Virus record (IMG/VR): IMGVR_UViG_3300050014_000823 | Location: 235,145 to 299,144 of that record | Reading direction: 5' to 3' (one strand) | DNA length: 64,000 nt | Part shown: piece after piece, positions 1-64,000 of the stretch | Layout of the letters: every line of letters begins with the position of its first letter | How positions within the stretch are numbered: position 1 is the stretch's first letter | The notes under the pieces: generated by a model | Database searches by the model: none | The model's input: the letters and a program-made list of their open reading frames with translations, nothing else | What the model was told of the DNA's origin: nothing | Made by a program: the position numbers and the translations under genes

Positions 1-730
1 CATCTGCCTTTGTTAATTTTCTACCAAGTTGTTTTATATCGGTAATTTTACCACCAATCGGACTAACACCGCCAATTGGGGGAACAGGAGCAACCTCTTC
101 TTTTACAAATTTGTCGAGTTCCGGAGATTTTACTCTTACAGAAGGATTTGTAGGTTTATTGTCTGCGTAATTATGTCCTGTTTGCATTTTATCGAAACTA
201 TTTTTGCCAAACGGCATAGTATCGATAATATTAATTGCCTCTTGAAGTTCCTCTGCATTTGGTCCTTCTTGACCTTTCACGTCAATATACTTGTCGATAA
301 TATCGAATAGTTCGTTTGTATAGTTGCTGTTGAAGTTCTGTAAAGCATTTTCATCCAACTCAAAAGTTTGTGAACCATTTGCATTGGCATATGAGAATTT
401 CTGTAACTGTACACCTTGAACATTGTACACACCCTGTTGGTCACCATCATTGAATTCTAATTTGAATACGAATGTATATTGGTTTTTATCTTTATCAACA
501 CCGTTGATTGAAACTACGCTGTTGTCATCAGTCATTTGTACTGTAGTCGTATTGCTACCACCATCATTTATTGTTAACTGACCATTTTTTAATGCCATGA
601 AGCCACGGGTTAAAATTGTTTTAGCATCGGGTGTACCGAAACCTAAGTCTTCATTTAGCTTAACCTTATTGACTTTCTGAAACACTTCAAGAAGTCTGTC
701 TGTACTGCCAACTGGTTTATATATTCTCAT
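1..730 (-). CDS. Hypothetical (probably virion) protein, 3' end runs off the window
   Basis: Not in the ORF track. Manual translation from ATG at 730 gives MRIYKPVGSTDRLLEVFQKVNKVKLNED..., with no stop found to base 1. Confidence 0.75.
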   Translation of the reverse strand, partial: MRIYKPVGSTDRLLEVFQKVNKVKLNEDLGFGTPDAKTILTRGFMALKNGQLTINDGGSNTTTVQMTDDNSVVSINGVDKDKNQYTFVFKLEFNDGDQQGVYNVQGVQLQKFSYANANGSQTFELDENALQNFNSNYTNELFDIIDKYIDVKGQEGPNAEELQEAINIIDTMPFGKNSFDKMQTGHNYADNKPTNPSVRVKSPELDKFVKEEVAPVPPIGGVSPIGGKITDIKQLGRKLTKAD

Positions 731-741
731 GTTTATATCTA

Positions 742-1188
742 TTATTCGAAAATTATTGGGTTTTTCTGACCGAATTCTCTTAATAAAACACCTGCAAGAG
801 CATTTGCTTCGTTTTCATGCTCACTACCCGTTTCATTTGAACCATCTTTCAAAACACCCGCTTTACGTTGTTTATCGTGTACTAATTCATGTGCAAGCGT
901 CCTTAAAACGTCTGCTAAATTCCTATTTGTTGCCACCACTCGCAATTCATTTGTCTTTGGTGTGTACTTACCGAAGGAATGCATTGTTGGTGCTTCAGTT
1001 TCATCATACGAAATCACTATGTCTGGCATACTTTCACCCAAACCAAGTTTATTCTTAGCAAACTCAACGAACTGATTAATAACCTCTTCCTTCTTCTCCT
1101 TTGGGAGAATCGACTCGTTGAGATTATTAACTCTTCTCATCATTTCAAAGAGTCGTTGTGGACTGCCGTATGCATGAAATACTCTCAC
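742..1188 (-). CDS. Small protein with HExxH zincin-like metallopeptidase motif
   Basis: TLAHELVHDKQ...EHENEANALAG: HExxH plus a downstream Glu ligand. Confidence 0.6.
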   Translation of the reverse strand: MRVFHAYGSPQRLFEMMRRVNNLNESILPKEKKEEVINQFVEFAKNKLGLGESMPDIVISYDETEAPTMHSFGKYTPKTNELRVVATNRNLADVLRTLAHELVHDKQRKAGVLKDGSNETGSEHENEANALAGVLLREFGQKNPIIFE

Positions 1189-1190
1189 TA

Positions 1191-1982
1191 TTAATTAAAA
1201 TCATTAAAACTATTCTGAACATCTGTTTTGGAACTCTGTGGCAGGTCATCAAAGTCTGCAATAAAACTACCATCGGGTAATTCTCTTACACCCTTCTCGT
1301 GCTCTTCATTACGTTTCTCACTGAACCAGTTACCCGACCAAAAATCATTTAAGTTAAAATAATATGGATAACTCACATTTTTCTTACTCATAAGTTTCTC
1401 GGTATTAGTCGGTTCACGGACTTCCTCAACATCGACACTAAGAGTTTCTAACTTCGCATTTAAACCTTGTACGGTTGCGTTTAGACCTTCTAATTGGTCG
1501 TGTATGCTTTGCATTGCTGCAATATTATGTTTAATAATGTCATTCTGAATGTCATCAACTTCCTGTTGTGGCTCTGCACCCATACCCATAGGGTCAGGAT
1601 TCATACCACTTGGGTCTACTGGTGGTTCAGGCATTGTGCCACCGCCTGCTGTCGGAGCATCTGTTCCGGGTGGTGTTTCTGCAGGTGGACCTGCTGCTGG
1701 TGGTTCGGGTAATGCACCCGGAGCACCTGTATTTCCTGCAGGGGGTTCACCCATACCCAAAGGCTGGTCATTGGAAGGCGCAGGAGGCACTTCGCCCCCA
1801 CCTGGTTTAGGTGCGTCTTCTTGGTCACCTGCTTCGTTAGTAATCGCAGGTATCTCATCGAACTGGTCGTTAGCACTAACTAAAGAACGATATCTTGGCG
1901 ATTCATTAATCGTATAGCCAACACGATACTTAAAGTTTCTAAGACCTTCCTCAAAAACTTTATCTTTCTTATTATCTTTCAT
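1191..1982 (-). CDS. Hypothetical protein with Pro/Gly-rich linker and coiled coil
   Basis: 263-aa ORF packed in an operon; low-complexity PPA/PG segment followed by heptad LEGLNATVQGLNAKLETL. Confidence 0.7.
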   Translation of the reverse strand: MKDNKKDKVFEEGLRNFKYRVGYTINESPRYRSLVSANDQFDEIPAITNEAGDQEDAPKPGGGEVPPAPSNDQPLGMGEPPAGNTGAPGALPEPPAAGPPAETPPGTDAPTAGGGTMPEPPVDPSGMNPDPMGMGAEPQQEVDDIQNDIIKHNIAAMQSIHDQLEGLNATVQGLNAKLETLSVDVEEVREPTNTEKLMSKKNVSYPYYFNLNDFWSGNWFSEKRNEEHEKGVRELPDGSFIADFDDLPQSSKTDVQNSFNDFN

Positions 1983-1995
1983 CTATATGAAATTA

Positions 1996-2178
1996 TTAAT
2001 ATTGCTCTCTTAATAATTGTTTACCGTCTTTAGTAACATAGATACGGTCAACACGTTCAATCAAGCCTTCACGTTCATCGAGAATGACTTTTTTTGCAGT
2101 GTCAACCTTTGGTTTCACTTCCTCAGTTTGAGGAACTTCAACAAAGTTATCAAGTGCGTTTTCTACTTTAGTTTCCAT
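1996..2178 (-). CDS. Small hypothetical protein
   Basis: 60-aa ORF preceded by GTATTTAT motif (2199-2206, minus strand). Confidence 0.65.
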   Translation of the reverse strand: METKVENALDNFVEVPQTEEVKPKVDTAKKVILDEREGLIERVDRIYVTKDGKQLLREQY

Positions 2179-2261
2179 AGTACTTATAATTATTTCATAT
2201 AAATACTATGTTTTGTTAGAAAATAATTATTTTGGGAGTATCGTAGATGTGTATTTGAAAT

Positions 2262-3041
2262 TTATTTTAAATCTTGTAGTGTATAGCCACCAATTCCACC
2301 AGTTTTACACCTATTTAATGGTATCCAACCCTCAGAAACATATTTATTTAATGTTTCACGTTCTAATTTAATCGCATTTTCAACTGAAACATATTCAGTT
2401 AATTGTTTTCTTATTGGTACTAAACCTGTCATTTTCATGTGAATTGTGACACTATCCCTTTCATCAGAATTTCTAATGTATTGTCTTTTAACTATATTAT
2501 ATGTTAATCCAACATATACGTGATTGTCTGAAAACTCATATGCGTATATACATCTTTTATATTTACTACCCACAGGAATCATGTGTTGACAAATATCATC
2601 AAGCCAACCACTTTTCAACGAAATAGTATATACGTGTGGTGAGAATTTACAAAATTCGGTTTTTGTCTTATATTCCAATGCTCTATTTCGGCAATTTTCA
2701 ACATTATTCCAATGTCCATTCGGCAATTTTTTAAATTTCATATGCCGACAAACATTTTCAAGCCACCCATTGTGTTTTGCTGATTCATATGCTTTTTTAT
2801 CTCCTTGTTGAAATTCTATTCTATGTTGATATTTTAACGCAACAGTGCGACATTTTTCCTCAGTCCACTTAAATGTATCTTCATACGGCTTTTTCATGTG
2901 TTTACATGCAATATCAAGCTGTCCACCTTTTCTCAATATTTCGTATGCTCTCGAAGATATTTCTCTGAAATCACGTCTATTCGAAAATTTAAGTGCTTCG
3001 TCAAAACACATTTTTTCAGTCCACTTATTGTATTTTTTCAT
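2262..3041 (-). CDS. Putative homing endonuclease: three N-terminal repeats plus C-terminal GIY-YIG-like domain
   Basis: CIYAYEFSDNHVYVGLT is GIY-YIG-like. Repeats KWTEKMCFDEALKF / KWTEEKCRTVALKY / HWNNVENCRNRALEY, each followed by G(Q/W)L(D/E)xxCxHM. Confidence 0.65.
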   Translation of the reverse strand: MKKYNKWTEKMCFDEALKFSNRRDFREISSRAYEILRKGGQLDIACKHMKKPYEDTFKWTEEKCRTVALKYQHRIEFQQGDKKAYESAKHNGWLENVCRHMKFKKLPNGHWNNVENCRNRALEYKTKTEFCKFSPHVYTISLKSGWLDDICQHMIPVGSKYKRCIYAYEFSDNHVYVGLTYNIVKRQYIRNSDERDSVTIHMKMTGLVPIRKQLTEYVSVENAIKLERETLNKYVSEGWIPLNRCKTGGIGGYTLQDLK

Positions 3042-3095
3042 AATAAAAAACCGTTAATATAAATACTAACGGTTTACATAAATTTTAAATTATAT

Positions 3096-3737
3096 TTATA
3101 ATATTGTAACTAAATATCTTTTAAGTAAAGTAAAATTAGGGAGAATTTTATAATATGTCAGGTACGTATCACCGCTTAAATCTTCGTGAGATTTAATTGC
3201 CCTATTACATAAACCCAATTTTATTTCATCTATACTAATCCGAAAAAAACCATACATATTGAGATTCACACCCCAAATACATTTTTGTTTTGAAATGGCT
3301 GTTCCTAACACATATAACATTTCGTCTTTGTAATTATAAAGCATGTCTATTTCTTTCGGCAAAACATCCATTAAACCCTGTACATCAACGATTTGAAAGA
3401 ATATTGGGTCTAAATTTACGTATAGGTATTTTGGACTGAAATAAAATTGTGGTACGGCTGCGATAAAACTTTCAATGCCTCTGACGTGCGATTGTTTGCT
3501 TTCTTCGAAGCTGCATTCCCAATAAAGTTCATTGCTAACTATGCGTTTTTTCAGAATATCCGCATTCTGAATTATCTGATTGTTGGGGTTTGAAGCCTTC
3601 ATGAACGACCATCCAACGTATAGTGTAGGAAGTTTGTCGAGACTGTCATACTCTTGTGGTCCTTTATAGTAGTTAATATAACTGACTTCGGTATGATTTA
3701 CCAGTTCTTTTTCATAAATAATGTTACCTATTTTCAT
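3096..3737 (-). CDS. Hypothetical protein
   Basis: 213-aa ORF overlapping the end of hldD; no motif recognised. Confidence 0.65.
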   Translation of the reverse strand: MKIGNIIYEKELVNHTEVSYINYYKGPQEYDSLDKLPTLYVGWSFMKASNPNNQIIQNADILKKRIVSNELYWECSFEESKQSHVRGIESFIAAVPQFYFSPKYLYVNLDPIFFQIVDVQGLMDVLPKEIDMLYNYKDEMLYVLGTAISKQKCIWGVNLNMYGFFRISIDEIKLGLCNRAIKSHEDLSGDTYLTYYKILPNFTLLKRYLVTIL

Positions 3738-4641
3738 TTTTTAGCTTATTTACGTATTTCAAAACACCATCTTCTAACTCATGAAAAGGCTTTTTATAGC
3801 CAGCAACCCTCAACTTATTCATCTTAGCCTCAGTAAAATACTGATACTTGTCTCTGATTTTAATTGGGGTGTCAATATAATTAATAGTTCCGGGATTACC
3901 AAGACTTTTAAAAACTGCTTTCGCCAAGTCATTAAAAGTACGTGCTTTTCCTGTTCCGACATTATAAATACCCGAAAGTGGTTTTTCTGTTGCCATAAAT
4001 ATGCAAACGTCAACAATATCATCCACATATACAAAATCACGTAGCTGTTCACCGTCTTTGTAGTCTGGACGATGTGACTTAAATAATTGAATTTTTGCAG
4101 GACCTGAACAAAACTCAATTTGGTGATATAAATGTAAAACAACAGAAGCCATTTTACCTTTATCGGCTTCTCCGTAGCCGTAAACATTAAAAAATTTTAG
4201 TCCGTACCAATAAGGTGGTTGTTTTTCCTGGACTTCTGCCCAAACATCGAACTGTTGCTTTGACCAACCGTAGGGATTAAGTGGTTGTAACTTAATGATA
4301 TCCTTCTCGTCATTAAAACCTAATTCTCCGTCACCATAGGTTGCTGCACTTGAAGCATAAACCAAAGGGATTTGGTATTCTGCGCAGATATTCCAGATAA
4401 ATATACTTGCGCCAACATTATATTCGTCAAAAAGATTTCTGTCCATAACAGTAGTATCGGTAATAGCACCTAAGTGATAAATAACATCTATATCTTTGGC
4501 GTGAATTAAAAGCCATTCATATATCGACTGCAGACTTTCGGTACGGGTATCAAGTACCACAACACCAATTGCTCCACGTCTTTGCAATTCTGCAACGAGA
4601 TTCTGACCAATAAAACCTAAACCACCTGTTACTACTATCAT
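3724..4641 (-). CDS. hldD: ADP-L-glycero-D-manno-heptose 6-epimerase (extended SDR)
   Basis: VTGGLGFIG Rossmann motif, YASSAATYG, PLNPYGWSK (YxxxK), FFNVYGYGEADKGKMASV, GEQLRDFVYVDD. Confidence 0.9.
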   Translation of the reverse strand: MIVVTGGLGFIGQNLVAELQRRGAIGVVVLDTRTESLQSIYEWLLIHAKDIDVIYHLGAITDTTVMDRNLFDEYNVGASIFIWNICAEYQIPLVYASSAATYGDGELGFNDEKDIIKLQPLNPYGWSKQQFDVWAEVQEKQPPYWYGLKFFNVYGYGEADKGKMASVVLHLYHQIEFCSGPAKIQLFKSHRPDYKDGEQLRDFVYVDDIVDVCIFMATEKPLSGIYNVGTGKARTFNDLAKAVFKSLGNPGTINYIDTPIKIRDKYQYFTEAKMNKLRVAGYKKPFHELEDGVLKYVNKLKNENR

Positions 4642-5066
4642 AAATTTTTTATTTTCTCAATAATATTTGTGCTTGACCTTTTATCTGTTGGGTAAAAAAC
4701 CACACCAAACCTTGAATTTTCACTGCCGATTACCTCTTTATTTCTATATTGGTCACCAACAACCATATAATCAATATCTAACTTATCGACTAAGTTTCTC
4801 AACTCATCATCTGTGTCAAAGATAAATACTTGATGAACCATTCGCAAATTTCGCATTATTGTTATTCTTGTGTTAATGTCATTAATGGGTCGTTTATCAC
4901 CCTTTAACCTCTTAACACGCTCATCTGTATCAAGTCCAACATATAGCTTATTTTCCGCATCGAGAACTGGATATACATCACCGGGTTGATAGTTCTTTGC
5001 ATACCAAAGTAAGTCTATGTGTCCCGTATGTAAGATGTCAAAGCACCCGTTTACCCAGATATTCAT
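4638..5066 (-). CDS. Heptose-1-phosphate nucleotidyltransferase (HldE/RfaE domain II, cytidylyltransferase fold)
   Basis: NGCFDILHTGH (HxGH), VGLDTDERVKRLKGDKRPIN, VVGDQY. Confidence 0.85.
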   Translation of the reverse strand: MNIWVNGCFDILHTGHIDLLWYAKNYQPGDVYPVLDAENKLYVGLDTDERVKRLKGDKRPINDINTRITIMRNLRMVHQVFIFDTDDELRNLVDKLDIDYMVVGDQYRNKEVIGSENSRFGVVFYPTDKRSSTNIIEKIKNL

Positions 5067-5350
5067 ATTTCTTCGATTCTTTTAGTTTTGTCATCAATAA
5101 GTAGGTCGTATGAGGGTTTAGTTTGGGTGTCAAGTCTGTGAAATTTACAACCCCAATCAGCAAGTTGTTTCGCTGTTAATTCTTTCCAATCTATACCAGT
5201 ATTTCCACCCCTGGCGGTCCAATAGGTAATTGAATGTCCTTCGTCAAAGAGTTTGTTGATTTTCTCAATCATATCATATCTTGGCTTGGCATTTGGATAT
5301 CCCTCACTACTGTCACAGATTGTTCCGTCTATGTCTACTAAAATTTTCAT
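5063..5350 (-). CDS. Small HAD-superfamily phosphatase
   Basis: ILVDIDGTIC (DxDGT motif I), YWTARG (motif II), KPSYDLLIDDK (motif III/IV). Confidence 0.75.
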   Translation of the reverse strand: MKILVDIDGTICDSSEGYPNAKPRYDMIEKINKLFDEGHSITYWTARGGNTGIDWKELTAKQLADWGCKFHRLDTQTKPSYDLLIDDKTKRIEEI

Positions 5351-6498
5351 TGCTGGCTATCTCCTTTCTCTATTCTTATTGAATCTTCCGGAAAATCGGT
5401 TGTTGACACTTCAACTATAATCGAATTTGTAATCGCCATTAACTGATGTTCTACGTTTTGTTTAATTTCTATTTTGTCTCCTCTTTTAAAAAGAAAATAA
5501 TCGAAAAAATCACCGTTTTCACTATTCATAACACATTCCAAACTACCCCACATACAAAACCACAATTCTTGTTTGAGAATATGTTTATGCCAACTAAATT
5601 TTTTTCCTTTGAAAAATACTAAATATTTTAAACAATATTTTTCGTTATTTACTAAGTGAATTTCCAACCCCCACCCCTTCTTAACTACCTTCGAGTTCGA
5701 ATTTAATCCAATAAAAACTTGTGTCCAGAATTCTCGATTGAAATTTGTAATATTATGACACTTTTTACATAATGTAATTAAATTATCTTCACCATTATTT
5801 TTTTTATTATAATCAACGTGATGTACATGTAAGTCTTCGGTTTCGCCACACAATTGACAACAATTACCGTCCCTCTCTTTTATTCTGTCTTTTAATCCTT
5901 TATTAAATCCTCTCGCATATTTATGGTCTAACCTAACATTATCTTCAATTTCTTTATTATTTCCATTATTTCTGGAACAATTTAGTGAACAAAATACCAC
6001 ATTCTGTCCCTTATGTAAATTTCTCCTTGTGTATTCAAAAACTTTACCACATCTTTTACACGTAGCCTTTTCTTTATCTTCAATCCACGCAGGATTATTT
6101 TCATTTAGTCTTTGTTGACTCAAGTACACGCTTAGACATTCTCTTGAACACACAATTCTTTCGCCATAATGCTTAAATTCATTACCACAAACCTCACAAT
6201 TACTCGTTGTTCTTATATCGGTCTTTGGTCTTACTGAATCTAACTGACATGTTTTTGAACAATATTGTCTGTCCTTCTCCCAAGTTGGTGCATTAAATTC
6301 TTTCTGACATTGTTTACAAACCAATGTTGATTTACGATTTTCATCAGTTTGTTTTTTATTTCGATTTCGCTTACACTCATAACAAATATCACTTTTAACA
6401 TATCTCTTATCGACATGTCCATATTTACAAGGTTCACCAGTAAAGTACCACTTCTGACCGATTTCTTTAGCTTCTTCCCTTGTAATTATCTCAATCAT
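5347..6498 (-). CDS. Fusion: zinc-ribbon/HNH endonuclease (N-terminal) + cupin sugar-isomerase-like domain (C-terminal)
   Basis: CxxC...CSxxC repeats and CQLCGETEDLHVHHVDYNKKNNGEDNLITLCKKCH (HNH), then VVKKGWGLEIHL...FSWHKHILKQELW...EHQLMAITNSIIVEVST (cupin). Confidence 0.75.
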   Translation of the reverse strand: MIEIITREEAKEIGQKWYFTGEPCKYGHVDKRYVKSDICYECKRNRNKKQTDENRKSTLVCKQCQKEFNAPTWEKDRQYCSKTCQLDSVRPKTDIRTTSNCEVCGNEFKHYGERIVCSRECLSVYLSQQRLNENNPAWIEDKEKATCKRCGKVFEYTRRNLHKGQNVVFCSLNCSRNNGNNKEIEDNVRLDHKYARGFNKGLKDRIKERDGNCCQLCGETEDLHVHHVDYNKKNNGEDNLITLCKKCHNITNFNREFWTQVFIGLNSNSKVVKKGWGLEIHLVNNEKYCLKYLVFFKGKKFSWHKHILKQELWFCMWGSLECVMNSENGDFFDYFLFKRGDKIEIKQNVEHQLMAITNSIIVEVSTTDFPEDSIRIEKGDSQQ

Positions 6499-7283
6499 AA
6501 TTTTGCTTTATTTAAATCCACAACAACCACACCCTTTTGAGTAACAACCCAAGCTGCGCACTTGTTTGCAAACTGAATTGCTTTGGAAATATCTTTATTT
6601 TTCATATAATCTGCAACCAAAGCCGCAAGGAAAGTATCTCCTGCACCACTTAAATCTCTGACTGGGTGTTCATCGTCTTCATTTAAAATCTCTTGATAAT
6701 CAAAAATACCTACTTTATTGTGTGAATACATTGCCCCCTTTTTACCGAGAGTTACAACTAATATATTACTGTATTGAAAGTCCAACCATTGTTTATTTTT
6801 CAGAAATTCTTTTTCGTTTATTTTAACACAAAAAACCTTATCACACCAATGACCAAAATCTTTCTTCGTGTCCATAAAAACCAACGGATGTGAATTTGCA
6901 ATGTGTTCTATTACTTCCTCACTAATAAAACCCTTATCATAGTCACTAATAACAATTGCTTCGTATTGACTATAATCAAACGCCATTTGCCTATCATATA
7001 TGTTTGGTCCAACAAATATCATGTCGTTTTCATCAACCCGAAGTAACATCTGATTTGAAACTTCATCAACATATCGGGTTTTTGTTATGCCACTATATGT
7101 GTGGATATCTGCATCAATACCTAATGCAAGTAAGTTTGCATAGACATTCACAGCCATACCACCATTAGACTTATCACCCAAAGGTTTAAAAACGGGTACT
7201 GGTGCTTCAGGACTTAACCTGTCGCATTTTCCATAGCGAAACACATCTTTACAACCGTCACCGATTACTAATACTTTACTCAC
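6495..7283 (-). CDS. Heptose-7-phosphate kinase (HldE/RfaE domain I, PfkB family)
   Basis: RLSPEAPVPV, GGMAVNVYANLLALG, SDYDKG, DLSGAGDTFLA. Confidence 0.88.
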   Translation of the reverse strand: MSKVLVIGDGCKDVFRYGKCDRLSPEAPVPVFKPLGDKSNGGMAVNVYANLLALGIDADIHTYSGITKTRYVDEVSNQMLLRVDENDMIFVGPNIYDRQMAFDYSQYEAIVISDYDKGFISEEVIEHIANSHPLVFMDTKKDFGHWCDKVFCVKINEKEFLKNKQWLDFQYSNILVVTLGKKGAMYSHNKVGIFDYQEILNEDDEHPVRDLSGAGDTFLAALVADYMKNKDISKAIQFANKCAAWVVTQKGVVVVDLNKAKL

Positions 7284-8311
7284 TGTAATCTCTTTAAAAT
7301 CTCAATTATTTTTTCCGCAGCGTGACCATCACCAAATGGGCACTCTACATTTATTTCATAATCATTATGTACTTCGTCAAAAAAGTACTTTAAGTCTTCT
7401 GGTCTTGTTACCAAAAGACCATTTACACCAATTGCTTCCGGACGTTCTGTAACAATTCGGCAAGTTAAACATATTTTATTGAAAAAACAAGATTCTTCCT
7501 GAAGTCCACCACTATCAGTTATTACCATACGACACTGAACCAGTAATTCAAGCATATCCTCATATGGCAATGGGTCAATAACTACAACATTTTTTAATAA
7601 ATGCTTCCATTTCTGCACATTTGGATTTGGATGCATTGGTAATATGAAAGCATATTGTGGATATTCCGTTGCAAGTTTTTCCAACTCAGTAAACCATCTG
7701 TCCATCCAATGATGATTTTCACGCCTATGTAATGTAACCAAAATTTTGTTGGTATATATGCATTTATCTTTATATAACAAGAGATTATCAATGACCGTAT
7801 TACCAACAACATAAACATCATCCAAAATTTTTTCTCCCGCAAGATTTCTTGCTGCCCAATCAGTTGGACATAGGTGAATATCTGCAATTTGTGATATTAT
7901 TCTCCTGTTGACTTCTTCGGGATATGGGTTTTCTTTGTCGTATGTTCGGAGTCCGGCTTCCAGGTGTATTACTTTAATACCATGATGAAATGCAGACAGT
8001 GCTACCGCAAATGCCGATGTGGTATCGCCTTGGACCATTACATATGCATCAACGAATTTACCTGTTTCTGTGTTGAGTTTACAGAAAGACCGAAAAAATT
8101 CCCACAACTGTCCTGTTATCGAACTAACAATCGAATCCAGTCTGTTGGGTTTATTCTCGATATTAAGAATCCAATCATATTCGAATTCTCCTATGTGAAC
8201 CTGTTGTCCAGTGAATAGTATGTTAAACTCAAAATTATTCTTCCTTAATTCATCGATAATCGGCTTAAGTTTAATGTATTCTGGTCGTGTGCCGTATGCT
8301 AATAATATCAT
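7280..8311 (-). CDS. wecB: UDP-N-acetylglucosamine 2-epimerase (non-hydrolysing)
   Basis: GTRPEYIKL, QGDTTSAFAVAL, HLEAGLRT, PEEVNRR, VTLHRREN, TDSGGLQEE. Confidence 0.92.
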   Translation of the reverse strand: MILLAYGTRPEYIKLKPIIDELRKNNFEFNILFTGQQVHIGEFEYDWILNIENKPNRLDSIVSSITGQLWEFFRSFCKLNTETGKFVDAYVMVQGDTTSAFAVALSAFHHGIKVIHLEAGLRTYDKENPYPEEVNRRIISQIADIHLCPTDWAARNLAGEKILDDVYVVGNTVIDNLLLYKDKCIYTNKILVTLHRRENHHWMDRWFTELEKLATEYPQYAFILPMHPNPNVQKWKHLLKNVVVIDPLPYEDMLELLVQCRMVITDSGGLQEESCFFNKICLTCRIVTERPEAIGVNGLLVTRPEDLKYFFDEVHNDYEINVECPFGDGHAAEKIIEILKRLQ

Positions 8312-9075
8312 TGTAAATCTTTTAATACTTCAGGTAATTCTTCGTTAAACTCAACTGCCTTACACCAAGCAGGTGGATTAACAGGATGCATATTAACCAT
8401 GTCTGGTGTCCATTTAAGCCATATATTATTAAACCACGCATCTACATCAAAATCATTATGATGACCCCAAGTTTTTAACTTTTCTCTGAGTTCACTATCG
8501 GTTAATACGTATGATGCATGATAACAAATGGCATTTGGAATATTAATGGTTGATATCCCCGTAGGTTTTCTTTTTCTTTCGAACCTATTTCCTCTGTTTA
8601 GGTTAATAAATATTTGGGGGTGACCAACAATTTGACTGCCTAAATTAGCTACTGTTATATGTTTAAATGATTTCCAGAAACTTATCCACCCACAAGTATA
8701 AATGTCGTAGCCGGGATGATTAACAATAAACATTTTCATCTGCTCAAAGCCATCGTGAAAATAAAATTCGTCTGCATCATGAATCATAAGATAGTCAATA
8801 CCATCTTCTTTGGCTCTGTCAACACATGCATTCCTTTGTGCTTCTTCGGTAAGCCAATCACCTAAAATCAAGACAATTTTATCAGCAAATCTCGATTCTC
8901 TTATTATTTTCAAGTCAAAAGAATTTACATATTCTTGTCTTGCGGTGGGGTTATATCCCCAAGGCTTATCGCTATATGCAATATAAATTTTATCTACATG
9001 TGGATATGCATTTTCAATATTTCTCATAATCCACTTGTCTTGACCGAACAATACTATGTGTGTTGCAAATTTCAT
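8308..9075 (-). CDS. GT-A fold glycosyltransferase (GT2-like)
   Basis: EAQRNAC and IHDADEFY (DxD), HASY; lies within the sugar operon. Confidence 0.75.
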   Translation of the reverse strand: MKFATHIVLFGQDKWIMRNIENAYPHVDKIYIAYSDKPWGYNPTARQEYVNSFDLKIIRESRFADKIVLILGDWLTEEAQRNACVDRAKEDGIDYLMIHDADEFYFHDGFEQMKMFIVNHPGYDIYTCGWISFWKSFKHITVANLGSQIVGHPQIFINLNRGNRFERKRKPTGISTINIPNAICYHASYVLTDSELREKLKTWGHHNDFDVDAWFNNIWLKWTPDMVNMHPVNPPAWCKAVEFNEELPEVLKDLQ

Positions 9076-9707
9076 TTCTTTTTAGCTATTAAACATCCAC
9101 AATCGGTTACAGAATCTTTAAATCCCTGAAAACCATCAAACATATGTTTCATTTCATCCCACGCACGCCAAACCCCGCATTGGTCTGGTTTACTTCTTTG
9201 CCAATAATCGTGCGTCCAAACATAATATTTATTTTGCATGTTATATTTAAGTATTAACTCAATTTCTTTTCTTACGTGCTCTTCTGTGTGGTCACCATCC
9301 TGTATAATTAAATCGAAATCAAATGGTTCTGACAATATTTTCAGCGAATCGTCAAGAACACGTTTAAAATTATTTGAATGTAACTTGTCATATTCAAGTC
9401 TTTCTTGAATGTCAAGCAATGTGACTTCACCGCAACCATTCATTTCAACCGCCTGCAATATGTGATTAGAACTTCTACCAAGAAAATTACCGATTTCCAA
9501 TATTCTTTTTGGCTTTAAAATGCGCATCAACACAAATATTGACTTGCCCTCACTTTCCCATATGCTTCCTGCAGGTTCTTCGGGATAGCCACCATATAAC
9601 GACTCATCATAATAACCACAAAAATCCGTAAGATTAACTCCCGTTAGTTTTTCAAACCCAATAAAATACGTCTTTATAAAGTCTTCCCTTTTATCCATTT
9701 TTTTCAA
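9072..9707 (-). CDS. Class I SAM-dependent methyltransferase
   Basis: ILEIGNFLGRSS motif I, DLIIQDGDH, VWTHDY. Confidence 0.75.
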   Translation of the reverse strand: MKKMDKREDFIKTYFIGFEKLTGVNLTDFCGYYDESLYGGYPEEPAGSIWESEGKSIFVLMRILKPKRILEIGNFLGRSSNHILQAVEMNGCGEVTLLDIQERLEYDKLHSNNFKRVLDDSLKILSEPFDFDLIIQDGDHTEEHVRKEIELILKYNMQNKYYVWTHDYWQRSKPDQCGVWRAWDEMKHMFDGFQGFKDSVTDCGCLIAKKK

Positions 9708-10254
9708 ACATAAAAAATTTTGCTGAAGTCAATAAAAAATTATCAACCTCTTCTATTAATTTAAAATCTTTACGATTCTCTTCCACCCAATCAGTAAACT
9801 TGCGATGAATGACATGTGGTGCACTACTATCGTAGCTATTAAAATTTGACGAAAATATTAACACGTATTTCTTTGACCCATCAAACAATCTGGTCAAATA
9901 TTTTTCATATTCCTCTTGAGAAAGAATGTGATATACTACGTCTAAGGATATACACAAATCTGCTTGGGGCAAATCCGACATTAATGAACAAAAATTCATG
10001 GCTTTATTGTTCTTAAACTTTTCGTGGCATAAATAAAGTGCATATGAAGATATGTCATAACCCATATAACTATCAAAACCCTTTAACAGACTAATTTGAT
10101 TACCATCACCACACCCAAAGTCCGATATTGTTTTAATTCCGAACTTCGTGATATAATTATTAATCACAGTCGCTTTATGGTCGGCAGTTTCGCCATACGA
10201 CCCATTACCCGAATTACCGCCTGCTCTATATCTCTCTTCCCAATAATTATTCAT
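9691..10254 (-). CDS. Class I SAM-dependent methyltransferase
   Basis: YWEERYRAGGNSG, ISDFGCGDG motif I, GYDIS, LCISLDVVYH. Confidence 0.8.
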   Translation of the reverse strand: MNNYWEERYRAGGNSGNGSYGETADHKATVINNYITKFGIKTISDFGCGDGNQISLLKGFDSYMGYDISSYALYLCHEKFKNNKAMNFCSLMSDLPQADLCISLDVVYHILSQEEYEKYLTRLFDGSKKYVLIFSSNFNSYDSSAPHVIHRKFTDWVEENRKDFKLIEEVDNFLLTSAKFFMFEKNG

Positions 10255-10264
10255 AATTAATTTA

Positions 10265-10918
10265 TTAATCGCTCCACCCTCTTAAACCTGCGTTTAGATG
10301 AATATACCCAACTTGTGGTGGCATTTCAACATTATATAGCATAGATTCACTGTGTACATATTTAATTATATTTGATTTTAAGTTTGTTGTTGCAATTTTT
10401 TTATAAAACCAAAGTTCGGGACAAATACTACCATTTTTATATTTGTCAATTTCCGATTCACTTTTTAATAGCGAAATTTTAGTAAACAATGCTTCAACCG
10501 CCCTTCTATTCATAAATATCACTTCCATCATTGCATATTCATTGCCATACCACACGGGGTTTCTATATACTAAATCACATTTATTTTCGAAAACACTTGT
10601 TATATGGTTCATAACAACATCAATAGACTTTGGATTTATTCTGACATCATCGTGTGAAAAAATTAAAACATCGAAATCTGTTTCCAATGACATATTACAT
10701 GACAACATCAGTCCATTAACACATCCAATTTTATGTTGGGGTGTTTCCATGTAATATTTAATACTTAGGTTATTTTCTTGACTAAAAAACTCATCATTTT
10801 TATAACTATTACACGCAATAAACTCTTGTGCGTCAGGAAAAAAACTTCTTTCAATATTTATTGTTTCCTTTAACGTTTTAAATCTATTATAAACATTATG
10901 TGCAAAAACTATTTTCAT
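10265..10918 (-). CDS. Putative GT-A glycosyltransferase
   Basis: IFSHDDV DxD-like motif; position in the sugar operon. Confidence 0.5.
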   Translation of the reverse strand: MKIVFAHNVYNRFKTLKETINIERSFFPDAQEFIACNSYKNDEFFSQENNLSIKYYMETPQHKIGCVNGLMLSCNMSLETDFDVLIFSHDDVRINPKSIDVVMNHITSVFENKCDLVYRNPVWYGNEYAMMEVIFMNRRAVEALFTKISLLKSESEIDKYKNGSICPELWFYKKIATTNLKSNIIKYVHSESMLYNVEMPPQVGYIHLNAGLRGWSD

Positions 10919-10927
10919 CTTACTAAT

Positions 10928-11656
10928 TTACCATATACAAACTTTATTTAATGTGTCAGCACCACGCAAATACCCTCTTGTTGGACCAAGACTCATCATT
11001 GAATCTAATGTCGAACCTGCGTCCAGATAAGTGTTGTTGGGGGAAGACTTAAAACATTCCATGATTAGAATGTTCGAAAACGGACCTGCACAGAAGAGAA
11101 ACAAATGATTTTCAATTTTTTTCTCTTCGATATATTTTTTCATCTTACCAACCAACTCAAAATCTTGCATCCACGCATTAGTACCAACGTAAAACGTCTG
11201 TACTATTTTACCTGCAAAGGGCAAGTGATTAATAACTGCCTTGTTGTTTACTACCATAACAACATTATAATTGTTAAACTCAGGAATTATTGTTTTCACA
11301 TAGTTGGGATAGTTTGCATTGACAAATATATTACCCCATGTCAGATGCTCATCGTCCTGTCCTGTTAGTGCTTTTAATTTTTCGTGTTTCTCGTTACCAA
11401 CACAACATCTACATGCAATTCCAACATAATAATTGTCTGCCTTGTATTGTGCAGATTCAAGTAATTTTTCCCTGAAGTATCCGTGGTCTGGTTGATTTGG
11501 GTCATAAATAAACTCACCGTTTAATTTTTGCCTTAAGTCAATGAATTCGTTGAAAAGAATAATCATTTCACCGTCATTGTTTCTTGAAACAGCAAAAGGT
11601 ATGTGATTTTTTATCTTTTCTTGAAACTTTATAAAATCTCCACCAAATGTTTTCAT
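10928..11656 (-). CDS. Putative GT-D/DUF1792-like glycosyltransferase
   Basis: FAVSRNNDGE, LFLFCAGPFSNILI and YLDAGS resemble the S-R-x-G-D-G-E / A-G-P / D-x-G motifs of GT-D fold proteins. Confidence 0.5.
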   Translation of the reverse strand: MKTFGGDFIKFQEKIKNHIPFAVSRNNDGEMIILFNEFIDLRQKLNGEFIYDPNQPDHGYFREKLLESAQYKADNYYVGIACRCCVGNEKHEKLKALTGQDDEHLTWGNIFVNANYPNYVKTIIPEFNNYNVVMVVNNKAVINHLPFAGKIVQTFYVGTNAWMQDFELVGKMKKYIEEKKIENHLFLFCAGPFSNILIMECFKSSPNNTYLDAGSTLDSMMSLGPTRGYLRGADTLNKVCIW

Positions 11657-11657
11657 A

Positions 11658-12392
11658 TCATTTAATATTATTTACAGTTTTCCAACCATTATTTATACAA
11701 TGTACACAAATCTCACCACGTAAATCCAGGTGATTTCCAATTCTCCATGAAGCATTTGCATCACTGCCAACCTCATTACCTGTTCGAAAATCCGAACTCC
11801 AGAGATTCTGATTATTATCTGGATGTGGTGGAACAAATGTATTAATGTTGCCGTACTTTTGTGCTAAGTAAGAAAATGTAATATCTTCACCATTATCCCA
11901 AGAATATGGCTTTTCATACCACATATATTTTGCCCATTCTTGTCTAAAAAACCAAGCATGTCCAACTAAATCAACACGTTCAACTTTATTGGAGTGTCCA
12001 CCATTCCAACCGAACTTATGATGAGGATAATACCCTTTACAGTCAACAATTACACCACTACCACCAAGTATACCGTTGCTTTCAGGTTTTTCAATTGTTT
12101 CTACACAATTTTTAAACCAGTCCTTCTGTGGAAGTATATCATCATCAAACATTGCAACGAACTTTGTTTTAAGCATTGGTAGTATGGAAAATCTACCCCA
12201 AAATTTAGTGTTCCAGTTACATGCATATGTTCGTATATCTTTATCAACAGGAAAATATTGTGCAACATCTGTTTTATTGTACCAAACATGAATGTTTTCG
12301 CTTTTAATTTCAACTGACTGTGCCTTTACTGCTTGAATTTGTCTTTCGAGCATATAGGGTCTTTTATATACATTTAATACAACACTAATCAT
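11658..12392 (-). CDS. GT2-like glycosyltransferase
   Basis: ISVVLNVYKR start, AMFDDDILP DxD, GEDITFS. Confidence 0.75.
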   Translation of the reverse strand: MISVVLNVYKRPYMLERQIQAVKAQSVEIKSENIHVWYNKTDVAQYFPVDKDIRTYACNWNTKFWGRFSILPMLKTKFVAMFDDDILPQKDWFKNCVETIEKPESNGILGGSGVIVDCKGYYPHHKFGWNGGHSNKVERVDLVGHAWFFRQEWAKYMWYEKPYSWDNGEDITFSYLAQKYGNINTFVPPHPDNNQNLWSSDFRTGNEVGSDANASWRIGNHLDLRGEICVHCINNGWKTVNNIK

Positions 12393-13366
12393 AATTTTTC
12401 AATATATTTTTGAGTATAAACACCGCCACCCCTTCTTGAGTCTGCATGAAGTTGTGAATCATCATTGCCGTCATGATAAACCATAGAATATTGTGTTCTG
12501 AAAATCCAACAACTCATTTCTTTAATTGCATCGTTTATTTGATTCCACGCACGCACAGGTGTTCCTGGTTTACTCACCGCAACAGCATCAACGGGTTTCA
12601 TCTTATATTCCATGTGTTTAATAACAGCATCGTCTATTAGTGCAATTCCATCCACAAAATCTTTTCTCTGCCACCATTGTTCGTGCTCAGTTATTTTTTT
12701 AAATGACCATAAATGTGGTGCAATTGCCATAATTCTGCCATTTTCTGCCTTTTTACTAAAAAACATATCCACAACCGCATCCAAGAATCCTTTAGAAAGT
12801 ATAAAATCGTCATCCATCTGTAAAACAACATGACAAGTAATATTCTTTAAAAATTCCCACATCTGATTATAACAATACCAGTGCAACACCTTTCCGTTGG
12901 GGGTTTTATTTTCAATGTATGTAAGATTTGAAAACTCATTTATTAAACTACCATATCTCGTATCAGTTGAACCGTCATTGAGAAGTATTATTTTTATTGT
13001 ATATTTTGTTGGTTGCTCGTGAAATTGTTGTATTAATCTCCGAACCTTTTCATATCTATTGTGTGACGGTATGCAAATAACTACGTCATAATCAACAAAT
13101 GCTTTTTTTTCATATATTCTAAAGCCACTTGCGCCATTTTCAGCACGTAAAGCAGTACGTTCAGAATTATTTAATCGACTCACATCAATATATGTGTTCT
13201 GTTTATCTTGTAAATAGACATCAGCACGTTTTCTATTTCTAATTTCATCCAAATCATCCATTGCTTTATTTCCTCTTTTATCGAGAAATAATAATTTCTG
13301 ATTTCGTAATTCGATTTTCTTCTCGATTAACCTCTTTCTCGAAATTTTTTGCCTTTTCATTACCAA
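12389..13366 (-). CDS. GT2 family glycosyltransferase with basic N-terminal extension
   Basis: VICIPSHNR, LLNDGSTD, LQMDDDF. Confidence 0.78.
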   Translation of the reverse strand: MVMKRQKISRKRLIEKKIELRNQKLLFLDKRGNKAMDDLDEIRNRKRADVYLQDKQNTYIDVSRLNNSERTALRAENGASGFRIYEKKAFVDYDVVICIPSHNRYEKVRRLIQQFHEQPTKYTIKIILLNDGSTDTRYGSLINEFSNLTYIENKTPNGKVLHWYCYNQMWEFLKNITCHVVLQMDDDFILSKGFLDAVVDMFFSKKAENGRIMAIAPHLWSFKKITEHEQWWQRKDFVDGIALIDDAVIKHMEYKMKPVDAVAVSKPGTPVRAWNQINDAIKEMSCWIFRTQYSMVYHDGNDDSQLHADSRRGGGVYTQKYIEKL

Positions 13367-14970
13367 CTTTCAGCTATAACTTCCTCATATAGTGTAAATA
13401 CTTTATTGGCAGAAAAGTCCGAGTGATATTTTTCCAAGTCCTGTGGAACTTCCTGTAATTCCTTATTTTGAATGTTTCCTTGGTCATCCACAACATATAT
13501 CCAACCTGGTTTTCCACATAAAAATCCCTCAATGGTTGTTCTGCCTTTAAAAATTCCTGCAGTATAGTCACACTTCTTAATGTATTCTTCGACATTCTGC
13601 TTAACCCCAAGATATTTCACATGGTCGCCAACGAGAATATTAGCATACCCGCCATTATCCGCACCGATTATCTGTAATAATTGACCATTCGTTCTGGTCA
13701 TTTCAACTAAGTCGAGTAAAATGTTTTTTCTTAAATGGTCAAGTGTACCAATAAACAGTACAATCTCTTTGGGATTCTTAACAGGCGTATAGTTTGTATT
13801 AAACCTCTTAGTATCGAATGGATTGTCAATTGTGACAATCTTATCAGCCTCAATACCGTAAGACCTAATATAATCGGTGATGCTATCACGAATACTTATG
13901 TATCTCGCAATTCTTGGATTGATAATTGGTTCTTCGAAGGTAGGTATGACTTCGCTTCTGACATGCATAACTGCAGGAGTATTCGGGTATAAGCCTAACA
14001 TAAGTTCCCCGATAGGTTTGTGGTTAATGTGAATGATATCGAATTCCTGCTCATTTTTAATAAAATGAAATTTACCGTCTTGGTCCAGTACATAATTGGG
14101 TAAATTTATGTAACTGCAAACTCTTACACCATTTGCAAGTGCTTTCTTGTGTAATGGTTCGCCAACAACTTGAGAAATTATAGTAACATCACAACCCTGT
14201 TTAACAAGTTCCTTTGAAAGTTCGTAATTTGACATTTCAGAACCCGTGTAGTTTTTAAAGAACTGACAGCAGAGCAGTACTTTTAATCTACCCTCAGAAA
14301 CATGACGAATAGGTAAATTATATTCACTGGCGAACTTTATCCTATTTCTGTCCCAATCTGGATTAGTTTGACCCATTGACTTGTGTAATACTCTTATTGA
14401 GGCGGTTACACCAATATTAACATCTTTCAGATAGTTATCTACACAAAATGGTAAGTCATAAAAGTGAAATAAACCATAATTCTCGTTGAAATTTTTAACT
14501 ATTTGGTCGGGGTCAACACCCATGAATAAACCATCAATAATTATAACTGGTTTTACTCCGTTGAATTGTGGTGAATACTCACTTACCCATGTACTCATGC
14601 CGTTTGTGTGTTCAACAATACCATACATTTTGCTTCTGTCTTCCCACCACATGCCAGATGCCGGGAGAAATGTTGTCCCCGCAAGTCCAATAATTGCGTA
14701 GTCGGTATGATTAAATTGGTTTAACAATACTTTTCCCCAGTTTTTTGTCTTATATACCATGTCGTTATGACAAAAAACAAACACACAATCTTTTTCTGCG
14801 TGGGTTTTTAGTGCATCGTTATAAATCTGTGGCAAACCAAACTGTCCAAAGTTCGGATAACAAATGGTTTTATGTTGAACTCCAATAGTCTCTTTTATGT
14901 GTGATATGAATTTATTATTTTCTTCCTCAGACAAATGTGAGGAAAACACTACGACAATATTATTTTTCAT
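13360..14970 (-). CDS. Two-domain glycosyltransferase (GT-A N-terminal + GT-B/GT4-like C-terminal)
   Basis: VFCHNDM, IIDGLFMG, FHFYDLPFC (GT-A); GSEMSNYELSKEL...FDIIHINH, IDNPFDTKRF, GRTTIEGFLCGKP (GT-B). Confidence 0.78.
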   Translation of the reverse strand: MKNNIVVVFSSHLSEEENNKFISHIKETIGVQHKTICYPNFGQFGLPQIYNDALKTHAEKDCVFVFCHNDMVYKTKNWGKVLLNQFNHTDYAIIGLAGTTFLPASGMWWEDRSKMYGIVEHTNGMSTWVSEYSPQFNGVKPVIIIDGLFMGVDPDQIVKNFNENYGLFHFYDLPFCVDNYLKDVNIGVTASIRVLHKSMGQTNPDWDRNRIKFASEYNLPIRHVSEGRLKVLLCCQFFKNYTGSEMSNYELSKELVKQGCDVTIISQVVGEPLHKKALANGVRVCSYINLPNYVLDQDGKFHFIKNEQEFDIIHINHKPIGELMLGLYPNTPAVMHVRSEVIPTFEEPIINPRIARYISIRDSITDYIRSYGIEADKIVTIDNPFDTKRFNTNYTPVKNPKEIVLFIGTLDHLRKNILLDLVEMTRTNGQLLQIIGADNGGYANILVGDHVKYLGVKQNVEEYIKKCDYTAGIFKGRTTIEGFLCGKPGWIYVVDDQGNIQNKELQEVPQDLEKYHSDFSANKVFTLYEEVIAESW

Positions 14971-15649
14971 TTAGCTTATATATTTCTACCTGTGCTTCCA
15001 ATAATGCTTTTGTTTTTTCCATAGAATAGTCTCTATTAAAACATCCAATTAAAATGCTTTGTAAATTTTTTCTTAATTTTAATTCTGATTCGCTTGCATG
15101 TTGCCAAGGATTAGCTGGAAAAGTTTTTCCAAACACTAATATCTGAATTGTTCTTGCTTTATCCTTATAATCTTCCATTGTGGCTTCTTTATCAAAACGT
15201 CTCATGTAATACATATTTACCGCATTACACAATTCGCCATACAAATCAGAAGTTTCTTTACGTAATTCAATGAGGCTATCATAAACAAATTTTATTACAT
15301 GATACTCAAATTTAGGATTAAGCCACATTGAGAATTTAATGAAAAGATATGGATGCATCCATATCTCATCTGGCTTTCTTCCCATAAGAGTGTTTCCACC
15401 CTTTTTAATCGTAAATGCCTGATTTTGAGCCAAGTCACTATTCTGACTTGGGATATTTTCTTCTTTAAAAAGGACCTCAATGAAATCCTCTGTCTGTTTT
15501 AAACCCAAAAAATTTGCAATTTTTTTTGTGTCGTTATTAGACCTGTTCCATTGTTGAATTAAATAACTTGCATTGAACATTTCGTCTTTTGTACGCTGAT
15601 TAACTAAATAATCACCCATTTGACGAACCATTATCACACTACTTTTCAT
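14960..15649 (-). CDS. KilA-N domain DNA-binding protein
   Basis: QRTKDEMFNASYL, WMHPYLFIKFSMWLNPKFEYHV. Confidence 0.8.
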   Translation of the reverse strand: MKSSVIMVRQMGDYLVNQRTKDEMFNASYLIQQWNRSNNDTKKIANFLGLKQTEDFIEVLFKEENIPSQNSDLAQNQAFTIKKGGNTLMGRKPDEIWMHPYLFIKFSMWLNPKFEYHVIKFVYDSLIELRKETSDLYGELCNAVNMYYMRRFDKEATMEDYKDKARTIQILVFGKTFPANPWQHASESELKLRKNLQSILIGCFNRDYSMEKTKALLEAQVEIYKLNEK

Positions 15650-15676
15650 TTATTTCTATTTACGATTTAATTTTCG

Positions 15677-15707
15677 CAAATATAAACAATAAAAAAGTCA
15701 ATGTCAA
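15677..15707 (-). promoter_or_regulatory. Bacteroidota-type host sigma promoter (TTG-N20-TATATTTG) upstream of KilA-N and the sugar operon
   Basis: Minus strand TATATTTG (15684-15677) matches TAnnTTTG; TTG lies 20 nt upstream (15707-15705). Confidence 0.55.
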
Positions 15708-15715
15708 GGTATTTT

Positions 15716-15997
15716 TTAAACTTCGATAAATATTCCGTTTTTCAGCCACCCATGATAGGTACACTTCAGTCCTTCATCGGTTATCGAGTTACAAACTATT
15801 GACGGATGTAAGGTTTTGGTGTCTTGGTCATAAATGTGAGGACCAGTAGAAGTTTTACCGCATTTGGGACAGCAAATGATTAGTCCACGTGAGATTAATT
15901 TACCGTCTTTATCGTTTCTGACGTAAACAATACATTCACCACGGACTAATTCATCCGGATATGCGTCTTGTTTTATTACTGCCAGTAATTCTGCCAT
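15716..15997 (-). CDS. Small Cys/His metal-binding protein (DUF6527-like)
   Basis: CCPKCG...TLHPSIVC...CTYHGWLKNG. Confidence 0.5.
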   Translation of the reverse strand: MAELLAVIKQDAYPDELVRGECIVYVRNDKDGKLISRGLIICCPKCGKTSTGPHIYDQDTKTLHPSIVCNSITDEGLKCTYHGWLKNGIFIEV

Positions 15998-15999
15998 GT

Positions 16000-16311
16000 T
16001 TATTGTGAACGAAATGCAGTCAACGCAGCTTCATAGTCTGCTTTTACCTTTGCAAGCGGGAATGGAATACGAATTAATGCGCCATCAGGTATGTCAAATT
16101 CATTCATATAGCCGTTTGCGTATAAAATCAAAAAGTCATAGAATGGATTACCATAATATTTATTTGCTATTTTATCCAACCTACTAAATTCAGTATTCCA
16201 ATTTTCAAATTTATCACTCTGATTAACTGGCAACTGAACAAAAGGCATCATATCGGTAGTACCGTTACTATTAACGAGTATTGCGTATCTATTATAATCT
16301 CTCTGTGCCAT
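16000..16311 (-). CDS. Baseplate wedge subunit, LysM/gp53-like
   Basis: RLDKIANKYYGNPFYDFLILYAN...IPDGALIRIP. Confidence 0.75.
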   Translation of the reverse strand: MAQRDYNRYAILVNSNGTTDMMPFVQLPVNQSDKFENWNTEFSRLDKIANKYYGNPFYDFLILYANGYMNEFDIPDGALIRIPFPLAKVKADYEAALTAFRSQ

Positions 16312-16313
16312 AA

Positions 16314-19300
16314 TTATTGTTGTTTAGGTGGAAATTTTTTAATATATGCTGCATTTAATATGTCTGATTCTGCTTTTAATATGCCATTCATATATGTTTG
16401 TTGGTTTTCTGCTTCTTTCCAAGGTCTGTTGTATAATCCCTCTGATGTAAAGTTTGAATTAGCATAATAGTTAAATGTAATAGCATTCTGTAAAGCATCA
16501 ATTGGTCCTTTGAGTGACTGACCACCAATAACTTTCATTTGTAACGTTACTTTTGCTATCATTGGTTGCATACCAAAACCTTCGGGGTTCATATCCCAAG
16601 TAGTTTCAGCATAGTCAATGCTCAGGTTTTCAATAATAACCTTAGTAAAGAAAAAGTCACCAACTCTCAATATACATACAGGTTGTCTACCAAAAACTGA
16701 ATTCTTTGCTCTTGGAATTCCAGCTTCATCAACAACATCATAACGTTTTGCAGCTCCCTGTCTCATACATTGCTGTAAGAAGGTCAATCTCTTATGAAAA
16801 TCTTCTGGTGTTTGAGTATGAAAAACAGGATTATAATAATTGCTTTCAACAGACTGAAAACCTTTCTGCATTGCAGCATCCTCTTTACGAACACTCATAA
16901 CACACTGACTCGCATTATTACTGTTCTGTGACTTAACAAGCGGTTGATTACTTGCACGTAATCCCGCAACAATTACTGTATCGGGATAAGAAAGCGGTGG
17001 AATCTTCTTGGGTGGTGCTTCTCTCGTTCTCCTAAATTCAATTGTAGCATAACGCTCTTGTGTGGTTGCGGGAAGTTCAAGTTTAGCCTCAATTTCCTTT
17101 TGGGTTTTACCTGATGAGTTTGCAGGATTAGCACCTGTTGCACCCACACTATCTATGCTAATTTGTATACTGCTAATATCTTCGCCAGGAAATATGGCTT
17201 CAAGTCTACCTAATACAATTTGTCTTGCTGCCTGTGCTCTTCTTCTGCCAAGCATATAATTATAGCCAGATTTACTGTCATTTAATTTAGAAGCTGCTCC
17301 GACTATTTTAATACCAAACATTCTTCTATTACCGACAGGCTTAAACAATTCGTTGAGTTTTTTATCTAAAGCACTTTTAACACCAACATAATTATATTGT
17401 GAAAATCCGGGTGGTAATAAATTCTTATCAAGTACTGGTGGGTCTGTTTTGGTCATACCTGTAACAAAGAATATGTCTTGATTAAACCCCGAACTAATAA
17501 CTTTTTTTTGTTGTCTACTACCCGGCATAATTTGATATTCATAATCCAAATACATAGTATCAACTATCTGAGAACTTTCACTTGCATCTTTAGGTAAGTC
17601 ATTAGGAAATACCATTGTTACTGGTTCGGGTATTGTAACTTCAGGTTCAGGAGTATCAACAGGACCAGTAATTTGCTCTATATGGTCGTCATTGACTCTT
17701 TGTTTTTGAGCAGGATTTTCTAATATTGGAGCAGGACTATATGGGTCACCACCAAATGCGAAAAATTCTGCAATTGCACGATGTTTATCAGTACCTTTAT
17801 ATGTGGCATTTTTCAACTGTTGTGGATAGTCAATAAGCATGGTAAAGTTCAAAGTAGCTGACCTTTCACTGTGCATGTAGTTATACATTGGTTCGTTTCT
17901 GCCAACCATAACAGTCTTGTCAAAGTTTGATTGCGTACTTTCGTTTATTTCGAGATTATATGGTGGAAACCACATAAGTCTGCCATTAAACTGTCCAACT
18001 TCACAAATAGGTATCTGTGAACCATACTCATCGTCAATAATACCAACACTGTCTTTACTAATAACTCTAACTGCAAGGTTTTCAATTGAAAACATTAAAT
18101 TACGATTATTTGGTTGGTCCGAACTGCTTTCGTGCGGTGGTAAGGTAGGGTGAATTCTTGGCATTACTCTGTCATAAATTACTGAGTTCTCGTTGCCACC
18201 ATAAACATAGTTACCTTCGAATCTGATTGCTTTGGCAAATCTATCGTATTGGTCAAGCATAGAATGCTGTCGCACACCTGTAAGACCTGCAGTTTCCGCA
18301 TTCATTGCATAATCACTGTCATTAGCCACCCACAAACCAGAGCCGTTAAAACCAACAATGTTTTTATTTTTATTTTGAAATGCTTTTCTTGTAATGTCAA
18401 CGACTGCACCATCACTGGCATTAAGTAAGTTACGTGTATATTCAAGCAATCCCGAATATGCACGAAAACTAACATTTCTTTGATTTGTTGGATTTACCTG
18501 TTCGTCTGCATGATTTGAAGTACCTAATAATTTATTAATATTATCACTTGCATTAGGTGATATTCCATTCATACCCCAAACAAGTTTATTACTTACTGCA
18601 TCATCACCAAATTCGTCTGAAGTATTAATCCATTCATTTGCGGTTTCACTTAATTTAAAACCGTTTACTTCTTTAAATCTGATGTTTGCAACACCAAAGT
18701 TTTTTTCTACAAAGTCTGCAGTAGGAGCATACTCTTGAGTATTATTTGAATCTAATTCCAAAGTATTTAATGCAAACGAAGTTGCCGTATTTGCCTGACT
18801 AATACTATCATCACTTGGCAAAATATTGCTATATGGATTGGTTTTAAAATAGTTAAAGTAACTTCTATAATGACTAAGCGGAGCATTAACTAAATCACTT
18901 CTTAATAATAATTGAGTGTCTGCAAATCCCTTACCACTATATTGAAGTAATGCCTTATCGTCCAATATGCTCTGACCAAAATACTCTGAACTTGCAAATC
19001 CTTGTTTATAAACGTTATTATTTAAAGCTGAATATAAAAATGAAAGTTGTCCCGTACCACTATTTTTAATATAATCGGCTTCGGTAGAATTCGGAGTAAA
19101 AGGATAATCAACAGCAGGAAAATAATATACTACAGCATTAAGAAAACTTTGAAAGTTTGATATTGCTGGTTTTTTTGTAATTCTTACGTCTAACCTCTTG
19201 GTAAATAGGTGAGTATTCTTAGCACCGTCAAATAAGTTTGAAACCTTTATAACAGGAAAATTCTGTTGTGCAATATGTGAACCTGCGTTCATTGCAAACT

Positions 19301-19634
19301 GTTTACCTAACATAGCCAAGCCTATTTTAGTCAAAGGACTTGCTTCTGCAGGATTTAACAGTCTACCATAAACGGTATTCTTGAGATTATATGACTTGAA
19401 TGGTGCGATAATACTTGCAATACCATTGACAGCATTAATAATATTTTGTGCTTGATTCTTTTCAGTAACAGGATAAAGATTGTTTGGGGTATAGAGATTC
19501 CTTGTCTGCAAGTCATTTCTTAGACTATCAGTATTAAGTAAAAGTCTTGAAGGAGTGATACCTGCATTCTGCGAAGCATTACCAGTATTATTAGTACCTC
19601 TTACGAGTGTTGGGGGTGTATTGCTACCTGCCAT
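16314..19634 (-). CDS. Large baseplate/tail protein with internal OmpA-C-like segment
   Basis: 1106 aa, lies between tape measure and LysM gene. C-terminal PVCILRVGDFFFTKVIIENLSIDY...WDMNPEGFGMQPMIAKVTL (tube-like baseplate fold); IKIVGAAS...YNYMLGRRRAQA...RYATIEF (OmpA-like). Confidence 0.65.
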   Translation of the reverse strand: MAGSNTPPTLVRGTNNTGNASQNAGITPSRLLLNTDSLRNDLQTRNLYTPNNLYPVTEKNQAQNIINAVNGIASIIAPFKSYNLKNTVYGRLLNPAEASPLTKIGLAMLGKQFAMNAGSHIAQQNFPVIKVSNLFDGAKNTHLFTKRLDVRITKKPAISNFQSFLNAVVYYFPAVDYPFTPNSTEADYIKNSGTGQLSFLYSALNNNVYKQGFASSEYFGQSILDDKALLQYSGKGFADTQLLLRSDLVNAPLSHYRSYFNYFKTNPYSNILPSDDSISQANTATSFALNTLELDSNNTQEYAPTADFVEKNFGVANIRFKEVNGFKLSETANEWINTSDEFGDDAVSNKLVWGMNGISPNASDNINKLLGTSNHADEQVNPTNQRNVSFRAYSGLLEYTRNLLNASDGAVVDITRKAFQNKNKNIVGFNGSGLWVANDSDYAMNAETAGLTGVRQHSMLDQYDRFAKAIRFEGNYVYGGNENSVIYDRVMPRIHPTLPPHESSSDQPNNRNLMFSIENLAVRVISKDSVGIIDDEYGSQIPICEVGQFNGRLMWFPPYNLEINESTQSNFDKTVMVGRNEPMYNYMHSERSATLNFTMLIDYPQQLKNATYKGTDKHRAIAEFFAFGGDPYSPAPILENPAQKQRVNDDHIEQITGPVDTPEPEVTIPEPVTMVFPNDLPKDASESSQIVDTMYLDYEYQIMPGSRQQKKVISSGFNQDIFFVTGMTKTDPPVLDKNLLPPGFSQYNYVGVKSALDKKLNELFKPVGNRRMFGIKIVGAASKLNDSKSGYNYMLGRRRAQAARQIVLGRLEAIFPGEDISSIQISIDSVGATGANPANSSGKTQKEIEAKLELPATTQERYATIEFRRTREAPPKKIPPLSYPDTVIVAGLRASNQPLVKSQNSNNASQCVMSVRKEDAAMQKGFQSVESNYYNPVFHTQTPEDFHKRLTFLQQCMRQGAAKRYDVVDEAGIPRAKNSVFGRQPVCILRVGDFFFTKVIIENLSIDYAETTWDMNPEGFGMQPMIAKVTLQMKVIGGQSLKGPIDALQNAITFNYYANSNFTSEGLYNRPWKEAENQQTYMNGILKAESDILNAAYIKKFPPKQQ

Positions 19635-19996
19635 TTATTCTTTTTTAAATAAATACTTGCAATTTAATTTATTTGAATTATCTTTACATTGCCAAATTCT
19701 ATACAAACCTGGCGCACGGGTCGAACCTTATATCTATCGTAAAATTATTGGGTTGAAATGTTAAAACATAAATTACAAGGCGATTTAATTTGTTTCTTTT
19801 GTCAAAAAGAAATAAATATAGTATCCCGAATTTACCACAGGTTTTTTGAAAGTCTGAAAGAATTTCGAACAAATCTTTGTAATTTCGTGTTTGATTCGGA
19901 GAAGCGAACAAGCGTTTGAGTTTTCACGAAAAACGTGGCGAAGTTACAACTTTTTTTCGAGATTATTACTATGTTTTTAAAAATATTTGAAAAATT

Positions 19997-20587
19997 ATGA
20001 AATTAAACACAAAAAAATTTGCAGGACTATGTGGAGTTAGTACAAGTACTATTAGATGTTGGTCAAGAAAAAACAAATTAAATTTTATATGTACTAAAGG
20101 TGGTCAAAGAAGATATGATGAATCTGAAGTTATAATATTTTTAAATAAAAGTAAAAGAAATTCTATTAATATAATTGAAGATTTAAAAAAATATGAAACA
20201 TCATCACCAGAATATATGAAAGCATGGTGAAATAATAATCGTGAAAAATGTCGTGAATATACAAAAAATAGAAATCATAAAAATCTTCAGTTATCTGCAA
20301 TTAAATGGATGAGAAATTTTTTATATAGAACAGAACAACAAGGATTTAAAAAAACTAAATTAAATACTATTACTGAATTTGGTTATACTCCAGAGCAATT
20401 AATAAAAAGAATTGAATGTCAGTTTCAAGATGGTATGTCATGGAGTAATAGAAAAGAATGGCATATTGACCACAGAAAACCAATTTCTATGTTTATTGAA
20501 GGTACAAGTCCAAGAATAATTAATATGTTATGTAATTTAAAACCTGTATGGGCAAAAGATAATCTATCTAAAGGTTTTAAGTTTTAA
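19997..20587 (+). pseudogene. MerR-type HTH + HNH endonuclease interrupted by an in-frame TGA
   Basis: ORFs 19997..20230 and 20309..20587 share one frame with an open 26-codon bridge (KAW*NNNREKCREY). N-terminus FAGLCGVSTSTIRCW...TKGGQRRY; C-terminus WHIDHRKPIS...NLKPVWAKDNLSKG. Confidence 0.7.
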
Positions 20588-23124
20588 CCCTTACCCTTAT
20601 AACCTCTTTTTGACTCATAGCTGTCATTTCTGATGTAAGCACCTGTCTGAGTGGCTTCATGAAACTTATAGCCGTCAATATTCATAGTAATATTTGAAAC
20701 TACTGCAACTTGTTTGTCACTGAATTCAACTTTTAATGGATTTTTAAGTAAATTTGTTAATTCTGAAAGTCCGCTACCGCCCTTGAAGTTTGCTTTTGAG
20801 ATTCTTTCAACTGCATCGGCAACTGCCATAAAGTCTTCACGACTTCCAGACATAACTGCCTTTATGTTTGCAAATGCTTCACCAACTTTTGAAACTTTAT
20901 TTGCTGTAAGAGCAATAATACCTAAAGTACTACCAAGTACTGCTAAACCAACCCAACCACCTACACCTGCGATAGCCAAAGCTGCACCGATTTCTGCAAT
21001 ACCAAGTCCGACTTCCATCATGTCTTTACCTGCACCTTTACTATTTTTTACAAGGTCACCTAAACCAAATCCTAATACTCCAATACCCGCTGCAGCCAAA
21101 CCAATGCCTGCACCAATTAATGCAACACCTGCACCGAAAGCAATAAGTGGACCTGCTGATGCACCAGCTGCTGTACTAAATGCTAAAATGCCAACGGCAG
21201 CCAAAGAAGTTACACCAATTGAAATACCTAATGTTAATACAATATCTCTTAAAACTTTTGCTTGTTTATCGTCAAGTTTACTCATGGAATTTGCAAGTAA
21301 ACTAATACCTGCGGCAGCAGTTCCAATACCTGCACCTATACCTAATGCAGCAGCCCCAACACCTGCACCTGCGCCAGCAAGCATTTTTCCTTTTCCTGCC
21401 ATTGCAGCACCTTGACCAATACCTTCACGTTGTTTACCTAAACTACTAAGACCACCACCACCTTTACTTTTACCCATGCCCATACCACCACTAACCCATT
21501 TTTCTATAGTGTGATTTAGACCTGCAGTAACTGCTTTCCATGCAACGGCTGCGGTAATTAAGCCAGCACCAGTTATCCACGGACCAACTGATTTAAATAA
21601 AGCAGTAAGTGGTTCTAAAACATTTGCCCTTGTCCAAGTTAAAACAGTATTAACAGTTTCAAGTATGGGTAATAAACCCGATTTTATTTCAAGTAAAGTA
21701 TTTTTAAGTGCATCTTCGAAGGTCTGTGAATCTATTGCACGGTCTTCCAAGGACTTACTTTCTTTCATAAATGAATTTGCCTGTTCTTTAGTAAGTGTTG
21801 AAATATCGTGCATATGACCTGCAAGTTTAACTTCATACCCCATAGTATTCTTATTAAAGATTGCAGCACCCTTAACTAATTCCTTTTCTCTATCAGATAA
21901 TCCCAGACCAGCTAAGTCTTGATTCATTTTATCTAAGTCCAGTCGTCTTTTAGTAGTTTCAAAGATTTCTTCTTTAGAAATAATACCCAATGACTCTGCA
22001 ACACTTGCAAGACGCTGTTTATCAGCAGGACTAATAAACTTTTCAAATGTACCGTCTGCTTGTTTTCTGAAAGTAGCAATGCCCTTAGTCATTTCAGAGA
22101 TTTTTTCCATGACTTTTTCAGGTTCATTACGCATCTGATAAAACATCTGCATTGGGTCTACCTTTGCAAATTCTCCACCCATAACCTGCAAGTTTGCAGT
22201 TAATTCGATTACCTTTTCAAGACTATCACCCATGTCAGCAACTTTAAGTGCTGAGTCCATGCTGACTTTCATCTTTTCAGAGTTCATAGCCATTTCAGCC
22301 ATTGCTTTTGAACCTCTCTGGAAAGTATATGTATTTAATTTTTTAAAATTATCATTTAAATTCTTAAGTACTTTAATTGTATTAACACCCATACGTTCTG
22401 AAGTATCAACAATACCTTGTACATAATTCATGGTGTTTTTAGCGTCAAAACCCATTAATTCAAATTGTGCACCGAGTTTGGTTGCCTGTTCAACACCAAG
22501 TCCAGTACCTTTACCAATTTTCATAATATCATCAACCATTTCAGAAGATAATGCACGTGCACGTCCTGTTTCATCAGCATAACCTGTCATGATAGTGCCA
22601 ACATCTTCAAGACTTCCACCTAATTTAGCAGCAAATCCTGCAGATTGTTCAAAGGTTTGACGGAGTTCAGCAGCTTTAGCACCCGACATACCAAGATTTA
22701 AAACAGTAGTTTTAATAATCTTGTCTTGGTCCATTAAAAACTTAATACCTGCACCAATTTGCTTATTGGTTTCACTAATAGTATTAACAAGATTTTTTCT
22801 ACAATTTTGCTGTTTTTCTAATTGAGCATTAACTTCTTTTTCATTTTTAATTTGCTCCTTTTGTAAATCAACAAGTTTTTTTAGTGCGGCTTTCTGTGGG
22901 TCACTTAATTTATTTTGATTGGCTAATAAGTCATTAATCATACGCTGTCTCTCAGCGATTTTCTCTGATTCTTTCGCTCTGGCAGTCTCCATATCCCCAA
23001 TACTCTTATACCACTTAGCTTCTTCGCTTAATGCGTCTTGGATAGCCTTGTGGTTTTCAAGTTCGTCTCTCAACTGATTTTGAATCTGCCTTCTTGATGG
23101 ACCTGCTGCTGGTGTTGTAGCCAT
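20584..23124 (-). CDS. Tape measure protein
   Basis: 846 aa, helical Ala/Lys/Glu-rich N-terminus and Gly/Ala-rich hydrophobic C-terminus, immediately downstream of tail chaperone genes. Confidence 0.8.
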   Translation of the reverse strand: MATTPAAGPSRRQIQNQLRDELENHKAIQDALSEEAKWYKSIGDMETARAKESEKIAERQRMINDLLANQNKLSDPQKAALKKLVDLQKEQIKNEKEVNAQLEKQQNCRKNLVNTISETNKQIGAGIKFLMDQDKIIKTTVLNLGMSGAKAAELRQTFEQSAGFAAKLGGSLEDVGTIMTGYADETGRARALSSEMVDDIMKIGKGTGLGVEQATKLGAQFELMGFDAKNTMNYVQGIVDTSERMGVNTIKVLKNLNDNFKKLNTYTFQRGSKAMAEMAMNSEKMKVSMDSALKVADMGDSLEKVIELTANLQVMGGEFAKVDPMQMFYQMRNEPEKVMEKISEMTKGIATFRKQADGTFEKFISPADKQRLASVAESLGIISKEEIFETTKRRLDLDKMNQDLAGLGLSDREKELVKGAAIFNKNTMGYEVKLAGHMHDISTLTKEQANSFMKESKSLEDRAIDSQTFEDALKNTLLEIKSGLLPILETVNTVLTWTRANVLEPLTALFKSVGPWITGAGLITAAVAWKAVTAGLNHTIEKWVSGGMGMGKSKGGGGLSSLGKQREGIGQGAAMAGKGKMLAGAGAGVGAAALGIGAGIGTAAAGISLLANSMSKLDDKQAKVLRDIVLTLGISIGVTSLAAVGILAFSTAAGASAGPLIAFGAGVALIGAGIGLAAAGIGVLGFGLGDLVKNSKGAGKDMMEVGLGIAEIGAALAIAGVGGWVGLAVLGSTLGIIALTANKVSKVGEAFANIKAVMSGSREDFMAVADAVERISKANFKGGSGLSELTNLLKNPLKVEFSDKQVAVVSNITMNIDGYKFHEATQTGAYIRNDSYESKRGYKGKG

Positions 23125-23167
23125 TTGTAATAGTTATTATAGATATAAATACAAAAGACCGAGATTT

Positions 23168-23347
23168 TTATCGTCCCGGTCTAAAATTGTTTTTACTTCG
23201 TGCTTGCTCTTGAAGTTTTTCTATTTCTTCATTCTCTCTTTGTAGTAAAAATAAGAAGTGTCGTCTTCTGTAGATTGGCAAGTGTTCGATATAATCTGCT
23301 TGGAACTTAGCGTGCTTGGTCAAGACGTATATCTCTTCATCGACCAT
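23168..23347 (-). CDS. Tail assembly chaperone second segment (T part of a G/GT pair), likely reached by -1 frameshift
   Basis: Not in the ORF track. MVDEEIYVLTKHAKFQADYIEHLPIYRRRHFLFLL...; the frame is open back to the T9C4 slippery run at 23374-23386. Confidence 0.75.
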   Translation of the reverse strand: MVDEEIYVLTKHAKFQADYIEHLPIYRRRHFLFLLQRENEEIEKLQEQARSKNNFRPGR

Positions 23348-23364
23348 TTTTTTATATTCGCCCG

Positions 23365-24279
23365 TTAAGTTGAGGGGAAAAAAAAATCTATGCCCACAGT
23401 TAGGTTAGCATGAAATTTATATCCGTCTTTAGCCATGAACTCGTAATCCATATCAACATCAGGACTGACATCCATAATTTTTCTACGAATTGTAAAAGCA
23501 TCCAAAGCAGGCATTGCATCAACAAACTTGTCAATATATGACCTGTCGGTTTTCTCGTTGATAGCAACAATATGTGATTTTAATTTCATTGTGTTGAAGT
23601 CTGAAAACTCTTGATTATAAGTTTCTTGTAATGCCTGTGCTTTCTTAAATAATTGATTTTCATCACCCGAACTAATAAGTCTGAATGTTACAGTCTTCTT
23701 ACGCATAGGAATTTCAACAGTGAAATGACCATACTGGTCAGGTTCTTGCTTAACTATCTTATACTTAAGTTTAGTTAAATCAATGGTATCTTTAAAAGGT
23801 ATACCACTTCGTGGGTCAGTAACTTGTACGGTATAATCTGGACCATAACTTGAAGTCCTTAAGAACAATATAACCGCATTTCTGTCGCCTGCAAGAAGTT
23901 CTTCGGGAAGAATACCTGGAGTTTTAATCTTTCTACGGAGTAAAACATCCAATACAGTACCATTTTCTATTAAAGAAGGTGTAGTAAGTAAGTCTTCGTC
24001 TTTTGAAGTCATGTATTCAACATTAACTTCGGCAATACGACTTTGATAAAACTGACCTTTTGACGGAAGTTTAATGGCTTCATAAGAAGTCATCAAGTCT
24101 GGGTCGGTCTCTTTCGACATGGTTTTTTCAAAGTCCTGTGGATTAAAAACAGGCATTTTAGGTATTCCTGCACCAACTACTGGTGGCTGACCCTTTTCCT
24201 GACCTACAGTCGCTTCTTTATATTTTTTAATGGTTTCAGAGATATTCTGCTTTTTTGGTTTGTCGTTAATTTCTTCCAT
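23365..24279 (-). CDS. Tail assembly chaperone / baseplate hub assembly protein (G part)
   Basis: IKLPSKG..Y, VEYMTSKDEDLL, LLAGDRNAVILFLR, ending VGIDFFFP, upstream of tape measure. Confidence 0.75.
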   Translation of the reverse strand: MEEINDKPKKQNISETIKKYKEATVGQEKGQPPVVGAGIPKMPVFNPQDFEKTMSKETDPDLMTSYEAIKLPSKGQFYQSRIAEVNVEYMTSKDEDLLTTPSLIENGTVLDVLLRRKIKTPGILPEELLAGDRNAVILFLRTSSYGPDYTVQVTDPRSGIPFKDTIDLTKLKYKIVKQEPDQYGHFTVEIPMRKKTVTFRLISSGDENQLFKKAQALQETYNQEFSDFNTMKLKSHIVAINEKTDRSYIDKFVDAMPALDAFTIRRKIMDVSPDVDMDYEFMAKDGYKFHANLTVGIDFFFPST

Positions 24280-24417
24280 AATTATAAAATTTTATATTTT
24301 ATTATTGTTTTCAATAAATACGTAGAAAAAAATTTTCGACATAAATTCAAGATTTTTTATTAAGACTCGTATAAGTGGGTATTGAAGTAAAACATTAGAT
24401 AATTTAACATAAATTTT

Positions 24418-25281
24418 ATGAGTAGAGATAGATATAAAGAAGAAAAAGACTTTCAGGAACTAACTTCGGTTTCAGTAAATAGTGGTGAACAAATATCCCA
24501 AATAAAAGCAGAAATAAGTAAATTACTGCCACCGGACATTAAAATCATCGCAAAAAATGAAAGTCAAAAAAAACTTATAAATTCTATAAAAAATAATGAG
24601 ATAACGATTTGTGCAGGTCGGGCAGGAACTGGTAAAACCTTTGTTGCAATGGCAATAGCACTTGGATTACTGAGAAAACCGTCAAATAGATTTAAAAAAA
24701 TCTACTTGGTCAAATCAGTTACCACGTTAAAGGGTGAGGAACTTGGATTTCTTAAAGGCGATTTAAAAGAAAAAATTGACCCGTTTATGTGGAGTTTCTA
24801 CATTAATATGGAAAAGCTAATACTTGAATCTTCGATGAAGTCCCTTCTTGAAAAGGATATTATCAGACCATTCCCGCTTGCATACATGCGTGGTGCCAGC
24901 TTGGATGATTGTATAATCATTGCAGATGAAATGCAGAACGTCAACATTGACAACTCTTTAACACTTATGACTCGTATTGGTAGTAACTCAAAGTTAATAT
25001 TACTTGGGGACATGAACCAAATCGACATGAAGAACAAGCACGAGAGTTCATTAGAGGCTATTTTAGACATGTTTACTGACACACAGAACATCGGAACTAT
25101 AATGATGTCAGGTGAGGATGAGAATGTCAGAAACCCTCTTATTGTTGTAATAGAAGCAAAATATCTCGCATATCAGAAACTGCCGAAGAAGAAAAAGGTA
25201 ACAATGGTCAATTCTACAACTCTTATGGTTGAAAACCGATATGTTGACGCAAATAAAATAACAGTAGGAAGTAGTGAATAA
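24418..25281 (+). CDS. phoH: PhoH-family ATPase
   Basis: GRAGTGKT Walker A, GEELGFLKGDLKEK, PLAYMRGASL, IADEMQN, LLGDMNQID. Confidence 0.9.
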   Translation: MSRDRYKEEKDFQELTSVSVNSGEQISQIKAEISKLLPPDIKIIAKNESQKKLINSIKNNEITICAGRAGTGKTFVAMAIALGLLRKPSNRFKKIYLVKSVTTLKGEELGFLKGDLKEKIDPFMWSFYINMEKLILESSMKSLLEKDIIRPFPLAYMRGASLDDCIIIADEMQNVNIDNSLTLMTRIGSNSKLILLGDMNQIDMKNKHESSLEAILDMFTDTQNIGTIMMSGEDENVRNPLIVVIEAKYLAYQKLPKKKKVTMVNSTTLMVENRYVDANKITVGSSE

Positions 25282-25564
25282 TATGGACACAAAAATATTA
25301 GTAATATACATTGGTGTTGCTGGAATTCGTAGTGAAGATATTCCAGAGTACGTACAGAAAGTATCGAGCAAAATAACACCACAAACTTTTGAGGGTGAAA
25401 TAATTTTATTACCCACACAATCATACGATACAAAGGTCGTATGCATCAACCCTGAGTATATAACCGAACCAGAATTGGTCGAGCGACACAGGACTATGAT
25501 GAAAGAATTACAGGAAGCACTCCAGAATCAATTGGAGCAATTAAAAACAAAAAGCAATGAGTAA
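25274..25564 (+). CDS. Hypothetical protein
   Basis: 96-aa ORF overlapping both neighbours in the operon. Confidence 0.7.
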   Translation: MNNMDTKILVIYIGVAGIRSEDIPEYVQKVSSKITPQTFEGEIILLPTQSYDTKVVCINPEYITEPELVERHRTMMKELQEALQNQLEQLKTKSNE

Positions 25565-26300
25565 AAAACTTAAAATCGGAATTGACATTAATGAAGTACT
25601 GAGGGCAAGATGGCTTCAGTTTGACAGGTTTTACGACCAGGAATTTGGTACTGAGGATAGTGAAACAAAATATGAGTTTGACCTATTTGGTAAATATCCT
25701 TGGAAAGATACCGTTGAGGTAGAAAAGGAATTAAAAGAACCTGACGATATGCCTGCAGATATCAACCCAATTGATTATCAACTGGATAAAGACGGTGAAG
25801 CACCTGCTGACATTTTCTTATTTAAAGCACCTGTGGAGAAACATCTTACCGTAAAGGAAGTTTATAATCGTTTCATGTATGAAGATTTTCTATTTGAAAT
25901 CTTCGCAAGTGCACCAATGATGTACAAGGACATGGATGTGCACGTAAACAGATTTCAAGAAAAATATCGTGACACGGTTGATTTTACAATTGTTTCAAAA
26001 GAAAATCGTTTCAGCATACCATCGACATTGTTCTTTCTCAGTAAAATTCGCAGTAGATTTACTGAGTTTCGCTTTGTTGAAACCAACGAAGAAATGTTTG
26101 AAGGTCTTGATATTCTTATCACTGCAGACCCTGAACTTCTCGATGGCGTTGTTCCAAGCAAAAGCGTAGTAAAACTATTAAGACCATATAACGAAAAATG
26201 TTTTAGTGGCGAAATTACTCCGGTATTTCAAATCAATGACTTGATTGACAACGAAGAATTTGAAAAATTAATTGACTATATAAAACCAGTAACAGAATGA
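25557..26300 (+). CDS. HAD-superfamily 5'(3')-nucleotidase-like protein
   Basis: IGIDINEVLR (DxN variant of motif I), IVSKE, TLFFLSK, LITADP. Confidence 0.55.
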   Translation: MSKKLKIGIDINEVLRARWLQFDRFYDQEFGTEDSETKYEFDLFGKYPWKDTVEVEKELKEPDDMPADINPIDYQLDKDGEAPADIFLFKAPVEKHLTVKEVYNRFMYEDFLFEIFASAPMMYKDMDVHVNRFQEKYRDTVDFTIVSKENRFSIPSTLFFLSKIRSRFTEFRFVETNEEMFEGLDILITADPELLDGVVPSKSVVKLLRPYNEKCFSGEITPVFQINDLIDNEEFEKLIDYIKPVTE

Positions 26301-27511
26301 GCACAGACGTATTAAATGTAGAAGCACAAAAAGCCGAAACAGAAAAAATCGAAAAGATTAAAACATCTTTAAATAACATCGTGACCAAGAAATCAAAATT
26401 CTTGTTTTGCGTATCTGAATCTCAAAGTCCCGCAGCAAGTGTGTATGAAATTTATTTTCATGCAACAGTTGTAAAAAACATGGGATACGAAGTCCTTATC
26501 TTAGTTGAAAAGGGCGATTACGTTATTCCTACTTGGATTGAAAAGGAACTCACAGCATTTAAACACGTATCAATGGCTGACCCAAAATTAGCAGTTGGAC
26601 CTGAAGATGTAATGATAATTCCTGAAGTATATTCCAACGTAATGGAACAGACCAAAAACTTACCTTGCGTAAGAGTTGGATTATTGCAGTCAGTTGACTA
26701 CATGGTTAACTCTTTAATTCCCGGCACAGACTGGAAATCATTTAACATTAACGATATTGTCACAACTTCAGAAACATTGAAAGAGTGGGTTGAAACTTTC
26801 TACGGTAAGAATAAATTCAACATTAAAACTTACAACATTGGTATTCCCGATTACTTCGAAAGAACAGAAGTTCCACAGAAACCAATAATTTCTGTTGTAG
26901 GTAGGAATGCCAATGAAATCTCAAAGTTTGTTAAATTGTTTTTCAGCAGGTTTCCGCAGTACAGTTGGGTTACTTTTGACCCGATGCTTACAAAATCAAA
27001 ACCACCACAGCAAATGCGTAGGGTTGACTTTGCAAAAAGACTTCAAGGTAACTTCGCAGCCGTTTGGATTGACAGGATTGCCAGCTTTGGTACATTTCCA
27101 CTTGAGTGTATGAAATCCGGTACAATTCCTATTTGTTTGAAACCCGATATTACACCTGAATATATTCTCGAAAGAGATACTGTAAGCGGTAACACCGTTG
27201 TAAAAATTGCCGATGGTGCAGGAATTTGGACTGATAATTATTATGACCTTCCGGTTATAACAGGTGAAGTTCTTGTTAAGTTCCTTGACGATGCAATTTC
27301 TCCCGACCTATATACTTCAATGGAAAAAATTGCAAGTAAATACAGCCAGGAAAATGCAGAACTGCAGCTTGCAGAAATCTATCAAGGATTTCTTAACACA
27401 AGAATTGCATTATTCCAAAGTGCTTTAGGACTTCCAGAAGTACCTGCAAACGGTCCTGTTCAAGAAGAACACGCTCCAGAAGCACCAAAAAATAACTTAA
27501 GAATTGTATAA
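26297..27511 (+). CDS. GT-B fold glycosyltransferase-like protein
   Basis: VMIIPEVY, WIDRIASFGTFPLECMKSG (ExFG-like nucleotide-sugar motif). Confidence 0.65.
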   Translation: MSTDVLNVEAQKAETEKIEKIKTSLNNIVTKKSKFLFCVSESQSPAASVYEIYFHATVVKNMGYEVLILVEKGDYVIPTWIEKELTAFKHVSMADPKLAVGPEDVMIIPEVYSNVMEQTKNLPCVRVGLLQSVDYMVNSLIPGTDWKSFNINDIVTTSETLKEWVETFYGKNKFNIKTYNIGIPDYFERTEVPQKPIISVVGRNANEISKFVKLFFSRFPQYSWVTFDPMLTKSKPPQQMRRVDFAKRLQGNFAAVWIDRIASFGTFPLECMKSGTIPICLKPDITPEYILERDTVSGNTVVKIADGAGIWTDNYYDLPVITGEVLVKFLDDAISPDLYTSMEKIASKYSQENAELQLAEIYQGFLNTRIALFQSALGLPEVPANGPVQEEHAPEAPKNNLRIV

Positions 27512-27520
27512 TTTATAAAC

Positions 27521-28351
27521 ATGAATACAACAGTAATAATTCCAATACATGAGTATAACGATAAGATTTCAAGTCTTTTAGACCACGCAATTGAATCGGT
27601 ACTTAAACAAGAAAAACTAACAGAGCAACCACAAATTCTTGTGGTATATGCTTCTGCAATAGAAGAAGGTATAATCGCCTTTCAACAGAGTCTGTTGAGA
27701 AAGTACCAGAATGCTCTTGACATTCTTTTTATTAAGAATGACGGTAAAACCGATTATCAGTCACAAGTTAATCTTGGAGTAGAGTCGGTAACTACCGCAT
27801 ATTTCTCGGTACTTGAATTTGATGACGAATATGGTACTACCTATTTCAGCATTGCAAACAAATACATTAAAGCATATCCGGAAATTGACGTATTTCTTAC
27901 CATGATGATTGAGGTCAACGAACAGAATATGGGTATTAAGTTAACCAATGAAACCGTATGGGCACAACAGTTTGTAGGTGAGAACGGTGAAATGGGTTAC
28001 TTGAACCTTAACGCATTGAAACAGTACACAGACTTTAAAATGAGTGGTGCTATTATTAAAAAGTCAGAATTTGTCAACGTAGGTAAGTTTAAATCAAACA
28101 TTAAGTTAACCTTCATGTATGAATTCTTACTCAGAGCATTAAACAATGCCTGCAAAGTCTTCAGTATTCCAAAAATCGGCTACAAACACCTTGCAACACG
28201 TGAAGACAGTATGTTTGATGTTTACCAGAAGAACATGCCTGCAGACGAAAGAAAATTTTGGTTTGATACTGCAACTAAAGAAGCAAACTTTGTCAATGAC
28301 AGAACTATTGACATGTCAAGAATGCTGAAGATAGTTGTAGATGAAAAATAA
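27521..28351 (+). CDS. GT2 family glycosyltransferase
   Basis: TVIIPIHE, QVNLGVESV, SVLEFDDEY. Confidence 0.75.
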   Translation: MNTTVIIPIHEYNDKISSLLDHAIESVLKQEKLTEQPQILVVYASAIEEGIIAFQQSLLRKYQNALDILFIKNDGKTDYQSQVNLGVESVTTAYFSVLEFDDEYGTTYFSIANKYIKAYPEIDVFLTMMIEVNEQNMGIKLTNETVWAQQFVGENGEMGYLNLNALKQYTDFKMSGAIIKKSEFVNVGKFKSNIKLTFMYEFLLRALNNACKVFSIPKIGYKHLATREDSMFDVYQKNMPADERKFWFDTATKEANFVNDRTIDMSRMLKIVVDEK

Positions 28352-28374
28352 TCGTATACTGAATTCTACCGTGA

Positions 28375-29130
28375 ATGAAAGAGAAAGAGTTAGAATGTGC
28401 TCCGTATTTTGCAGAAAGGGAAGAGAAAGCAGTACTCGATTATATTAATTCAAATTCCGCACAGGAAAAGAATAAAATATACAACGAAATCCTGCTCGAA
28501 CCCTTCCGCAAGATGATTCAATCCATACTTCGTAGGTATCCGATTCATATCGGAAACTACGATATGGAAGAAGTCGAATCTAATGCTTTGACACACCTTA
28601 TAGAACATATGGTGAAGTTTAATCCCGACAAGATTACCAAGTCCGGAGTGAAAACCAAAGCATTTAGTTATTGCCAGACGATTATCAGAAACTACTACAA
28701 AGACCACAGTAAAAAAAGTTACACTGAGAAAAAAATCAACTTGAGTTTTGACGACTATGTTGATGAGATTAATGAAAATATCGAATACACCTATGAAATG
28801 GAAGTCGATACACACAATCAACTCGATAAACTTATTAAAACTGTGATAGATAAAATAGAGGATAAAATCAATAATGACCCTCTAATGAAGAAGAATGAGG
28901 TAATTGTCGGTGATGCTATCGCCAACGTATTAAAAAATTGGCAGGTGTTATTTCAAGAAGACACTCCAGATGGCAAATACAATAAGAGAGTAACAAATAA
29001 GTTTGCAAAAAACAAAATATTACTTTTTTTAAAAGAGCAAACTGGTCTGTCAACCAAAGAGATAAGAATTGCAATTAAACCTTTCAAGGATATTTACTTC
29101 CTGGAAAAAATTGACTATCTCGATGACTAA
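28375..29130 (+). CDS. gp55: Phage late-transcription sigma factor (T4 gp55-like)
   Basis: YFAEREEKAV..., region-2-like EEVESNALTHLIEHMVKFNPDK and KAFSYCQTIIRNYY; no recognisable region 4. Confidence 0.65.
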   Translation: MKEKELECAPYFAEREEKAVLDYINSNSAQEKNKIYNEILLEPFRKMIQSILRRYPIHIGNYDMEEVESNALTHLIEHMVKFNPDKITKSGVKTKAFSYCQTIIRNYYKDHSKKSYTEKKINLSFDDYVDEINENIEYTYEMEVDTHNQLDKLIKTVIDKIEDKINNDPLMKKNEVIVGDAIANVLKNWQVLFQEDTPDGKYNKRVTNKFAKNKILLFLKEQTGLSTKEIRIAIKPFKDIYFLEKIDYLDD

Positions 29131-29147
29131 CATAAATTAAAAAACCT

Positions 29148-29155
29148 GTATTTAT
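29148..29155 (+). promoter_or_regulatory. Putative late promoter GTATTTAT
   Basis: Motif 20 nt upstream of ATG 29176; one of 22 gene-oriented copies. Confidence 0.65.
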
Positions 29156-29175
29156 ATGTACTAAAACTATAAACG

Positions 29176-29565
29176 ATGGCAAGACCTGTTAGAAGAAAAT
29201 TGGCATTTGACGAAGAAAGCGTGAATAAGCTACTTCAAGAAATCTATGATGATAGTCACAATTTAAAAGCTAAGATTACCCGCTTATTTAATAAGTGGGA
29301 AATCAAGGTGAAAGAAAGTGGCGAAGTTGCCGCAATTGGCGACCAGATAATTAAACTTATTTTGGCTGAAGCTAAAAATCAAGACCAGAAAATCATGATA
29401 TTAAAATATCTGAAGGAAGTGGTGTTTGATAACAAGGTAGGTGGACCGAACAACAGACCTGAACCTGAAAGGGAAGGTGAAATGACTACAGCAAGAAGAA
29501 ATGAACTTCTTAAGATGGTGGAAGACGGTATTGAGAGAAAAGATAAAGAAAGACAGCAAAACTAA
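29176..29565 (+). CDS. Hypothetical protein
   Basis: 129-aa helical ORF after the late motif. Confidence 0.75.
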   Translation: MARPVRRKLAFDEESVNKLLQEIYDDSHNLKAKITRLFNKWEIKVKESGEVAAIGDQIIKLILAEAKNQDQKIMILKYLKEVVFDNKVGGPNNRPEPEREGEMTTARRNELLKMVEDGIERKDKERQQN

Positions 29566-30884
29566 TGGGATTACTCGACCAAAAAAAGGATATTTTTACT
29601 ACTATTGGTGCATATACTTCTATGTCGCAGTCTGGAAGTATGCCCGATACAACCAATATTTTTCCGTCAATTAATAACAAAAAAGACATTGTACCGCTAT
29701 TGCTTGATGTTATGAAAGTCGTGGTTGGTACGGATGCCCTACAACAATTGACTGGTCAACTTTTTACAAAATTTATTACTAAGGTTGAACCTACATTAAA
29801 AGCTGCAGTTAAAAACCAAACTGTTCAGCCAAATAGCGGAACAGTAATTCCCGATGGTTTTAAAAATAACGGCTATACCATTAAAGTAAGGGATGTTGAC
29901 CCATATAGTTTATTGAAAATCAATCCTACAAGTACTTCGGGAAGTATGCTTTACGATACTTCTAAACCAAATTTTAATAAACTTGCATATCAAGCAATAC
30001 AAAATGCTGGTACTGACACGATTTTTGGTAGTATAATTATAAACTACAGTCAATCAACAGATACTTTTAATTTTAAACCAAACTTAGCAGTTACGGGTGC
30101 AAATCCAAAAATAGGTGATTTTCTCGGTGGGTTTGTTGATGACATGGAGATTATAAATAAAAAAACTTTCACTACCGATGTAATGAATAGCATTTATGGA
30201 ACGATTTCACATGCTCAGAAAAAAACAGTCGAACAAATTGCCGCAGAACTTGAAATAAATAAACTTATTGAACAATTAATAAACGACAACGATAGTTTTG
30301 TAATTTCACCCGAAGACTATGAAGCAATTCTCAGACAGGCACAAGAATTTGCCAATGGTGTTGTTTTTTACGACATGGGTTGCGGTGTTATGGGTGCAAG
30401 TCTGCCGTTAAGCGGATTATCTGCACTAATCGGCAGTATCAGTGGCTCAACCGACCCGTTTTTTGTTGGTAATGCAGTAAATGCTACAATTGACGCAAGT
30501 ACAAAAAATACTCCCGAAATGGCAACTGCCAATAAACAGACAGTCAAAGACGGATTTTTTCAAAGACTCATAAAATTAATAACACAATCACTTGCACAGG
30601 CGGTAACAACTGCCCCGCAGATTAGAACACTACAGGGAATTATAAGTGGATTTCAAAATAATGGTGTGGTGCAACTCGGTAATCCAAAAGATGACTTGAA
30701 AAAATTTAAGGTGTATTTAAATTGTGTGATTAAAGCTGCAATGGCAATGATAAATAAATTTATCTTTGACTTGGTAGTTACACTTTTAAATAAGTTGTTA
30801 GTTCCGGTAATAAAAGCAATAATTAGAGAAAAAATAAATCAATATATAAAAATTTTACAAAGTTTAATACCAGTAAAGACATGA
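29565..30884 (+). CDS. Hypothetical structural protein
   Basis: 439-aa ORF in a late operon leading to the gp5-like gene. Confidence 0.7.
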   Translation: MGLLDQKKDIFTTIGAYTSMSQSGSMPDTTNIFPSINNKKDIVPLLLDVMKVVVGTDALQQLTGQLFTKFITKVEPTLKAAVKNQTVQPNSGTVIPDGFKNNGYTIKVRDVDPYSLLKINPTSTSGSMLYDTSKPNFNKLAYQAIQNAGTDTIFGSIIINYSQSTDTFNFKPNLAVTGANPKIGDFLGGFVDDMEIINKKTFTTDVMNSIYGTISHAQKKTVEQIAAELEINKLIEQLINDNDSFVISPEDYEAILRQAQEFANGVVFYDMGCGVMGASLPLSGLSALIGSISGSTDPFFVGNAVNATIDASTKNTPEMATANKQTVKDGFFQRLIKLITQSLAQAVTTAPQIRTLQGIISGFQNNGVVQLGNPKDDLKKFKVYLNCVIKAAMAMINKFIFDLVVTLLNKLLVPVIKAIIREKINQYIKILQSLIPVKT

Positions 30885-31129
30885 TAGTAGACCAGAAATT
30901 AAACAAACAGTTTGTGGGTGTATATCTTATCGATGGCGATATAGAAGGCACACAACTCGCAACAACAGTTAAGCCTAATTGGTTCAGGATACTGATGACC
31001 AATTGGTTTTTAGGTTGGAAATGGATGAGTATTCCAGTTTTAAAAACAAAACAAGAGCAACTTAAAAGAATGAAAGCAATTGCTACCGACATCGCAAATG
31101 GTGTTGAGGAAGCAAATAAAGCAAAGTAA
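30881..31129 (+). CDS. Hypothetical protein
   Basis: 82-aa ORF with ATGA overlap. Confidence 0.6.
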   Translation: MIVDQKLNKQFVGVYLIDGDIEGTQLATTVKPNWFRILMTNWFLGWKWMSIPVLKTKQEQLKRMKAIATDIANGVEEANKAK

Positions 31130-31130
31130 T

Positions 31131-31538
31131 ATGCCAATTAATTTCAACAGCGTAGAGTCAATAATCGGTGGTTTCGACAAGATATTGAAACTTACCTCTA
31201 TTGGTGGTCCACCAAAAGTTCCACCGCCTTTGATATTGGTAGGTGTTCCCCAACGTCCGGGATTATCACCGACTAAAATTGCTTCACGCATTATTTCAAG
31301 AAAGTCAGAAGCGGGACTACCTGTTGGTGCATTACCTTCAGGTGGTGTCAGTCCAGATGAACTTATGGAAAGAATTAGGGTTGAAGAAATTATAAACGCA
31401 TTACAGCAAGAAGCTATTATTACTATTGTCATTCCACCAGGAATTACATTAAGTGCGTCAGGTATTGGACCTACAGGACCTGTTTCTGTATTTGGTTCAA
31501 CCATTTATTATGCTAAAGGTTATGGAGTAATACAGTAA
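31131..31538 (+). CDS. Hypothetical baseplate-region protein
   Basis: MPINFNSVES...PGLSPTKIASRII; start moved from 31080 to the ATG just after the upstream stop. Confidence 0.65.
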   Translation: MPINFNSVESIIGGFDKILKLTSIGGPPKVPPPLILVGVPQRPGLSPTKIASRIISRKSEAGLPVGALPSGGVSPDELMERIRVEEIINALQQEAIITIVIPPGITLSASGIGPTGPVSVFGSTIYYAKGYGVIQ

Positions 31539-31542
31539 AATT

Positions 31543-31938
31543 ATGGTGGAACATTTTAAATCACCGATGGCTTATGAGCCATTTCGCCCAAATCGTTGGA
31601 TACTAAGTTTTCCAGACGACTTTAATTTACCAGAATATTGTGTCAATAAGGTTTCAAAGTTGAAACATTATAGTGAGGGTAAGGGTAGTTGGAGAAAACT
31701 TACAATTACACTATACGATATAATGGGTGTAACCGTTACGAAAAATTTGCTTGATAATCTCAATCATGCACCAATAAGGGTTACATTAAAAAAATTAGAC
31801 CCCACGGGTGTATCTGTTGAAACCATTGAAATTTTTTCTAAGACGGTTGATATAAATTTTGGTGAGTTTGATTATGCTTCTGATGGCATAAGTAAGATTA
31901 AGGTAATATTAAAACCAACAAAAGTACAGGTATCATAA
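31543..31938 (+). CDS. Tail-tube-like paralog
   Basis: YEPFRPNRWIL, WRKLTITLYD, LKKLDPTGVSVE, VDINFGEFDY parallel the tube motifs YEPKRVNRFF, WESMDITFLD, LKALDPTGIEVE, TSIDFGDNSY. Confidence 0.75.
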   Translation: MVEHFKSPMAYEPFRPNRWILSFPDDFNLPEYCVNKVSKLKHYSEGKGSWRKLTITLYDIMGVTVTKNLLDNLNHAPIRVTLKKLDPTGVSVETIEIFSKTVDINFGEFDYASDGISKIKVILKPTKVQVS

Positions 31939-32180
31939 TGGAAAATTTAAGCGGATATACCCCAACACAGTTACTGAAGATGATAAATGATTGCAAAGCA
32001 AAGCATGAAACATTAAAACAGGAAATCATTGGTTTCGTTGACGAAGTTGAAACAATAGAAATGAAAATCAATGCAAGAATTGATGTTCTTGGTAAATGGG
32101 AAAAAGAATATGTTGAATTAATCGAAGAATTAAGTAATAGAGAAAATGGCATACGACAAACCGATATTACAAACGAGTAA
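31938..32180 (+). CDS. Small coiled-coil protein
   Basis: 80-aa heptad-rich ORF. Confidence 0.65.
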   Translation: MENLSGYTPTQLLKMINDCKAKHETLKQEIIGFVDEVETIEMKINARIDVLGKWEKEYVELIEELSNRENGIRQTDITNE

Positions 32181-33036
32181 TCCATATAAACAAGAGGGCA
32201 TGCAGATTTCTGTAACCCGCACGATTTATTATGGTGAAGTGGTTGACATTGCCGACCCTACTGAGGGTGGTAGAATTAAGGTAAAAATTCCAGACTTGGA
32301 TAATAAAACAACCAATGCTGATTTACCTTGGTGTTATCCTATGATGCCTAAATTCGTACACATATATCCTAAAGTAGGTGAAATGGTAAGAATTTATCTC
32401 GAAGACGTAAAATATCCACAAAGAAGTCGTTATTGGATGGGTAGTATTATCTCACAGATGCAAAAAGTCGAATTTGACTCGATTTATACCGCACTTTCAA
32501 CAACAAATATGGCATTGACCGCACCAGACCCTGCACCTTCAACATATCCGGATGCGGTTGGTGTATATCCACTACAGGAAGACATTGCAATCGTTGGTAG
32601 AGTTAATACCGATGTAATATTAAAAGTAAATGAAGTTCAAATCAGAGCAGGTAAACACGAAGACGGTAATCCTCTTAAACTCAACGTAAGAAATCCCGCA
32701 ACAATTGACATGAACTTCGAGCCGAAGACAAACGAAACAAACTATTATAGTAACACAGTTATCATGTCGGATAAAATTGCAATAATTTCTCACGATGGTA
32801 AACCACAGTTCAAAGCTGCAAGAATTACTCCCGAAGACCGTGTAAAGATTTTCGAAAACGGTCATCCTATGGCGAGAGCAGATGTTTTAGTTGAGGCACT
32901 GAATGTTATGAGAAATGCAATTATTCAACACATTCATGGCTATTCAAATCTTCCTGCGGATAAAACTGCTATAATTCATAGCTTAGAGAATATTAATTTT
33001 GACGCAATTTTACAAAAAAACATTGTCATAAATTAA
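32146..33036 (+). CDS. Baseplate spike/hub protein, gp5/VgrG-like OB fold
   Basis: YGEVVDIADPTEGGRIKVKIPDLD...LPWCYPM...PKVGEMVRI. Confidence 0.8.
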   Translation: MAYDKPILQTSNPYKQEGMQISVTRTIYYGEVVDIADPTEGGRIKVKIPDLDNKTTNADLPWCYPMMPKFVHIYPKVGEMVRIYLEDVKYPQRSRYWMGSIISQMQKVEFDSIYTALSTTNMALTAPDPAPSTYPDAVGVYPLQEDIAIVGRVNTDVILKVNEVQIRAGKHEDGNPLKLNVRNPATIDMNFEPKTNETNYYSNTVIMSDKIAIISHDGKPQFKAARITPEDRVKIFENGHPMARADVLVEALNVMRNAIIQHIHGYSNLPADKTAIIHSLENINFDAILQKNIVIN

Positions 33037-33052
33037 TTTTATTGTACATTTG
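33023..33052 (+). promoter_or_regulatory. Bacteroidota-type host promoter TTG-N19-TACATTTG
   Basis: TACATTTG at 33045-33052 and TTG at 33023-33025, directly before the nuclease gene. Confidence 0.5.
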
Positions 33053-33058
33053 TCCTGT

Positions 33059-33844
33059 ATGGATTTTACAATACCTACCGAACTATTTACTGCATTTAAT
33101 GATATTACGTTTTTTGACGTACCTCATAAATATTACATTGACAATAAAGAACTAATATCGGTAACCACATTAATTCACAAGTATCAAGAGGAATTTCAAG
33201 AAGATTTCTGGGCAGAAATTAAGGGTTGTCAACATGATTTGACTCCAAATCAAGTTAAACGTGCATGGAGATTTATTAATAAGAAAGGTACTATTAAGGG
33301 TTCTGCAATACACGACTATGCTGAAAATATGTTTCAGAATAAGGAGTTTGACTATCCTCTACATACAATTCTGACCGAATTTGGCTTTGACCCTGTTTGG
33401 AACGAATACCAAACAACCAAAAAACACGTTGAGGCATTTTATAAGGCAGTTCAAGGTAAATTAATTCCTATCCGTACTGAATTTGTTGTTTATGACAGAG
33501 AATCCCTTATTGGTGGTATGCTCGACATGTTGTTTTATAATGTCAAAGCACGGGAATTTCAGATTTGGGACTGGAAGACTAACAAGAAATTCATTCGAGA
33601 AGAAAAATCCAGGCATTTACTCAATGAACTTTGTATGATTGAGGATTGTGACTTGGAAGTTTATAGTTTGCAATTAGAACTCTACAAATACATCATAGAG
33701 AAGAATACAGGCATGAAACTCGGTAAGTCTTACATAGTATGGTTTTCTCATAATAACCCAACCTACGAGATAATAGAGACCAAAAACCGCAAATATGACA
33801 TCGGTGTTATAGTCAACAACAGAATTGCTGAACTTGCAGCTTAA
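33059..33844 (+). CDS. PD-(D/E)XK exonuclease
   Basis: SVTTLIHKY, KGSAIHDYAE, TEFVVYD...IGGMLDML...IWDWKT, YSLQLELY. Confidence 0.82.
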   Translation: MDFTIPTELFTAFNDITFFDVPHKYYIDNKELISVTTLIHKYQEEFQEDFWAEIKGCQHDLTPNQVKRAWRFINKKGTIKGSAIHDYAENMFQNKEFDYPLHTILTEFGFDPVWNEYQTTKKHVEAFYKAVQGKLIPIRTEFVVYDRESLIGGMLDMLFYNVKAREFQIWDWKTNKKFIREEKSRHLLNELCMIEDCDLEVYSLQLELYKYIIEKNTGMKLGKSYIVWFSHNNPTYEIIETKNRKYDIGVIVNNRIAELAA

Positions 33845-33919
33845 TTCTGGCTCAGTACATTTACTGTTGTGGCTCACATATTAGCTATTGTGAGCCAGAA
33901 ACCCGTTAGTAGCTAACAT

Positions 33920-34549
33920 TTAGGCTACGTGTGACCAAGTTTTTCTTGTGATTATTTTATTAATTGCACCATAACTCACATTAAACATATTTCCAATTTT
34001 TTCTTGTGTTAACTTACCTTCGGCATATATCCTACGAATTTCAATGACTTCTAACAGATTTAATTTTAAATTAGTTTGTCTGTGTGTTGGAATACCCATT
34101 TTAGCTGATGATATTTTATCTTTTGTTTTAAGCGAAGTGGTCATGCCATATCTGGGATGCTTATTACCCGTTCTACCATACATTGGATTTTTTTCACCTA
34201 ATTTTTTAAATGAAAGTTTTTGTTTTGTCTTTTCACTATGTTTTCTATCTAAAAACGTATGCTCTGGGTCGTTGACATTATAACCAAAGCTATTATCGAA
34301 AGAATTATGTGCCAATATAAAACTTAGTTCATGTGATAATAAATCATCTATTCTACATTCTAACAATATTGTAAACTCAAATGATTCTGCCCCGTACTTA
34401 TTCCACGATGACTGTAAATGTAAATTATGGTGTTTATTATGATTTAAGTGCCACTTATGGTCACGCCATCGTTTTTCAATAGTGGTAGTACTACCAATAT
34501 ATACTTTATTATTGATTTTATTTAATATTTTATATATTCCCGTTTTCAT
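33920..34549 (-). CDS. GIY-YIG homing endonuclease with NUMOD3 and C-terminal HTH
   Basis: MKTGIYKILNKINNKVYIGST, RKHSEKTKQKLS, TQEKIGNMFNVSYGAINKI. Confidence 0.88.
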   Translation of the reverse strand: MKTGIYKILNKINNKVYIGSTTTIEKRWRDHKWHLNHNKHHNLHLQSSWNKYGAESFEFTILLECRIDDLLSHELSFILAHNSFDNSFGYNVNDPEHTFLDRKHSEKTKQKLSFKKLGEKNPMYGRTGNKHPRYGMTTSLKTKDKISSAKMGIPTHRQTNLKLNLLEVIEIRRIYAEGKLTQEKIGNMFNVSYGAINKIITRKTWSHVA

Positions 34550-34556
34550 ATAAAAG

Positions 34557-34589
34557 AAAACCACAAATATACTAAATATTTGTGGTTTT
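34557..34589 (-). terminator. Hairpin/intrinsic terminator after the tail tube gene
   Basis: Perfect 14-bp stem AAAACCACAAATAT / ATATTTGTGGTTTT, with U-run on the minus strand. Confidence 0.7.
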
Positions 34590-34622
34590 ACAATACTTTT
34601 TAGTTTATGTATAACTACTTGA

Positions 34623-35114
34623 TTACAAGTTGAGTATACATCTCCAGGGCTGGATTGAAAGTGTAATGTTGGTCAAAGTATCTTCATCGTAACTGTTGTC
34701 GCCAAAGTCGATTGATGTTATCATACATTGTTCCAAGAACCATTTTTCTACCTCAATACCTGTTGGGTCGAGTGCTTTTAATAGAATGTTCTTCTTATAA
34801 CCTGCTGCGTAACCCATACGTCCTGTAAGAGATTCAGCGTGTAATCTAACCCATTCCATGAGTTGCTGTGATGTTGATGGACCAATTGGGTCAAGGAATG
34901 TGATATCCATTGATTCCCAGTTATAACGTCCCGCAACATAGTTACGCTCATTCATGAAGTTAATTTCTACTGAATTGATTTTCATTGAAGGTCTTTTGAA
35001 TTTTTGTACTTTCCAAACTTCAATGCCTAATTCATCTGCGAACTCCGCAAAGAATCTATTTACTCTTTTCGGTTCATATTCGAAAGGGATGCCCCTAATC
35101 ATTTCTCCTGCCAT
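34623..35114 (-). CDS. gp19: Tail tube protein
   Basis: 163 aa, YEPKRVNRF, RPSMKI, YVAGRYNWESMDITFLDP, GYAAGYKK; lies downstream of the sheath. Confidence 0.88.
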   Translation of the reverse strand: MAGEMIRGIPFEYEPKRVNRFFAEFADELGIEVWKVQKFKRPSMKINSVEINFMNERNYVAGRYNWESMDITFLDPIGPSTSQQLMEWVRLHAESLTGRMGYAAGYKKNILLKALDPTGIEVEKWFLEQCMITSIDFGDNSYDEDTLTNITLSIQPWRCILNL

Positions 35115-35180
35115 GTTTTTATCTGTTTAATTAAATAATGCTTATTTTTCTAATAAATACTTACGTATTTGAAAATAAAA

Positions 35181-35696
35181 TTACAATAGCGGCATTATTC
35201 CGGTCTTATGAAATATGTTGATTTCACATGCAGTCATCTGTTCTAATGTTTTTTTCTTTGGTGCTTCAGTTACCATGAGGGGAATATATGGTTCTTCTGC
35301 AGGAAGTGTCAAATCACATGTACAGTCTTTGTCGCATTTTTCATCGCATTTTTCGTCATCCTTACATTCGCAATTTGGGTCTGCACATGCACATTTTGGT
35401 TCTTCGGGAAGTGTGTCAATTACTGCATCACCGTTTCCTGGTCCGAAATGATATTCGTCTTGAAATTCAAATTTAACTTCTTTTGGAGTCATTTCTTCCT
35501 CAAGCAATTTTGAAATTTCTGCTTCCGCATCAACATTATGATAATTTTCAAGATTTTCAGTGATTTTTTCCGGTGTTTCACCGACTTCATTGATGAAATG
35601 TTCACGTGCTTCTTCGTCTGTTATTATTTTTACTTCTTCTACAGGTGTGTTAAGTATTGGCTTAACATATTCCTTTTTATTATTTCTTGTACTCAT
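35181..35696 (-). CDS. Acidic hypothetical protein with Cys cluster
   Basis: KCACADPNCECKDDEKCDEKCDKDCTCD; has its own GTATTTAT motif at 35726-35733. Confidence 0.65.
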   Translation of the reverse strand: MSTRNNKKEYVKPILNTPVEEVKIITDEEAREHFINEVGETPEKITENLENYHNVDAEAEISKLLEEEMTPKEVKFEFQDEYHFGPGNGDAVIDTLPEEPKCACADPNCECKDDEKCDEKCDKDCTCDLTLPAEEPYIPLMVTEAPKKKTLEQMTACEINIFHKTGIMPLL

Positions 35697-35746
35697 TTTA
35701 TAAAAAATTATAATATTATTTTCTCATAAATACTATATAAAAAAGA

Positions 35747-35770
35747 AAAGACCCACGGAAGTGGGTCTTT
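35747..35770 (-). terminator. Intrinsic terminator after the tail sheath gene
   Basis: AAAGACCCAC-4 nt-GTGGGTCTTT stem followed by a U-run on the minus strand. Confidence 0.8.
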
Positions 35771-35790
35771 GTCAATATGAAAGTCATCAA

Positions 35791-38682
35791 TTATGCACCA
35801 ACGTCAGCAAAGGATGCTCCGGTAGGAGTAATTGTAAATGTGATTCCGATATATTCAACTGCACGTGTTGGTTTGATGAAGATTTCGCCAAATAACTCGT
35901 TTCTGTCGATTGTTTCTGGAGTGTTAATAATGTCGTCCATTTTAATTCTGAAGTCATATAAACCTCTTTCTCTCTTAACTGTATCGAGTACAGGAGTTGC
36001 TTTTGACAAGAACTGGTCGATAGTAGTTTGGTCGTTCTGTTCGAATACCAATCTGATTGCGATGTTTGTAATAAGAACTTTAAGTTGAAGAAGTAATCTA
36101 CGAACATTGATTCTATCAAGAGCACTTGCTTTAACCTGTAAGGTCTTCTGACCAAAGATTGCTGTACCTGCATCTGCAAAGTCAGCCATTGGATTGATTC
36201 TACCTGTGTAAAGAATATCACGTGCTTCCAGTGATAATTTATACATAGATTTTCTTGCATTTGTAACACCACGGTTCAAACCAGCAGGTGCGAACCAAGG
36301 GAATGCTGTATTGTCAGTATAAGCCATTGCTTTTACTACTTCACCTGTAGGTGGAATATAAACGTTGACGTTATTCTGAGTATCCCTCATTTGAATCCAA
36401 GGGAAGTATGTACATGAGTAGTTGCTGTCAATACCTGATGTATCAAGTAAATCAACAATACCCTGTGCTGCAAGTACGTCCTGTTTTTCACTACCTGTTG
36501 TTTTAGGTATTTCAATGTCAGGAGTATCAATTACATAAAGTGTGTCAGTTCTTTGAGTAGTCAACATGTTGATTGTATCGAGAACTAATACGTTTTGGTC
36601 TGACCAGTTGATACCTGGAGTTGCAAATACGTTAATTGTTACCTGTTCTGGGTTTGAGAATGTATTTATTGCAGTTTCCCATGCTTGGAAGTCATTTGTT
36701 GCTGGAACTAATGGCTGAACACCATCATAAATTCCACCTTGACGATAAAAGTCACCGTATGAACGACTGTTTCTGTTAACATCCCAACCATCGAAACCAC
36801 CTGCAGGTGCAAGAGTGAATTTTCTTGAAGCCAATAAGTAATAAGGATTTAATGGGTCAACAACATCTGCGATACTTTCAAACGAACCTGCACCAACCTC
36901 AAAACTACCAATTAATTCAGCACCATCCATATATGTTGCACCAGTTGCGTTAATATCCATGTGGAAACCTTTAGTTTTTGTGTATCCAATTGGATTTGCA
37001 TTTACATTATTGTAGCCGTCAAAGTTAAAGAAGTTCTGGTTGATACCATCACCAACAACACCCGGAGCATCATAACCACTTGCTGACATACCTAAGTATA
37101 CTCTTGCAACTCTTTCGTTTGACTCATAATGAGTTTTGTAGAATACCTTTGGTGTTATACCTGCATAGTTAGTAGGAACACTTCCTGTGGTAGTTGCACT
37201 TAATGCATAATCATTAAACCACAAACCTTCGAAACCTGCAGGGAATGAATCCTGATGTTCTTCTGAATCCATTTCAACCATGATGTATTTGCTCTGAAGG
37301 TCATATTCGCCATCAGTTGTACCGATACGCTGTGCAATATATGCATTAGTACCTTTTATTAATGTACATCTTGTGTATGTTTCCAAAACATTGGGAGCTG
37401 CGTCAGTATCGTAGAAAGCACGTACAAGTACGTCAAATTCCATTGTAATTGGATTGATATTTCCAATACTGATTTTTATTTCTTGGTTAGCTGCGTCACC
37501 GTCAGAGATACTTATGAATTTAAATAATCTTGCAACATTATTACCTTTAAGTTGTGACACAACCCAAGGAGTTTCTGGAGTTTTGAATTGTGTTTTATAG
37601 TCTCCAAATAAAGTGGTGTTTGTTCTAATCATATCGGTGTGAATACCATATGCATATGATTGAACGCCACTTATTCCGTATTTTGTTAATCCACTTAAAA
37701 CTGGGTCTGTAATTAAAACAGAAGTACCGTCTGCATCAAGTTTTTTAATTAATTGAGGATAGGTTGCTTGACACCAAATTTTAGTTTTTTTGTCTTTAGG
37801 AAGGTTTCCTATTACGTTTGGTAAGAAACTTGAAGCATCTGGATTTAATGAAGCCGTATAAGATTCTGTACCACCACTATAGTTATTAGGTGCTGGAACT
37901 GCAGGTACTTTAAGTCCTCTATTTGTTGCTTTCAAAGTAAATTGTCCAAACAAATCACCACTACCAATTAATGTGGTATTAGTCGAAGCTGAAATTGTAA
38001 GACCAGTACAATCAAATACAGTTGTTGATGGCAAGTTTACGTTATCTTGAACATAACCTCTGCTTCTTATAACTGCAAGCACCATACCTTCATATGCTGA
38101 ATATGAAGTACCGCTTAAAACAGTTGTTATTTGACGAACAGTACCACCTGTAAGGTTTACTGTTGTTGCTGTGAAAGAATATGATGTTCCAAGGAATGAA
38201 GTTGGACCTGTTTTAGTAAAACCTGAGAATGATGTTCCTGTTTGACCACTACTATATATTGTAACACCCAAATAGGTATTGCCTGCATATGTTTTAGTCA
38301 CAGCACTGCTCGTTGAAACAACACCCATTGTGTGAGGGTCAACACCCGCACTTAAGGTAATGTTCCACGCATTTCCTGCATCATATCCGCTTAAACCCAA
38401 TACTCTTGTAACCCACATTTGGTTTGATTCATCCAAATATGCATTAGCTGTATAAGGTAATTGATATTGAAGTTGTCCGTTACTTGGAAACCTTTTAACG
38501 CTCTGAGGACCAAATCTATTTGCAAATTCAGTCTGGTCTTGAACATATACTGGTTCGAAAGCAGGACCTTTTGTTGTTTCGCCAACAACACCTAATGTTG
38601 TTATACCTACGTTACGTGTAACGAATGTTAAGTCACGTTCTCTAAATTTTATACCCGGAGAGGTAAATACGAATTCTGCCAT
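35791..38682 (-). CDS. gp18: Contractile tail sheath protein
   Basis: FTSPGIKFRERDLT, LGVVGETTKGPAFEP, PWFAPAGLNRG, GQKTLQVKASALDRINVRRLL, IFIKPTRAVEYI. Confidence 0.95.
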   Translation of the reverse strand: MAEFVFTSPGIKFRERDLTFVTRNVGITTLGVVGETTKGPAFEPVYVQDQTEFANRFGPQSVKRFPSNGQLQYQLPYTANAYLDESNQMWVTRVLGLSGYDAGNAWNITLSAGVDPHTMGVVSTSSAVTKTYAGNTYLGVTIYSSGQTGTSFSGFTKTGPTSFLGTSYSFTATTVNLTGGTVRQITTVLSGTSYSAYEGMVLAVIRSRGYVQDNVNLPSTTVFDCTGLTISASTNTTLIGSGDLFGQFTLKATNRGLKVPAVPAPNNYSGGTESYTASLNPDASSFLPNVIGNLPKDKKTKIWCQATYPQLIKKLDADGTSVLITDPVLSGLTKYGISGVQSYAYGIHTDMIRTNTTLFGDYKTQFKTPETPWVVSQLKGNNVARLFKFISISDGDAANQEIKISIGNINPITMEFDVLVRAFYDTDAAPNVLETYTRCTLIKGTNAYIAQRIGTTDGEYDLQSKYIMVEMDSEEHQDSFPAGFEGLWFNDYALSATTTGSVPTNYAGITPKVFYKTHYESNERVARVYLGMSASGYDAPGVVGDGINQNFFNFDGYNNVNANPIGYTKTKGFHMDINATGATYMDGAELIGSFEVGAGSFESIADVVDPLNPYYLLASRKFTLAPAGGFDGWDVNRNSRSYGDFYRQGGIYDGVQPLVPATNDFQAWETAINTFSNPEQVTINVFATPGINWSDQNVLVLDTINMLTTQRTDTLYVIDTPDIEIPKTTGSEKQDVLAAQGIVDLLDTSGIDSNYSCTYFPWIQMRDTQNNVNVYIPPTGEVVKAMAYTDNTAFPWFAPAGLNRGVTNARKSMYKLSLEARDILYTGRINPMADFADAGTAIFGQKTLQVKASALDRINVRRLLLQLKVLITNIAIRLVFEQNDQTTIDQFLSKATPVLDTVKRERGLYDFRIKMDDIINTPETIDRNELFGEIFIKPTRAVEYIGITFTITPTGASFADVGA

Positions 38683-38743
38683 GTTTATAGTTATTAATAG
38701 TTTCTATTATTATTTCTGTAATTAAACGTTTTGTCGTTTTCAA

Positions 38744-38751
38744 ATAAATAC
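38744..38751 (-). promoter_or_regulatory. Putative late promoter GTATTTAT for the sheath operon
   Basis: ATAAATAC on the plus strand upstream of sheath ATG 38682. Confidence 0.65.
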
Positions 38752-38820
38752 TAAAAATTTATTGAAAAGGTAATTTACCATAATTTATATCACAGGGGTA
38801 TTGGTACTGATAAACACAGA

Positions 38821-38935
38821 TTTGGGGAAATTCGGGATTTTTCGCCAGGAATTTCGGATTTTTCTGGATTTTTTGCATGAAATTTTCAGAAATTTCATGC
38901 AATTTTTTTTCAGTTTTTTTTAAAGATTTTTCAGA
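38821..38935. repeat. Helically phased GA(A/T)TTT repeats with a central palindrome
   Basis: T-tracts recur about every 10 bp; GCATGAAATTT-TCAG-AAATTTCATGC at 38875-38900. Confidence 0.7.
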
Positions 38936-38948
38936 AAATATCGTATAA

Positions 38949-38956
38949 GTATTTAT
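38949..38956 (+). promoter_or_regulatory. Putative late promoter GTATTTAT
   Basis: 21 nt upstream of ATG 38978. Confidence 0.65.
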
Positions 38957-38977
38957 GTGAAACACAAATTAGTTACT

Positions 38978-41152
38978 ATGAACAAATCACAACGCATTTA
39001 TTTAAACACTGGAACTACTCAAAACGATAAATATATCCAGTTTCAACTCGAACAAGACGTGGATACTATTGAGTTCATGACAATGAACATCTATACCAAA
39101 GACGCATACCAAGACTTTAACTCAGACTACGGTGTATTGGTGGGTAGAGTCATAGCAAATGGTGGAATTGGTATTCCTAATGCAAAAATAAGCATATTCA
39201 TACCTTTGACTGATGCAGATGCCGACATTGGAGATATTGCAAGTATCTATCCATATAAAACCCCAAGGGATAAGAACAGTGAGGGTAAAAGGTATAACTT
39301 ACTTCCAAGAGTCTCAGAGTTTGAACCAAGTACTGGCGTTTTTAAACCAAAACAACCTTTCGGCAGTTTTCCAATTAAACCTGAAATAGTAACAAATCAA
39401 GCATTTTTGGATGTTTATAAAAAGTATTATAAATATACGGCACTAACTAATAATGCGGGTGACTATATGATATTTGGTGTACCAATTGGCGTACAGACGG
39501 TTCATTTAAGTGTAGATATTACTGACATTGGTAAATTTTCGATGACTCCTGCTGCTATGGTAACTAACTTAGGTTACTCACCGAACTTCTTTACAGACAA
39601 TAATACGAGAATTAAGCCTTCGGAAGACTTAACCGACTTACCGAATATTGAAACCCAAGAAATTACCGTTGATATTGTACCTTTCTGGGGTGATACAACA
39701 AACTTTACAATAGGAATTACACGTCAAGACTTCAGAATTCGTTCTGTACTCACAAATACTTTTACAATCTTTGGGTCGGTGTTTACCGATGCATATAAGT
39801 CAATGTGGGGACGTGGTATATCCGGTACTGATAGTACGTGGGCATTATATCAAATGGGAGTAGATAATGGTTTAACAGTTAGACAAAATATTGGTGCTGC
39901 ACAAAAAGCTGCGGGAACTGTAACGGAGAAAATATATTATTATCCAGTAAATATCAGTGATACACAAATTGCCACTGGAAAATTTGTGGACCAAATGCTA
40001 TTATTAGACACAACACAATATTCTGTATATAAAAGGGGTGGTGACTTTGCGGCTATTGTTAGTTGTAATAGAAGAAAAATTATTACAGATGATTTTGGTA
40101 ATGAAGTGGTGGTTGCAGATAATGCACCAGACGGTATATTTACAAGATTCAGTGGATTTATGACACTTGAAATTTCTCCCGATACCATTCCTTTGGATTG
40201 GGAATCAATCGGTCATCACGTAGAAATGAAACCAATAAGACAAATAATCAAAATTCCACAATATGCAGATGCAGGAAAAACATTTGTTAATCCTAACACT
40301 TATCATGATTGTTGTAATAGTAGTTTTCATGGTAATGATACAGATATTGCACAAAATAATGCATGGAGAGCCGAACATTATAGTTTTAGTGGTGGTGGAC
40401 TTTATAGCGTAAGCAGATTTCATGGAATTGTTGCTAATGGTCTTGATAGGGAAAGTAGTTGTCCATATGGATTTATTGCTGGTGATACCATAAACGTTGC
40501 ATGTATTGCTTGGTCTCAAAATGCAGGGGTAATTCAAACAAATAATTATGATTCGGGTAATAATGATGATGTTGAATTTCCAACAAATTCTATTATGACT
40601 GGTTGCGCTGCTATTAGTGGTTTGACATGTGCGACTGTTTTTGGTGCTAACTGGATGAATTTATCGATATATCTGCCACAAACGGGATGGGTTTATAATA
40701 ATTATGCTTATATACATTGTTGGAGAGTCAATTCTCAATTTACTTTTGCTGACCGAAATAAATATAATAATAGTTATTATCAATTACCCAACAAACAATT
40801 AATTGCGGGAAAATATACTGACACATGTAGTTTTACACGTTCAGACTTAAACTGGAGTGATTTTATTCCTATGACAAAATGTGATGTGGTTAAGATGAAC
40901 GAAACTGGAACCAAAGGATTTAAGACATTTAATGATGGTAAGACTATTACTACTATAAGTGGTAATTACCCATTACAGGGCACGTATCGTAATGGAACAT
41001 ATAAACCTTCGTGTAATCCCACACCTGCCCCATTCTGTGGGGGTAAATGTAATGGTGTTTCCACATGTGCGTCAGATGGTAAAACATATTTCTTCAAGGG
41101 AATTGATACCTCAGACTGTGTTGCCTTTATTACTTGTTTAGGAATTATATAA
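38978..41152 (+). CDS. Structural (baseplate/tail-associated) protein with Cys-rich C-terminal half
   Basis: YGVLVGRVIANGGIGIPNAKISIFIP and TNNAGDYMIFGVPIGVQTVH (carboxypeptidase-regulatory-like beta sandwich); preceded by a late motif. Confidence 0.6.
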   Translation: MNKSQRIYLNTGTTQNDKYIQFQLEQDVDTIEFMTMNIYTKDAYQDFNSDYGVLVGRVIANGGIGIPNAKISIFIPLTDADADIGDIASIYPYKTPRDKNSEGKRYNLLPRVSEFEPSTGVFKPKQPFGSFPIKPEIVTNQAFLDVYKKYYKYTALTNNAGDYMIFGVPIGVQTVHLSVDITDIGKFSMTPAAMVTNLGYSPNFFTDNNTRIKPSEDLTDLPNIETQEITVDIVPFWGDTTNFTIGITRQDFRIRSVLTNTFTIFGSVFTDAYKSMWGRGISGTDSTWALYQMGVDNGLTVRQNIGAAQKAAGTVTEKIYYYPVNISDTQIATGKFVDQMLLLDTTQYSVYKRGGDFAAIVSCNRRKIITDDFGNEVVVADNAPDGIFTRFSGFMTLEISPDTIPLDWESIGHHVEMKPIRQIIKIPQYADAGKTFVNPNTYHDCCNSSFHGNDTDIAQNNAWRAEHYSFSGGGLYSVSRFHGIVANGLDRESSCPYGFIAGDTINVACIAWSQNAGVIQTNNYDSGNNDDVEFPTNSIMTGCAAISGLTCATVFGANWMNLSIYLPQTGWVYNNYAYIHCWRVNSQFTFADRNKYNNSYYQLPNKQLIAGKYTDTCSFTRSDLNWSDFIPMTKCDVVKMNETGTKGFKTFNDGKTITTISGNYPLQGTYRNGTYKPSCNPTPAPFCGGKCNGVSTCASDGKTYFFKGIDTSDCVAFITCLGII

Positions 41153-41156
41153 AATG

Positions 41157-41183
41157 AAAAACCCCCGAAATTCGGGGGTTTTT
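41157..41183. terminator. Bidirectional intrinsic terminator
   Basis: AAAAACCCCCGAA-A-TTCGGGGGTTTTT between convergent genes. Confidence 0.85.
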
Positions 41184-41184
41184 A

Positions 41185-41931
41185 TTATTTGTTAAAAGTG
41201 TAAACTGCGCTTGAAGACGGAGTGTGCAGAACAACCTTAGAACTCAAAAGTGATAGTTTAAGTTCTGTTTTTCCAGAATTAAGTGATTTTATTTTAAACA
41301 CAAGTTCATCGGATTGATTTCCTTTACAATGAATGGTATTATCGGTTGTGTTAATGGTAACATCATAATCATAACCATTAACATCAGCAGGAACGGCACA
41401 AAGGTCTTTGATATTTAATATGTCTGGATTTAAAGTAAATTTAAGATTCAGCGCACCATAATTAATGCCATCATTTTTCAATGTAACAAAATCGGCAGAT
41501 GTATTTCCGTATTTTTTTGTTGGTGTAGTTTCCAAAGAAATAAATCTCCAAGTACCGAGCAACATATTTACTGTTATGGGATTTACTTTTACAGTTACAC
41601 TATTTGATGTGGCAGGACTACCAATTGCATCCGATGCATTTGATGTAAGTACACATGTTACCGCATCGTTATTATTGGGAGTGTAAGTATATGTGGGACT
41701 ATTTGTTCCAGCATTTACACCATTAACTTTCCACTGATATTGTGGTGATGTTCCACCAAATGTCGGAGTGGCTGTAAATGTAACAGAAATACCTGGGTCA
41801 ACAGGATTTGTCAACGTTGCAATTGATACTTTTACATAATTAATGTCTTCATTAGCGGGTTTTTCACAACTGGTACTCATAATTACCATTGCAAACATCA
41901 GAGTCATAAAATAAATAGCTTTTTTCATCAT
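41185..41931 (-). CDS. Bacteroidota-type lipoprotein with Ig-like domain
   Basis: MKKAIYFMTLMFAMVIMSTS-CEK lipobox; VTFTATPTFGGTSPQYQWKVNGVNAGTNSPTYTY..NNDAVTCVLTSN Ig-like repeat. Confidence 0.8.
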   Translation of the reverse strand: MMKKAIYFMTLMFAMVIMSTSCEKPANEDINYVKVSIATLTNPVDPGISVTFTATPTFGGTSPQYQWKVNGVNAGTNSPTYTYTPNNNDAVTCVLTSNASDAIGSPATSNSVTVKVNPITVNMLLGTWRFISLETTPTKKYGNTSADFVTLKNDGINYGALNLKFTLNPDILNIKDLCAVPADVNGYDYDVTINTTDNTIHCKGNQSDELVFKIKSLNSGKTELKLSLLSSKVVLHTPSSSAVYTFNK

Positions 41932-42046
41932 ACAAGTTTTTAGTTAAACAATAAAAAATTAAAATTAAGTTAAACAACAACTGATTATACGTATTTGCTC
42001 AGAAAATGTTACAAAAAAGTGCAACTATTTTAAAAAAAATTTCTGG

Positions 42047-42054
42047 GTATTTAT
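42047..42054 (+). promoter_or_regulatory. Putative late promoter GTATTTAT
   Basis: Only 5 nt before ATG 42060, implying a near-leaderless transcript if functional. Confidence 0.55.
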
Positions 42055-42059
42055 AGAAT

Positions 42060-43211
42060 ATGAGCGAAAACATTCAAATATTACTCGGCAGTTGCCAAAA
42101 TATCCACTCTGTCAATACGGATAATTTTCAGAAGATAGAATTGGAAAACAAACCTGCACAGATTAACGAATATGACATAAAGAATGCTTTAAGTGCAACC
42201 GAGATTTTCGATGCGGAGCGAGAAGCAAATCAAAACTACAGAATTTATGGCAGAATTGAGTATTTGTCATTGTTGAATGGTCTTAAATTGGATTACACTA
42301 AATTACAGGACTTTTTTATTCCACAAACACTAAACAGTAAGAACATTTTTAGTTCGTTTAAGTTTTACTTGCTTAAGCCAGGAACAGGATATACTCAAAT
42401 TGCTGGAAGTACTGTTGAATACATAAGATATTTCGATGTGATTGCAACTCCAGATGATTTCGAACTTTATAACGCTGGCTTTACCAATAATGTTTATGGA
42501 GAACAAGTATATGCGTTTAACTTCAACAAGGACTTTGATGTTTTACCATACGTAGATAACTTCGGATTTCCACTAATGGAATTGTTTCTATATGCGGTGT
42601 ATCAACCCGCAAGAAACGGAAGTTTTCAACTTGAAACAATGTTTAGTACTTCTTTTGGTACAACTGGCGTTTCAACAAAAGTACCATTTACACCCACAAC
42701 ACTTAATACTGGCAATAGAATATATGGTGACCTAATAGAATATTCAAAATCAGATTTTCTACAAGTGCCTTCAACTCAGCACCCAAATGAGCAGCTAATG
42801 TATATTAATACACCATATGACGCAGGTACGCTTCAATGGGTATACAATTCGTTAATTCCATTCAGACTAAGATATTTTTATGACAATCTTAATGCGGCAA
42901 ATACAGGAAGTACTTCATATGAGCAATCTTCAACAATACCATACTATGCAACTTCGCTTGGTCAGGGTAATTATGTTTGGAGAGATATTATACTACAGGG
43001 AAATATTGACCCACTAACAGGATTAGGTGTTGATTATCCGTTTGTTAATAAAAGGAGATATTTGTTTTCACCTGTTATTCTCGATGTATCTCCAAATTTA
43101 AATGACCCATTTACTCTCGGTGTATTCACTGAGATTAAGTTCGGTACACCTACAATAATGAACACCAAACCAATTAGCGATTTAAAAAATATTGGAAAGC
43201 CATGTCTATAA
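42060..43211 (+). CDS. Hypothetical structural protein
   Basis: 383 aa after a late motif; aromatic/Thr-rich. Confidence 0.7.
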   Translation: MSENIQILLGSCQNIHSVNTDNFQKIELENKPAQINEYDIKNALSATEIFDAEREANQNYRIYGRIEYLSLLNGLKLDYTKLQDFFIPQTLNSKNIFSSFKFYLLKPGTGYTQIAGSTVEYIRYFDVIATPDDFELYNAGFTNNVYGEQVYAFNFNKDFDVLPYVDNFGFPLMELFLYAVYQPARNGSFQLETMFSTSFGTTGVSTKVPFTPTTLNTGNRIYGDLIEYSKSDFLQVPSTQHPNEQLMYINTPYDAGTLQWVYNSLIPFRLRYFYDNLNAANTGSTSYEQSSTIPYYATSLGQGNYVWRDIILQGNIDPLTGLGVDYPFVNKRRYLFSPVILDVSPNLNDPFTLGVFTEIKFGTPTIMNTKPISDLKNIGKPCL

Positions 43212-44041
43212 TTAAAGAAACAATAAAATATCTTGGAGTTGATATGAATCTGAAAATTAATTTGGGTTCAACAGATGGCTTTTTGGGTTTACAACAGGAA
43301 ATAGACAATCTTACACAGGTTGTTGGTGTTGATTTAGTCAATCCACCTGTAGATGGCGAAGAGCGTAGACTTAAATATTTGCCAAGTATTACACCGTTGT
43401 CATTGTCATTCAGATTCTACGACATACCTTCAAGCGGGTGGGGCGCAAGTTTCCAAAATGTGGGTTTTAGTTTAGATGATATTCATGGCTTAAGTTCAAA
43501 CATGCTGAATAGTTTTTTCATTATGGATTACTATGACAGTGTTGATACGACAACACAGAATAAAATATTTACAACATATTTAACAAAATTAATTTTATAC
43601 GATGCTTATGGTAATAAAGTCTACACCCCGACATATACAATTGGTGGGACAATACCAAATCAGTTCTACTATCAATACATACCGCTTTGGTACTTGAATT
43701 CATTTACTGGAAATACTATTACAGGTTACACTAAATTTAGTTTTTATAATGCAATCAACGGTAAAATTGTGTCGTTTTATAATTACGACAATGGCAATCC
43801 TTTGCCGGGAAACTATGTTAATCCGGAGAAAATGTATTTTAAGACTGAAATTAATCGTACAAACAAGACATGGAGAATAATAACGACATCATTCCCCAAT
43901 GCATTTGCAAATGAATTGTGGGATGCACCTGCTTATAAGGATAAAGTTGATAAGACTGTTCAGAACTTCAACAATGAAGCACAGGATTATCCTTCGGGTA
44001 ATACGTTTAATTATGTAAATGGAACTTACAATACTATTTAA
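43202..44041 (+). CDS. Hypothetical structural protein
   Basis: 279 aa, overlapping the previous ORF. Confidence 0.7.
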   Translation: MSIIKETIKYLGVDMNLKINLGSTDGFLGLQQEIDNLTQVVGVDLVNPPVDGEERRLKYLPSITPLSLSFRFYDIPSSGWGASFQNVGFSLDDIHGLSSNMLNSFFIMDYYDSVDTTTQNKIFTTYLTKLILYDAYGNKVYTPTYTIGGTIPNQFYYQYIPLWYLNSFTGNTITGYTKFSFYNAINGKIVSFYNYDNGNPLPGNYVNPEKMYFKTEINRTNKTWRIITTSFPNAFANELWDAPAYKDKVDKTVQNFNNEAQDYPSGNTFNYVNGTYNTI

Positions 44042-44798
44042 CAACAATACCAATTTGTGGTTTTCTCATAGTCTTAACAATGTCAAAGTCTTTTTCGTCT
44101 TGGATGAAACCTTGGACTTTCAAAGCATATTTAGCTACGAAAAATCTATCACCGTCAATATTCTCAATAGGATTGGCTTCTGCGAAACCTTCGAATAATA
44201 GTGGCATTGGTGCACCTTTAATCCACACGTATTCTTGACGTGATTTGAAATTTCTCAGAATTTGCTCATCGTATTGGTTAACGTCTACACGGTATTTTGT
44301 AAAAAGAGTTGCCTCAAAGGTCAAATCGACATTTGTAGGTTCAGGCATCTTAAACATTAATGAGATTATTTCGCCTGCATCCATGATAGGCACGTTCATG
44401 TATCTGAATTTACGTGGTTGTGGAATACTGTATTTAGTACCAAGTCTTGTGCCGGGTTGTTTATCAATACGTCTGACTGTAATGTAGGGAGTTGGAACGT
44501 TTTTGTCATTATCTACGAATTTCCAAGTCTTAGAAAATTCACCCCAACGGTCATTGTCGAGATAAAAGGTCGGAACTATCTGACCATCGATTGCAATTTT
44601 CATACCGTCAGTATTCACATAGTGAAACAAAGCTGCGTCAATATCTTCAAGTAAAATAGTTCTTGGTAGATATTTAGTCTTTTTGTCGGTATTGACCATC
44701 AGTTCCTCAATCCTGTCGAAGCCGTACTTAAGATATTCACATCCAGGCTTTGGTGGATTTATGTCAATGGTGTATTTTATTTTCTTTGGTAATGACAT
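44034..44798 (-). CDS. Tail terminator/completion protein (gp15-like)
   Basis: LEDIDAALFHY, VPTPYITVRR, PEPTNVDLTFEATLFTKYRVDVNQYDEQI; late motif at 44816-44823. Confidence 0.65.
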   Translation of the reverse strand: MSLPKKIKYTIDINPPKPGCEYLKYGFDRIEELMVNTDKKTKYLPRTILLEDIDAALFHYVNTDGMKIAIDGQIVPTFYLDNDRWGEFSKTWKFVDNDKNVPTPYITVRRIDKQPGTRLGTKYSIPQPRKFRYMNVPIMDAGEIISLMFKMPEPTNVDLTFEATLFTKYRVDVNQYDEQILRNFKSRQEYVWIKGAPMPLLFEGFAEANPIENIDGDRFFVAKYALKVQGFIQDEKDFDIVKTMRKPQIGIVVK

Positions 44799-44825
44799 TT
44801 AATTACAGTTTTTATATAAATACTC

Positions 44826-44856
44826 TTGCCTTTTAATTAGATTAATACTATATTTG
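44826..44856 (+). promoter_or_regulatory. Bacteroidota-type host promoter TTG-N20-TATATTTG
   Basis: TATATTTG at 44849-44856 and TTG at 44826-44828, heading the plus-strand KTSC-mazG-dut-thyA run. Confidence 0.6.
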
Positions 44857-44875
44857 CCTTCTTAAATCACAGCAG

Positions 44876-45223
44876 ATGTTAATTGAACGCAAAGAAATAC
44901 TCAATGAGGACAAGAGTACCGGATATATAGAAGCAGTTTTTAATTCGGACAATGTACTCAAAACTACCTACTTTCCTCAAGCACAAAGACTTTACATTGC
45001 ATTTAGCAGAGGACACACATATTCTTACGGCAATGTTTCACGTGAAATGTATAATGAATTTGAAGCTGCGGACTCCCAAGGCAAGTACTTTCACGCAAAA
45101 ATAAATAATAAGACAAAATTCCCGACACGCAAAGAATTTACTCTGTACCCAAGTGAAGTACAGGGTTTAAAGGAAACTGTTAAAAACAAAATGTCGGAAT
45201 TAAAAGAAGACGAAGATGAATAG
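44876..45223 (+). CDS. KTSC domain protein
   Basis: SDNVLKTTYFPQAQRLYIAFSRGHTYSYGNVSREMYNEFEAADSQGKYFHAKI. Confidence 0.8.
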   Translation: MLIERKEILNEDKSTGYIEAVFNSDNVLKTTYFPQAQRLYIAFSRGHTYSYGNVSREMYNEFEAADSQGKYFHAKINNKTKFPTRKEFTLYPSEVQGLKETVKNKMSELKEDEDE

Positions 45224-45521
45224 TATCGAAGAACGAGACAATCTTATTCAGTTAATGCAAGAAGCGTTGAAATTCTATGCAGACCCAACCAATTATATTG
45301 GTCCAATGGGAACTATTGCACCGATTTATTCTGATGATTATGGCTCACAAGCACGTTTTGCTTTAGAAAAGGTTAAACAATTAAATGAGCAAAATCAGAA
45401 AATTCAAGACGATTACGACAAACTTATATTGGAAGCAGAAGAACTCGAATCTACAGGTGAAACAAGTCCTTTGGACCTAATTAACATATTTATACAAACC
45501 CGTGATGATAAAAACGTTTAA
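45216..45521 (+). CDS. Hypothetical protein
   Basis: 101-aa ORF in the operon (ALKFYADPTNY). Confidence 0.65.
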   Translation: MNSIEERDNLIQLMQEALKFYADPTNYIGPMGTIAPIYSDDYGSQARFALEKVKQLNEQNQKIQDDYDKLILEAEELESTGETSPLDLINIFIQTRDDKNV

Positions 45522-45836
45522 AGAATATCAGCAAGAAGCAAATTTTCTCAAAATATCTTTGGATAGGTTTCTTGAGAAATATCCCGACTTGCCTGCAGAC
45601 GTAATTCTTTTAATGAGAGTTACTTACGATGGTTTAGGACTTGGTGAAGCAGGTGAAGTACAGGGTAAAATCAAAAAGATTATTCGGGATGATGGTGGAA
45701 AAATAACACCTGAACATATTGAAGCAATTAAGGGTACGTGAACAGTTCGGTTAAATCTACAAAAATCTATTAAAACCTATGAAAATCTATGGACGAAATA
45801 ATTTTAATAAAAACTGATATTTTTAATTAATATATA

Positions 45837-45844
45837 CTATTTAT
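45837..45844 (+). promoter_or_regulatory. Late-promoter-type motif CTATTTAT inside the IS left end, upstream of tnpB
   Basis: 33 nt before tnpB ATG 45878. Confidence 0.5.
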
Positions 45845-45877
45845 AAAAGAGTATTAAAATTACCCAATTAAATTAAA

Positions 45878-47215
45878 ATGTTGAAAGCAATTAAAATTAG
45901 ACTTTATCCGAACAAAACTCAAAGTAGTTATATAAATCGTCTATGTGGTTCATATAGAAAGGTATTTAATATGTGTTTGGAAAAAAAGATAAGTGCTTAT
46001 AACAATGACAAGACAAGTCTGGGATTAAAGGAATTAGGAAATTATTTTCATCAGGACTTAATTAAAAAAGAAGAATTTTTATATCTCAATGAGCACAACA
46101 CCAAAGTATTAAAACAAACAATCATAAATTTACTTGATAGTTATAAAAGATTTTTTGTAAATGGTAATGGTTTCCCCAAATATAAATCAAAACATGATAA
46201 CAATCAGTCAGCGAGATTTCCGCTGGAAGCAATATCAAAATTAAATAGTTATTCTGATAACAAGATAACATTAGGCAGACCATTAAAAAATATTAGTTTT
46301 GAATGTTCTAACAGAGATAAAAATTATTTAACAAATCACAAAGATAAAATCAAGTCAGCAACCATAAGTAGAACAAAATCCGATAAATACTTTTTATCTG
46401 TTCTTATTGATAATATAATTGAAAAACAAATACCAGAACCAACTAATGATATTTTAGGTATTGATATTGGTATAAAAGATTTTATGGTTTGTTCTGATGG
46501 TCAAGTGTTTAATAACTTGAAACTTAAACGTAATAATGAAAAAACATTAATTAAATTACAAAGACAATTAAGTAAAAAACAATTAGTTGGGACTGGTGAA
46601 TATCGGTTAAATAAATATGGTAATAAGGTTGAAATAAATAAACCTTCAAACAATAGATATAAAGCAAGAGTAAGACTTGTAAAATTTCAAGAAAAATTAA
46701 ATAATATAAAAATAAATTACATACATAACATTACAACTCAATTAGTTCGTGAGAACCAAACGATAGTTATTGAGAATTTAAATGTTAAAGGTATGTTAAA
46801 AAACCATTGTTTGGCAAAATCAATTCAAGATTTAAGTATCAACGAGGCATTCAGACAGTTAAAATACAAATCTGAATGGTATGGAAGAGATTTGATTATA
46901 ATAGACAGATGGTTTCCTTCGAGTAAATTATGTAATGTTTGTGGTTATAAGTATAAGAATTTATCATTAAAAGAAAGACATTGGACTTGTCCAGACTGTG
47001 GGACACAACATGATAGAGATTATAATGCGGCAACAAATATTATGAAAGAAGGAAAGAGATTGATAGGGACACGTTATCCCGAATTTACGCTTGTGGACTA
47101 TCCAACTATGGATGACAGACTCAGTAATGAGGTACTAAAAAGTAGTGATAGGTTGAGACAAGAAGAAAAAAGTACAAATAGTGAACGAAGTGAACTTCGT
47201 ACTAAGTTTTTGTAG
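45878..47215 (+). CDS. tnpB: TnpB RNA-guided endonuclease
   Basis: KAIKIRLYPNKTQ N-terminal HTH; RuvC GIDIG (D), VIENL (E), HDRDYNAA (D); zinc finger CNVC...CPDC. Confidence 0.95.
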   Translation: MLKAIKIRLYPNKTQSSYINRLCGSYRKVFNMCLEKKISAYNNDKTSLGLKELGNYFHQDLIKKEEFLYLNEHNTKVLKQTIINLLDSYKRFFVNGNGFPKYKSKHDNNQSARFPLEAISKLNSYSDNKITLGRPLKNISFECSNRDKNYLTNHKDKIKSATISRTKSDKYFLSVLIDNIIEKQIPEPTNDILGIDIGIKDFMVCSDGQVFNNLKLKRNNEKTLIKLQRQLSKKQLVGTGEYRLNKYGNKVEINKPSNNRYKARVRLVKFQEKLNNIKINYIHNITTQLVRENQTIVIENLNVKGMLKNHCLAKSIQDLSINEAFRQLKYKSEWYGRDLIIIDRWFPSSKLCNVCGYKYKNLSLKERHWTCPDCGTQHDRDYNAATNIMKEGKRLIGTRYPEFTLVDYPTMDDRLSNEVLKSSDRLRQEEKSTNSERSELRTKFL

Positions 47216-47245
47216 ATTTTTTTGAACGGTGAATTATCTGATATA
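47060..47245 (+). ncRNA. Putative TnpB omega/reRNA (scaffold overlapping the tnpB 3' end, guide from the right flank)
   Basis: Inferred from established TnpB architecture; boundaries are approximate and were not folded computationally. Confidence 0.55.
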
Positions 47246-47415
47246 TTATGGTATATCTCATCAATATGTGATACACTTGGATTAAAAATGGAAGATGTTG
47301 CCACATATAATATCGAAAAATTAAAGTCCCGTAGAGATAGGGGAGTATTACATGGCAGTGGTGATAATCGTTAAAAAAATATTATTGTGTTTATTGATTA
47401 TTTCAATAACACCAA

Positions 47416-47423
47416 GTATTTAT
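47416..47423 (+). promoter_or_regulatory. Putative late promoter GTATTTAT upstream of the HNH gene
   Basis: 15 nt before ATG 47439; supports 47439 rather than 47352 as the start. Confidence 0.6.
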
Positions 47424-47438
47424 TGTAAAAATAATACT

Positions 47439-48068
47439 ATGGTTGAAAAGGTATGTTTAAATTGTGGTGGTCAATATAAAGTAATTGACAGTCGAAAAGA
47501 TAAGGCAAAATTTTGTTCAAAAGAATGTGCCAATATACAATTAAATGGTGAAAAAAATACTGTATGTACTGAATGTGGTGAATCGTTTCATTTAAAGGAA
47601 TCGTCAAAGAGAAGATATAAGAGAACACAAGGTTATTTTTGCTCGACAAAATGTGTTGCAGATTTTAGAAAGAAAGCATATATAGGTATCAATAATCCTA
47701 ATTTTAGAAATGCTGAAACAAGTAATGGCTATTTGCTTGAGCAATTACCTAAATTCGGAAGAATTAAATTACATCATAAAGTAGTGTTTGAGTATTTAAA
47801 CATCAATGAAATACCACACAATTATTGTATTCACCATAGAGATTGTCAAATTAATAACAACGACAAAGAAAATTTGGCACTATTAACAGGAAGCGACCAT
47901 AGATGGTTACATAAAAATTTTGGCAATGCAACTTTATGGGCATACGTAAATAACAGAATATCTCTGAAAGAATTGTGTAGTTGGTGTAAAAATCCCGAAA
48001 AGGCTATGAAATTGTTACCATTTAACATTATAACACAAAAAGAATTAATTATATATGAAAACAGTTAA
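47439..48068 (+). CDS. HNH homing endonuclease with zinc-ribbon repeats
   Basis: CLNC..FCSKEC, CTEC..FCSTKC, IHHRDCQINNNDKENLALLTGSDHRWLH. Confidence 0.82.
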   Translation: MVEKVCLNCGGQYKVIDSRKDKAKFCSKECANIQLNGEKNTVCTECGESFHLKESSKRRYKRTQGYFCSTKCVADFRKKAYIGINNPNFRNAETSNGYLLEQLPKFGRIKLHHKVVFEYLNINEIPHNYCIHHRDCQINNNDKENLALLTGSDHRWLHKNFGNATLWAYVNNRISLKELCSWCKNPEKAMKLLPFNIITQKELIIYENS

Positions 48069-48480
48069 AATAAAATTACTACATCCCGATGCACAAATAC
48101 CACGAAAAATTATTAATAGTGATGCATGTTATGATGTTGTTGCAACAAGTAAACGAGATTTGGGTGATGGTAGAATTCATTATGGACTTGGATTCGCATT
48201 AGAAATACCGGAAAATACACAATTGGATTTACGACCAAGAAGTTCAGTACATAAAACCGGACTTATATTAAGCAATTGTATTGGAACTGGTGATGAAGAA
48301 TATCGTGGAGAATTTCAGGCGGTTTTTTATCACATAATATCAACACTACCACCGTATGAAATTGGCGACAGAATATTACAAATACAATTAAGAACAAGGG
48401 AAGATGTTGAATTTGAATTAACAGACGAATTATCTAACACCCAAAGAAATAGTGGGGGTTTCGGAAGTACGGGAAAATAA
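48055..48480 (+). CDS. dut: Trimeric dUTPase
   Basis: SDACYDV, GLGFALEIP, PRSS, GTGDEEYRGE, GDRILQI, RNSGGFGSTG. Confidence 0.92.
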   Translation: MKTVKIKLLHPDAQIPRKIINSDACYDVVATSKRDLGDGRIHYGLGFALEIPENTQLDLRPRSSVHKTGLILSNCIGTGDEEYRGEFQAVFYHIISTLPPYEIGDRILQIQLRTREDVEFELTDELSNTQRNSGGFGSTGK

Positions 48481-48504
48481 CTTTATTAAATACAGGCAAA
48501 TAAT

Positions 48505-48693
48505 ATGGAAGAAAGAATTTTAGAAGAAGTAGACCCAAAAGAAGTTTTGGATGAACAAGGACCAAACGTATTTCTTTATTATAGAGATACTAAATCGGTA
48601 TTCATAACATCAGGTGAAGCATGGTATATGAGAATATGGCTATTGCTATCAAACCCATTCCGTTACTTATTTACGGGACGTGTGAGATATTAA
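48505..48693 (+). CDS. Small hypothetical protein
   Basis: 62-aa ORF in the operon. Confidence 0.55.
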   Translation: MEERILEEVDPKEVLDEQGPNVFLYYRDTKSVFITSGEAWYMRIWLLLSNPFRYLFTGRVRY

Positions 48694-48719
48694 AATAATT
48701 TTATTAAAAACAAACAATT

Positions 48720-48965
48720 ATGTTTACAAAAGAAGATTTCAAAAACGATTCGGGTCTTGAATTCAAAGACCTATCCGATGAACTAATGCGTGTTTATGTA
48801 TTTCCCGACATGAAAATAAGAATAAATGAACCTCTCCTGTTGAATGTTTCAACAAGCGGTGGTCATAGAATTTTTGACTCAGAAGGCAATTCAAATTATA
48901 TTCCTTCGGATTGGAGACGACTTTATTGGGTCGTAAAAGAGGGCAAGTCTCACTTCGCTTTCTAA
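48720..48965 (+). CDS. Small hypothetical protein
   Basis: 81-aa ORF (VSTSGGHRIFD...YIPSDW). Confidence 0.65.
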   Translation: MFTKEDFKNDSGLEFKDLSDELMRVYVFPDMKIRINEPLLLNVSTSGGHRIFDSEGNSNYIPSDWRRLYWVVKEGKSHFAF

Positions 48966-48994
48966 AAATAATTTTATTTAAAATAATCTCGATA

Positions 48995-49201
48995 ATGAAG
49001 GGTACAACTGGAATCAGATTAAGAAGAGAAAGTGCTAAAAGACTACTTGAGGCACAACTATTACGTGGCACTAAGCCAGAAAAAATCAACAAGAAGACTA
49101 CCGCTAAGATGATACCGCTAACTCCTGCGGACATCACCCGCATCAATAAAGAAATTGCTGCGTTAAATAATCCGAAAAACAAAAAGACCGTAAGTGCTTA
49201 A
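48995..49201 (+). CDS. Small basic hypothetical protein
   Basis: MKGTTGIRLRRESA...; start moved to the ATG after the upstream stop. Confidence 0.55.
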   Translation: MKGTTGIRLRRESAKRLLEAQLLRGTKPEKINKKTTAKMIPLTPADITRINKEIAALNNPKNKKTVSA

Positions 49202-50280
49202 TGGAAAGTTATTTAGACTTACTTCAAAACATCATTGATAATGGTGTTGAGAAAGAAAGTGGTAGAGCAAACATGCCGAATACCATAGGTATTTCACATG
49301 GAGTGATTAAAATGGACCTTCAAGAAGGTTTTCCACTACTTACCACAAAGAAAATGTACTGGAAGGGCATCGTACATGAACTTCTTTGGTTTCTCCGTGG
49401 AGAAACAAACATAAAATATCTCGTTGATAACAACGTGAATATCTGGAACGGTGACGCATACCGTTGGTATTTAAAATGGTGGGATGAAAAGGGTAAAACA
49501 TTGGGTGGACTTTGTAAACTCGAAACAATTGAAGAATTTGTTGAACAAGTTAAGCAGGATTCAAATTGTTCATATACTTGGATTGATGTTCCATCAACAG
49601 GTCAAGGTGTAAAAGAATATACTATTGGTGACTTGGGTAAAGTCTATGGCTACCAATGGAGAAATCAGAATGGTGTTGACCAAATAAAGGAAGTTCTTGA
49701 TGGTTTAAAGTCAAACCCATACAGTCGCTACCATGTAATTGATGCTTGGAATAAAGCAGACTTCAAGGAAATGGCATTACCACCATGCCACCTAATGTAT
49801 CAGTTTATTGTCAGACCACTGAGTTTAAAAGAAAGAATTGATTATCATTTTAATGTACTGAAAGGCGAATTCTATCTGACACCTGACGATAATGAAGAAT
49901 TAGCATATCTCGATGCGGCAGGCGTTCCGAAGTTCTACTTGGACCTTAACATGTATCAGAGAAGCTGTGATACGCTATTAGGTGTACCATTTAACATTGC
50001 TTCGATGTCGTTACTGCTTAAATTATTCGCAACGGTAAACAATATGCTTGATGGCGTGGCTACTTGGATTGGCGGTGATACACATTTATATGTGAATCAT
50101 ATCGAACTTGCCAAAGAACAAATATCAAGAGTTCCTTATGACCTGCCACAACTATTCATTAGAAAAGAATTAAGTTGCCTTGACGATATTCTTGCATTGA
50201 CCATTGAAGACTTTGAATTGGTTGGCTATAAAAGTCATCCTGCAATTAAAGCAGAATTGTTCACTGGCTTAAAAAAGTAA
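49201..50280 (+). CDS. thyA: Thymidylate synthase
   Basis: GFPLLTTKK, ELLWFLRG, LGKVYGYQWR, ALPPCH (catalytic Cys), YQRSCD, PFNIAS, GDTHLYVNH. Confidence 0.95.
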   Translation: MESYLDLLQNIIDNGVEKESGRANMPNTIGISHGVIKMDLQEGFPLLTTKKMYWKGIVHELLWFLRGETNIKYLVDNNVNIWNGDAYRWYLKWWDEKGKTLGGLCKLETIEEFVEQVKQDSNCSYTWIDVPSTGQGVKEYTIGDLGKVYGYQWRNQNGVDQIKEVLDGLKSNPYSRYHVIDAWNKADFKEMALPPCHLMYQFIVRPLSLKERIDYHFNVLKGEFYLTPDDNEELAYLDAAGVPKFYLDLNMYQRSCDTLLGVPFNIASMSLLLKLFATVNNMLDGVATWIGGDTHLYVNHIELAKEQISRVPYDLPQLFIRKELSCLDDILALTIEDFELVGYKSHPAIKAELFTGLKK

Positions 50281-50284
50281 ACAA

Positions 50285-50562
50285 ATGGGTGACAAAAACT
50301 TCAAGCAAATCGGCAAATTTCAGTTTTCGGTAGAAGTGCCTGTAGATTCTGATTTGGCACTTGCTATCAGACTTGCTACTGAAAGACGTGATAAAAAGTT
50401 GAGTTTATAAAATTGGGTGCAAACAGGGATGACAAGGATAAGATTCTTGAAAATCTTGACGGTATACTCAAAATGAACGAGAGCATTAAGCTAATGGAAG
50501 ATGCAGCTATTGCCGTGAGAATGTATAAACTTGAAGAACAGAAAAATAAAAGTGTTGAATGA
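50285..50562 (+). pseudogene. Small gene apparently split by a -1 shift at an A5 run
   Basis: 41-aa ORF 50285-50410; the -1 frame continues VEFIKLGANRDDKDKILENLDG...KSVE* to 50562. Confidence 0.4.
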
Positions 50563-50813
50563 TAATATTATACATAATAGTCACATTATTAACAGTTGCA
50601 GTATTACTACTTGCAGGTGCACTTTATTTCTTTGCGAGAAAGAGTCAGTACATTTCTGATAAGGAAAAAGAGTTTATTGTCTTCGTCATAGATATATTTG
50701 AGCAATACGGTGACGACTTAGGTGTTCAAACTAAAGCAGAACATAAGAGACTCTGTGAAGAACTCGAAAAGATTAAAACAAAGTATTTTACAATAAAAAA
50801 AGAGGACAAATAG
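50559..50813 (+). CDS. Small single-pass membrane protein
   Basis: N-terminal hydrophobic helix ILYIIVTLLTVAVLLLAGALYFF. Confidence 0.7.
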   Translation: MIILYIIVTLLTVAVLLLAGALYFFARKSQYISDKEKEFIVFVIDIFEQYGDDLGVQTKAEHKRLCEELEKIKTKYFTIKKEDK

Positions 50814-50825
50814 TCCTCTTTTTTA
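50795..50825. terminator. Bidirectional intrinsic terminator
   Basis: AAAAAAGAGGAC-AAATA-GTCCTCTTTTTT between convergent genes. Confidence 0.8.
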
Positions 50826-50843
50826 TTTCCGGTTTTTAAAGAC

Positions 50844-51026
50844 TTACCATTTCTCCATGAGAATTGATAATGCATCTAATGCTGCAAGTTGTGCTACAAC
50901 GCTTGCGTCACTATTAGTTACTAAAGTCACACCTGGAGTACTGTTAAAACCACTACCTGCTAAACCTGCGCCAATTCTTGCCCATAGTCTGTAGGTATTT
51001 TGTGTTAAAGGTGATGTTGCTGTCAT
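50844..51026 (-). CDS. Small late protein
   Basis: 60 aa, late motif at 51060-51067; shares a Y-x-LWA-x-IG motif with its neighbour. Confidence 0.65.
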   Translation of the reverse strand: MTATSPLTQNTYRLWARIGAGLAGSGFNSTPGVTLVTNSDASVVAQLAALDALSILMEKW

Positions 51027-51095
51027 TTCGTTTTAGTTTTTAAATAATATTATTTACATATAAATACTCAAAATTTCCCTAAAATCGAGATATAA

Positions 51096-51530
51096 TTAGG
51101 GTTGTTCATGAATAACTGCTTCTGCAGCCAAGTATGCCAATTGTCTTGCTATACTTTCATCTGTAGGTGTAACGCCAGGTATATAACCGATTTTTGCCCA
51201 TAAATCGTAATCTTCGGTTGACAAATCTACTGCCAAACCTGCGGTAAAGCTAACTTGATTACCATATGTGGTTACACCACCTGTGGTTGCATATGCTCTG
51301 ACATAATATGTGTTATTTGCAAGCAATCCAGTTAATGAACTTACAAAAGGTGCTAAAGAAGTACCATTGGTTGTTTTACTGTTTGCTATGGTTGGGTTCG
51401 GTGAAGTATTCCATACTACACCCTTTGCTGTAAGAGTCACACCTGTGACTGTTGAAGTGACTGTACCACCACCAGTTGCGGTTGCTGTGGTTATCGAACT
51501 TATTGCGGAAGTAGTAACTATAAGTGCCAT
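51096..51530 (-). CDS. Fibronectin type III-like domain protein (possible virion decoration)
   Basis: TAKGVVWNTSPNPTI...FVSSLTGLLANNTYYVRAYAT...YGNQVSFT; late motif at 51564-51571. Confidence 0.75.
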   Translation of the reverse strand: MALIVTTSAISSITTATATGGGTVTSTVTGVTLTAKGVVWNTSPNPTIANSKTTNGTSLAPFVSSLTGLLANNTYYVRAYATTGGVTTYGNQVSFTAGLAVDLSTEDYDLWAKIGYIPGVTPTDESIARQLAYLAAEAVIHEQP

Positions 51531-51587
51531 AATTTTTTCTATATTTAGTTTAAGTTATTTTATATAAATACTTTGAAATATCTGGAT

Positions 51588-52145
51588 TTACTTAAAATCG
51601 CCTTTAGTTTCATTGAGAAAAGGTACAACGTCCTCTTTTACAGGGACTCCAGTTACCAATTTCCAGTATGTTTTAAACCCACCGATTGTTTTTTTAGTTT
51701 CATCGGTAACATTATTGGCAGTTTCAACTTCATAAAATCTGCGTTTTTCGCCACTCATGTTGTATTCGATGAAATCGCCACGGTTGATTTCTACTTGTAG
51801 TTCTTCCAGTTCTTTCAAATAAACACCAAAGCGTAGATTTCCCGTATCATCCCTTGTAATGCCACCTTGACCTGCACCATAATAATCCTGCTTGCCGTCT
51901 TCAACATCAACCATAACAGATATTTTAACTGGTGCCAAGAATTTCTTATCTTTGGTTTTTGCTTGACCATATAAGGCATGAACCTGTGTCTGATTAATGT
52001 TAACTCTGTGAAGTATAATAAATTGTGGGTTATCTGCTTTCAGATAATTTCTACCGTACATTATATCCAAATCAAAAGAATTCTGGGTCATAAACATCCC
52101 ATATCTGTCATTCTCAAGGTCAAGTAATTGCTTTTTCTTTTTCAT
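51588..52145 (-). CDS. Neck/head-closure protein (gp14-like)
   Basis: Directly after the neck gene; QVHALYGQAK, GNLRFGVYLKELEELQVEINRGDFI. Confidence 0.6.
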   Translation of the reverse strand: MKKKKQLLDLENDRYGMFMTQNSFDLDIMYGRNYLKADNPQFIILHRVNINQTQVHALYGQAKTKDKKFLAPVKISVMVDVEDGKQDYYGAGQGGITRDDTGNLRFGVYLKELEELQVEINRGDFIEYNMSGEKRRFYEVETANNVTDETKKTIGGFKTYWKLVTGVPVKEDVVPFLNETKGDFK

Positions 52146-52148
52146 TGG

Positions 52149-53267
52149 TTAAATAGCTATAATTGGGAACATTGGTGGTTGATATCCACGTTCTCTGTTG
52201 ACATTCTCTGCAATATCTGCACGAATCTTAGTCATGTTTTCCTGGCTTAAGTATGCCAATTGTTCCATTATAATTTTTTCTGTTGCTTCTTTTAGTTCTT
52301 TACCTTCGTCAAGTAAATGTCTGTAGTCCATAGTTAACTGCTTGTCAGTTACACCAAGTTCACCACTGTAGAAACCTCTCATACCACCGATAACAATTTT
52401 CACTTTAGCCAACAATAGATTTCTTATTTGCTGATGTGCAACGTCATTCATCTTTGACCACTCAAGTATTTTGGCAGGTGGGTCTGAAGGTAATTTAATA
52501 ACATCGTTATTTTCCTCCAAACATTTATCTCTGTCGGCAGGATTCGTATCGTAATACCAATACCAAACTTTCCTACCTGCATAGTGTGTTCCCCACTGAC
52601 CAGCAATTTCATGACGGTCACCGGGAACTGGGTATAAATGCAAAATCTTTTCGCCTGATGCCAAACCTGTAATACGATAGGTTAATATTGACTGTAAAAC
52701 TCTTTGCTTCATTCTACGGTCCTGTGCAGCAAGTAATGTTGAAAAGGTCGGTTGTACATATGATGCAGGACGACCTAAATATGACCATCCAACCATGCCG
52801 GGTGACCAAGCATTCATTGCGAATGGGTCAGCAAGTCCACCGTCAATTTCTGGTGGTGTTTCCCAAAGCACTTCATTAACTTCTCTACCCGCAGGTATGA
52901 TATAGTGCTGAGTATGTCCCGAAGTTACAATAAAATCACGTTTTAGTTCCCATCCTTCTGCTGCAGGAGCATTAGTACCCAAACCTACTTGTTTAGAATA
53001 GGCATAGGTAAAACTCTCCATGTAATGGTTTGATTTATTGGTATATGCTGAGAGAAAGTCGCCTGTCTCTTTATCCATACCTTCCAATGAAATCCACTGC
53101 TGTTGAATTAACCAGCCATTTACAAGTGCGGAATAGTCCTCAACGACCATTTCAAGAAACGAAATCATCTGTTCGTCATCAAGTTCAAATGGTCTTTTTG
53201 GGTGACCCATTTCGTGTTTTATCTTAAGAAATAAATTATTTCTATCAACTGTTGTTATTAATCCCAT
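52149..53267 (-). CDS. Neck/head-tail adaptor protein (gp13-like)
   Basis: LFLKIKHEMGHPKRPFELDDEQMISFLE, IRNLLLAKVKIVIG..R, LTMDYRHLLDEGKELKE. Confidence 0.75.
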   Translation of the reverse strand: MGLITTVDRNNLFLKIKHEMGHPKRPFELDDEQMISFLEMVVEDYSALVNGWLIQQQWISLEGMDKETGDFLSAYTNKSNHYMESFTYAYSKQVGLGTNAPAAEGWELKRDFIVTSGHTQHYIIPAGREVNEVLWETPPEIDGGLADPFAMNAWSPGMVGWSYLGRPASYVQPTFSTLLAAQDRRMKQRVLQSILTYRITGLASGEKILHLYPVPGDRHEIAGQWGTHYAGRKVWYWYYDTNPADRDKCLEENNDVIKLPSDPPAKILEWSKMNDVAHQQIRNLLLAKVKIVIGGMRGFYSGELGVTDKQLTMDYRHLLDEGKELKEATEKIIMEQLAYLSQENMTKIRADIAENVNRERGYQPPMFPIIAI

Positions 53268-53318
53268 AATTACATATATTTGTGGTCTGTTTCACATAAA
53301 TACTTTAATAGAACTATT

Positions 53319-53783
53319 ATGCCTACAATTGAGTACGAAATTAAATTAAATGATGAGGGTAGACCTTGTATTGATTTACCTAAAGATTATGAGCATAGAC
53401 CAGAAGACAAATTTTTCTGGATTGAAATGGCAAGATATTTCTTGCAAGTCACTCGTGGGCACATGATTGCACCACCATACGACCAAAATACAATGAACAT
53501 GATGGATGTCACAATTCCATTGCTCGGACAAATCGGTGATGAAATGGCGAGAATTGTATACCACAACATGATTGCGGCAGGTGAGGCAAACAAACTCATT
53601 GGTATGGATTGGGATATGTCAGTTCAGACAATTGCAGAGCGTGACGCAATACCTGACGTGGGAATTGTATACAATAACAGACTATATTTAAGAAAAGAAG
53701 GACTGAAAGTCTTTGTTCTTGAAGGTGGTGCGATATACGAATTAAATGGTGGTACAACAAACGAAAATTGGACAGAAATATGA
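53319..53783 (+). CDS. Hypothetical protein
   Basis: MPTIEYEIKLNDEGRP...; start adjusted. Confidence 0.65.
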   Translation: MPTIEYEIKLNDEGRPCIDLPKDYEHRPEDKFFWIEMARYFLQVTRGHMIAPPYDQNTMNMMDVTIPLLGQIGDEMARIVYHNMIAAGEANKLIGMDWDMSVQTIAERDAIPDVGIVYNNRLYLRKEGLKVFVLEGGAIYELNGGTTNENWTEI

Positions 53784-54025
53784 TACAAACATTAAAGTTT
53801 TCAATTGAAGTCGAAGTCGGAATTCCTGACCATGAATATGGTATGAAAATCAGAAATAGGTTTATTAAAGCATTAATTGCCGATACTCCCGAAAGAATAT
53901 CTTTCGAAGAATTGGAGAAAATACTTTGTCTTACTGGTTTACAATATTATATTCAAAGTGTAGACTTTGCGCAAAAAAGTCCAAATGACGATGAGTCAAT
54001 AACTAAATTTGTAATCAGAGGATGA
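53780..54025 (+). CDS. Hypothetical protein
   Basis: ATGA-coupled ORF. Confidence 0.55.
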   Translation: MIQTLKFSIEVEVGIPDHEYGMKIRNRFIKALIADTPERISFEELEKILCLTGLQYYIQSVDFAQKSPNDDESITKFVIRG

Positions 54026-55506
54026 GTTTTAAACCTACCGATGAACAGGAAAGGATATTTCTTTTCATAAAGAAACGTCCTGAGAACGTATTAATTAAGG
54101 CATTTGCTGGTTGTGGTAAAACTTCAACCGTTGTCGAAGCAGTTAAATTACTGCCACCCGATAAGTCTATTACCTTCTTGGCTTTCAACAAGCATATCCA
54201 AGAGGAACTGAAAACAAAGTTGCCGGAGCATGTAAGATGCTATACTACCTATGGTTTGGGAACTTCCGCAATTAAGAGGAAGTATGGTGACAAAATAACT
54301 TTCGATGAGTTCAAGGCAGATAAAATCATATTGAAAAAATCGAAAAATTGGGGATTGGAAGATGAGTTTAAAAGCCAGGAAAAACTTGACTATTATCTTA
54401 ACTCAATTAAAAAACTTGCGAACCTCTGCAGACTTACTTTAACAGTTAAGCCGGAATACATTCCGTATATAGCTGACCGATACGAAATAAATAATCTGAG
54501 CAAACCTCAAGATATCAAGAGGGTATTGAAAGTACTCGATGAAATGTCAACCAATAGGGAAACCTTTGATTTTACGGACATGGTTTACTTACCTGCAATA
54601 GATAATGGTATCTGGATGTTCCCGCAGGATTACGTATTTGTAGACGAAATCCAAGACGTTAATCGTTGTCAGATTCGTATGATTGAGAAAGTCTTAAAAC
54701 GTGACAGAAAAACAGGCAAACTTTTGGGTAGGTTAATTTGTGTTGGTGACTTTTATCAAGGTATCTATGGTTTTAATGCAGCCGATGAGAAGTCTTTCGA
54801 ATGGTTCGAAAAGTTTCCGAACACCAAAACTCTACCACTTTCATATTCCTTCCGTTGTGCTAAGAATATTATTACCGAAGCAAACCGACTTGTTCCGGAA
54901 ATTAAGGCACTTCCCGAAGCACCCGATGGTATTGTCCGGGAAGGACATGTGCTTGAAGAAGCAGAAAGCGGTGACTTTGTACTCTGCAGGACCACAATGC
55001 CGTTAGTTAAATTATTCTTTGAGTTCTTGGTTCAACACAAAAAAGCAATTGTTAAAGGTTCTGATATTGGTGTACATCTTAAGGAGTTAATCGGCACAAT
55101 TAAAACACTTAGCGAATTAAAAACTTTCTGGGAACAGGAACTTGATAATTTTAAAGCCGACTTGAAAAGCAAAGGTGTGCTGAATCCCGAAGAACACTCA
55201 GGGTTTGTTGCACTTGCCGACAAGGTTTTGACATTAGTATTTCTTGCCAAACTTTCAACAGATATTCCCGACTTAAAATCAAAGATTGAAACCATATTTA
55301 CCGACAAAATACAGGGTATTTGTCTTAGCACTGTGCATAAAGCTAAAGGATTAGAGGCGAACCGAGTATTTATAGTACGTCCGGACCTATTACCAATGAA
55401 AGCCGTAAAGGGTTGGCAACAGATTCAAGAGACAAATTTGGAGTATGTGGCAATAACAAGAGCAAAAACCGAACTTATATATGACAATGAATGGTCTGAT
55501 GAATAG
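54022..55506 (+). CDS. uvrD: Superfamily I (UvrD/Rep-like) helicase
   Basis: AFAGCGKTST Walker A, FVDEIQD, VGDFYQGIYGF, LSYSFRC, STVHKAKGLE, YVAITRAK. Confidence 0.88.
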   Translation: MSFKPTDEQERIFLFIKKRPENVLIKAFAGCGKTSTVVEAVKLLPPDKSITFLAFNKHIQEELKTKLPEHVRCYTTYGLGTSAIKRKYGDKITFDEFKADKIILKKSKNWGLEDEFKSQEKLDYYLNSIKKLANLCRLTLTVKPEYIPYIADRYEINNLSKPQDIKRVLKVLDEMSTNRETFDFTDMVYLPAIDNGIWMFPQDYVFVDEIQDVNRCQIRMIEKVLKRDRKTGKLLGRLICVGDFYQGIYGFNAADEKSFEWFEKFPNTKTLPLSYSFRCAKNIITEANRLVPEIKALPEAPDGIVREGHVLEEAESGDFVLCRTTMPLVKLFFEFLVQHKKAIVKGSDIGVHLKELIGTIKTLSELKTFWEQELDNFKADLKSKGVLNPEEHSGFVALADKVLTLVFLAKLSTDIPDLKSKIETIFTDKIQGICLSTVHKAKGLEANRVFIVRPDLLPMKAVKGWQQIQETNLEYVAITRAKTELIYDNEWSDE

Positions 55507-55720
55507 AAAACACGTCAAAATCACAGTCAACTTACCAAAAGGTTGTGATGACGTAATTGGCACAGCCGTCAAAGACGGTGAAGATGTCGTAGGTAAAGTC
55601 ATTGAATATGACAAAGAAACTGGTAAGGCAACAATGAAATTAAAAGCTGCAACATGGAAAAAAATTGCAGGTAACACAGGATTACCAAAAAATTTATACA
55701 GCGAACAAAAGAAGAATTAG
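55481..55720 (+). CDS. Small hypothetical protein
   Basis: 79-aa ORF; true start may be a few codons downstream. Confidence 0.5.
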   Translation: MTMNGLMNRKHVKITVNLPKGCDDVIGTAVKDGEDVVGKVIEYDKETGKATMKLKAATWKKIAGNTGLPKNLYSEQKKN

Positions 55721-56087
55721 TATGTTACATGAAATGGAATGGCAAGTAAAAATTGAGGGACAATCAAAGCAAAGGATTTTGGTTACCTTCGACCCACAGG
55801 GAGAATTAATAATTTTCAAAGGTCAGTACTCGATTAAAAACAATTGGGTTGACTTTAGCACAGACACTTATCCAATGGACATTACGTTGGAAGGTATACA
55901 GGCAAAAATAATTAAGGTGTATAATCAGATGAATGACAGACTTAAAGTCTATGATGACCTTAATAAAAGTTTCGCCTTGATTAAAAATGTGGAAATACGA
56001 AACGGAGAATTGGCAGGTACTATAGTAGTTACCGACAATTCCATTTATGGAAGTCCCGTAGAAGACAGGGGAAGAGATAACGTTTAG
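55665..56087 (+). CDS. Hypothetical protein
   Basis: 140-aa ORF; start uncertain. Confidence 0.55.
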   Translation: MQVTQDYQKIYTANKRRISMLHEMEWQVKIEGQSKQRILVTFDPQGELIIFKGQYSIKNNWVDFSTDTYPMDITLEGIQAKIIKVYNQMNDRLKVYDDLNKSFALIKNVEIRNGELAGTIVVTDNSIYGSPVEDRGRDNV

Positions 56088-56473
56088 TGTCCACCTGCAT
56101 TTGATGCAGTGTTTTGACCATTTATGTTGGTATTTAATGAAGTACCACCGTTCCTATTATTACTGCTACTAAACTGACCACCACTATTATTTACAGGTGG
56201 AGTAGTTGCTCTTTCTCTAACAAGTGCTTCGACAGTACCGTTTAATGTACCAATGGATGTATTGATTTTAATGAGTTCTTGTGAAGTTGCCGCATTTTGG
56301 TCATTTTGTGCTTTAAACATTTCACTATAGTGTGATTCTGTGGCATTAACTTTAGGTACTACAACAAGTTGATAGAACCCATAGAATAACCCCAATAATG
56401 CAAATATTAACGCAAAAAAACTTTTTACAGTAAAAACAATTTGCGTACTTCCGCTAATTTGATTGAGTCCCAT
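56084..56473 (-). CDS. Single-pass membrane protein with coiled coil and Ser/Asn/Gly tail
   Basis: MGLNQ...FFALIFALLGLFYGFYQLVVV transmembrane segment; start adjusted to 56473. Confidence 0.65.
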   Translation of the reverse strand: MGLNQISGSTQIVFTVKSFFALIFALLGLFYGFYQLVVVPKVNATESHYSEMFKAQNDQNAATSQELIKINTSIGTLNGTVEALVRERATTPPVNNSGGQFSSSNNRNGGTSLNTNINGQNTASNAGGH

Positions 56474-56513
56474 CAGTTTAAATTTCTTATTTCCTAATTT
56501 ATTTTTTAACCAC

Positions 56514-56972
56514 TTATTTATCTCTGTAATACAGAGAACTTTTCCAAGTGATTTTAATATTAATTGTATCCAAGTCACTATCATATCTGTATACTACTGT
56601 TGGCGTTGTTCCAATTATTACTGCAAATCCGTTTGGTGATTGTTCACGTGTAATTTCCAAACTATCTATAAATATTTTTGCACCGCTTATCCAAGTTTTA
56701 ACCGCTTGACCATTGTACTTTGAATTGCTTTGTAACACCAATTCATATCTGTATTTGGGTAAGACATTAACCTGTTTCTGAATAGTAGTCTGATTTATAG
56801 ACATTACATTCAGTTGTTTTGTAACATATGATGAAATACTTATTTTATTTGCTTGTGATGTTTCTCTATCCCAAGTTCCTAAATCTTCTACCTTACTTTT
56901 TTTGACATAATCTTGTGCATTTAATGCAATAAATCCAAACAATAGTACGGCAATAATTAAAATTTTTTTCAT
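56514..56972 (-). CDS. Secreted protein with signal peptide I
   Basis: MKKILIIAVLLFGFIALNA-Q; Gln at +1 is typical of Bacteroidota; late motif at 56991-56998. Confidence 0.75.
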   Translation of the reverse strand: MKKILIIAVLLFGFIALNAQDYVKKSKVEDLGTWDRETSQANKISISSYVTKQLNVMSINQTTIQKQVNVLPKYRYELVLQSNSKYNGQAVKTWISGAKIFIDSLEITREQSPNGFAVIIGTTPTVVYRYDSDLDTINIKITWKSSLYYRDK

Positions 56973-57011
56973 TATATAAACATTACGACTATAAATACTT
57001 TTATAAAAAGA

Positions 57012-57037
57012 AAAAGGGTGTCAATTGACACCCTTTT
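57012..57037 (-). terminator. Intrinsic terminator after the major capsid gene
   Basis: Palindrome AAAAGGGTGTCAA/TTGACACCCTTTT with a U-run on the minus strand. Confidence 0.8.
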
Positions 57038-57057
57038 CTATATTGGTTGTTTTAAGA

Positions 57058-58731
57058 TTACCTTAAGTCACCGATTCCGAAGGTTGTTAAACCATCGCAG
57101 TAGATTCTACCGTAGTAACGGTTAAGTACCATTTTCTTTGCATAACGAGTCATGATACCACGGATTGGTGTGAAATCAAATGGGTTATACATTACAGGGG
57201 TTAACTGCATTGGTACGTAAGGAGCGTAGATGTAACCTGTTTCCAAGATACTTGTTCCTTTATGTCCGATAAGCACTGTGTTAGCAGGTGAATAAGGGTC
57301 ACGATATACAAGATAACGTCCGCTAAGTGTACCGATTTTCTCAATACCCATGTTGTACTTGTCCTGTTCTGGAGAAGCGTTAGATACATGGAAATATTCA
57401 AGGTCATCGAATACTGCAGATACCTCAGGAGATACTACAATCCATGATGCGCCACCACGAAGGGTTGCTTTGTGAATCTGTGCAGAAATCTGGTTAATTT
57501 TCGTAACCAAAGTCTGGTTCCAGTCCTTCTGTGTACCCATGTAAGCAGTTGTCTGTCTACGGATACCGTTGTAGTCCCATCTTGATGTCCAAGCAGCACC
57601 ACGTCTCAAATCACGAAGGATTTCACGGTCAATTTCAGCAGCCATTTGCTCAGAAAGCAATGCTGTTAATTCAGCTTCAGCGTCAATGTTTTGGAAAGCA
57701 CTAACGTCCTGTGCAAGTTCTGGAGTCCACTGTGCACGCATTTTTCTTGTCTCAACTGATACAGTTACCTGGTCAAGTTGGAAAGTTACTTCAGCCATAC
57801 GGCTATCTTCTTCCATATCAGAGTAAACTCTGTATTCGAATGAGAAAGCAGGTGTGCCTGTTGATGCGCTTAATGCCTGGTAACCATCAGTTCCAGCGTA
57901 GGTTAAGTCAACAAGTAAGGTCATGTTACCAAGTTTGTCAACCATTGCCTGTCCGTATTTCTGAACTTTTACGTTGAAAGGAATAGATGTACCTGCAAGA
58001 AGACTTTCACTTACGAAAGGAGCAGGAGCAGTAAAGTTAGCACTTGATTTGATTTTCAAACCAGCTAAGAAAGATTCAGTGTCCATTGGAACGCCCGTAG
58101 GTCCAACTAACTTACCTTCGAAGGTTGTACTGAAACCACCAACTACTACTGTAAGATATTTTGTTCCAGGTGCGTAAGGGAATGGAAGTGAAGTAGCACC
58201 AGTTACAACGGTGATTTCACCTTTGCTTCTGTCAAATAATGATGCACCTTCTTCAGCGTATTCAGTTGCATAGAAAGCATCGTATAATGAACGGCTTTCG
58301 AACTGAGTTCTTGCTGATAATACTGTGGTTGCTGCGTTAGCATATGCACCATCAGGTGAAGTGTTAGCGAACTGAGCTGCGTTAACTTGAACTCTCTCAG
58401 ATGCTTTAGGGTTGATGTAGTACAATTTACCGATAGGTAAGTTAAGTGCTTGTACAGACACGATGTCGTTTGCTAAAAGTTTAGCGAACACTCTACGGAT
58501 AACCGGGAATGCAACGGTTTCAAACTGACCACTGTTATATGATTCAGTTGACTCGTTAATCATGTGTGATAACTGGTTTTCGAAAAGCTGTGCGCAGTTC
58601 TCTTTTACGTTACCTTCAAGACCTTCAAGAAGTCCGATTTTTTCCCAACGATTCGTTGTTATTTCTCTTTGTTCACGGAGTTGTTTCAAACCAATGTTGC
58701 CAACTTCCGCACTTTCTAATAAAAATCCCAT
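57058..58731 (-). CDS. gp23: Major capsid protein (T4 gp23-like)
   Basis: RWEKIGLLEGL, AQLFENQ, FPVIRRVF, VSVQALNLPIGKLYY, RKMRAQWTPELAQD, EIDREIL, YAPYVP, GIMTRYA. Confidence 0.95.
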   Translation of the reverse strand: MGFLLESAEVGNIGLKQLREQREITTNRWEKIGLLEGLEGNVKENCAQLFENQLSHMINESTESYNSGQFETVAFPVIRRVFAKLLANDIVSVQALNLPIGKLYYINPKASERVQVNAAQFANTSPDGAYANAATTVLSARTQFESRSLYDAFYATEYAEEGASLFDRSKGEITVVTGATSLPFPYAPGTKYLTVVVGGFSTTFEGKLVGPTGVPMDTESFLAGLKIKSSANFTAPAPFVSESLLAGTSIPFNVKVQKYGQAMVDKLGNMTLLVDLTYAGTDGYQALSASTGTPAFSFEYRVYSDMEEDSRMAEVTFQLDQVTVSVETRKMRAQWTPELAQDVSAFQNIDAEAELTALLSEQMAAEIDREILRDLRRGAAWTSRWDYNGIRRQTTAYMGTQKDWNQTLVTKINQISAQIHKATLRGGASWIVVSPEVSAVFDDLEYFHVSNASPEQDKYNMGIEKIGTLSGRYLVYRDPYSPANTVLIGHKGTSILETGYIYAPYVPMQLTPVMYNPFDFTPIRGIMTRYAKKMVLNRYYGRIYCDGLTTFGIGDLR

Positions 58732-58751
58732 TTTGTATGATTTTTTTTATG

Positions 58752-60359
58752 TTATTGAATTATTTTTTTGTCTCTTCTTTCGACATACTCAATCAGTTTT
58801 TTCATTTTATTGATGTGTTTGTCGTCTTTGTAAGCGGTTACCTCATCAAGTTGTTGCTTAGAAGAAGGCTGTATAGAGACACTTGCCTTTGCTTCTACGC
58901 TCTCAGTTAGAGTTTTCTTACCTTCCTTCATTTCTGTAAGGAAGTTTTTGTACACCTTCTGTGATGAAGCGATACTATCAACCTTTTTAAATTCGTTGAT
59001 AATCTTTATTTTATCATCTTGTGTCAAGGCGAGTTCTTCGTTAACCAACAGATTGTTGACGTGAGCCAAGTTGGTGTTGAATACTGCCATTTCTTTCAAT
59101 TGATTGCGATACTTGTCAAGTGCAATTTTGTAATTTTCAAGTAATTTGGTAACACTCTGTTTGTACTCCTTAGTTTCATTCAACTTTTTAGTGAGAATTT
59201 TGTTCTCTTTGATTAAACCACCTAATTTCTTAGCTGATTCATCCTGTTGACGGAATCTTCCGTGAGTTCCTTCGTGGTCACCTAATTTACCGGGTGTGAT
59301 TGTACCTGCAGAATAAGAAATTTGCATAGTTTCATCAACTGGTGCTTCTGAACCTGCTGAACCCAATACGTCTTGTACGTCTTGGTCGGTAATAGTTGGC
59401 TCTTCGTCAATCATTGGCTGAGTAGGTCCACCCGGATGAATGCGGTTTGCACCTTGTCCACCGTTGTTTTTTTGTTCGCCTAATTCGTCAATCATTGGGT
59501 GAGTAGGTCCACCAGCGTTGACTTGGTTTGCACCTTGTCCACCGTTGTTTTTCTGCTCTCCAAGACCACCGAGATTATTAATCATTTCATCAAGTTGTTC
59601 TCTCATTTTTACAAGTTGGTCCACCGGACTGCCTGTAGTTGTTGCAGCTTGTACTCCGTTTAATTCCTCACCAAGTCCCTGCATCTGAGAAATTTCTTCC
59701 TCGATTTGTTCCATTGTGAGAACGTCATCGTTTCCACCTGCATTACCCAAAGCATTGTCCACACTCTGTGTATCAAGTTCTGTTATGTCGAATTCTTCTG
59801 TTAAATTTGGCATTGGTTTACCTGAAGTTGGTCCTTTGATTTTTTCTTTAAAAGCAACACCCTTTTCGAGTTCACCTTTACCCTGATTTGGAGTTTTAGC
59901 TTCCACATCAGCTACGAAATCTTTTTCACGTTCTTCTTCAAGCATGTCCTTTCCTTTAGCTTTCGCTTTTTCTTTGAAAGGTTCACCCTTACCAACAGTA
60001 TCAGTGATTTTTACATCTTCTGCTACTTTCTGAATTCCTTTTGGTTTTTCACCGAAAGGCTTGCTGCTACCAGCTTCTTCTTTTACGACCTTTTTGGTCT
60101 CTTTTTCTTGATTCTTCATATCAGATTCTTTGTTTGATTCAGTTTCATCTGATTCCTCAGATTCTTTGTCATTATCCAATATTTTATAGGACTCTTTTAC
60201 TGACTTTTTATTTTTAGTTATTTCTTCTTTTAATAAGTTGTTAAATTCCTTTGGGAATTCTTCTGCCAATCTTTTTTTAGCATTAGCATCTGCAGCTTCT
60301 TGGATTGAGTTATAATCCACTAAGGCTTCTTTGAGAATAGATTTGCTTTCGTTTGCCAT
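58752..60359 (-). CDS. Prohead scaffold/core protein
   Basis: Acidic/charged coiled coil between protease and capsid; MANESKSILKEAL, C-terminal EMAVFNTNLAHVNNLL; late motif at 60395-60402. Confidence 0.75.
   Translation of the reverse strand: MANESKSILKEALVDYNSIQEAADANAKKRLAEEFPKEFNNLLKEEITKNKKSVKESYKILDNDKESEESDETESNKESDMKNQEKETKKVVKEEAGSSKPFGEKPKGIQKVAEDVKITDTVGKGEPFKEKAKAKGKDMLEEEREKDFVADVEAKTPNQGKGELEKGVAFKEKIKGPTSGKPMPNLTEEFDITELDTQSVDNALGNAGGNDDVLTMEQIEEEISQMQGLGEELNGVQAATTTGSPVDQLVKMREQLDEMINNLGGLGEQKNNGGQGANQVNAGGPTHPMIDELGEQKNNGGQGANRIHPGGPTQPMIDEEPTITDQDVQDVLGSAGSEAPVDETMQISYSAGTITPGKLGDHEGTHGRFRQQDESAKKLGGLIKENKILTKKLNETKEYKQSVTKLLENYKIALDKYRNQLKEMAVFNTNLAHVNNLLVNEELALTQDDKIKIINEFKKVDSIASSQKVYKNFLTEMKEGKKTLTESVEAKASVSIQPSSKQQLDEVTAYKDDKHINKMKKLIEYVERRDKKIIQ
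59403..59564 (-). repeat. 81-bp (27-aa) tandem duplication in the scaffold gene
   Basis: LGEQKNNGGQGANQVNAGGPTHPMIDE / LGEQKNNGGQGANRIHPGGPTQPMIDE. Confidence 0.85.
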
Positions 60360-60494
60360 ATCTTTATTGTCGTGACTAATACTATAATTTTTATATAAAT
60401 ACGTAATTTTTATCAAAAAGTATTATTTTTAATGATTTCGCCTTTAATTTTCTTGCTTATCAGAAAAATTATACTATATTATGCGCCCAAATAT

Positions 60495-62414
60495 TTATAA
60501 TAAAAATTTGTCTATTGCCGTAATTATCTTATCGTCACCTTCTTTAAGATAAATACCATTTTTATTTACGTAGGTTTCTCCAAAGCTAAGTTCGCCATTT
60601 TTGCCAGGGAATAGAAATGCTCCGGGAGTACTTGGTGTTGCAACTAAGTCAAAACCAATTAATTCGAAGTCATTTTGTACAAGGTTCTCACCATGTAATT
60701 CCTTAAGCGTTCCGACACCACGGCTGGAAATACCTAATCTGATTTTATTTTGTAAGTAGAGAATTACCTTATCGCCAACAACTGAAACCACACCATACTT
60801 AATAAAGCCGGGTGATACAATTATTTTTAATTCTCCGAATAAAACATTTTCTTGCTGACCTTTACCCCACCACATTTTTGTAATCATGTGTGAGATATTC
60901 TGAAGTGATATTATGCTTGAATTACCTGTCCAATGTGATTTGCCGTTTACTTTAACTAAAAAGTTGCCATTTTTAACTCTAACGCAAGCAATGTCACCAT
61001 CAAAATCAATCTCATTAACACTAATACATCTTTTATCTAAATAAATGTTTTTTCTTTTTGATATATTTAAATTATATTGTAAATGAGAGTTTTCTTCTTT
61101 AATCAACCTTCTTTCATTAACATCTTCGTTCATATGTTCAATTGTTCCATCGGATAAAACAATCTCTTTTTTTATTATTACACAATCTATTAAATATCTG
61201 TCTTTAGGTTGATATGTAGTAATATTACCGTTTCCACCAATTTTAATCAGCACTTCGTGTAAATCATTAATTAATTGTTTTGATATTGAAAAAACCGATT
61301 CTTTATTCGACCAATTTTTATGCTTTGACTTAACCGATTTACCATCGCCAATTTGAAACCAATCAAAAAATATTTTCAATAAATTTGATGATGCCTGTTT
61401 TAATTCAACAGGAATATATTTATTATATGAATATCCTAATGGATATAAATAATTATATAATCTTGCGTCTGCTATATGATATTGACATTTTCCATTATCA
61501 TGTTCATCAACCCAATATTTAAAAGGTAATTTATTTAATAATTCTACAATAATTTTCTTTTTTTCCGTATTTTTTTGTGTTATAACAACATCATATCCTT
61601 TCAATTTATATTGATTGGACTTTGTACCGCCACAATGCCCTTCAGCCAAATAAATACCTATAAATGCAAACCAATCCTCAGACTTAATATTGATTGGTCG
61701 TGTATATTTTTCAATTAAATCATGTTTTGTATTAAAACTAAGAATATTTGTGTCAACGCCATTTAATGTGAAATATTCATTATATTGACCAACCCATTCA
61801 CCTGTTTTTAATAATTTATATTTACCTGATGAGAAAATATTGTTTTTATTATTAAAAATATCTTCAGCAAAAAAATAATTTCTATCACCTTTCGAGTTTT
61901 CAAGTAAAAATCTGTGATTACCAGTCACAGTTAAATCAATATTTTGACCAAAAAATTTATACATCTTACCCTTATAATCCAAATAGATTTTTTTATCAAT
62001 TTTTTGAATTTCAATTTGATTTGTTTCGGTATTTAATGTTAATATTTCTTCATCTTCTGAAATGTCCTTGAACCATTTCCAACCATTTTTAGTACAAATC
62101 ATTGATTCAGAAGCATTTACGCAGTCTGGGTGGTCGGCTTCGGAAACCGCACTATTAGTATCAACTAACTTTTGATACTCCATAACTTGTGGTAGAAGAA
62201 CCTCTTTAGGATAAATCCTACCGTTCTTATTTTTAACACCCCACTTCTGTAAAATACAGTTTATTAAAACTGGCTCATTTGGCTTAAGCACAAATGCTTC
62301 GTTAACGTATTTGGGATTTAAATCAGAGTCTAAATAACCAGCATCGTGCTCGATTAAAATTCCAAAACCCACATCACCAGCTTCCAGTATCCTGCTTAAT
62401 TGTTTCTTTAGCAT
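60495..62414 (-). CDS. gp21: Prohead core protease (T4 gp21-like) containing an intein
   Basis: ILQKWGVKNKNGRIYP, SEADHPD...SSIISLQNISH, LGISSRGVG, FDLVATPSTPGA. Confidence 0.92.
   Translation of the reverse strand: MLKKQLSRILEAGDVGFGILIEHDAGYLDSDLNPKYVNEAFVLKPNEPVLINCILQKWGVKNKNGRIYPKEVLLPQVMEYQKLVDTNSAVSEADHPDCVNASESMICTKNGWKWFKDISEDEEILTLNTETNQIEIQKIDKKIYLDYKGKMYKFFGQNIDLTVTGNHRFLLENSKGDRNYFFAEDIFNNKNNIFSSGKYKLLKTGEWVGQYNEYFTLNGVDTNILSFNTKHDLIEKYTRPINIKSEDWFAFIGIYLAEGHCGGTKSNQYKLKGYDVVITQKNTEKKKIIVELLNKLPFKYWVDEHDNGKCQYHIADARLYNYLYPLGYSYNKYIPVELKQASSNLLKIFFDWFQIGDGKSVKSKHKNWSNKESVFSISKQLINDLHEVLIKIGGNGNITTYQPKDRYLIDCVIIKKEIVLSDGTIEHMNEDVNERRLIKEENSHLQYNLNISKRKNIYLDKRCISVNEIDFDGDIACVRVKNGNFLVKVNGKSHWTGNSSIISLQNISHMITKMWWGKGQQENVLFGELKIIVSPGFIKYGVVSVVGDKVILYLQNKIRLGISSRGVGTLKELHGENLVQNDFELIGFDLVATPSTPGAFLFPGKNGELSFGETYVNKNGIYLKEGDDKIITAIDKFLL
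60921..62123 (-). mobile_element. 401-aa intein with LAGLIDADG endonuclease
   Basis: Starts CVNASESMICTKNGWK, contains VTGNHRF (block B) and FIGIYLAEGH (LAGLIDADG), ends LVKVNGKSHWTGN; +1 residue is Ser. Confidence 0.92.
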
Positions 62415-62446
62415 AACAAATTCTTTACTATAAATAGTTTGCAATA

Positions 62447-62599
62447 TTAATTTAACTCAACACTAACCTTTTGTTGAGGTTCTTTTACCGTTTTAACATC
62501 CTCAACATTAATATTTTCAATAAAAATGCGAGTCTCTGTCTCGATTAAAATTTTTTTAAGAGTTGCGTTAACCTCTTTTAGTTTTTCTAATTTGGTCAT
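62447..62599 (-). CDS. Small hypothetical protein
   Basis: Not in the ORF track; manual translation MTKLEKLKEVNATLKK... 50 aa, filling the gap in the operon. Confidence 0.45.
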   Translation of the reverse strand: MTKLEKLKEVNATLKKILIETETRIFIENINVEDVKTVKEPQQKVSVELN

Positions 62600-62608
62600 T
62601 GGATTGAA

Positions 62609-63025
62609 TTATGATTCTGGAGTTATTTTTTCAACCTTTTCACGAATTTCGTCTAACTTCAATAAGATTTTTTCACTCTCAACTCTTCCAATTTTTTCGT
62701 TTAAATCCAATAACATAGATACACCATTTAATACATGTAGGGTTTCTTTTTCACTTTCCATCCACTGACGACCTCTTTCTTCCTCTTTTTTAAGCATTTC
62801 CACTCTGATTCTTTCGAGTGTATCCGAATGGTCCTTTCTGATTGCATCAACTTTTGCAGTATGTTGCTGTTGCATGAGTTTCATTTCAGCAGTTTTCTTT
62901 TTTAGTGACCTCATTGCAATGATGATGGATATCGTGTATGTGACGACTGAAACACCAATCATCGCAATTATAATATATTGATGCAAAAGTGTGGCATCTG
63001 TTCCGGCTATTTGCATTAAAATCAT
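62609..63025 (-). CDS. Single-pass membrane protein with coiled coil (holin-like?)
   Basis: YIIIAMIGVSVVTYTISIIIAM transmembrane segment then a charged helix; CTATTTAT motif at 63041-63048. Confidence 0.6.
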   Translation of the reverse strand: MILMQIAGTDATLLHQYIIIAMIGVSVVTYTISIIIAMRSLKKKTAEMKLMQQQHTAKVDAIRKDHSDTLERIRVEMLKKEEERGRQWMESEKETLHVLNGVSMLLDLNEKIGRVESEKILLKLDEIREKVEKITPES

Positions 63026-63120
63026 AGTTTTTGTTTTATAATAAATAGTCTTGAAACTCTGATAAGATTTTATTATCTTTATATTTTTTCAATTTCTGTA
63101 TTTATAGTAAAATCAGAATA

Positions 63121-64000
63121 ATGGCAGTAACAAACTCAAATAACTTAGTAACATCACACGGCAATGTTTTATTGATTGACCCTAACATGGTTAACGTCAA
63201 TCCGAACATGATAAATAGCATACCGCAATACCAAGATATGTACATCTTTGCGGAGTTGACGGCTAAAAGGAAAATGAGAACTGTGTTGGAAACATCTGCA
63301 AAAGGAACAACAACAATTCAAGATAATGGCATGGCAGGCAATGATTTTATTGTAAACTTCATAGGCAATAATCAAGACTCAACTGATGCCAACCCAAACT
63401 ATTTAAAATTTACCACAAACTGGTATGATGGCAGTACTGGAAATAAAACACAGTTTGAGGGTTTTGGTATTAGCAGTATTAAGGTAGTAATCAACTCATC
63501 ATATATTCCGCAGGTAAACATTGAATTTATTGACTTAAGAGGCTTGGCATTCTTCAACCAAACCAATTCACCATATAGAATATTGTTCGATTTTCCACCG
63601 CCAATCTTTGAATTAAAACTCAAAGGATATTATGGTATGCCTTTATTATATAAGTTGCACCTTGTTAAATATACCTCAGAATTCAAGTCAGAAACAGGCA
63701 ACTACGTTATAAGTGCTCAGTTTGTTGCATTGACATATGCGCCATTAACTGACGTATTGTTTAGATACGTGATAAACTTTCCGCTAATCAGCAGTGGCTC
63801 AGTTTCAATAACTCCAAGTGCAGAGGTTAAACCAAAAAATACGTATGAACTTATACTTAAGTTGAAAAATCTTTATACACAATTCAATGAAAAGAAAAAT
63901 ACTGATGTAGATACACAGGTTTACAACAACATTCTGTCACAATTAAATGCGATTGACGCAGCTTTGGGAATATTAAACGGATATGCAGTAAATCCGGGAT
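63121..64000 (+). CDS. Large baseplate/tail protein, N-terminal part (runs off the window)
   Basis: Not in the ORF track; MAVTNSNN...FGISSIKVVINSSYIPQVNIEFIDLRG...FDFPPPIFELKLKGYYG; GTATTTAT at 63098-63105. Confidence 0.75.
   Translation, partial: MAVTNSNNLVTSHGNVLLIDPNMVNVNPNMINSIPQYQDMYIFAELTAKRKMRTVLETSAKGTTTIQDNGMAGNDFIVNFIGNNQDSTDANPNYLKFTTNWYDGSTGNKTQFEGFGISSIKVVINSSYIPQVNIEFIDLRGLAFFNQTNSPYRILFDFPPPIFELKLKGYYGMPLLYKLHLVKYTSEFKSETGNYVISAQFVALTYAPLTDVLFRYVINFPLISSGSVSITPSAEVKPKNTYELILKLKNLYTQFNEKKNTDVDTQVYNNILSQLNAIDAALGILNGYAVNPG

What the first reader, a model, noticed from the sequence alone, without database searches (positions are those of the whole stretch)
23168..23390. Programmed -1 frameshift signal in the tail assembly chaperone
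The chaperone ends GAT TTT TTT TTC CCC TCA ACT TAA. Slipping -1 on the U9 run gives ...DFFFPLNLTGEYKKMVDEEIYVLTKHAKF..., open to 23168, immediately before the tape measure gene. This matches the established G/GT arrangement of tailed phages, which T4 itself is not known for, and the second segment is missed by the ORF track.
Basis: partly seen in the sequence, partly recalled or inferred. Interest (0 to 1): 0.6.

Follow-up and report, generated by a model that had tools for sequence, protein, structure and literature searches.

The report
Frameshift site in phage tail chaperone
A run of nine T's near the end of a jumbo phage's tail-assembly chaperone gene (a distant relative of T4 gp26) is kept unchanged in dozens of related phages and almost certainly lets a fraction of the protein be extended by a 70-residue domain in the -1 frame; this is the classic G/GT trick of tailed phages, found in a chaperone family where the papers I could search do not report it.

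Summary
On the minus strand a 304-codon ORF (24279..23365) ends GAT TTT TTT TTC CCC TCA ACT TAA. The -1 frame is open from just before the T9 run (23386..23378) to TAA at 23170..23168, 43 nt before an 846-aa tape-measure-like gene.

- In 60 distinct related viral contigs (ORF1 49-76% identical) the run is kept at synonymous sites, the 0-frame stop follows within 3-4 codons, and the -1 frame stays open for 173-215 nt.
- The six codons between the 0-frame stop and the ATG at 23347 show third-position wobble in the -1 frame. That ATG is absent in 7 lineages, so the segment is translated from upstream.
- None of the 120 nearest protein clusters is a fused form, which excludes a sequencing error.

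ORF1 belongs to Pfam T4_baseplate (T4 gp26). Its model's three best structural matches out of 48,161 chains are the three solved tail assembly chaperones, as two tandem domains.

Distant gp26-like genes carry a shifted-frame extension at the same place: a homologous one in the +1 frame in six, a -1 open frame of unshown homology at a T7 run in two. T4 itself has none.

The mechanism is either ribosomal -1 slippage or RNA-polymerase slippage on T9, and it is unresolved. This is a new member of a known kind.

The parts
23365..24279 (-). ORF1, the 'G' form of the chaperone: 304 aa, a T4 gp26-like protein (Pfam PF12322) with two tandem TAC-like domains (about residues 58-154 and 181-273)
   Evidence: PF12322 27.4 bits against a cut-off of 24.5; phrog_150. 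AF2 model, pLDDT 81; top 3 of 48,161 chains are 3FGX, 3KLU and 2OB9; all three are TACs. BFVD matches to gp26-like 'baseplate hub subunit/assembly chaperone' proteins.
23378..23386 (-). T9 slippery run. It contains U_UUU_UUU (23386..23380) and U_UUU_UUC (23383..23377) in the 0 frame
   Evidence: Invariant core in 60 distinct relatives. F299 and F300 are TTT in 61/61, while other conserved Phe codons mix TTT and TTC. It is the only T9/A9 in the window, against 14.3 expected.
23365..23367 (-). 0-frame stop (TAA) ending the G form, 4 codons after the run. It overlaps the Leu-Thr codons of the -1 frame
   Evidence: In relatives a stop sits 3-4 codons after the run.
23168..23386 (-). -1 frame segment ('T' domain). 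It is 72 codons counted from the first T of the run, 70 of them added beyond F300, and ends with stop 23170..23168. The fusion GT would be 370 aa, read as 24279..23380 then 23380..23168 on the minus strand
   Evidence: Conserved peptide FFFPxxLAGEYKKMVDEEIYILTKHAKFQADYIExLPIYRRRHFL... in 53 aligned relatives. Coding periodicity in the -1 frame both before and after the ATG. AF2 model of three helices, pLDDT 88.8.
23345..23347 (-). In-frame ATG (Met13 of the -1 segment), the only possible independent start. It is not conserved
   Evidence: replaced in L013, L048, L049, L053, L061, L065 and L073. L049, L053 and L073 have no ATG/GTG/TTG at that position.
23147..23182 (-). Hairpin (GACCGGGA...UCUCGGUC, 23156..23182 with flanking bases) plus a T-rich tail and the motif TTTTGTATTTATAT, between the end of the T segment and the next gene. 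Terminator-like, possibly followed by a promoter
   Evidence: By eye, present with compensatory stem changes in most of the 57 relatives folded. Function not tested.
20584..23124 (-). Tape-measure-like protein, 846 aa: helical N-terminal part and Gly/Ala-rich hydrophobic C-terminal part
   Evidence: No Pfam, PHROG or NCBIfam hit. Atlas language-model features score 0.94 to PF10145 tape-measure clusters, 29 of 30 named hits. In relatives, the complete next ORFs found by the scan (first ATG-started ORF over 200 codons) are 817-866 aa. Identity is inferred.
34623..35114 (-). Tail tube protein (163 aa), same strand, 10 kb upstream
   Evidence: phrog_4542, E 1.4e-24.
35791..38682 (-). Tail sheath protein (963 aa)
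   Evidence: phrog_23 E 1.5e-61; PF17482.

Best explanation
The 304-aa gene is the tail assembly (tape-measure) chaperone of an uncultured jumbo myovirus with a record of about 299 kb. It is a distant member of the T4 gp26 family, built of two tandem chaperone-fold domains. Most translation ends at TAA 23367..23365 and gives the short 'G' form. A minority of ribosomes decoding the Phe codons of the U9 run slip back one base. tRNA-Phe re-pairs perfectly on U_UUU_UUU or U_UUU_UUC. These ribosomes continue in the -1 frame for 70 more codons and make a 370-aa 'GT' fusion ending 43 nt before the tape-measure gene.

By analogy with lambda gpG/gpGT, the G part of both forms would coat the tape measure protein. 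The small helical T domain would recruit the tube (or a tube-initiator) protein, and neither form would stay in the virion.

Shown here: the site, its selective conservation, the coding constraint on the -1 segment upstream of its only ATG, and the chaperone fold. Inferred: that the shift happens on the ribosome rather than in the RNA polymerase, its efficiency, and the binding partners. My odds: recoding by either route about 0.9; ribosomal slippage as the main route about 0.55-0.6.
For: - Anatomy.
- Relatives: 80 viral contigs, 60 of them distinct. All keep GA(T/C) followed by T8-9, a 0-frame stop 3-4 codons later, a -1 frame closed 19-85 nt upstream, and a -1 frame open 173-215 nt downstream in the contigs that do not end early. 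That frame ends 25-100 nt before a long next ORF in the 52 loci where the scan found one, with one exception at 378 nt; complete next ORFs are 817-866 aa.
- T8 variants: each retains one canonical heptamer. GAT TTT TTT TCC keeps U_UUU_UUU and GAC TTT TTT TTC keeps U_UUU_UUC.
- Nucleotide-level constraint: column entropy is 0 across the run, while flanking third positions reach 1.5-1.9 bits. F299 and F300 are TTT in 61/61, whereas six other conserved Phe codons carry 5-18 TTC.
- Translation of the -1 frame upstream of ATG 23347: entropy by codon position is 0.30/0.25/1.09 in the six codons between the 0-frame stop and the ATG. That matches the pattern downstream (0.61/0.35/1.20) and in ORF1 (0.72/0.48/1.19).
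- The ATG is replaced in 7 lineages, three of which have no start codon at that position.
- No fused form exists: 119 of the 120 nearest protein clusters end DFFFPxx, at 295-320 aa.
- Two separate run assemblies carry T9.
- T domain: folds confidently from the -1 alignment (pLDDT 88.8).
- Synteny sheath-tube-gp26-like-small ORF-tape measure is seen in phages Mel-JY01, immuto, SP-15 and HSE3.
- Distant relatives carry the homologous extension in a shifted frame at the same FF motif, some with no homopolymer (immuto: TTT CTT TGG). This points to a ribosomal event in the family.
- Lambda G/GT function and the 30:1 ratio: PMC5009743.
Against: - There are no protein or RNA data. No RNA run holds this DNA, so the fusion has never been observed.
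- No conserved downstream stem-loop or pseudoknot was found. RNAalifold gives 0 pairs over 51 sequences, the single-sequence fold has z = -0.57, and there is no Rfam match.
- In E. coli, U_UUU_UUU is a weaker shift site than A_AAA_AAG (PMC5009743).
- A run of nine T's is longer than a ribosome needs and is exactly the length at which bacterial RNA polymerase slips efficiently (same paper).
- The tape-measure identity of the next gene rests on position, composition, length conservation and a language-model lead only.
- The tube gene is not adjacent in this clade; a 9.5-kb block on the + strand intervenes.
Confidence: 0.6

Rival explanations
1. Transcriptional slippage is the main route. RNA polymerase stutters on the T9 tract (rU:dA hybrid) and makes a subpopulation of mRNAs with U10. 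Standard translation of these gives exactly the same 370-aa GT protein. U8 transcripts would give a short third product.
For: - Bacterial RNA polymerase slips with high efficiency in vivo on runs of 9 A or T, and Thermus dnaX and Shigella mxiE use this productively (PMC5009743).
- The run is T9 in 53 of 60 distinct relatives and never shorter than T8, although seven T's would do for a ribosome.
- No RNA stimulator is conserved downstream.
- Homopolymers of 9 or more are about 5-fold depleted elsewhere in the genome, as expected if they are costly to transcribe faithfully.
Against: - T8 variants keep a canonical heptamer in the right frame each time, which a polymerase would not care about.
- The Xanthomonas jumbo phages have a -1 open frame (homology to the T domain not shown) at only T7.
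- Relatives such as Flavobacterium phage immuto shift at TTT CTT TGG with no homopolymer, so the family-wide event cannot be transcriptional.
- T9 also equals two overlapping heptamers plus three Phe codons that the protein keeps in both frames.
- Which polymerase transcribes late genes of this phage is unknown.
Confidence: 0.3
2. There is no recoding. Two separate proteins are made: the 304-aa chaperone, and a 59-aa protein started at ATG 23347, by independent initiation or by termination-reinitiation 18 nt after the stop.
For: - An in-frame ATG exists in most relatives (53 of 60), preceded by an A-rich leader.
- This phage does not use Shine-Dalgarno sites (1 of 51 long ORFs), so the lack of one is no argument.
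- GenBank records of distant relatives annotate the segment as a separate small ORF.
Against: - The six codons upstream of the ATG show -1 frame coding periodicity (0.30/0.25/1.09) and a conserved peptide L-A-G-E-Y-K-K.
- No start codon lies between the upstream -1 stop and that ATG.
- The ATG is lost in 7 lineages. Three have no ATG/GTG/TTG at that position, and the next Met is 54-62 residues in (L049, L053 and L073).
- This reading would not explain the frozen T-run.
Confidence: 0.05
3. Artefact or DNA-level change: a homopolymer miscall in assembly, a recently broken gene, or phase variation by replication slippage (T9/T10 subpopulations).
For: Homopolymers are error-prone in sequencing and in replication. 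The window comes from a metagenome assembly.
Against: - The same arrangement appears in 80 contigs from many independent metagenomes.
- 119 of the 120 nearest protein clusters stop right after the run and none is fused.
- Two run assemblies agree exactly, though both may be the source samples.
- Both frames are under purifying selection.
Confidence: 0.02

Closest known systems
[quoted passage not shown]
   Same: A chaperone gene lies directly upstream of the tape-measure gene. There is a slippery heptamer a few codons before its stop. A -1 frame extension with no conserved start of its own ends just before the tape-measure gene. The arrangement is conserved while the sequences diverge, and relatives use either a -1 or a +1 shift.
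   Different: The slip site is a U9 homopolymer (lambda has G_GGA_AAG). The G part is about twice as long and is a tandem of two TAC folds. It belongs to Pfam T4_baseplate rather than to a family named as a TAC. The T part is only about 70 residues. The tube gene is 10 kb away in this clade. Production and ratio of the two forms are not shown here.
T4 gp26 ('baseplate hub subunit' / 'hub assembly chaperone', Pfam PF12322)
   Same: ORF1 passes the Pfam gathering score. Its model matches predicted structures of gp26-like proteins of many myoviruses. T4 gp26 is listed as a hub assembly chaperone and is not a secure virion component (PMC3004832, PMC9024508). T4 gp26 ends ...EFFELL, roughly co-linear with ...DFFFPST here.
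   Different: In T4, gene 26 is followed at once by gene 25, has no shifted-frame extension, and is not next to the tape-measure gene 29. A direct profile comparison with T4 gp26 alone is not significant. The link therefore runs through the family model and through structure.
Solved tail assembly chaperones: HK97 (2OB9), B. subtilis YqbN (3KLU), Rbstp2171 (3FGX)
Productive transcriptional slippage on A9/T9 tracts (Thermus thermophilus dnaX; Shigella mxiE)
   Same: A run of nine identical A/T bases lies at the junction of two overlapping frames. One extra base in the RNA gives the extended product.
   Different: Those cases are cellular genes with demonstrated heterogeneous mRNAs. Here nothing is known about the RNA, and relatives with shorter or no runs still have the shifted extension.

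Membership tests
G/GT-type tail assembly chaperone with programmed frameshift | Gene lies between the tail tube (major tail) gene and the tape-measure gene | tested here: met
   It is directly upstream of the tape-measure-like gene, with a 43-nt gap after the -1 ORF. Sheath and tube are on the same strand upstream, separated by an inserted 9.5-kb block on the + strand. In Mel-JY01, immuto, SP-15 and HSE3 the order is strictly sheath-tube-gp26-like-small ORF-tape measure.
G/GT-type tail assembly chaperone with programmed frameshift | A second ORF overlaps the 3' end in a shifted frame, with a slippery sequence in the overlap | tested here: met
   The -1 frame opens 8 codons before the run. U_UUU_UUU and U_UUU_UUC lie in the 0 frame.
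G/GT-type tail assembly chaperone with programmed frameshift | The arrangement and slip site are conserved in relatives, and the extension is under protein-coding selection without a start of its own | tested here: met
   60 distinct loci were compared. Entropy periodicity holds upstream of the ATG. The ATG is lost in 7 lineages.
G/GT-type tail assembly chaperone with programmed frameshift | TAC fold of the G part | tested here: met
G/GT-type tail assembly chaperone with programmed frameshift | Two products, G and GT, are made in a fixed ratio and both are needed for tail assembly | not testable with these tools
   The phage is uncultured and no RNA run holds it.
G/GT-type tail assembly chaperone with programmed frameshift | G binds the tape measure protein, T binds the tube protein, and both are absent from virions | not tested
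Pfam PF12322 T4_baseplate (T4 gp26 family) | Score above the curated gathering threshold | tested here: met
   27.4 bits against 24.5, E 3.3e-6, residues 63-282 on model positions 1-199 of 219. phrog_150 'baseplate hub' E 3.3e-6. The same family is precomputed for nearly all homologous clusters.
Pfam PF12322 T4_baseplate (T4 gp26 family) | Direct detectable similarity to T4 gp26 itself | tested here: not met
   hhalign of the ORF1 profile (A2) against the single T4 gp26 sequence gives probability 0.2, E 0.25. tblastn with ORF1 did not reach T4. Membership rests on the family HMM and on structure matches to gp26-like proteins of T4-type phages.
Programmed transcriptional slippage site | Homopolymeric A/T tract of about 9 or more at the frame junction | tested here: met
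   T9 at 23386..23378. It is T9 in 53 of 60 relatives and T8 in the rest.
Programmed transcriptional slippage site | Heterogeneous mRNA population (U10, U8) from a homogeneous DNA template | not testable with these tools
   There are no RNA runs. Only assembled contigs were available for the DNA.

The most novel reading that the evidence does not exclude
The whole T4 gp26 / PF12322 family ('baseplate hub subunit' in most annotations) is the tape-measure chaperone of T4-type and many jumbo myoviruses. It is a tandem duplication of the TAC fold. Its ancestral gene carried a recoded C-terminal T domain at a conserved Phe-Phe motif. Lineages have switched between -1 slippage on U-runs (this clade and, if their -1 frame proves homologous, the Xanthomonas jumbo phages) and +1 slippage (Microcystis phage Mel-JY01, Flavobacterium phage immuto, Bacillus phages SP-15 and HSE3, Streptococcus phage GXN1, megaphage LR756508). 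T4 itself lost the T domain. That would identify T4's 'missing' G/GT equivalent and give gp26 a concrete function. The extension is currently annotated as a separate hypothetical protein in every public record I looked at that annotates it.
Probability: 0.55. Interest if true: 0.6.

Novelty: new member of a known kind. Interest (0 to 1): 0.45.

Why it matters
The G/GT frameshift is one of the most conserved recoding events in tailed phages, and T4 has long stood out as lacking it. Here the event sits in a chaperone that belongs to T4's own gp26 family and has the chaperone fold twice over. This gives three things:
- a correct gene model, a 370-aa GT product, for a large clade of uncultured peat, lake and sediment jumbo phages;
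- a fix for the annotation of cultured phages, where the extension is listed as a separate small ORF;
- a testable function for gp26, whose role in T4 hub assembly is still described as contradictory.

The site is also a clean natural case for separating ribosomal from polymerase slippage. The same protein junction is served by U9, U8, U7 and non-homopolymeric +1 sites in different lineages.

Tried and rejected
- Downstream stimulator: RNAalifold on 51 sequences, 110 nt from the run, gave 0 conserved pairs. The single-sequence fold is no better than shuffles (z -0.57). There is no Rfam match at E <= 1. The only notable pairing in the MFE is the U-run with the A-rich Lys codons, which would occlude the site itself. 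I did not take it as a stimulator.
- Upstream SD-like stimulator: the GGN Gly codon and the preceding codon vary freely, and the phage lacks SD sites. Rejected.
- T domain: no Pfam, PHROG or NCBIfam family.
- ORF1 profile against PDB sequences: no hit at E <= 1.
- Foldseek against PDB: nothing at E <= 0.001.
- Tape measure: no family hit. BLASTP against the annotated tape measure of phage immuto showed no significant similarity.
- blastn of the region against 50,697 phage records: no match.
- hhalign of ORF1 profile against T4 gp26: not significant.
- T-domain HMM: did not detect the -1 extension of the Xanthomonas phages or anything after T4 gene 26. Homology of the Xanthomonas extension is therefore not shown; only its frame and position are.
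- Sequencing runs: no RNA holders. Laid contigs only confirm presence.
- Literature: seven searches returned results and none found a paper describing a frameshift in a gp26-like gene. This is absence in the held library only.
- No alternative genetic code was used.
- The fused GT protein was not folded or searched as one chain, because a -1 join cannot be given by reference. The two parts were treated separately.
Full report
**What is in the sequence**

Read on the minus strand, a 304-codon ORF (24279..23365) ends ...GGC ATA GAT TTT TTT TTC CCC TCA ACT TAA. The nine T's occupy 23386..23378. In the 0 frame they form two overlapping canonical X_XXY_YYZ heptamers: U_UUU_UUU (23386..23380) and U_UUU_UUC (23383..23377).

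The -1 frame is closed eight codons upstream of the run. It then reads FFFPLNLTGEYKKMVDEEIYVLTKHAKFQADYIEHLPIYRRRHFLFLLQRENEEIEKLQEQARSKNNFRPGR and stops at 23170..23168. That is 43 nt before the ATG (23124) of an 846-aa protein. A slip with the two Phe-tRNAs on 23385..23380 would re-read base 23380 and give a 370-aa fusion: 300 residues of ORF1 plus 70 new ones. The only inaccuracy is that a mechanical ORF list does show the tail of the second segment, as a 59-aa ORF from ATG 23347.

**Is it more than chance?**

- T9/A9 occurs exactly once on either strand of the 64-kb window. Dinucleotide-preserving shuffles give 14.3 +/- 5.9, and every shuffle has at least one.
- In the whole 299-kb virus record there are 7 runs of nine or more, against roughly 36 expected from a first-order model.
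- Five of those runs lie in short open frames. One lies near the 5' end of a 302-codon open frame. Only this one lies near the 3' end of a long ORF.
- Long A/T homopolymers are thus avoided in this AT-rich genome (35% GC) and kept here.

**What the genes are**

ORF1 passes the gathering score of Pfam PF12322 'T4_baseplate', the T4 gp26 family: 27.4 bits against 24.5, residues 63-282 on model positions 1-199 of 219. It also matches phrog_150 'baseplate hub'.

An AlphaFold2 model built on 40 homologues (pLDDT 81, pTM 0.70) matches predicted structures of many 'baseplate hub subunit / baseplate hub assembly chaperone' proteins of myoviruses in BFVD. One example is Bacillus phage SP-15, E 2e-17, TM 0.82.

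Against one representative of each of 48,161 PDB clusters, the three best matches are:

The 846-aa neighbour has no Pfam, PHROG or NCBIfam hit. It has no significant BLASTP similarity to the annotated tape measure of phage immuto. Several features do fit a tape measure protein:
- its position;
- its helical N-terminal part and Gly/Ala-rich hydrophobic C-terminal part;
- its nearly constant length in relatives: complete next ORFs found by my scan are 817-866 aa;
- language-model features that land on PF10145 tape-measure clusters, score 0.94, 29 of 30 named hits.

I treat that identity as inferred.

Sheath (35791..38682) and tube (34623..35114) lie upstream on the same strand. Between the tube and the chaperone sit a GIY-YIG homing endonuclease and a 9.5-kb block of + strand genes (exonuclease, glycosyltransferases, PhoH). 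The window is the last 64 kb of a 299-kb, about 91% complete virus record from a peat metagenome.

**Comparative test of the frameshift**

A scan of IMG/VR returned 80 loci encoding ORF1 relatives at 49-76% identity. Many lie on contigs of 320-370 kb, and 60 are distinct around the site. The findings are as follows.

- *Arrangement.* Every locus has GA(T/C) followed by T8-9, a 0-frame stop three or four codons later, and a -1 frame closed 19-85 nt upstream. The -1 frame is open for 173-215 nt downstream in the contigs that do not end early. It ends 25-100 nt before a long next ORF in the 52 loci where my scan found one, with one exception at 378 nt.
- *Run length.* The run is T9 in 53 loci. 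The T8 variants are of two kinds, and each keeps one canonical heptamer in the right frame: GAT TTT TTT TC(C/T) keeps U_UUU_UUU and GAC TTT TTT TTC keeps U_UUU_UUC.
- *Nucleotide constraint.* Column entropy is zero across the core of the run, while the third positions of the flanking codons reach 1.5-1.9 bits. As a control within the same 61 sequences, six other conserved Phe codons of ORF1 carry 5-18 TTC each. F299 and F300 are TTT in 61 of 61. The constraint is on the nucleotides, not only on the Phe residues.
- *Coding of the -1 segment.* The consensus is FFFPxxLAGEYKKMVDEEIYILTKHAKFQADYIExLPIYRRRHFLxLLQKENEEIE, with mean column identity 69%. It has the entropy periodicity of a coding region: 0.61/0.35/1.20 by codon position.
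- *Coding upstream of the ATG.* The six codons between the 0-frame stop and the only in-frame ATG show the same periodicity (0.30/0.25/1.09). The synonymous series are TTA/CTA, GCG/GCA/GCT/GCC, GGT/GGG/GGC/GGA, GAA/GAG, TAT/TAC and AAA/AAG. No start codon lies between the upstream -1 stop and that ATG.
- *The ATG itself.* It is replaced in seven lineages. Three of them (L049, L053, L073) have no ATG, GTG or TTG at that position. The segment must therefore be entered from ORF1.
- *Fold.* The -1 alignment folds with high confidence into a three-helix domain (pLDDT 88.8).
- *No fused form.* Among the 120 closest protein clusters in a 5.8-billion-protein collection, 119 end DFFFPxx at 295-320 residues and none is a fused form. 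Two run assemblies carry the stretch without a difference, although they may be the source samples.

Sequencing error, recent pseudogenisation and DNA-level phase variation are effectively excluded.

**Wider family**

By tblastn the nearest cultured relatives are very distant, at 23-33% identity.
- In Microcystis phage Mel-JY01, Flavobacterium phage immuto, and Bacillus phages SP-15 and HSE3, the order is sheath - tube - gp26-like - small ORF - tape measure. In Streptococcus phage GXN1 the sheath and the gp26-like gene are annotated, with an unannotated open frame after the gp26-like gene.
- In all of these, and in the unannotated megaphage LR756508, the gp26-like ORF ends a few codons after a conserved (D/N/E)-F-(F/L) motif. 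A long open frame follows in the +1 frame.
- An HMM of this clade's T domain hits only that +1 frame, with a deliberately large database size of 1e5. E values are 4e-9 for Mel-JY01 and 0.008 for LR756508. GXN1, immuto and HSE3 are weaker, and there is nothing in the other frames.
- The sites there are UUU_UGG (Mel-JY01), CUU_UGG (immuto, no homopolymer), and UUU_CGU_CCC_(A/C) (HSE3, GXN1). Each allows +1 re-pairing of a Phe, Leu or Pro tRNA.
- In the Xanthomonas jumbo phages XacN1 and Xoo-sp13 the following frame is -1 and the site is GCU UUU UUU AUU, again U_UUU_UUU. Homology of that extension to the T domain was not detectable.
- T4 gp26 ends ...RGLKEFFELL, and gene 25 starts on its stop codon. 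There is no extension, and the tape-measure gene 29 lies elsewhere.
- Reviews list T4 gp26 as a hub assembly chaperone of uncertain presence in the virion (PMC3004832; PMC9024508). Several GenBank records already name it 'baseplate hub assembly chaperone'.
- Where the public records I inspected annotate the extension (six of the eight), they list it as a separate hypothetical protein. None annotates a joined product.

**Mechanism**

What is shown:
- a slippery site in the correct frame;
- selection on its nucleotides;
- selection on the -1 reading frame from the site onward;
- the absence of an alternative entry into that frame.

What is inferred is where the slip happens. The ribosomal reading is supported by three points. 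Canonical heptamers are retained in both kinds of T8 variant. The T7 site in the Xanthomonas phages is another. Family members also shift without any homopolymer.

Three points count against it being the whole story. No conserved downstream structure was found. U_UUU_UUU is only moderately shifty in E. coli. Bacterial RNA polymerase slips efficiently on runs of nine A or T, which Thermus dnaX and Shigella mxiE exploit (PMC5009743).

Both routes give the identical protein (D-F-F-F-P-L-N-L...), so only RNA sequencing can separate them. I put recoding by either route at about 0.9. Ribosomal slippage as the main route is about 0.55-0.6, and polymerase slippage as the main route is about 0.3.

The functional model follows lambda: G coats the tape measure, T recruits the tube protein, and the ratio is about 30:1 as described in PMC5009743. 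This is analogy only.

**Rivals rejected**

- Independent initiation at ATG 23347, or termination-reinitiation, cannot be dismissed on the absence of a Shine-Dalgarno site. Only 1 of 51 long ORFs in the window has one, which points to a host of the Bacteroidota type. It does fail on the coding periodicity upstream of the ATG and on the lineages without a start codon.
- Artefact and phase variation fail on the 80 independent contigs and the 119 unfused protein clusters.

**Verdict**

As a -1 G/GT-type site it is a new member of a well-known kind.

What lifts it above routine is the identity of the chaperone: a double-TAC-fold member of the T4 gp26 family. A shifted-frame extension recurs at the same motif across very distant myoviruses, homologous in the +1 cases and of unshown homology in the two Xanthomonas -1 cases, while T4 has none. 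I found no description of this in the searchable literature. That is absence from the held library, not proof of novelty.

No alternative code was used.

Noticed in passing
window 23147-23182 (minus strand), and the same place in L005-L083: A strong hairpin straddles the last codons and stop of the T segment (GACCGGGA/UCUCGGUC here). It is followed by TTTTGTATTTATAT about 20 nt before the tape-measure ATG. By eye, most of the 57 relatives folded keep it, with compensatory stem changes (GGCCGAGG/TCTCGGCC, GACCAAGA/TCTTGGTC, GTCCAAGT/ACTTGGAC). It looks like a terminator followed by a promoter-like motif, which would uncouple chaperone and tape-measure transcription.
   Followed up: partly
whole window and genome G000: A/T homopolymers of 9 or more are strongly depleted: 1 in the window against 14.3 expected from shuffles, and 7 in 299 kb against about 36 expected. 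Another T9 at genome 194275-194283 (outside the window) lies 75 nt into a 302-codon open frame and was not examined.
   Followed up: partly
window, 51 ORFs of 150 aa or more: Only 1 of 51 long ORFs has an SD-like 4-mer at -20..-4. Leaders are A/T-rich. This suggests a host that does not use Shine-Dalgarno initiation, such as Bacteroidota.
   Followed up: partly
window 24418-34564: The tail module is split. Between the tube gene and the chaperone lie a GIY-YIG homing endonuclease (33920-34564, minus strand) and a 9.5-kb + strand block. The block holds an exonuclease (33050-33844), a protein with a gp5-like N-terminal OB segment (32146-33036), a glycosyltransferase-like gene (27521-28351, weak match) and PhoH (24418-25281). 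At least one related 328-kb contig shows a similar gap of about 10 kb between tube and chaperone.
   Followed up: partly
L001, L002, L087, L088, L089, L090 (public phage records): GenBank records of Mel-JY01, immuto, SP-15, HSE3, Xoo-sp13 and XacN1 annotate the shifted-frame extension as a separate small hypothetical protein and the upstream gene as 'baseplate hub subunit'. In each case the start was chosen downstream of (or, in Mel-JY01, at a TTG within) the overlap. None has a joined CDS.
   Followed up: yes
window 5347-6498 (minus strand): A 383-aa ORF combines an HNH endonuclease region (PF01844; phrog_1271) with a C-terminal segment matching phrog_7851 'cysteine dioxygenase' (E 9e-31). 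This is an unusual pairing.
   Followed up: no
window 7280-15649 (minus strand): A sugar-modification cluster lies downstream of the tail genes. It holds a UDP-GlcNAc 2-epimerase (7280-8311), three family-2/4 glycosyltransferases (11658-14970), a methyltransferase (9691-10254) and a KilA-N domain protein (14960-15649).
   Followed up: no
window 16314-19634 (minus strand): An 1106-aa protein lies next after the tape measure, following a gap of about 950 nt. It has no Pfam, PHROG or NCBIfam match. By position it could be a baseplate hub or spike component.
   Followed up: no
window 35181-35696 (minus strand): A 171-aa ORF between sheath and tube has no PHROG family match. It could be a second tube-like or tail-completion protein.
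   Followed up: no
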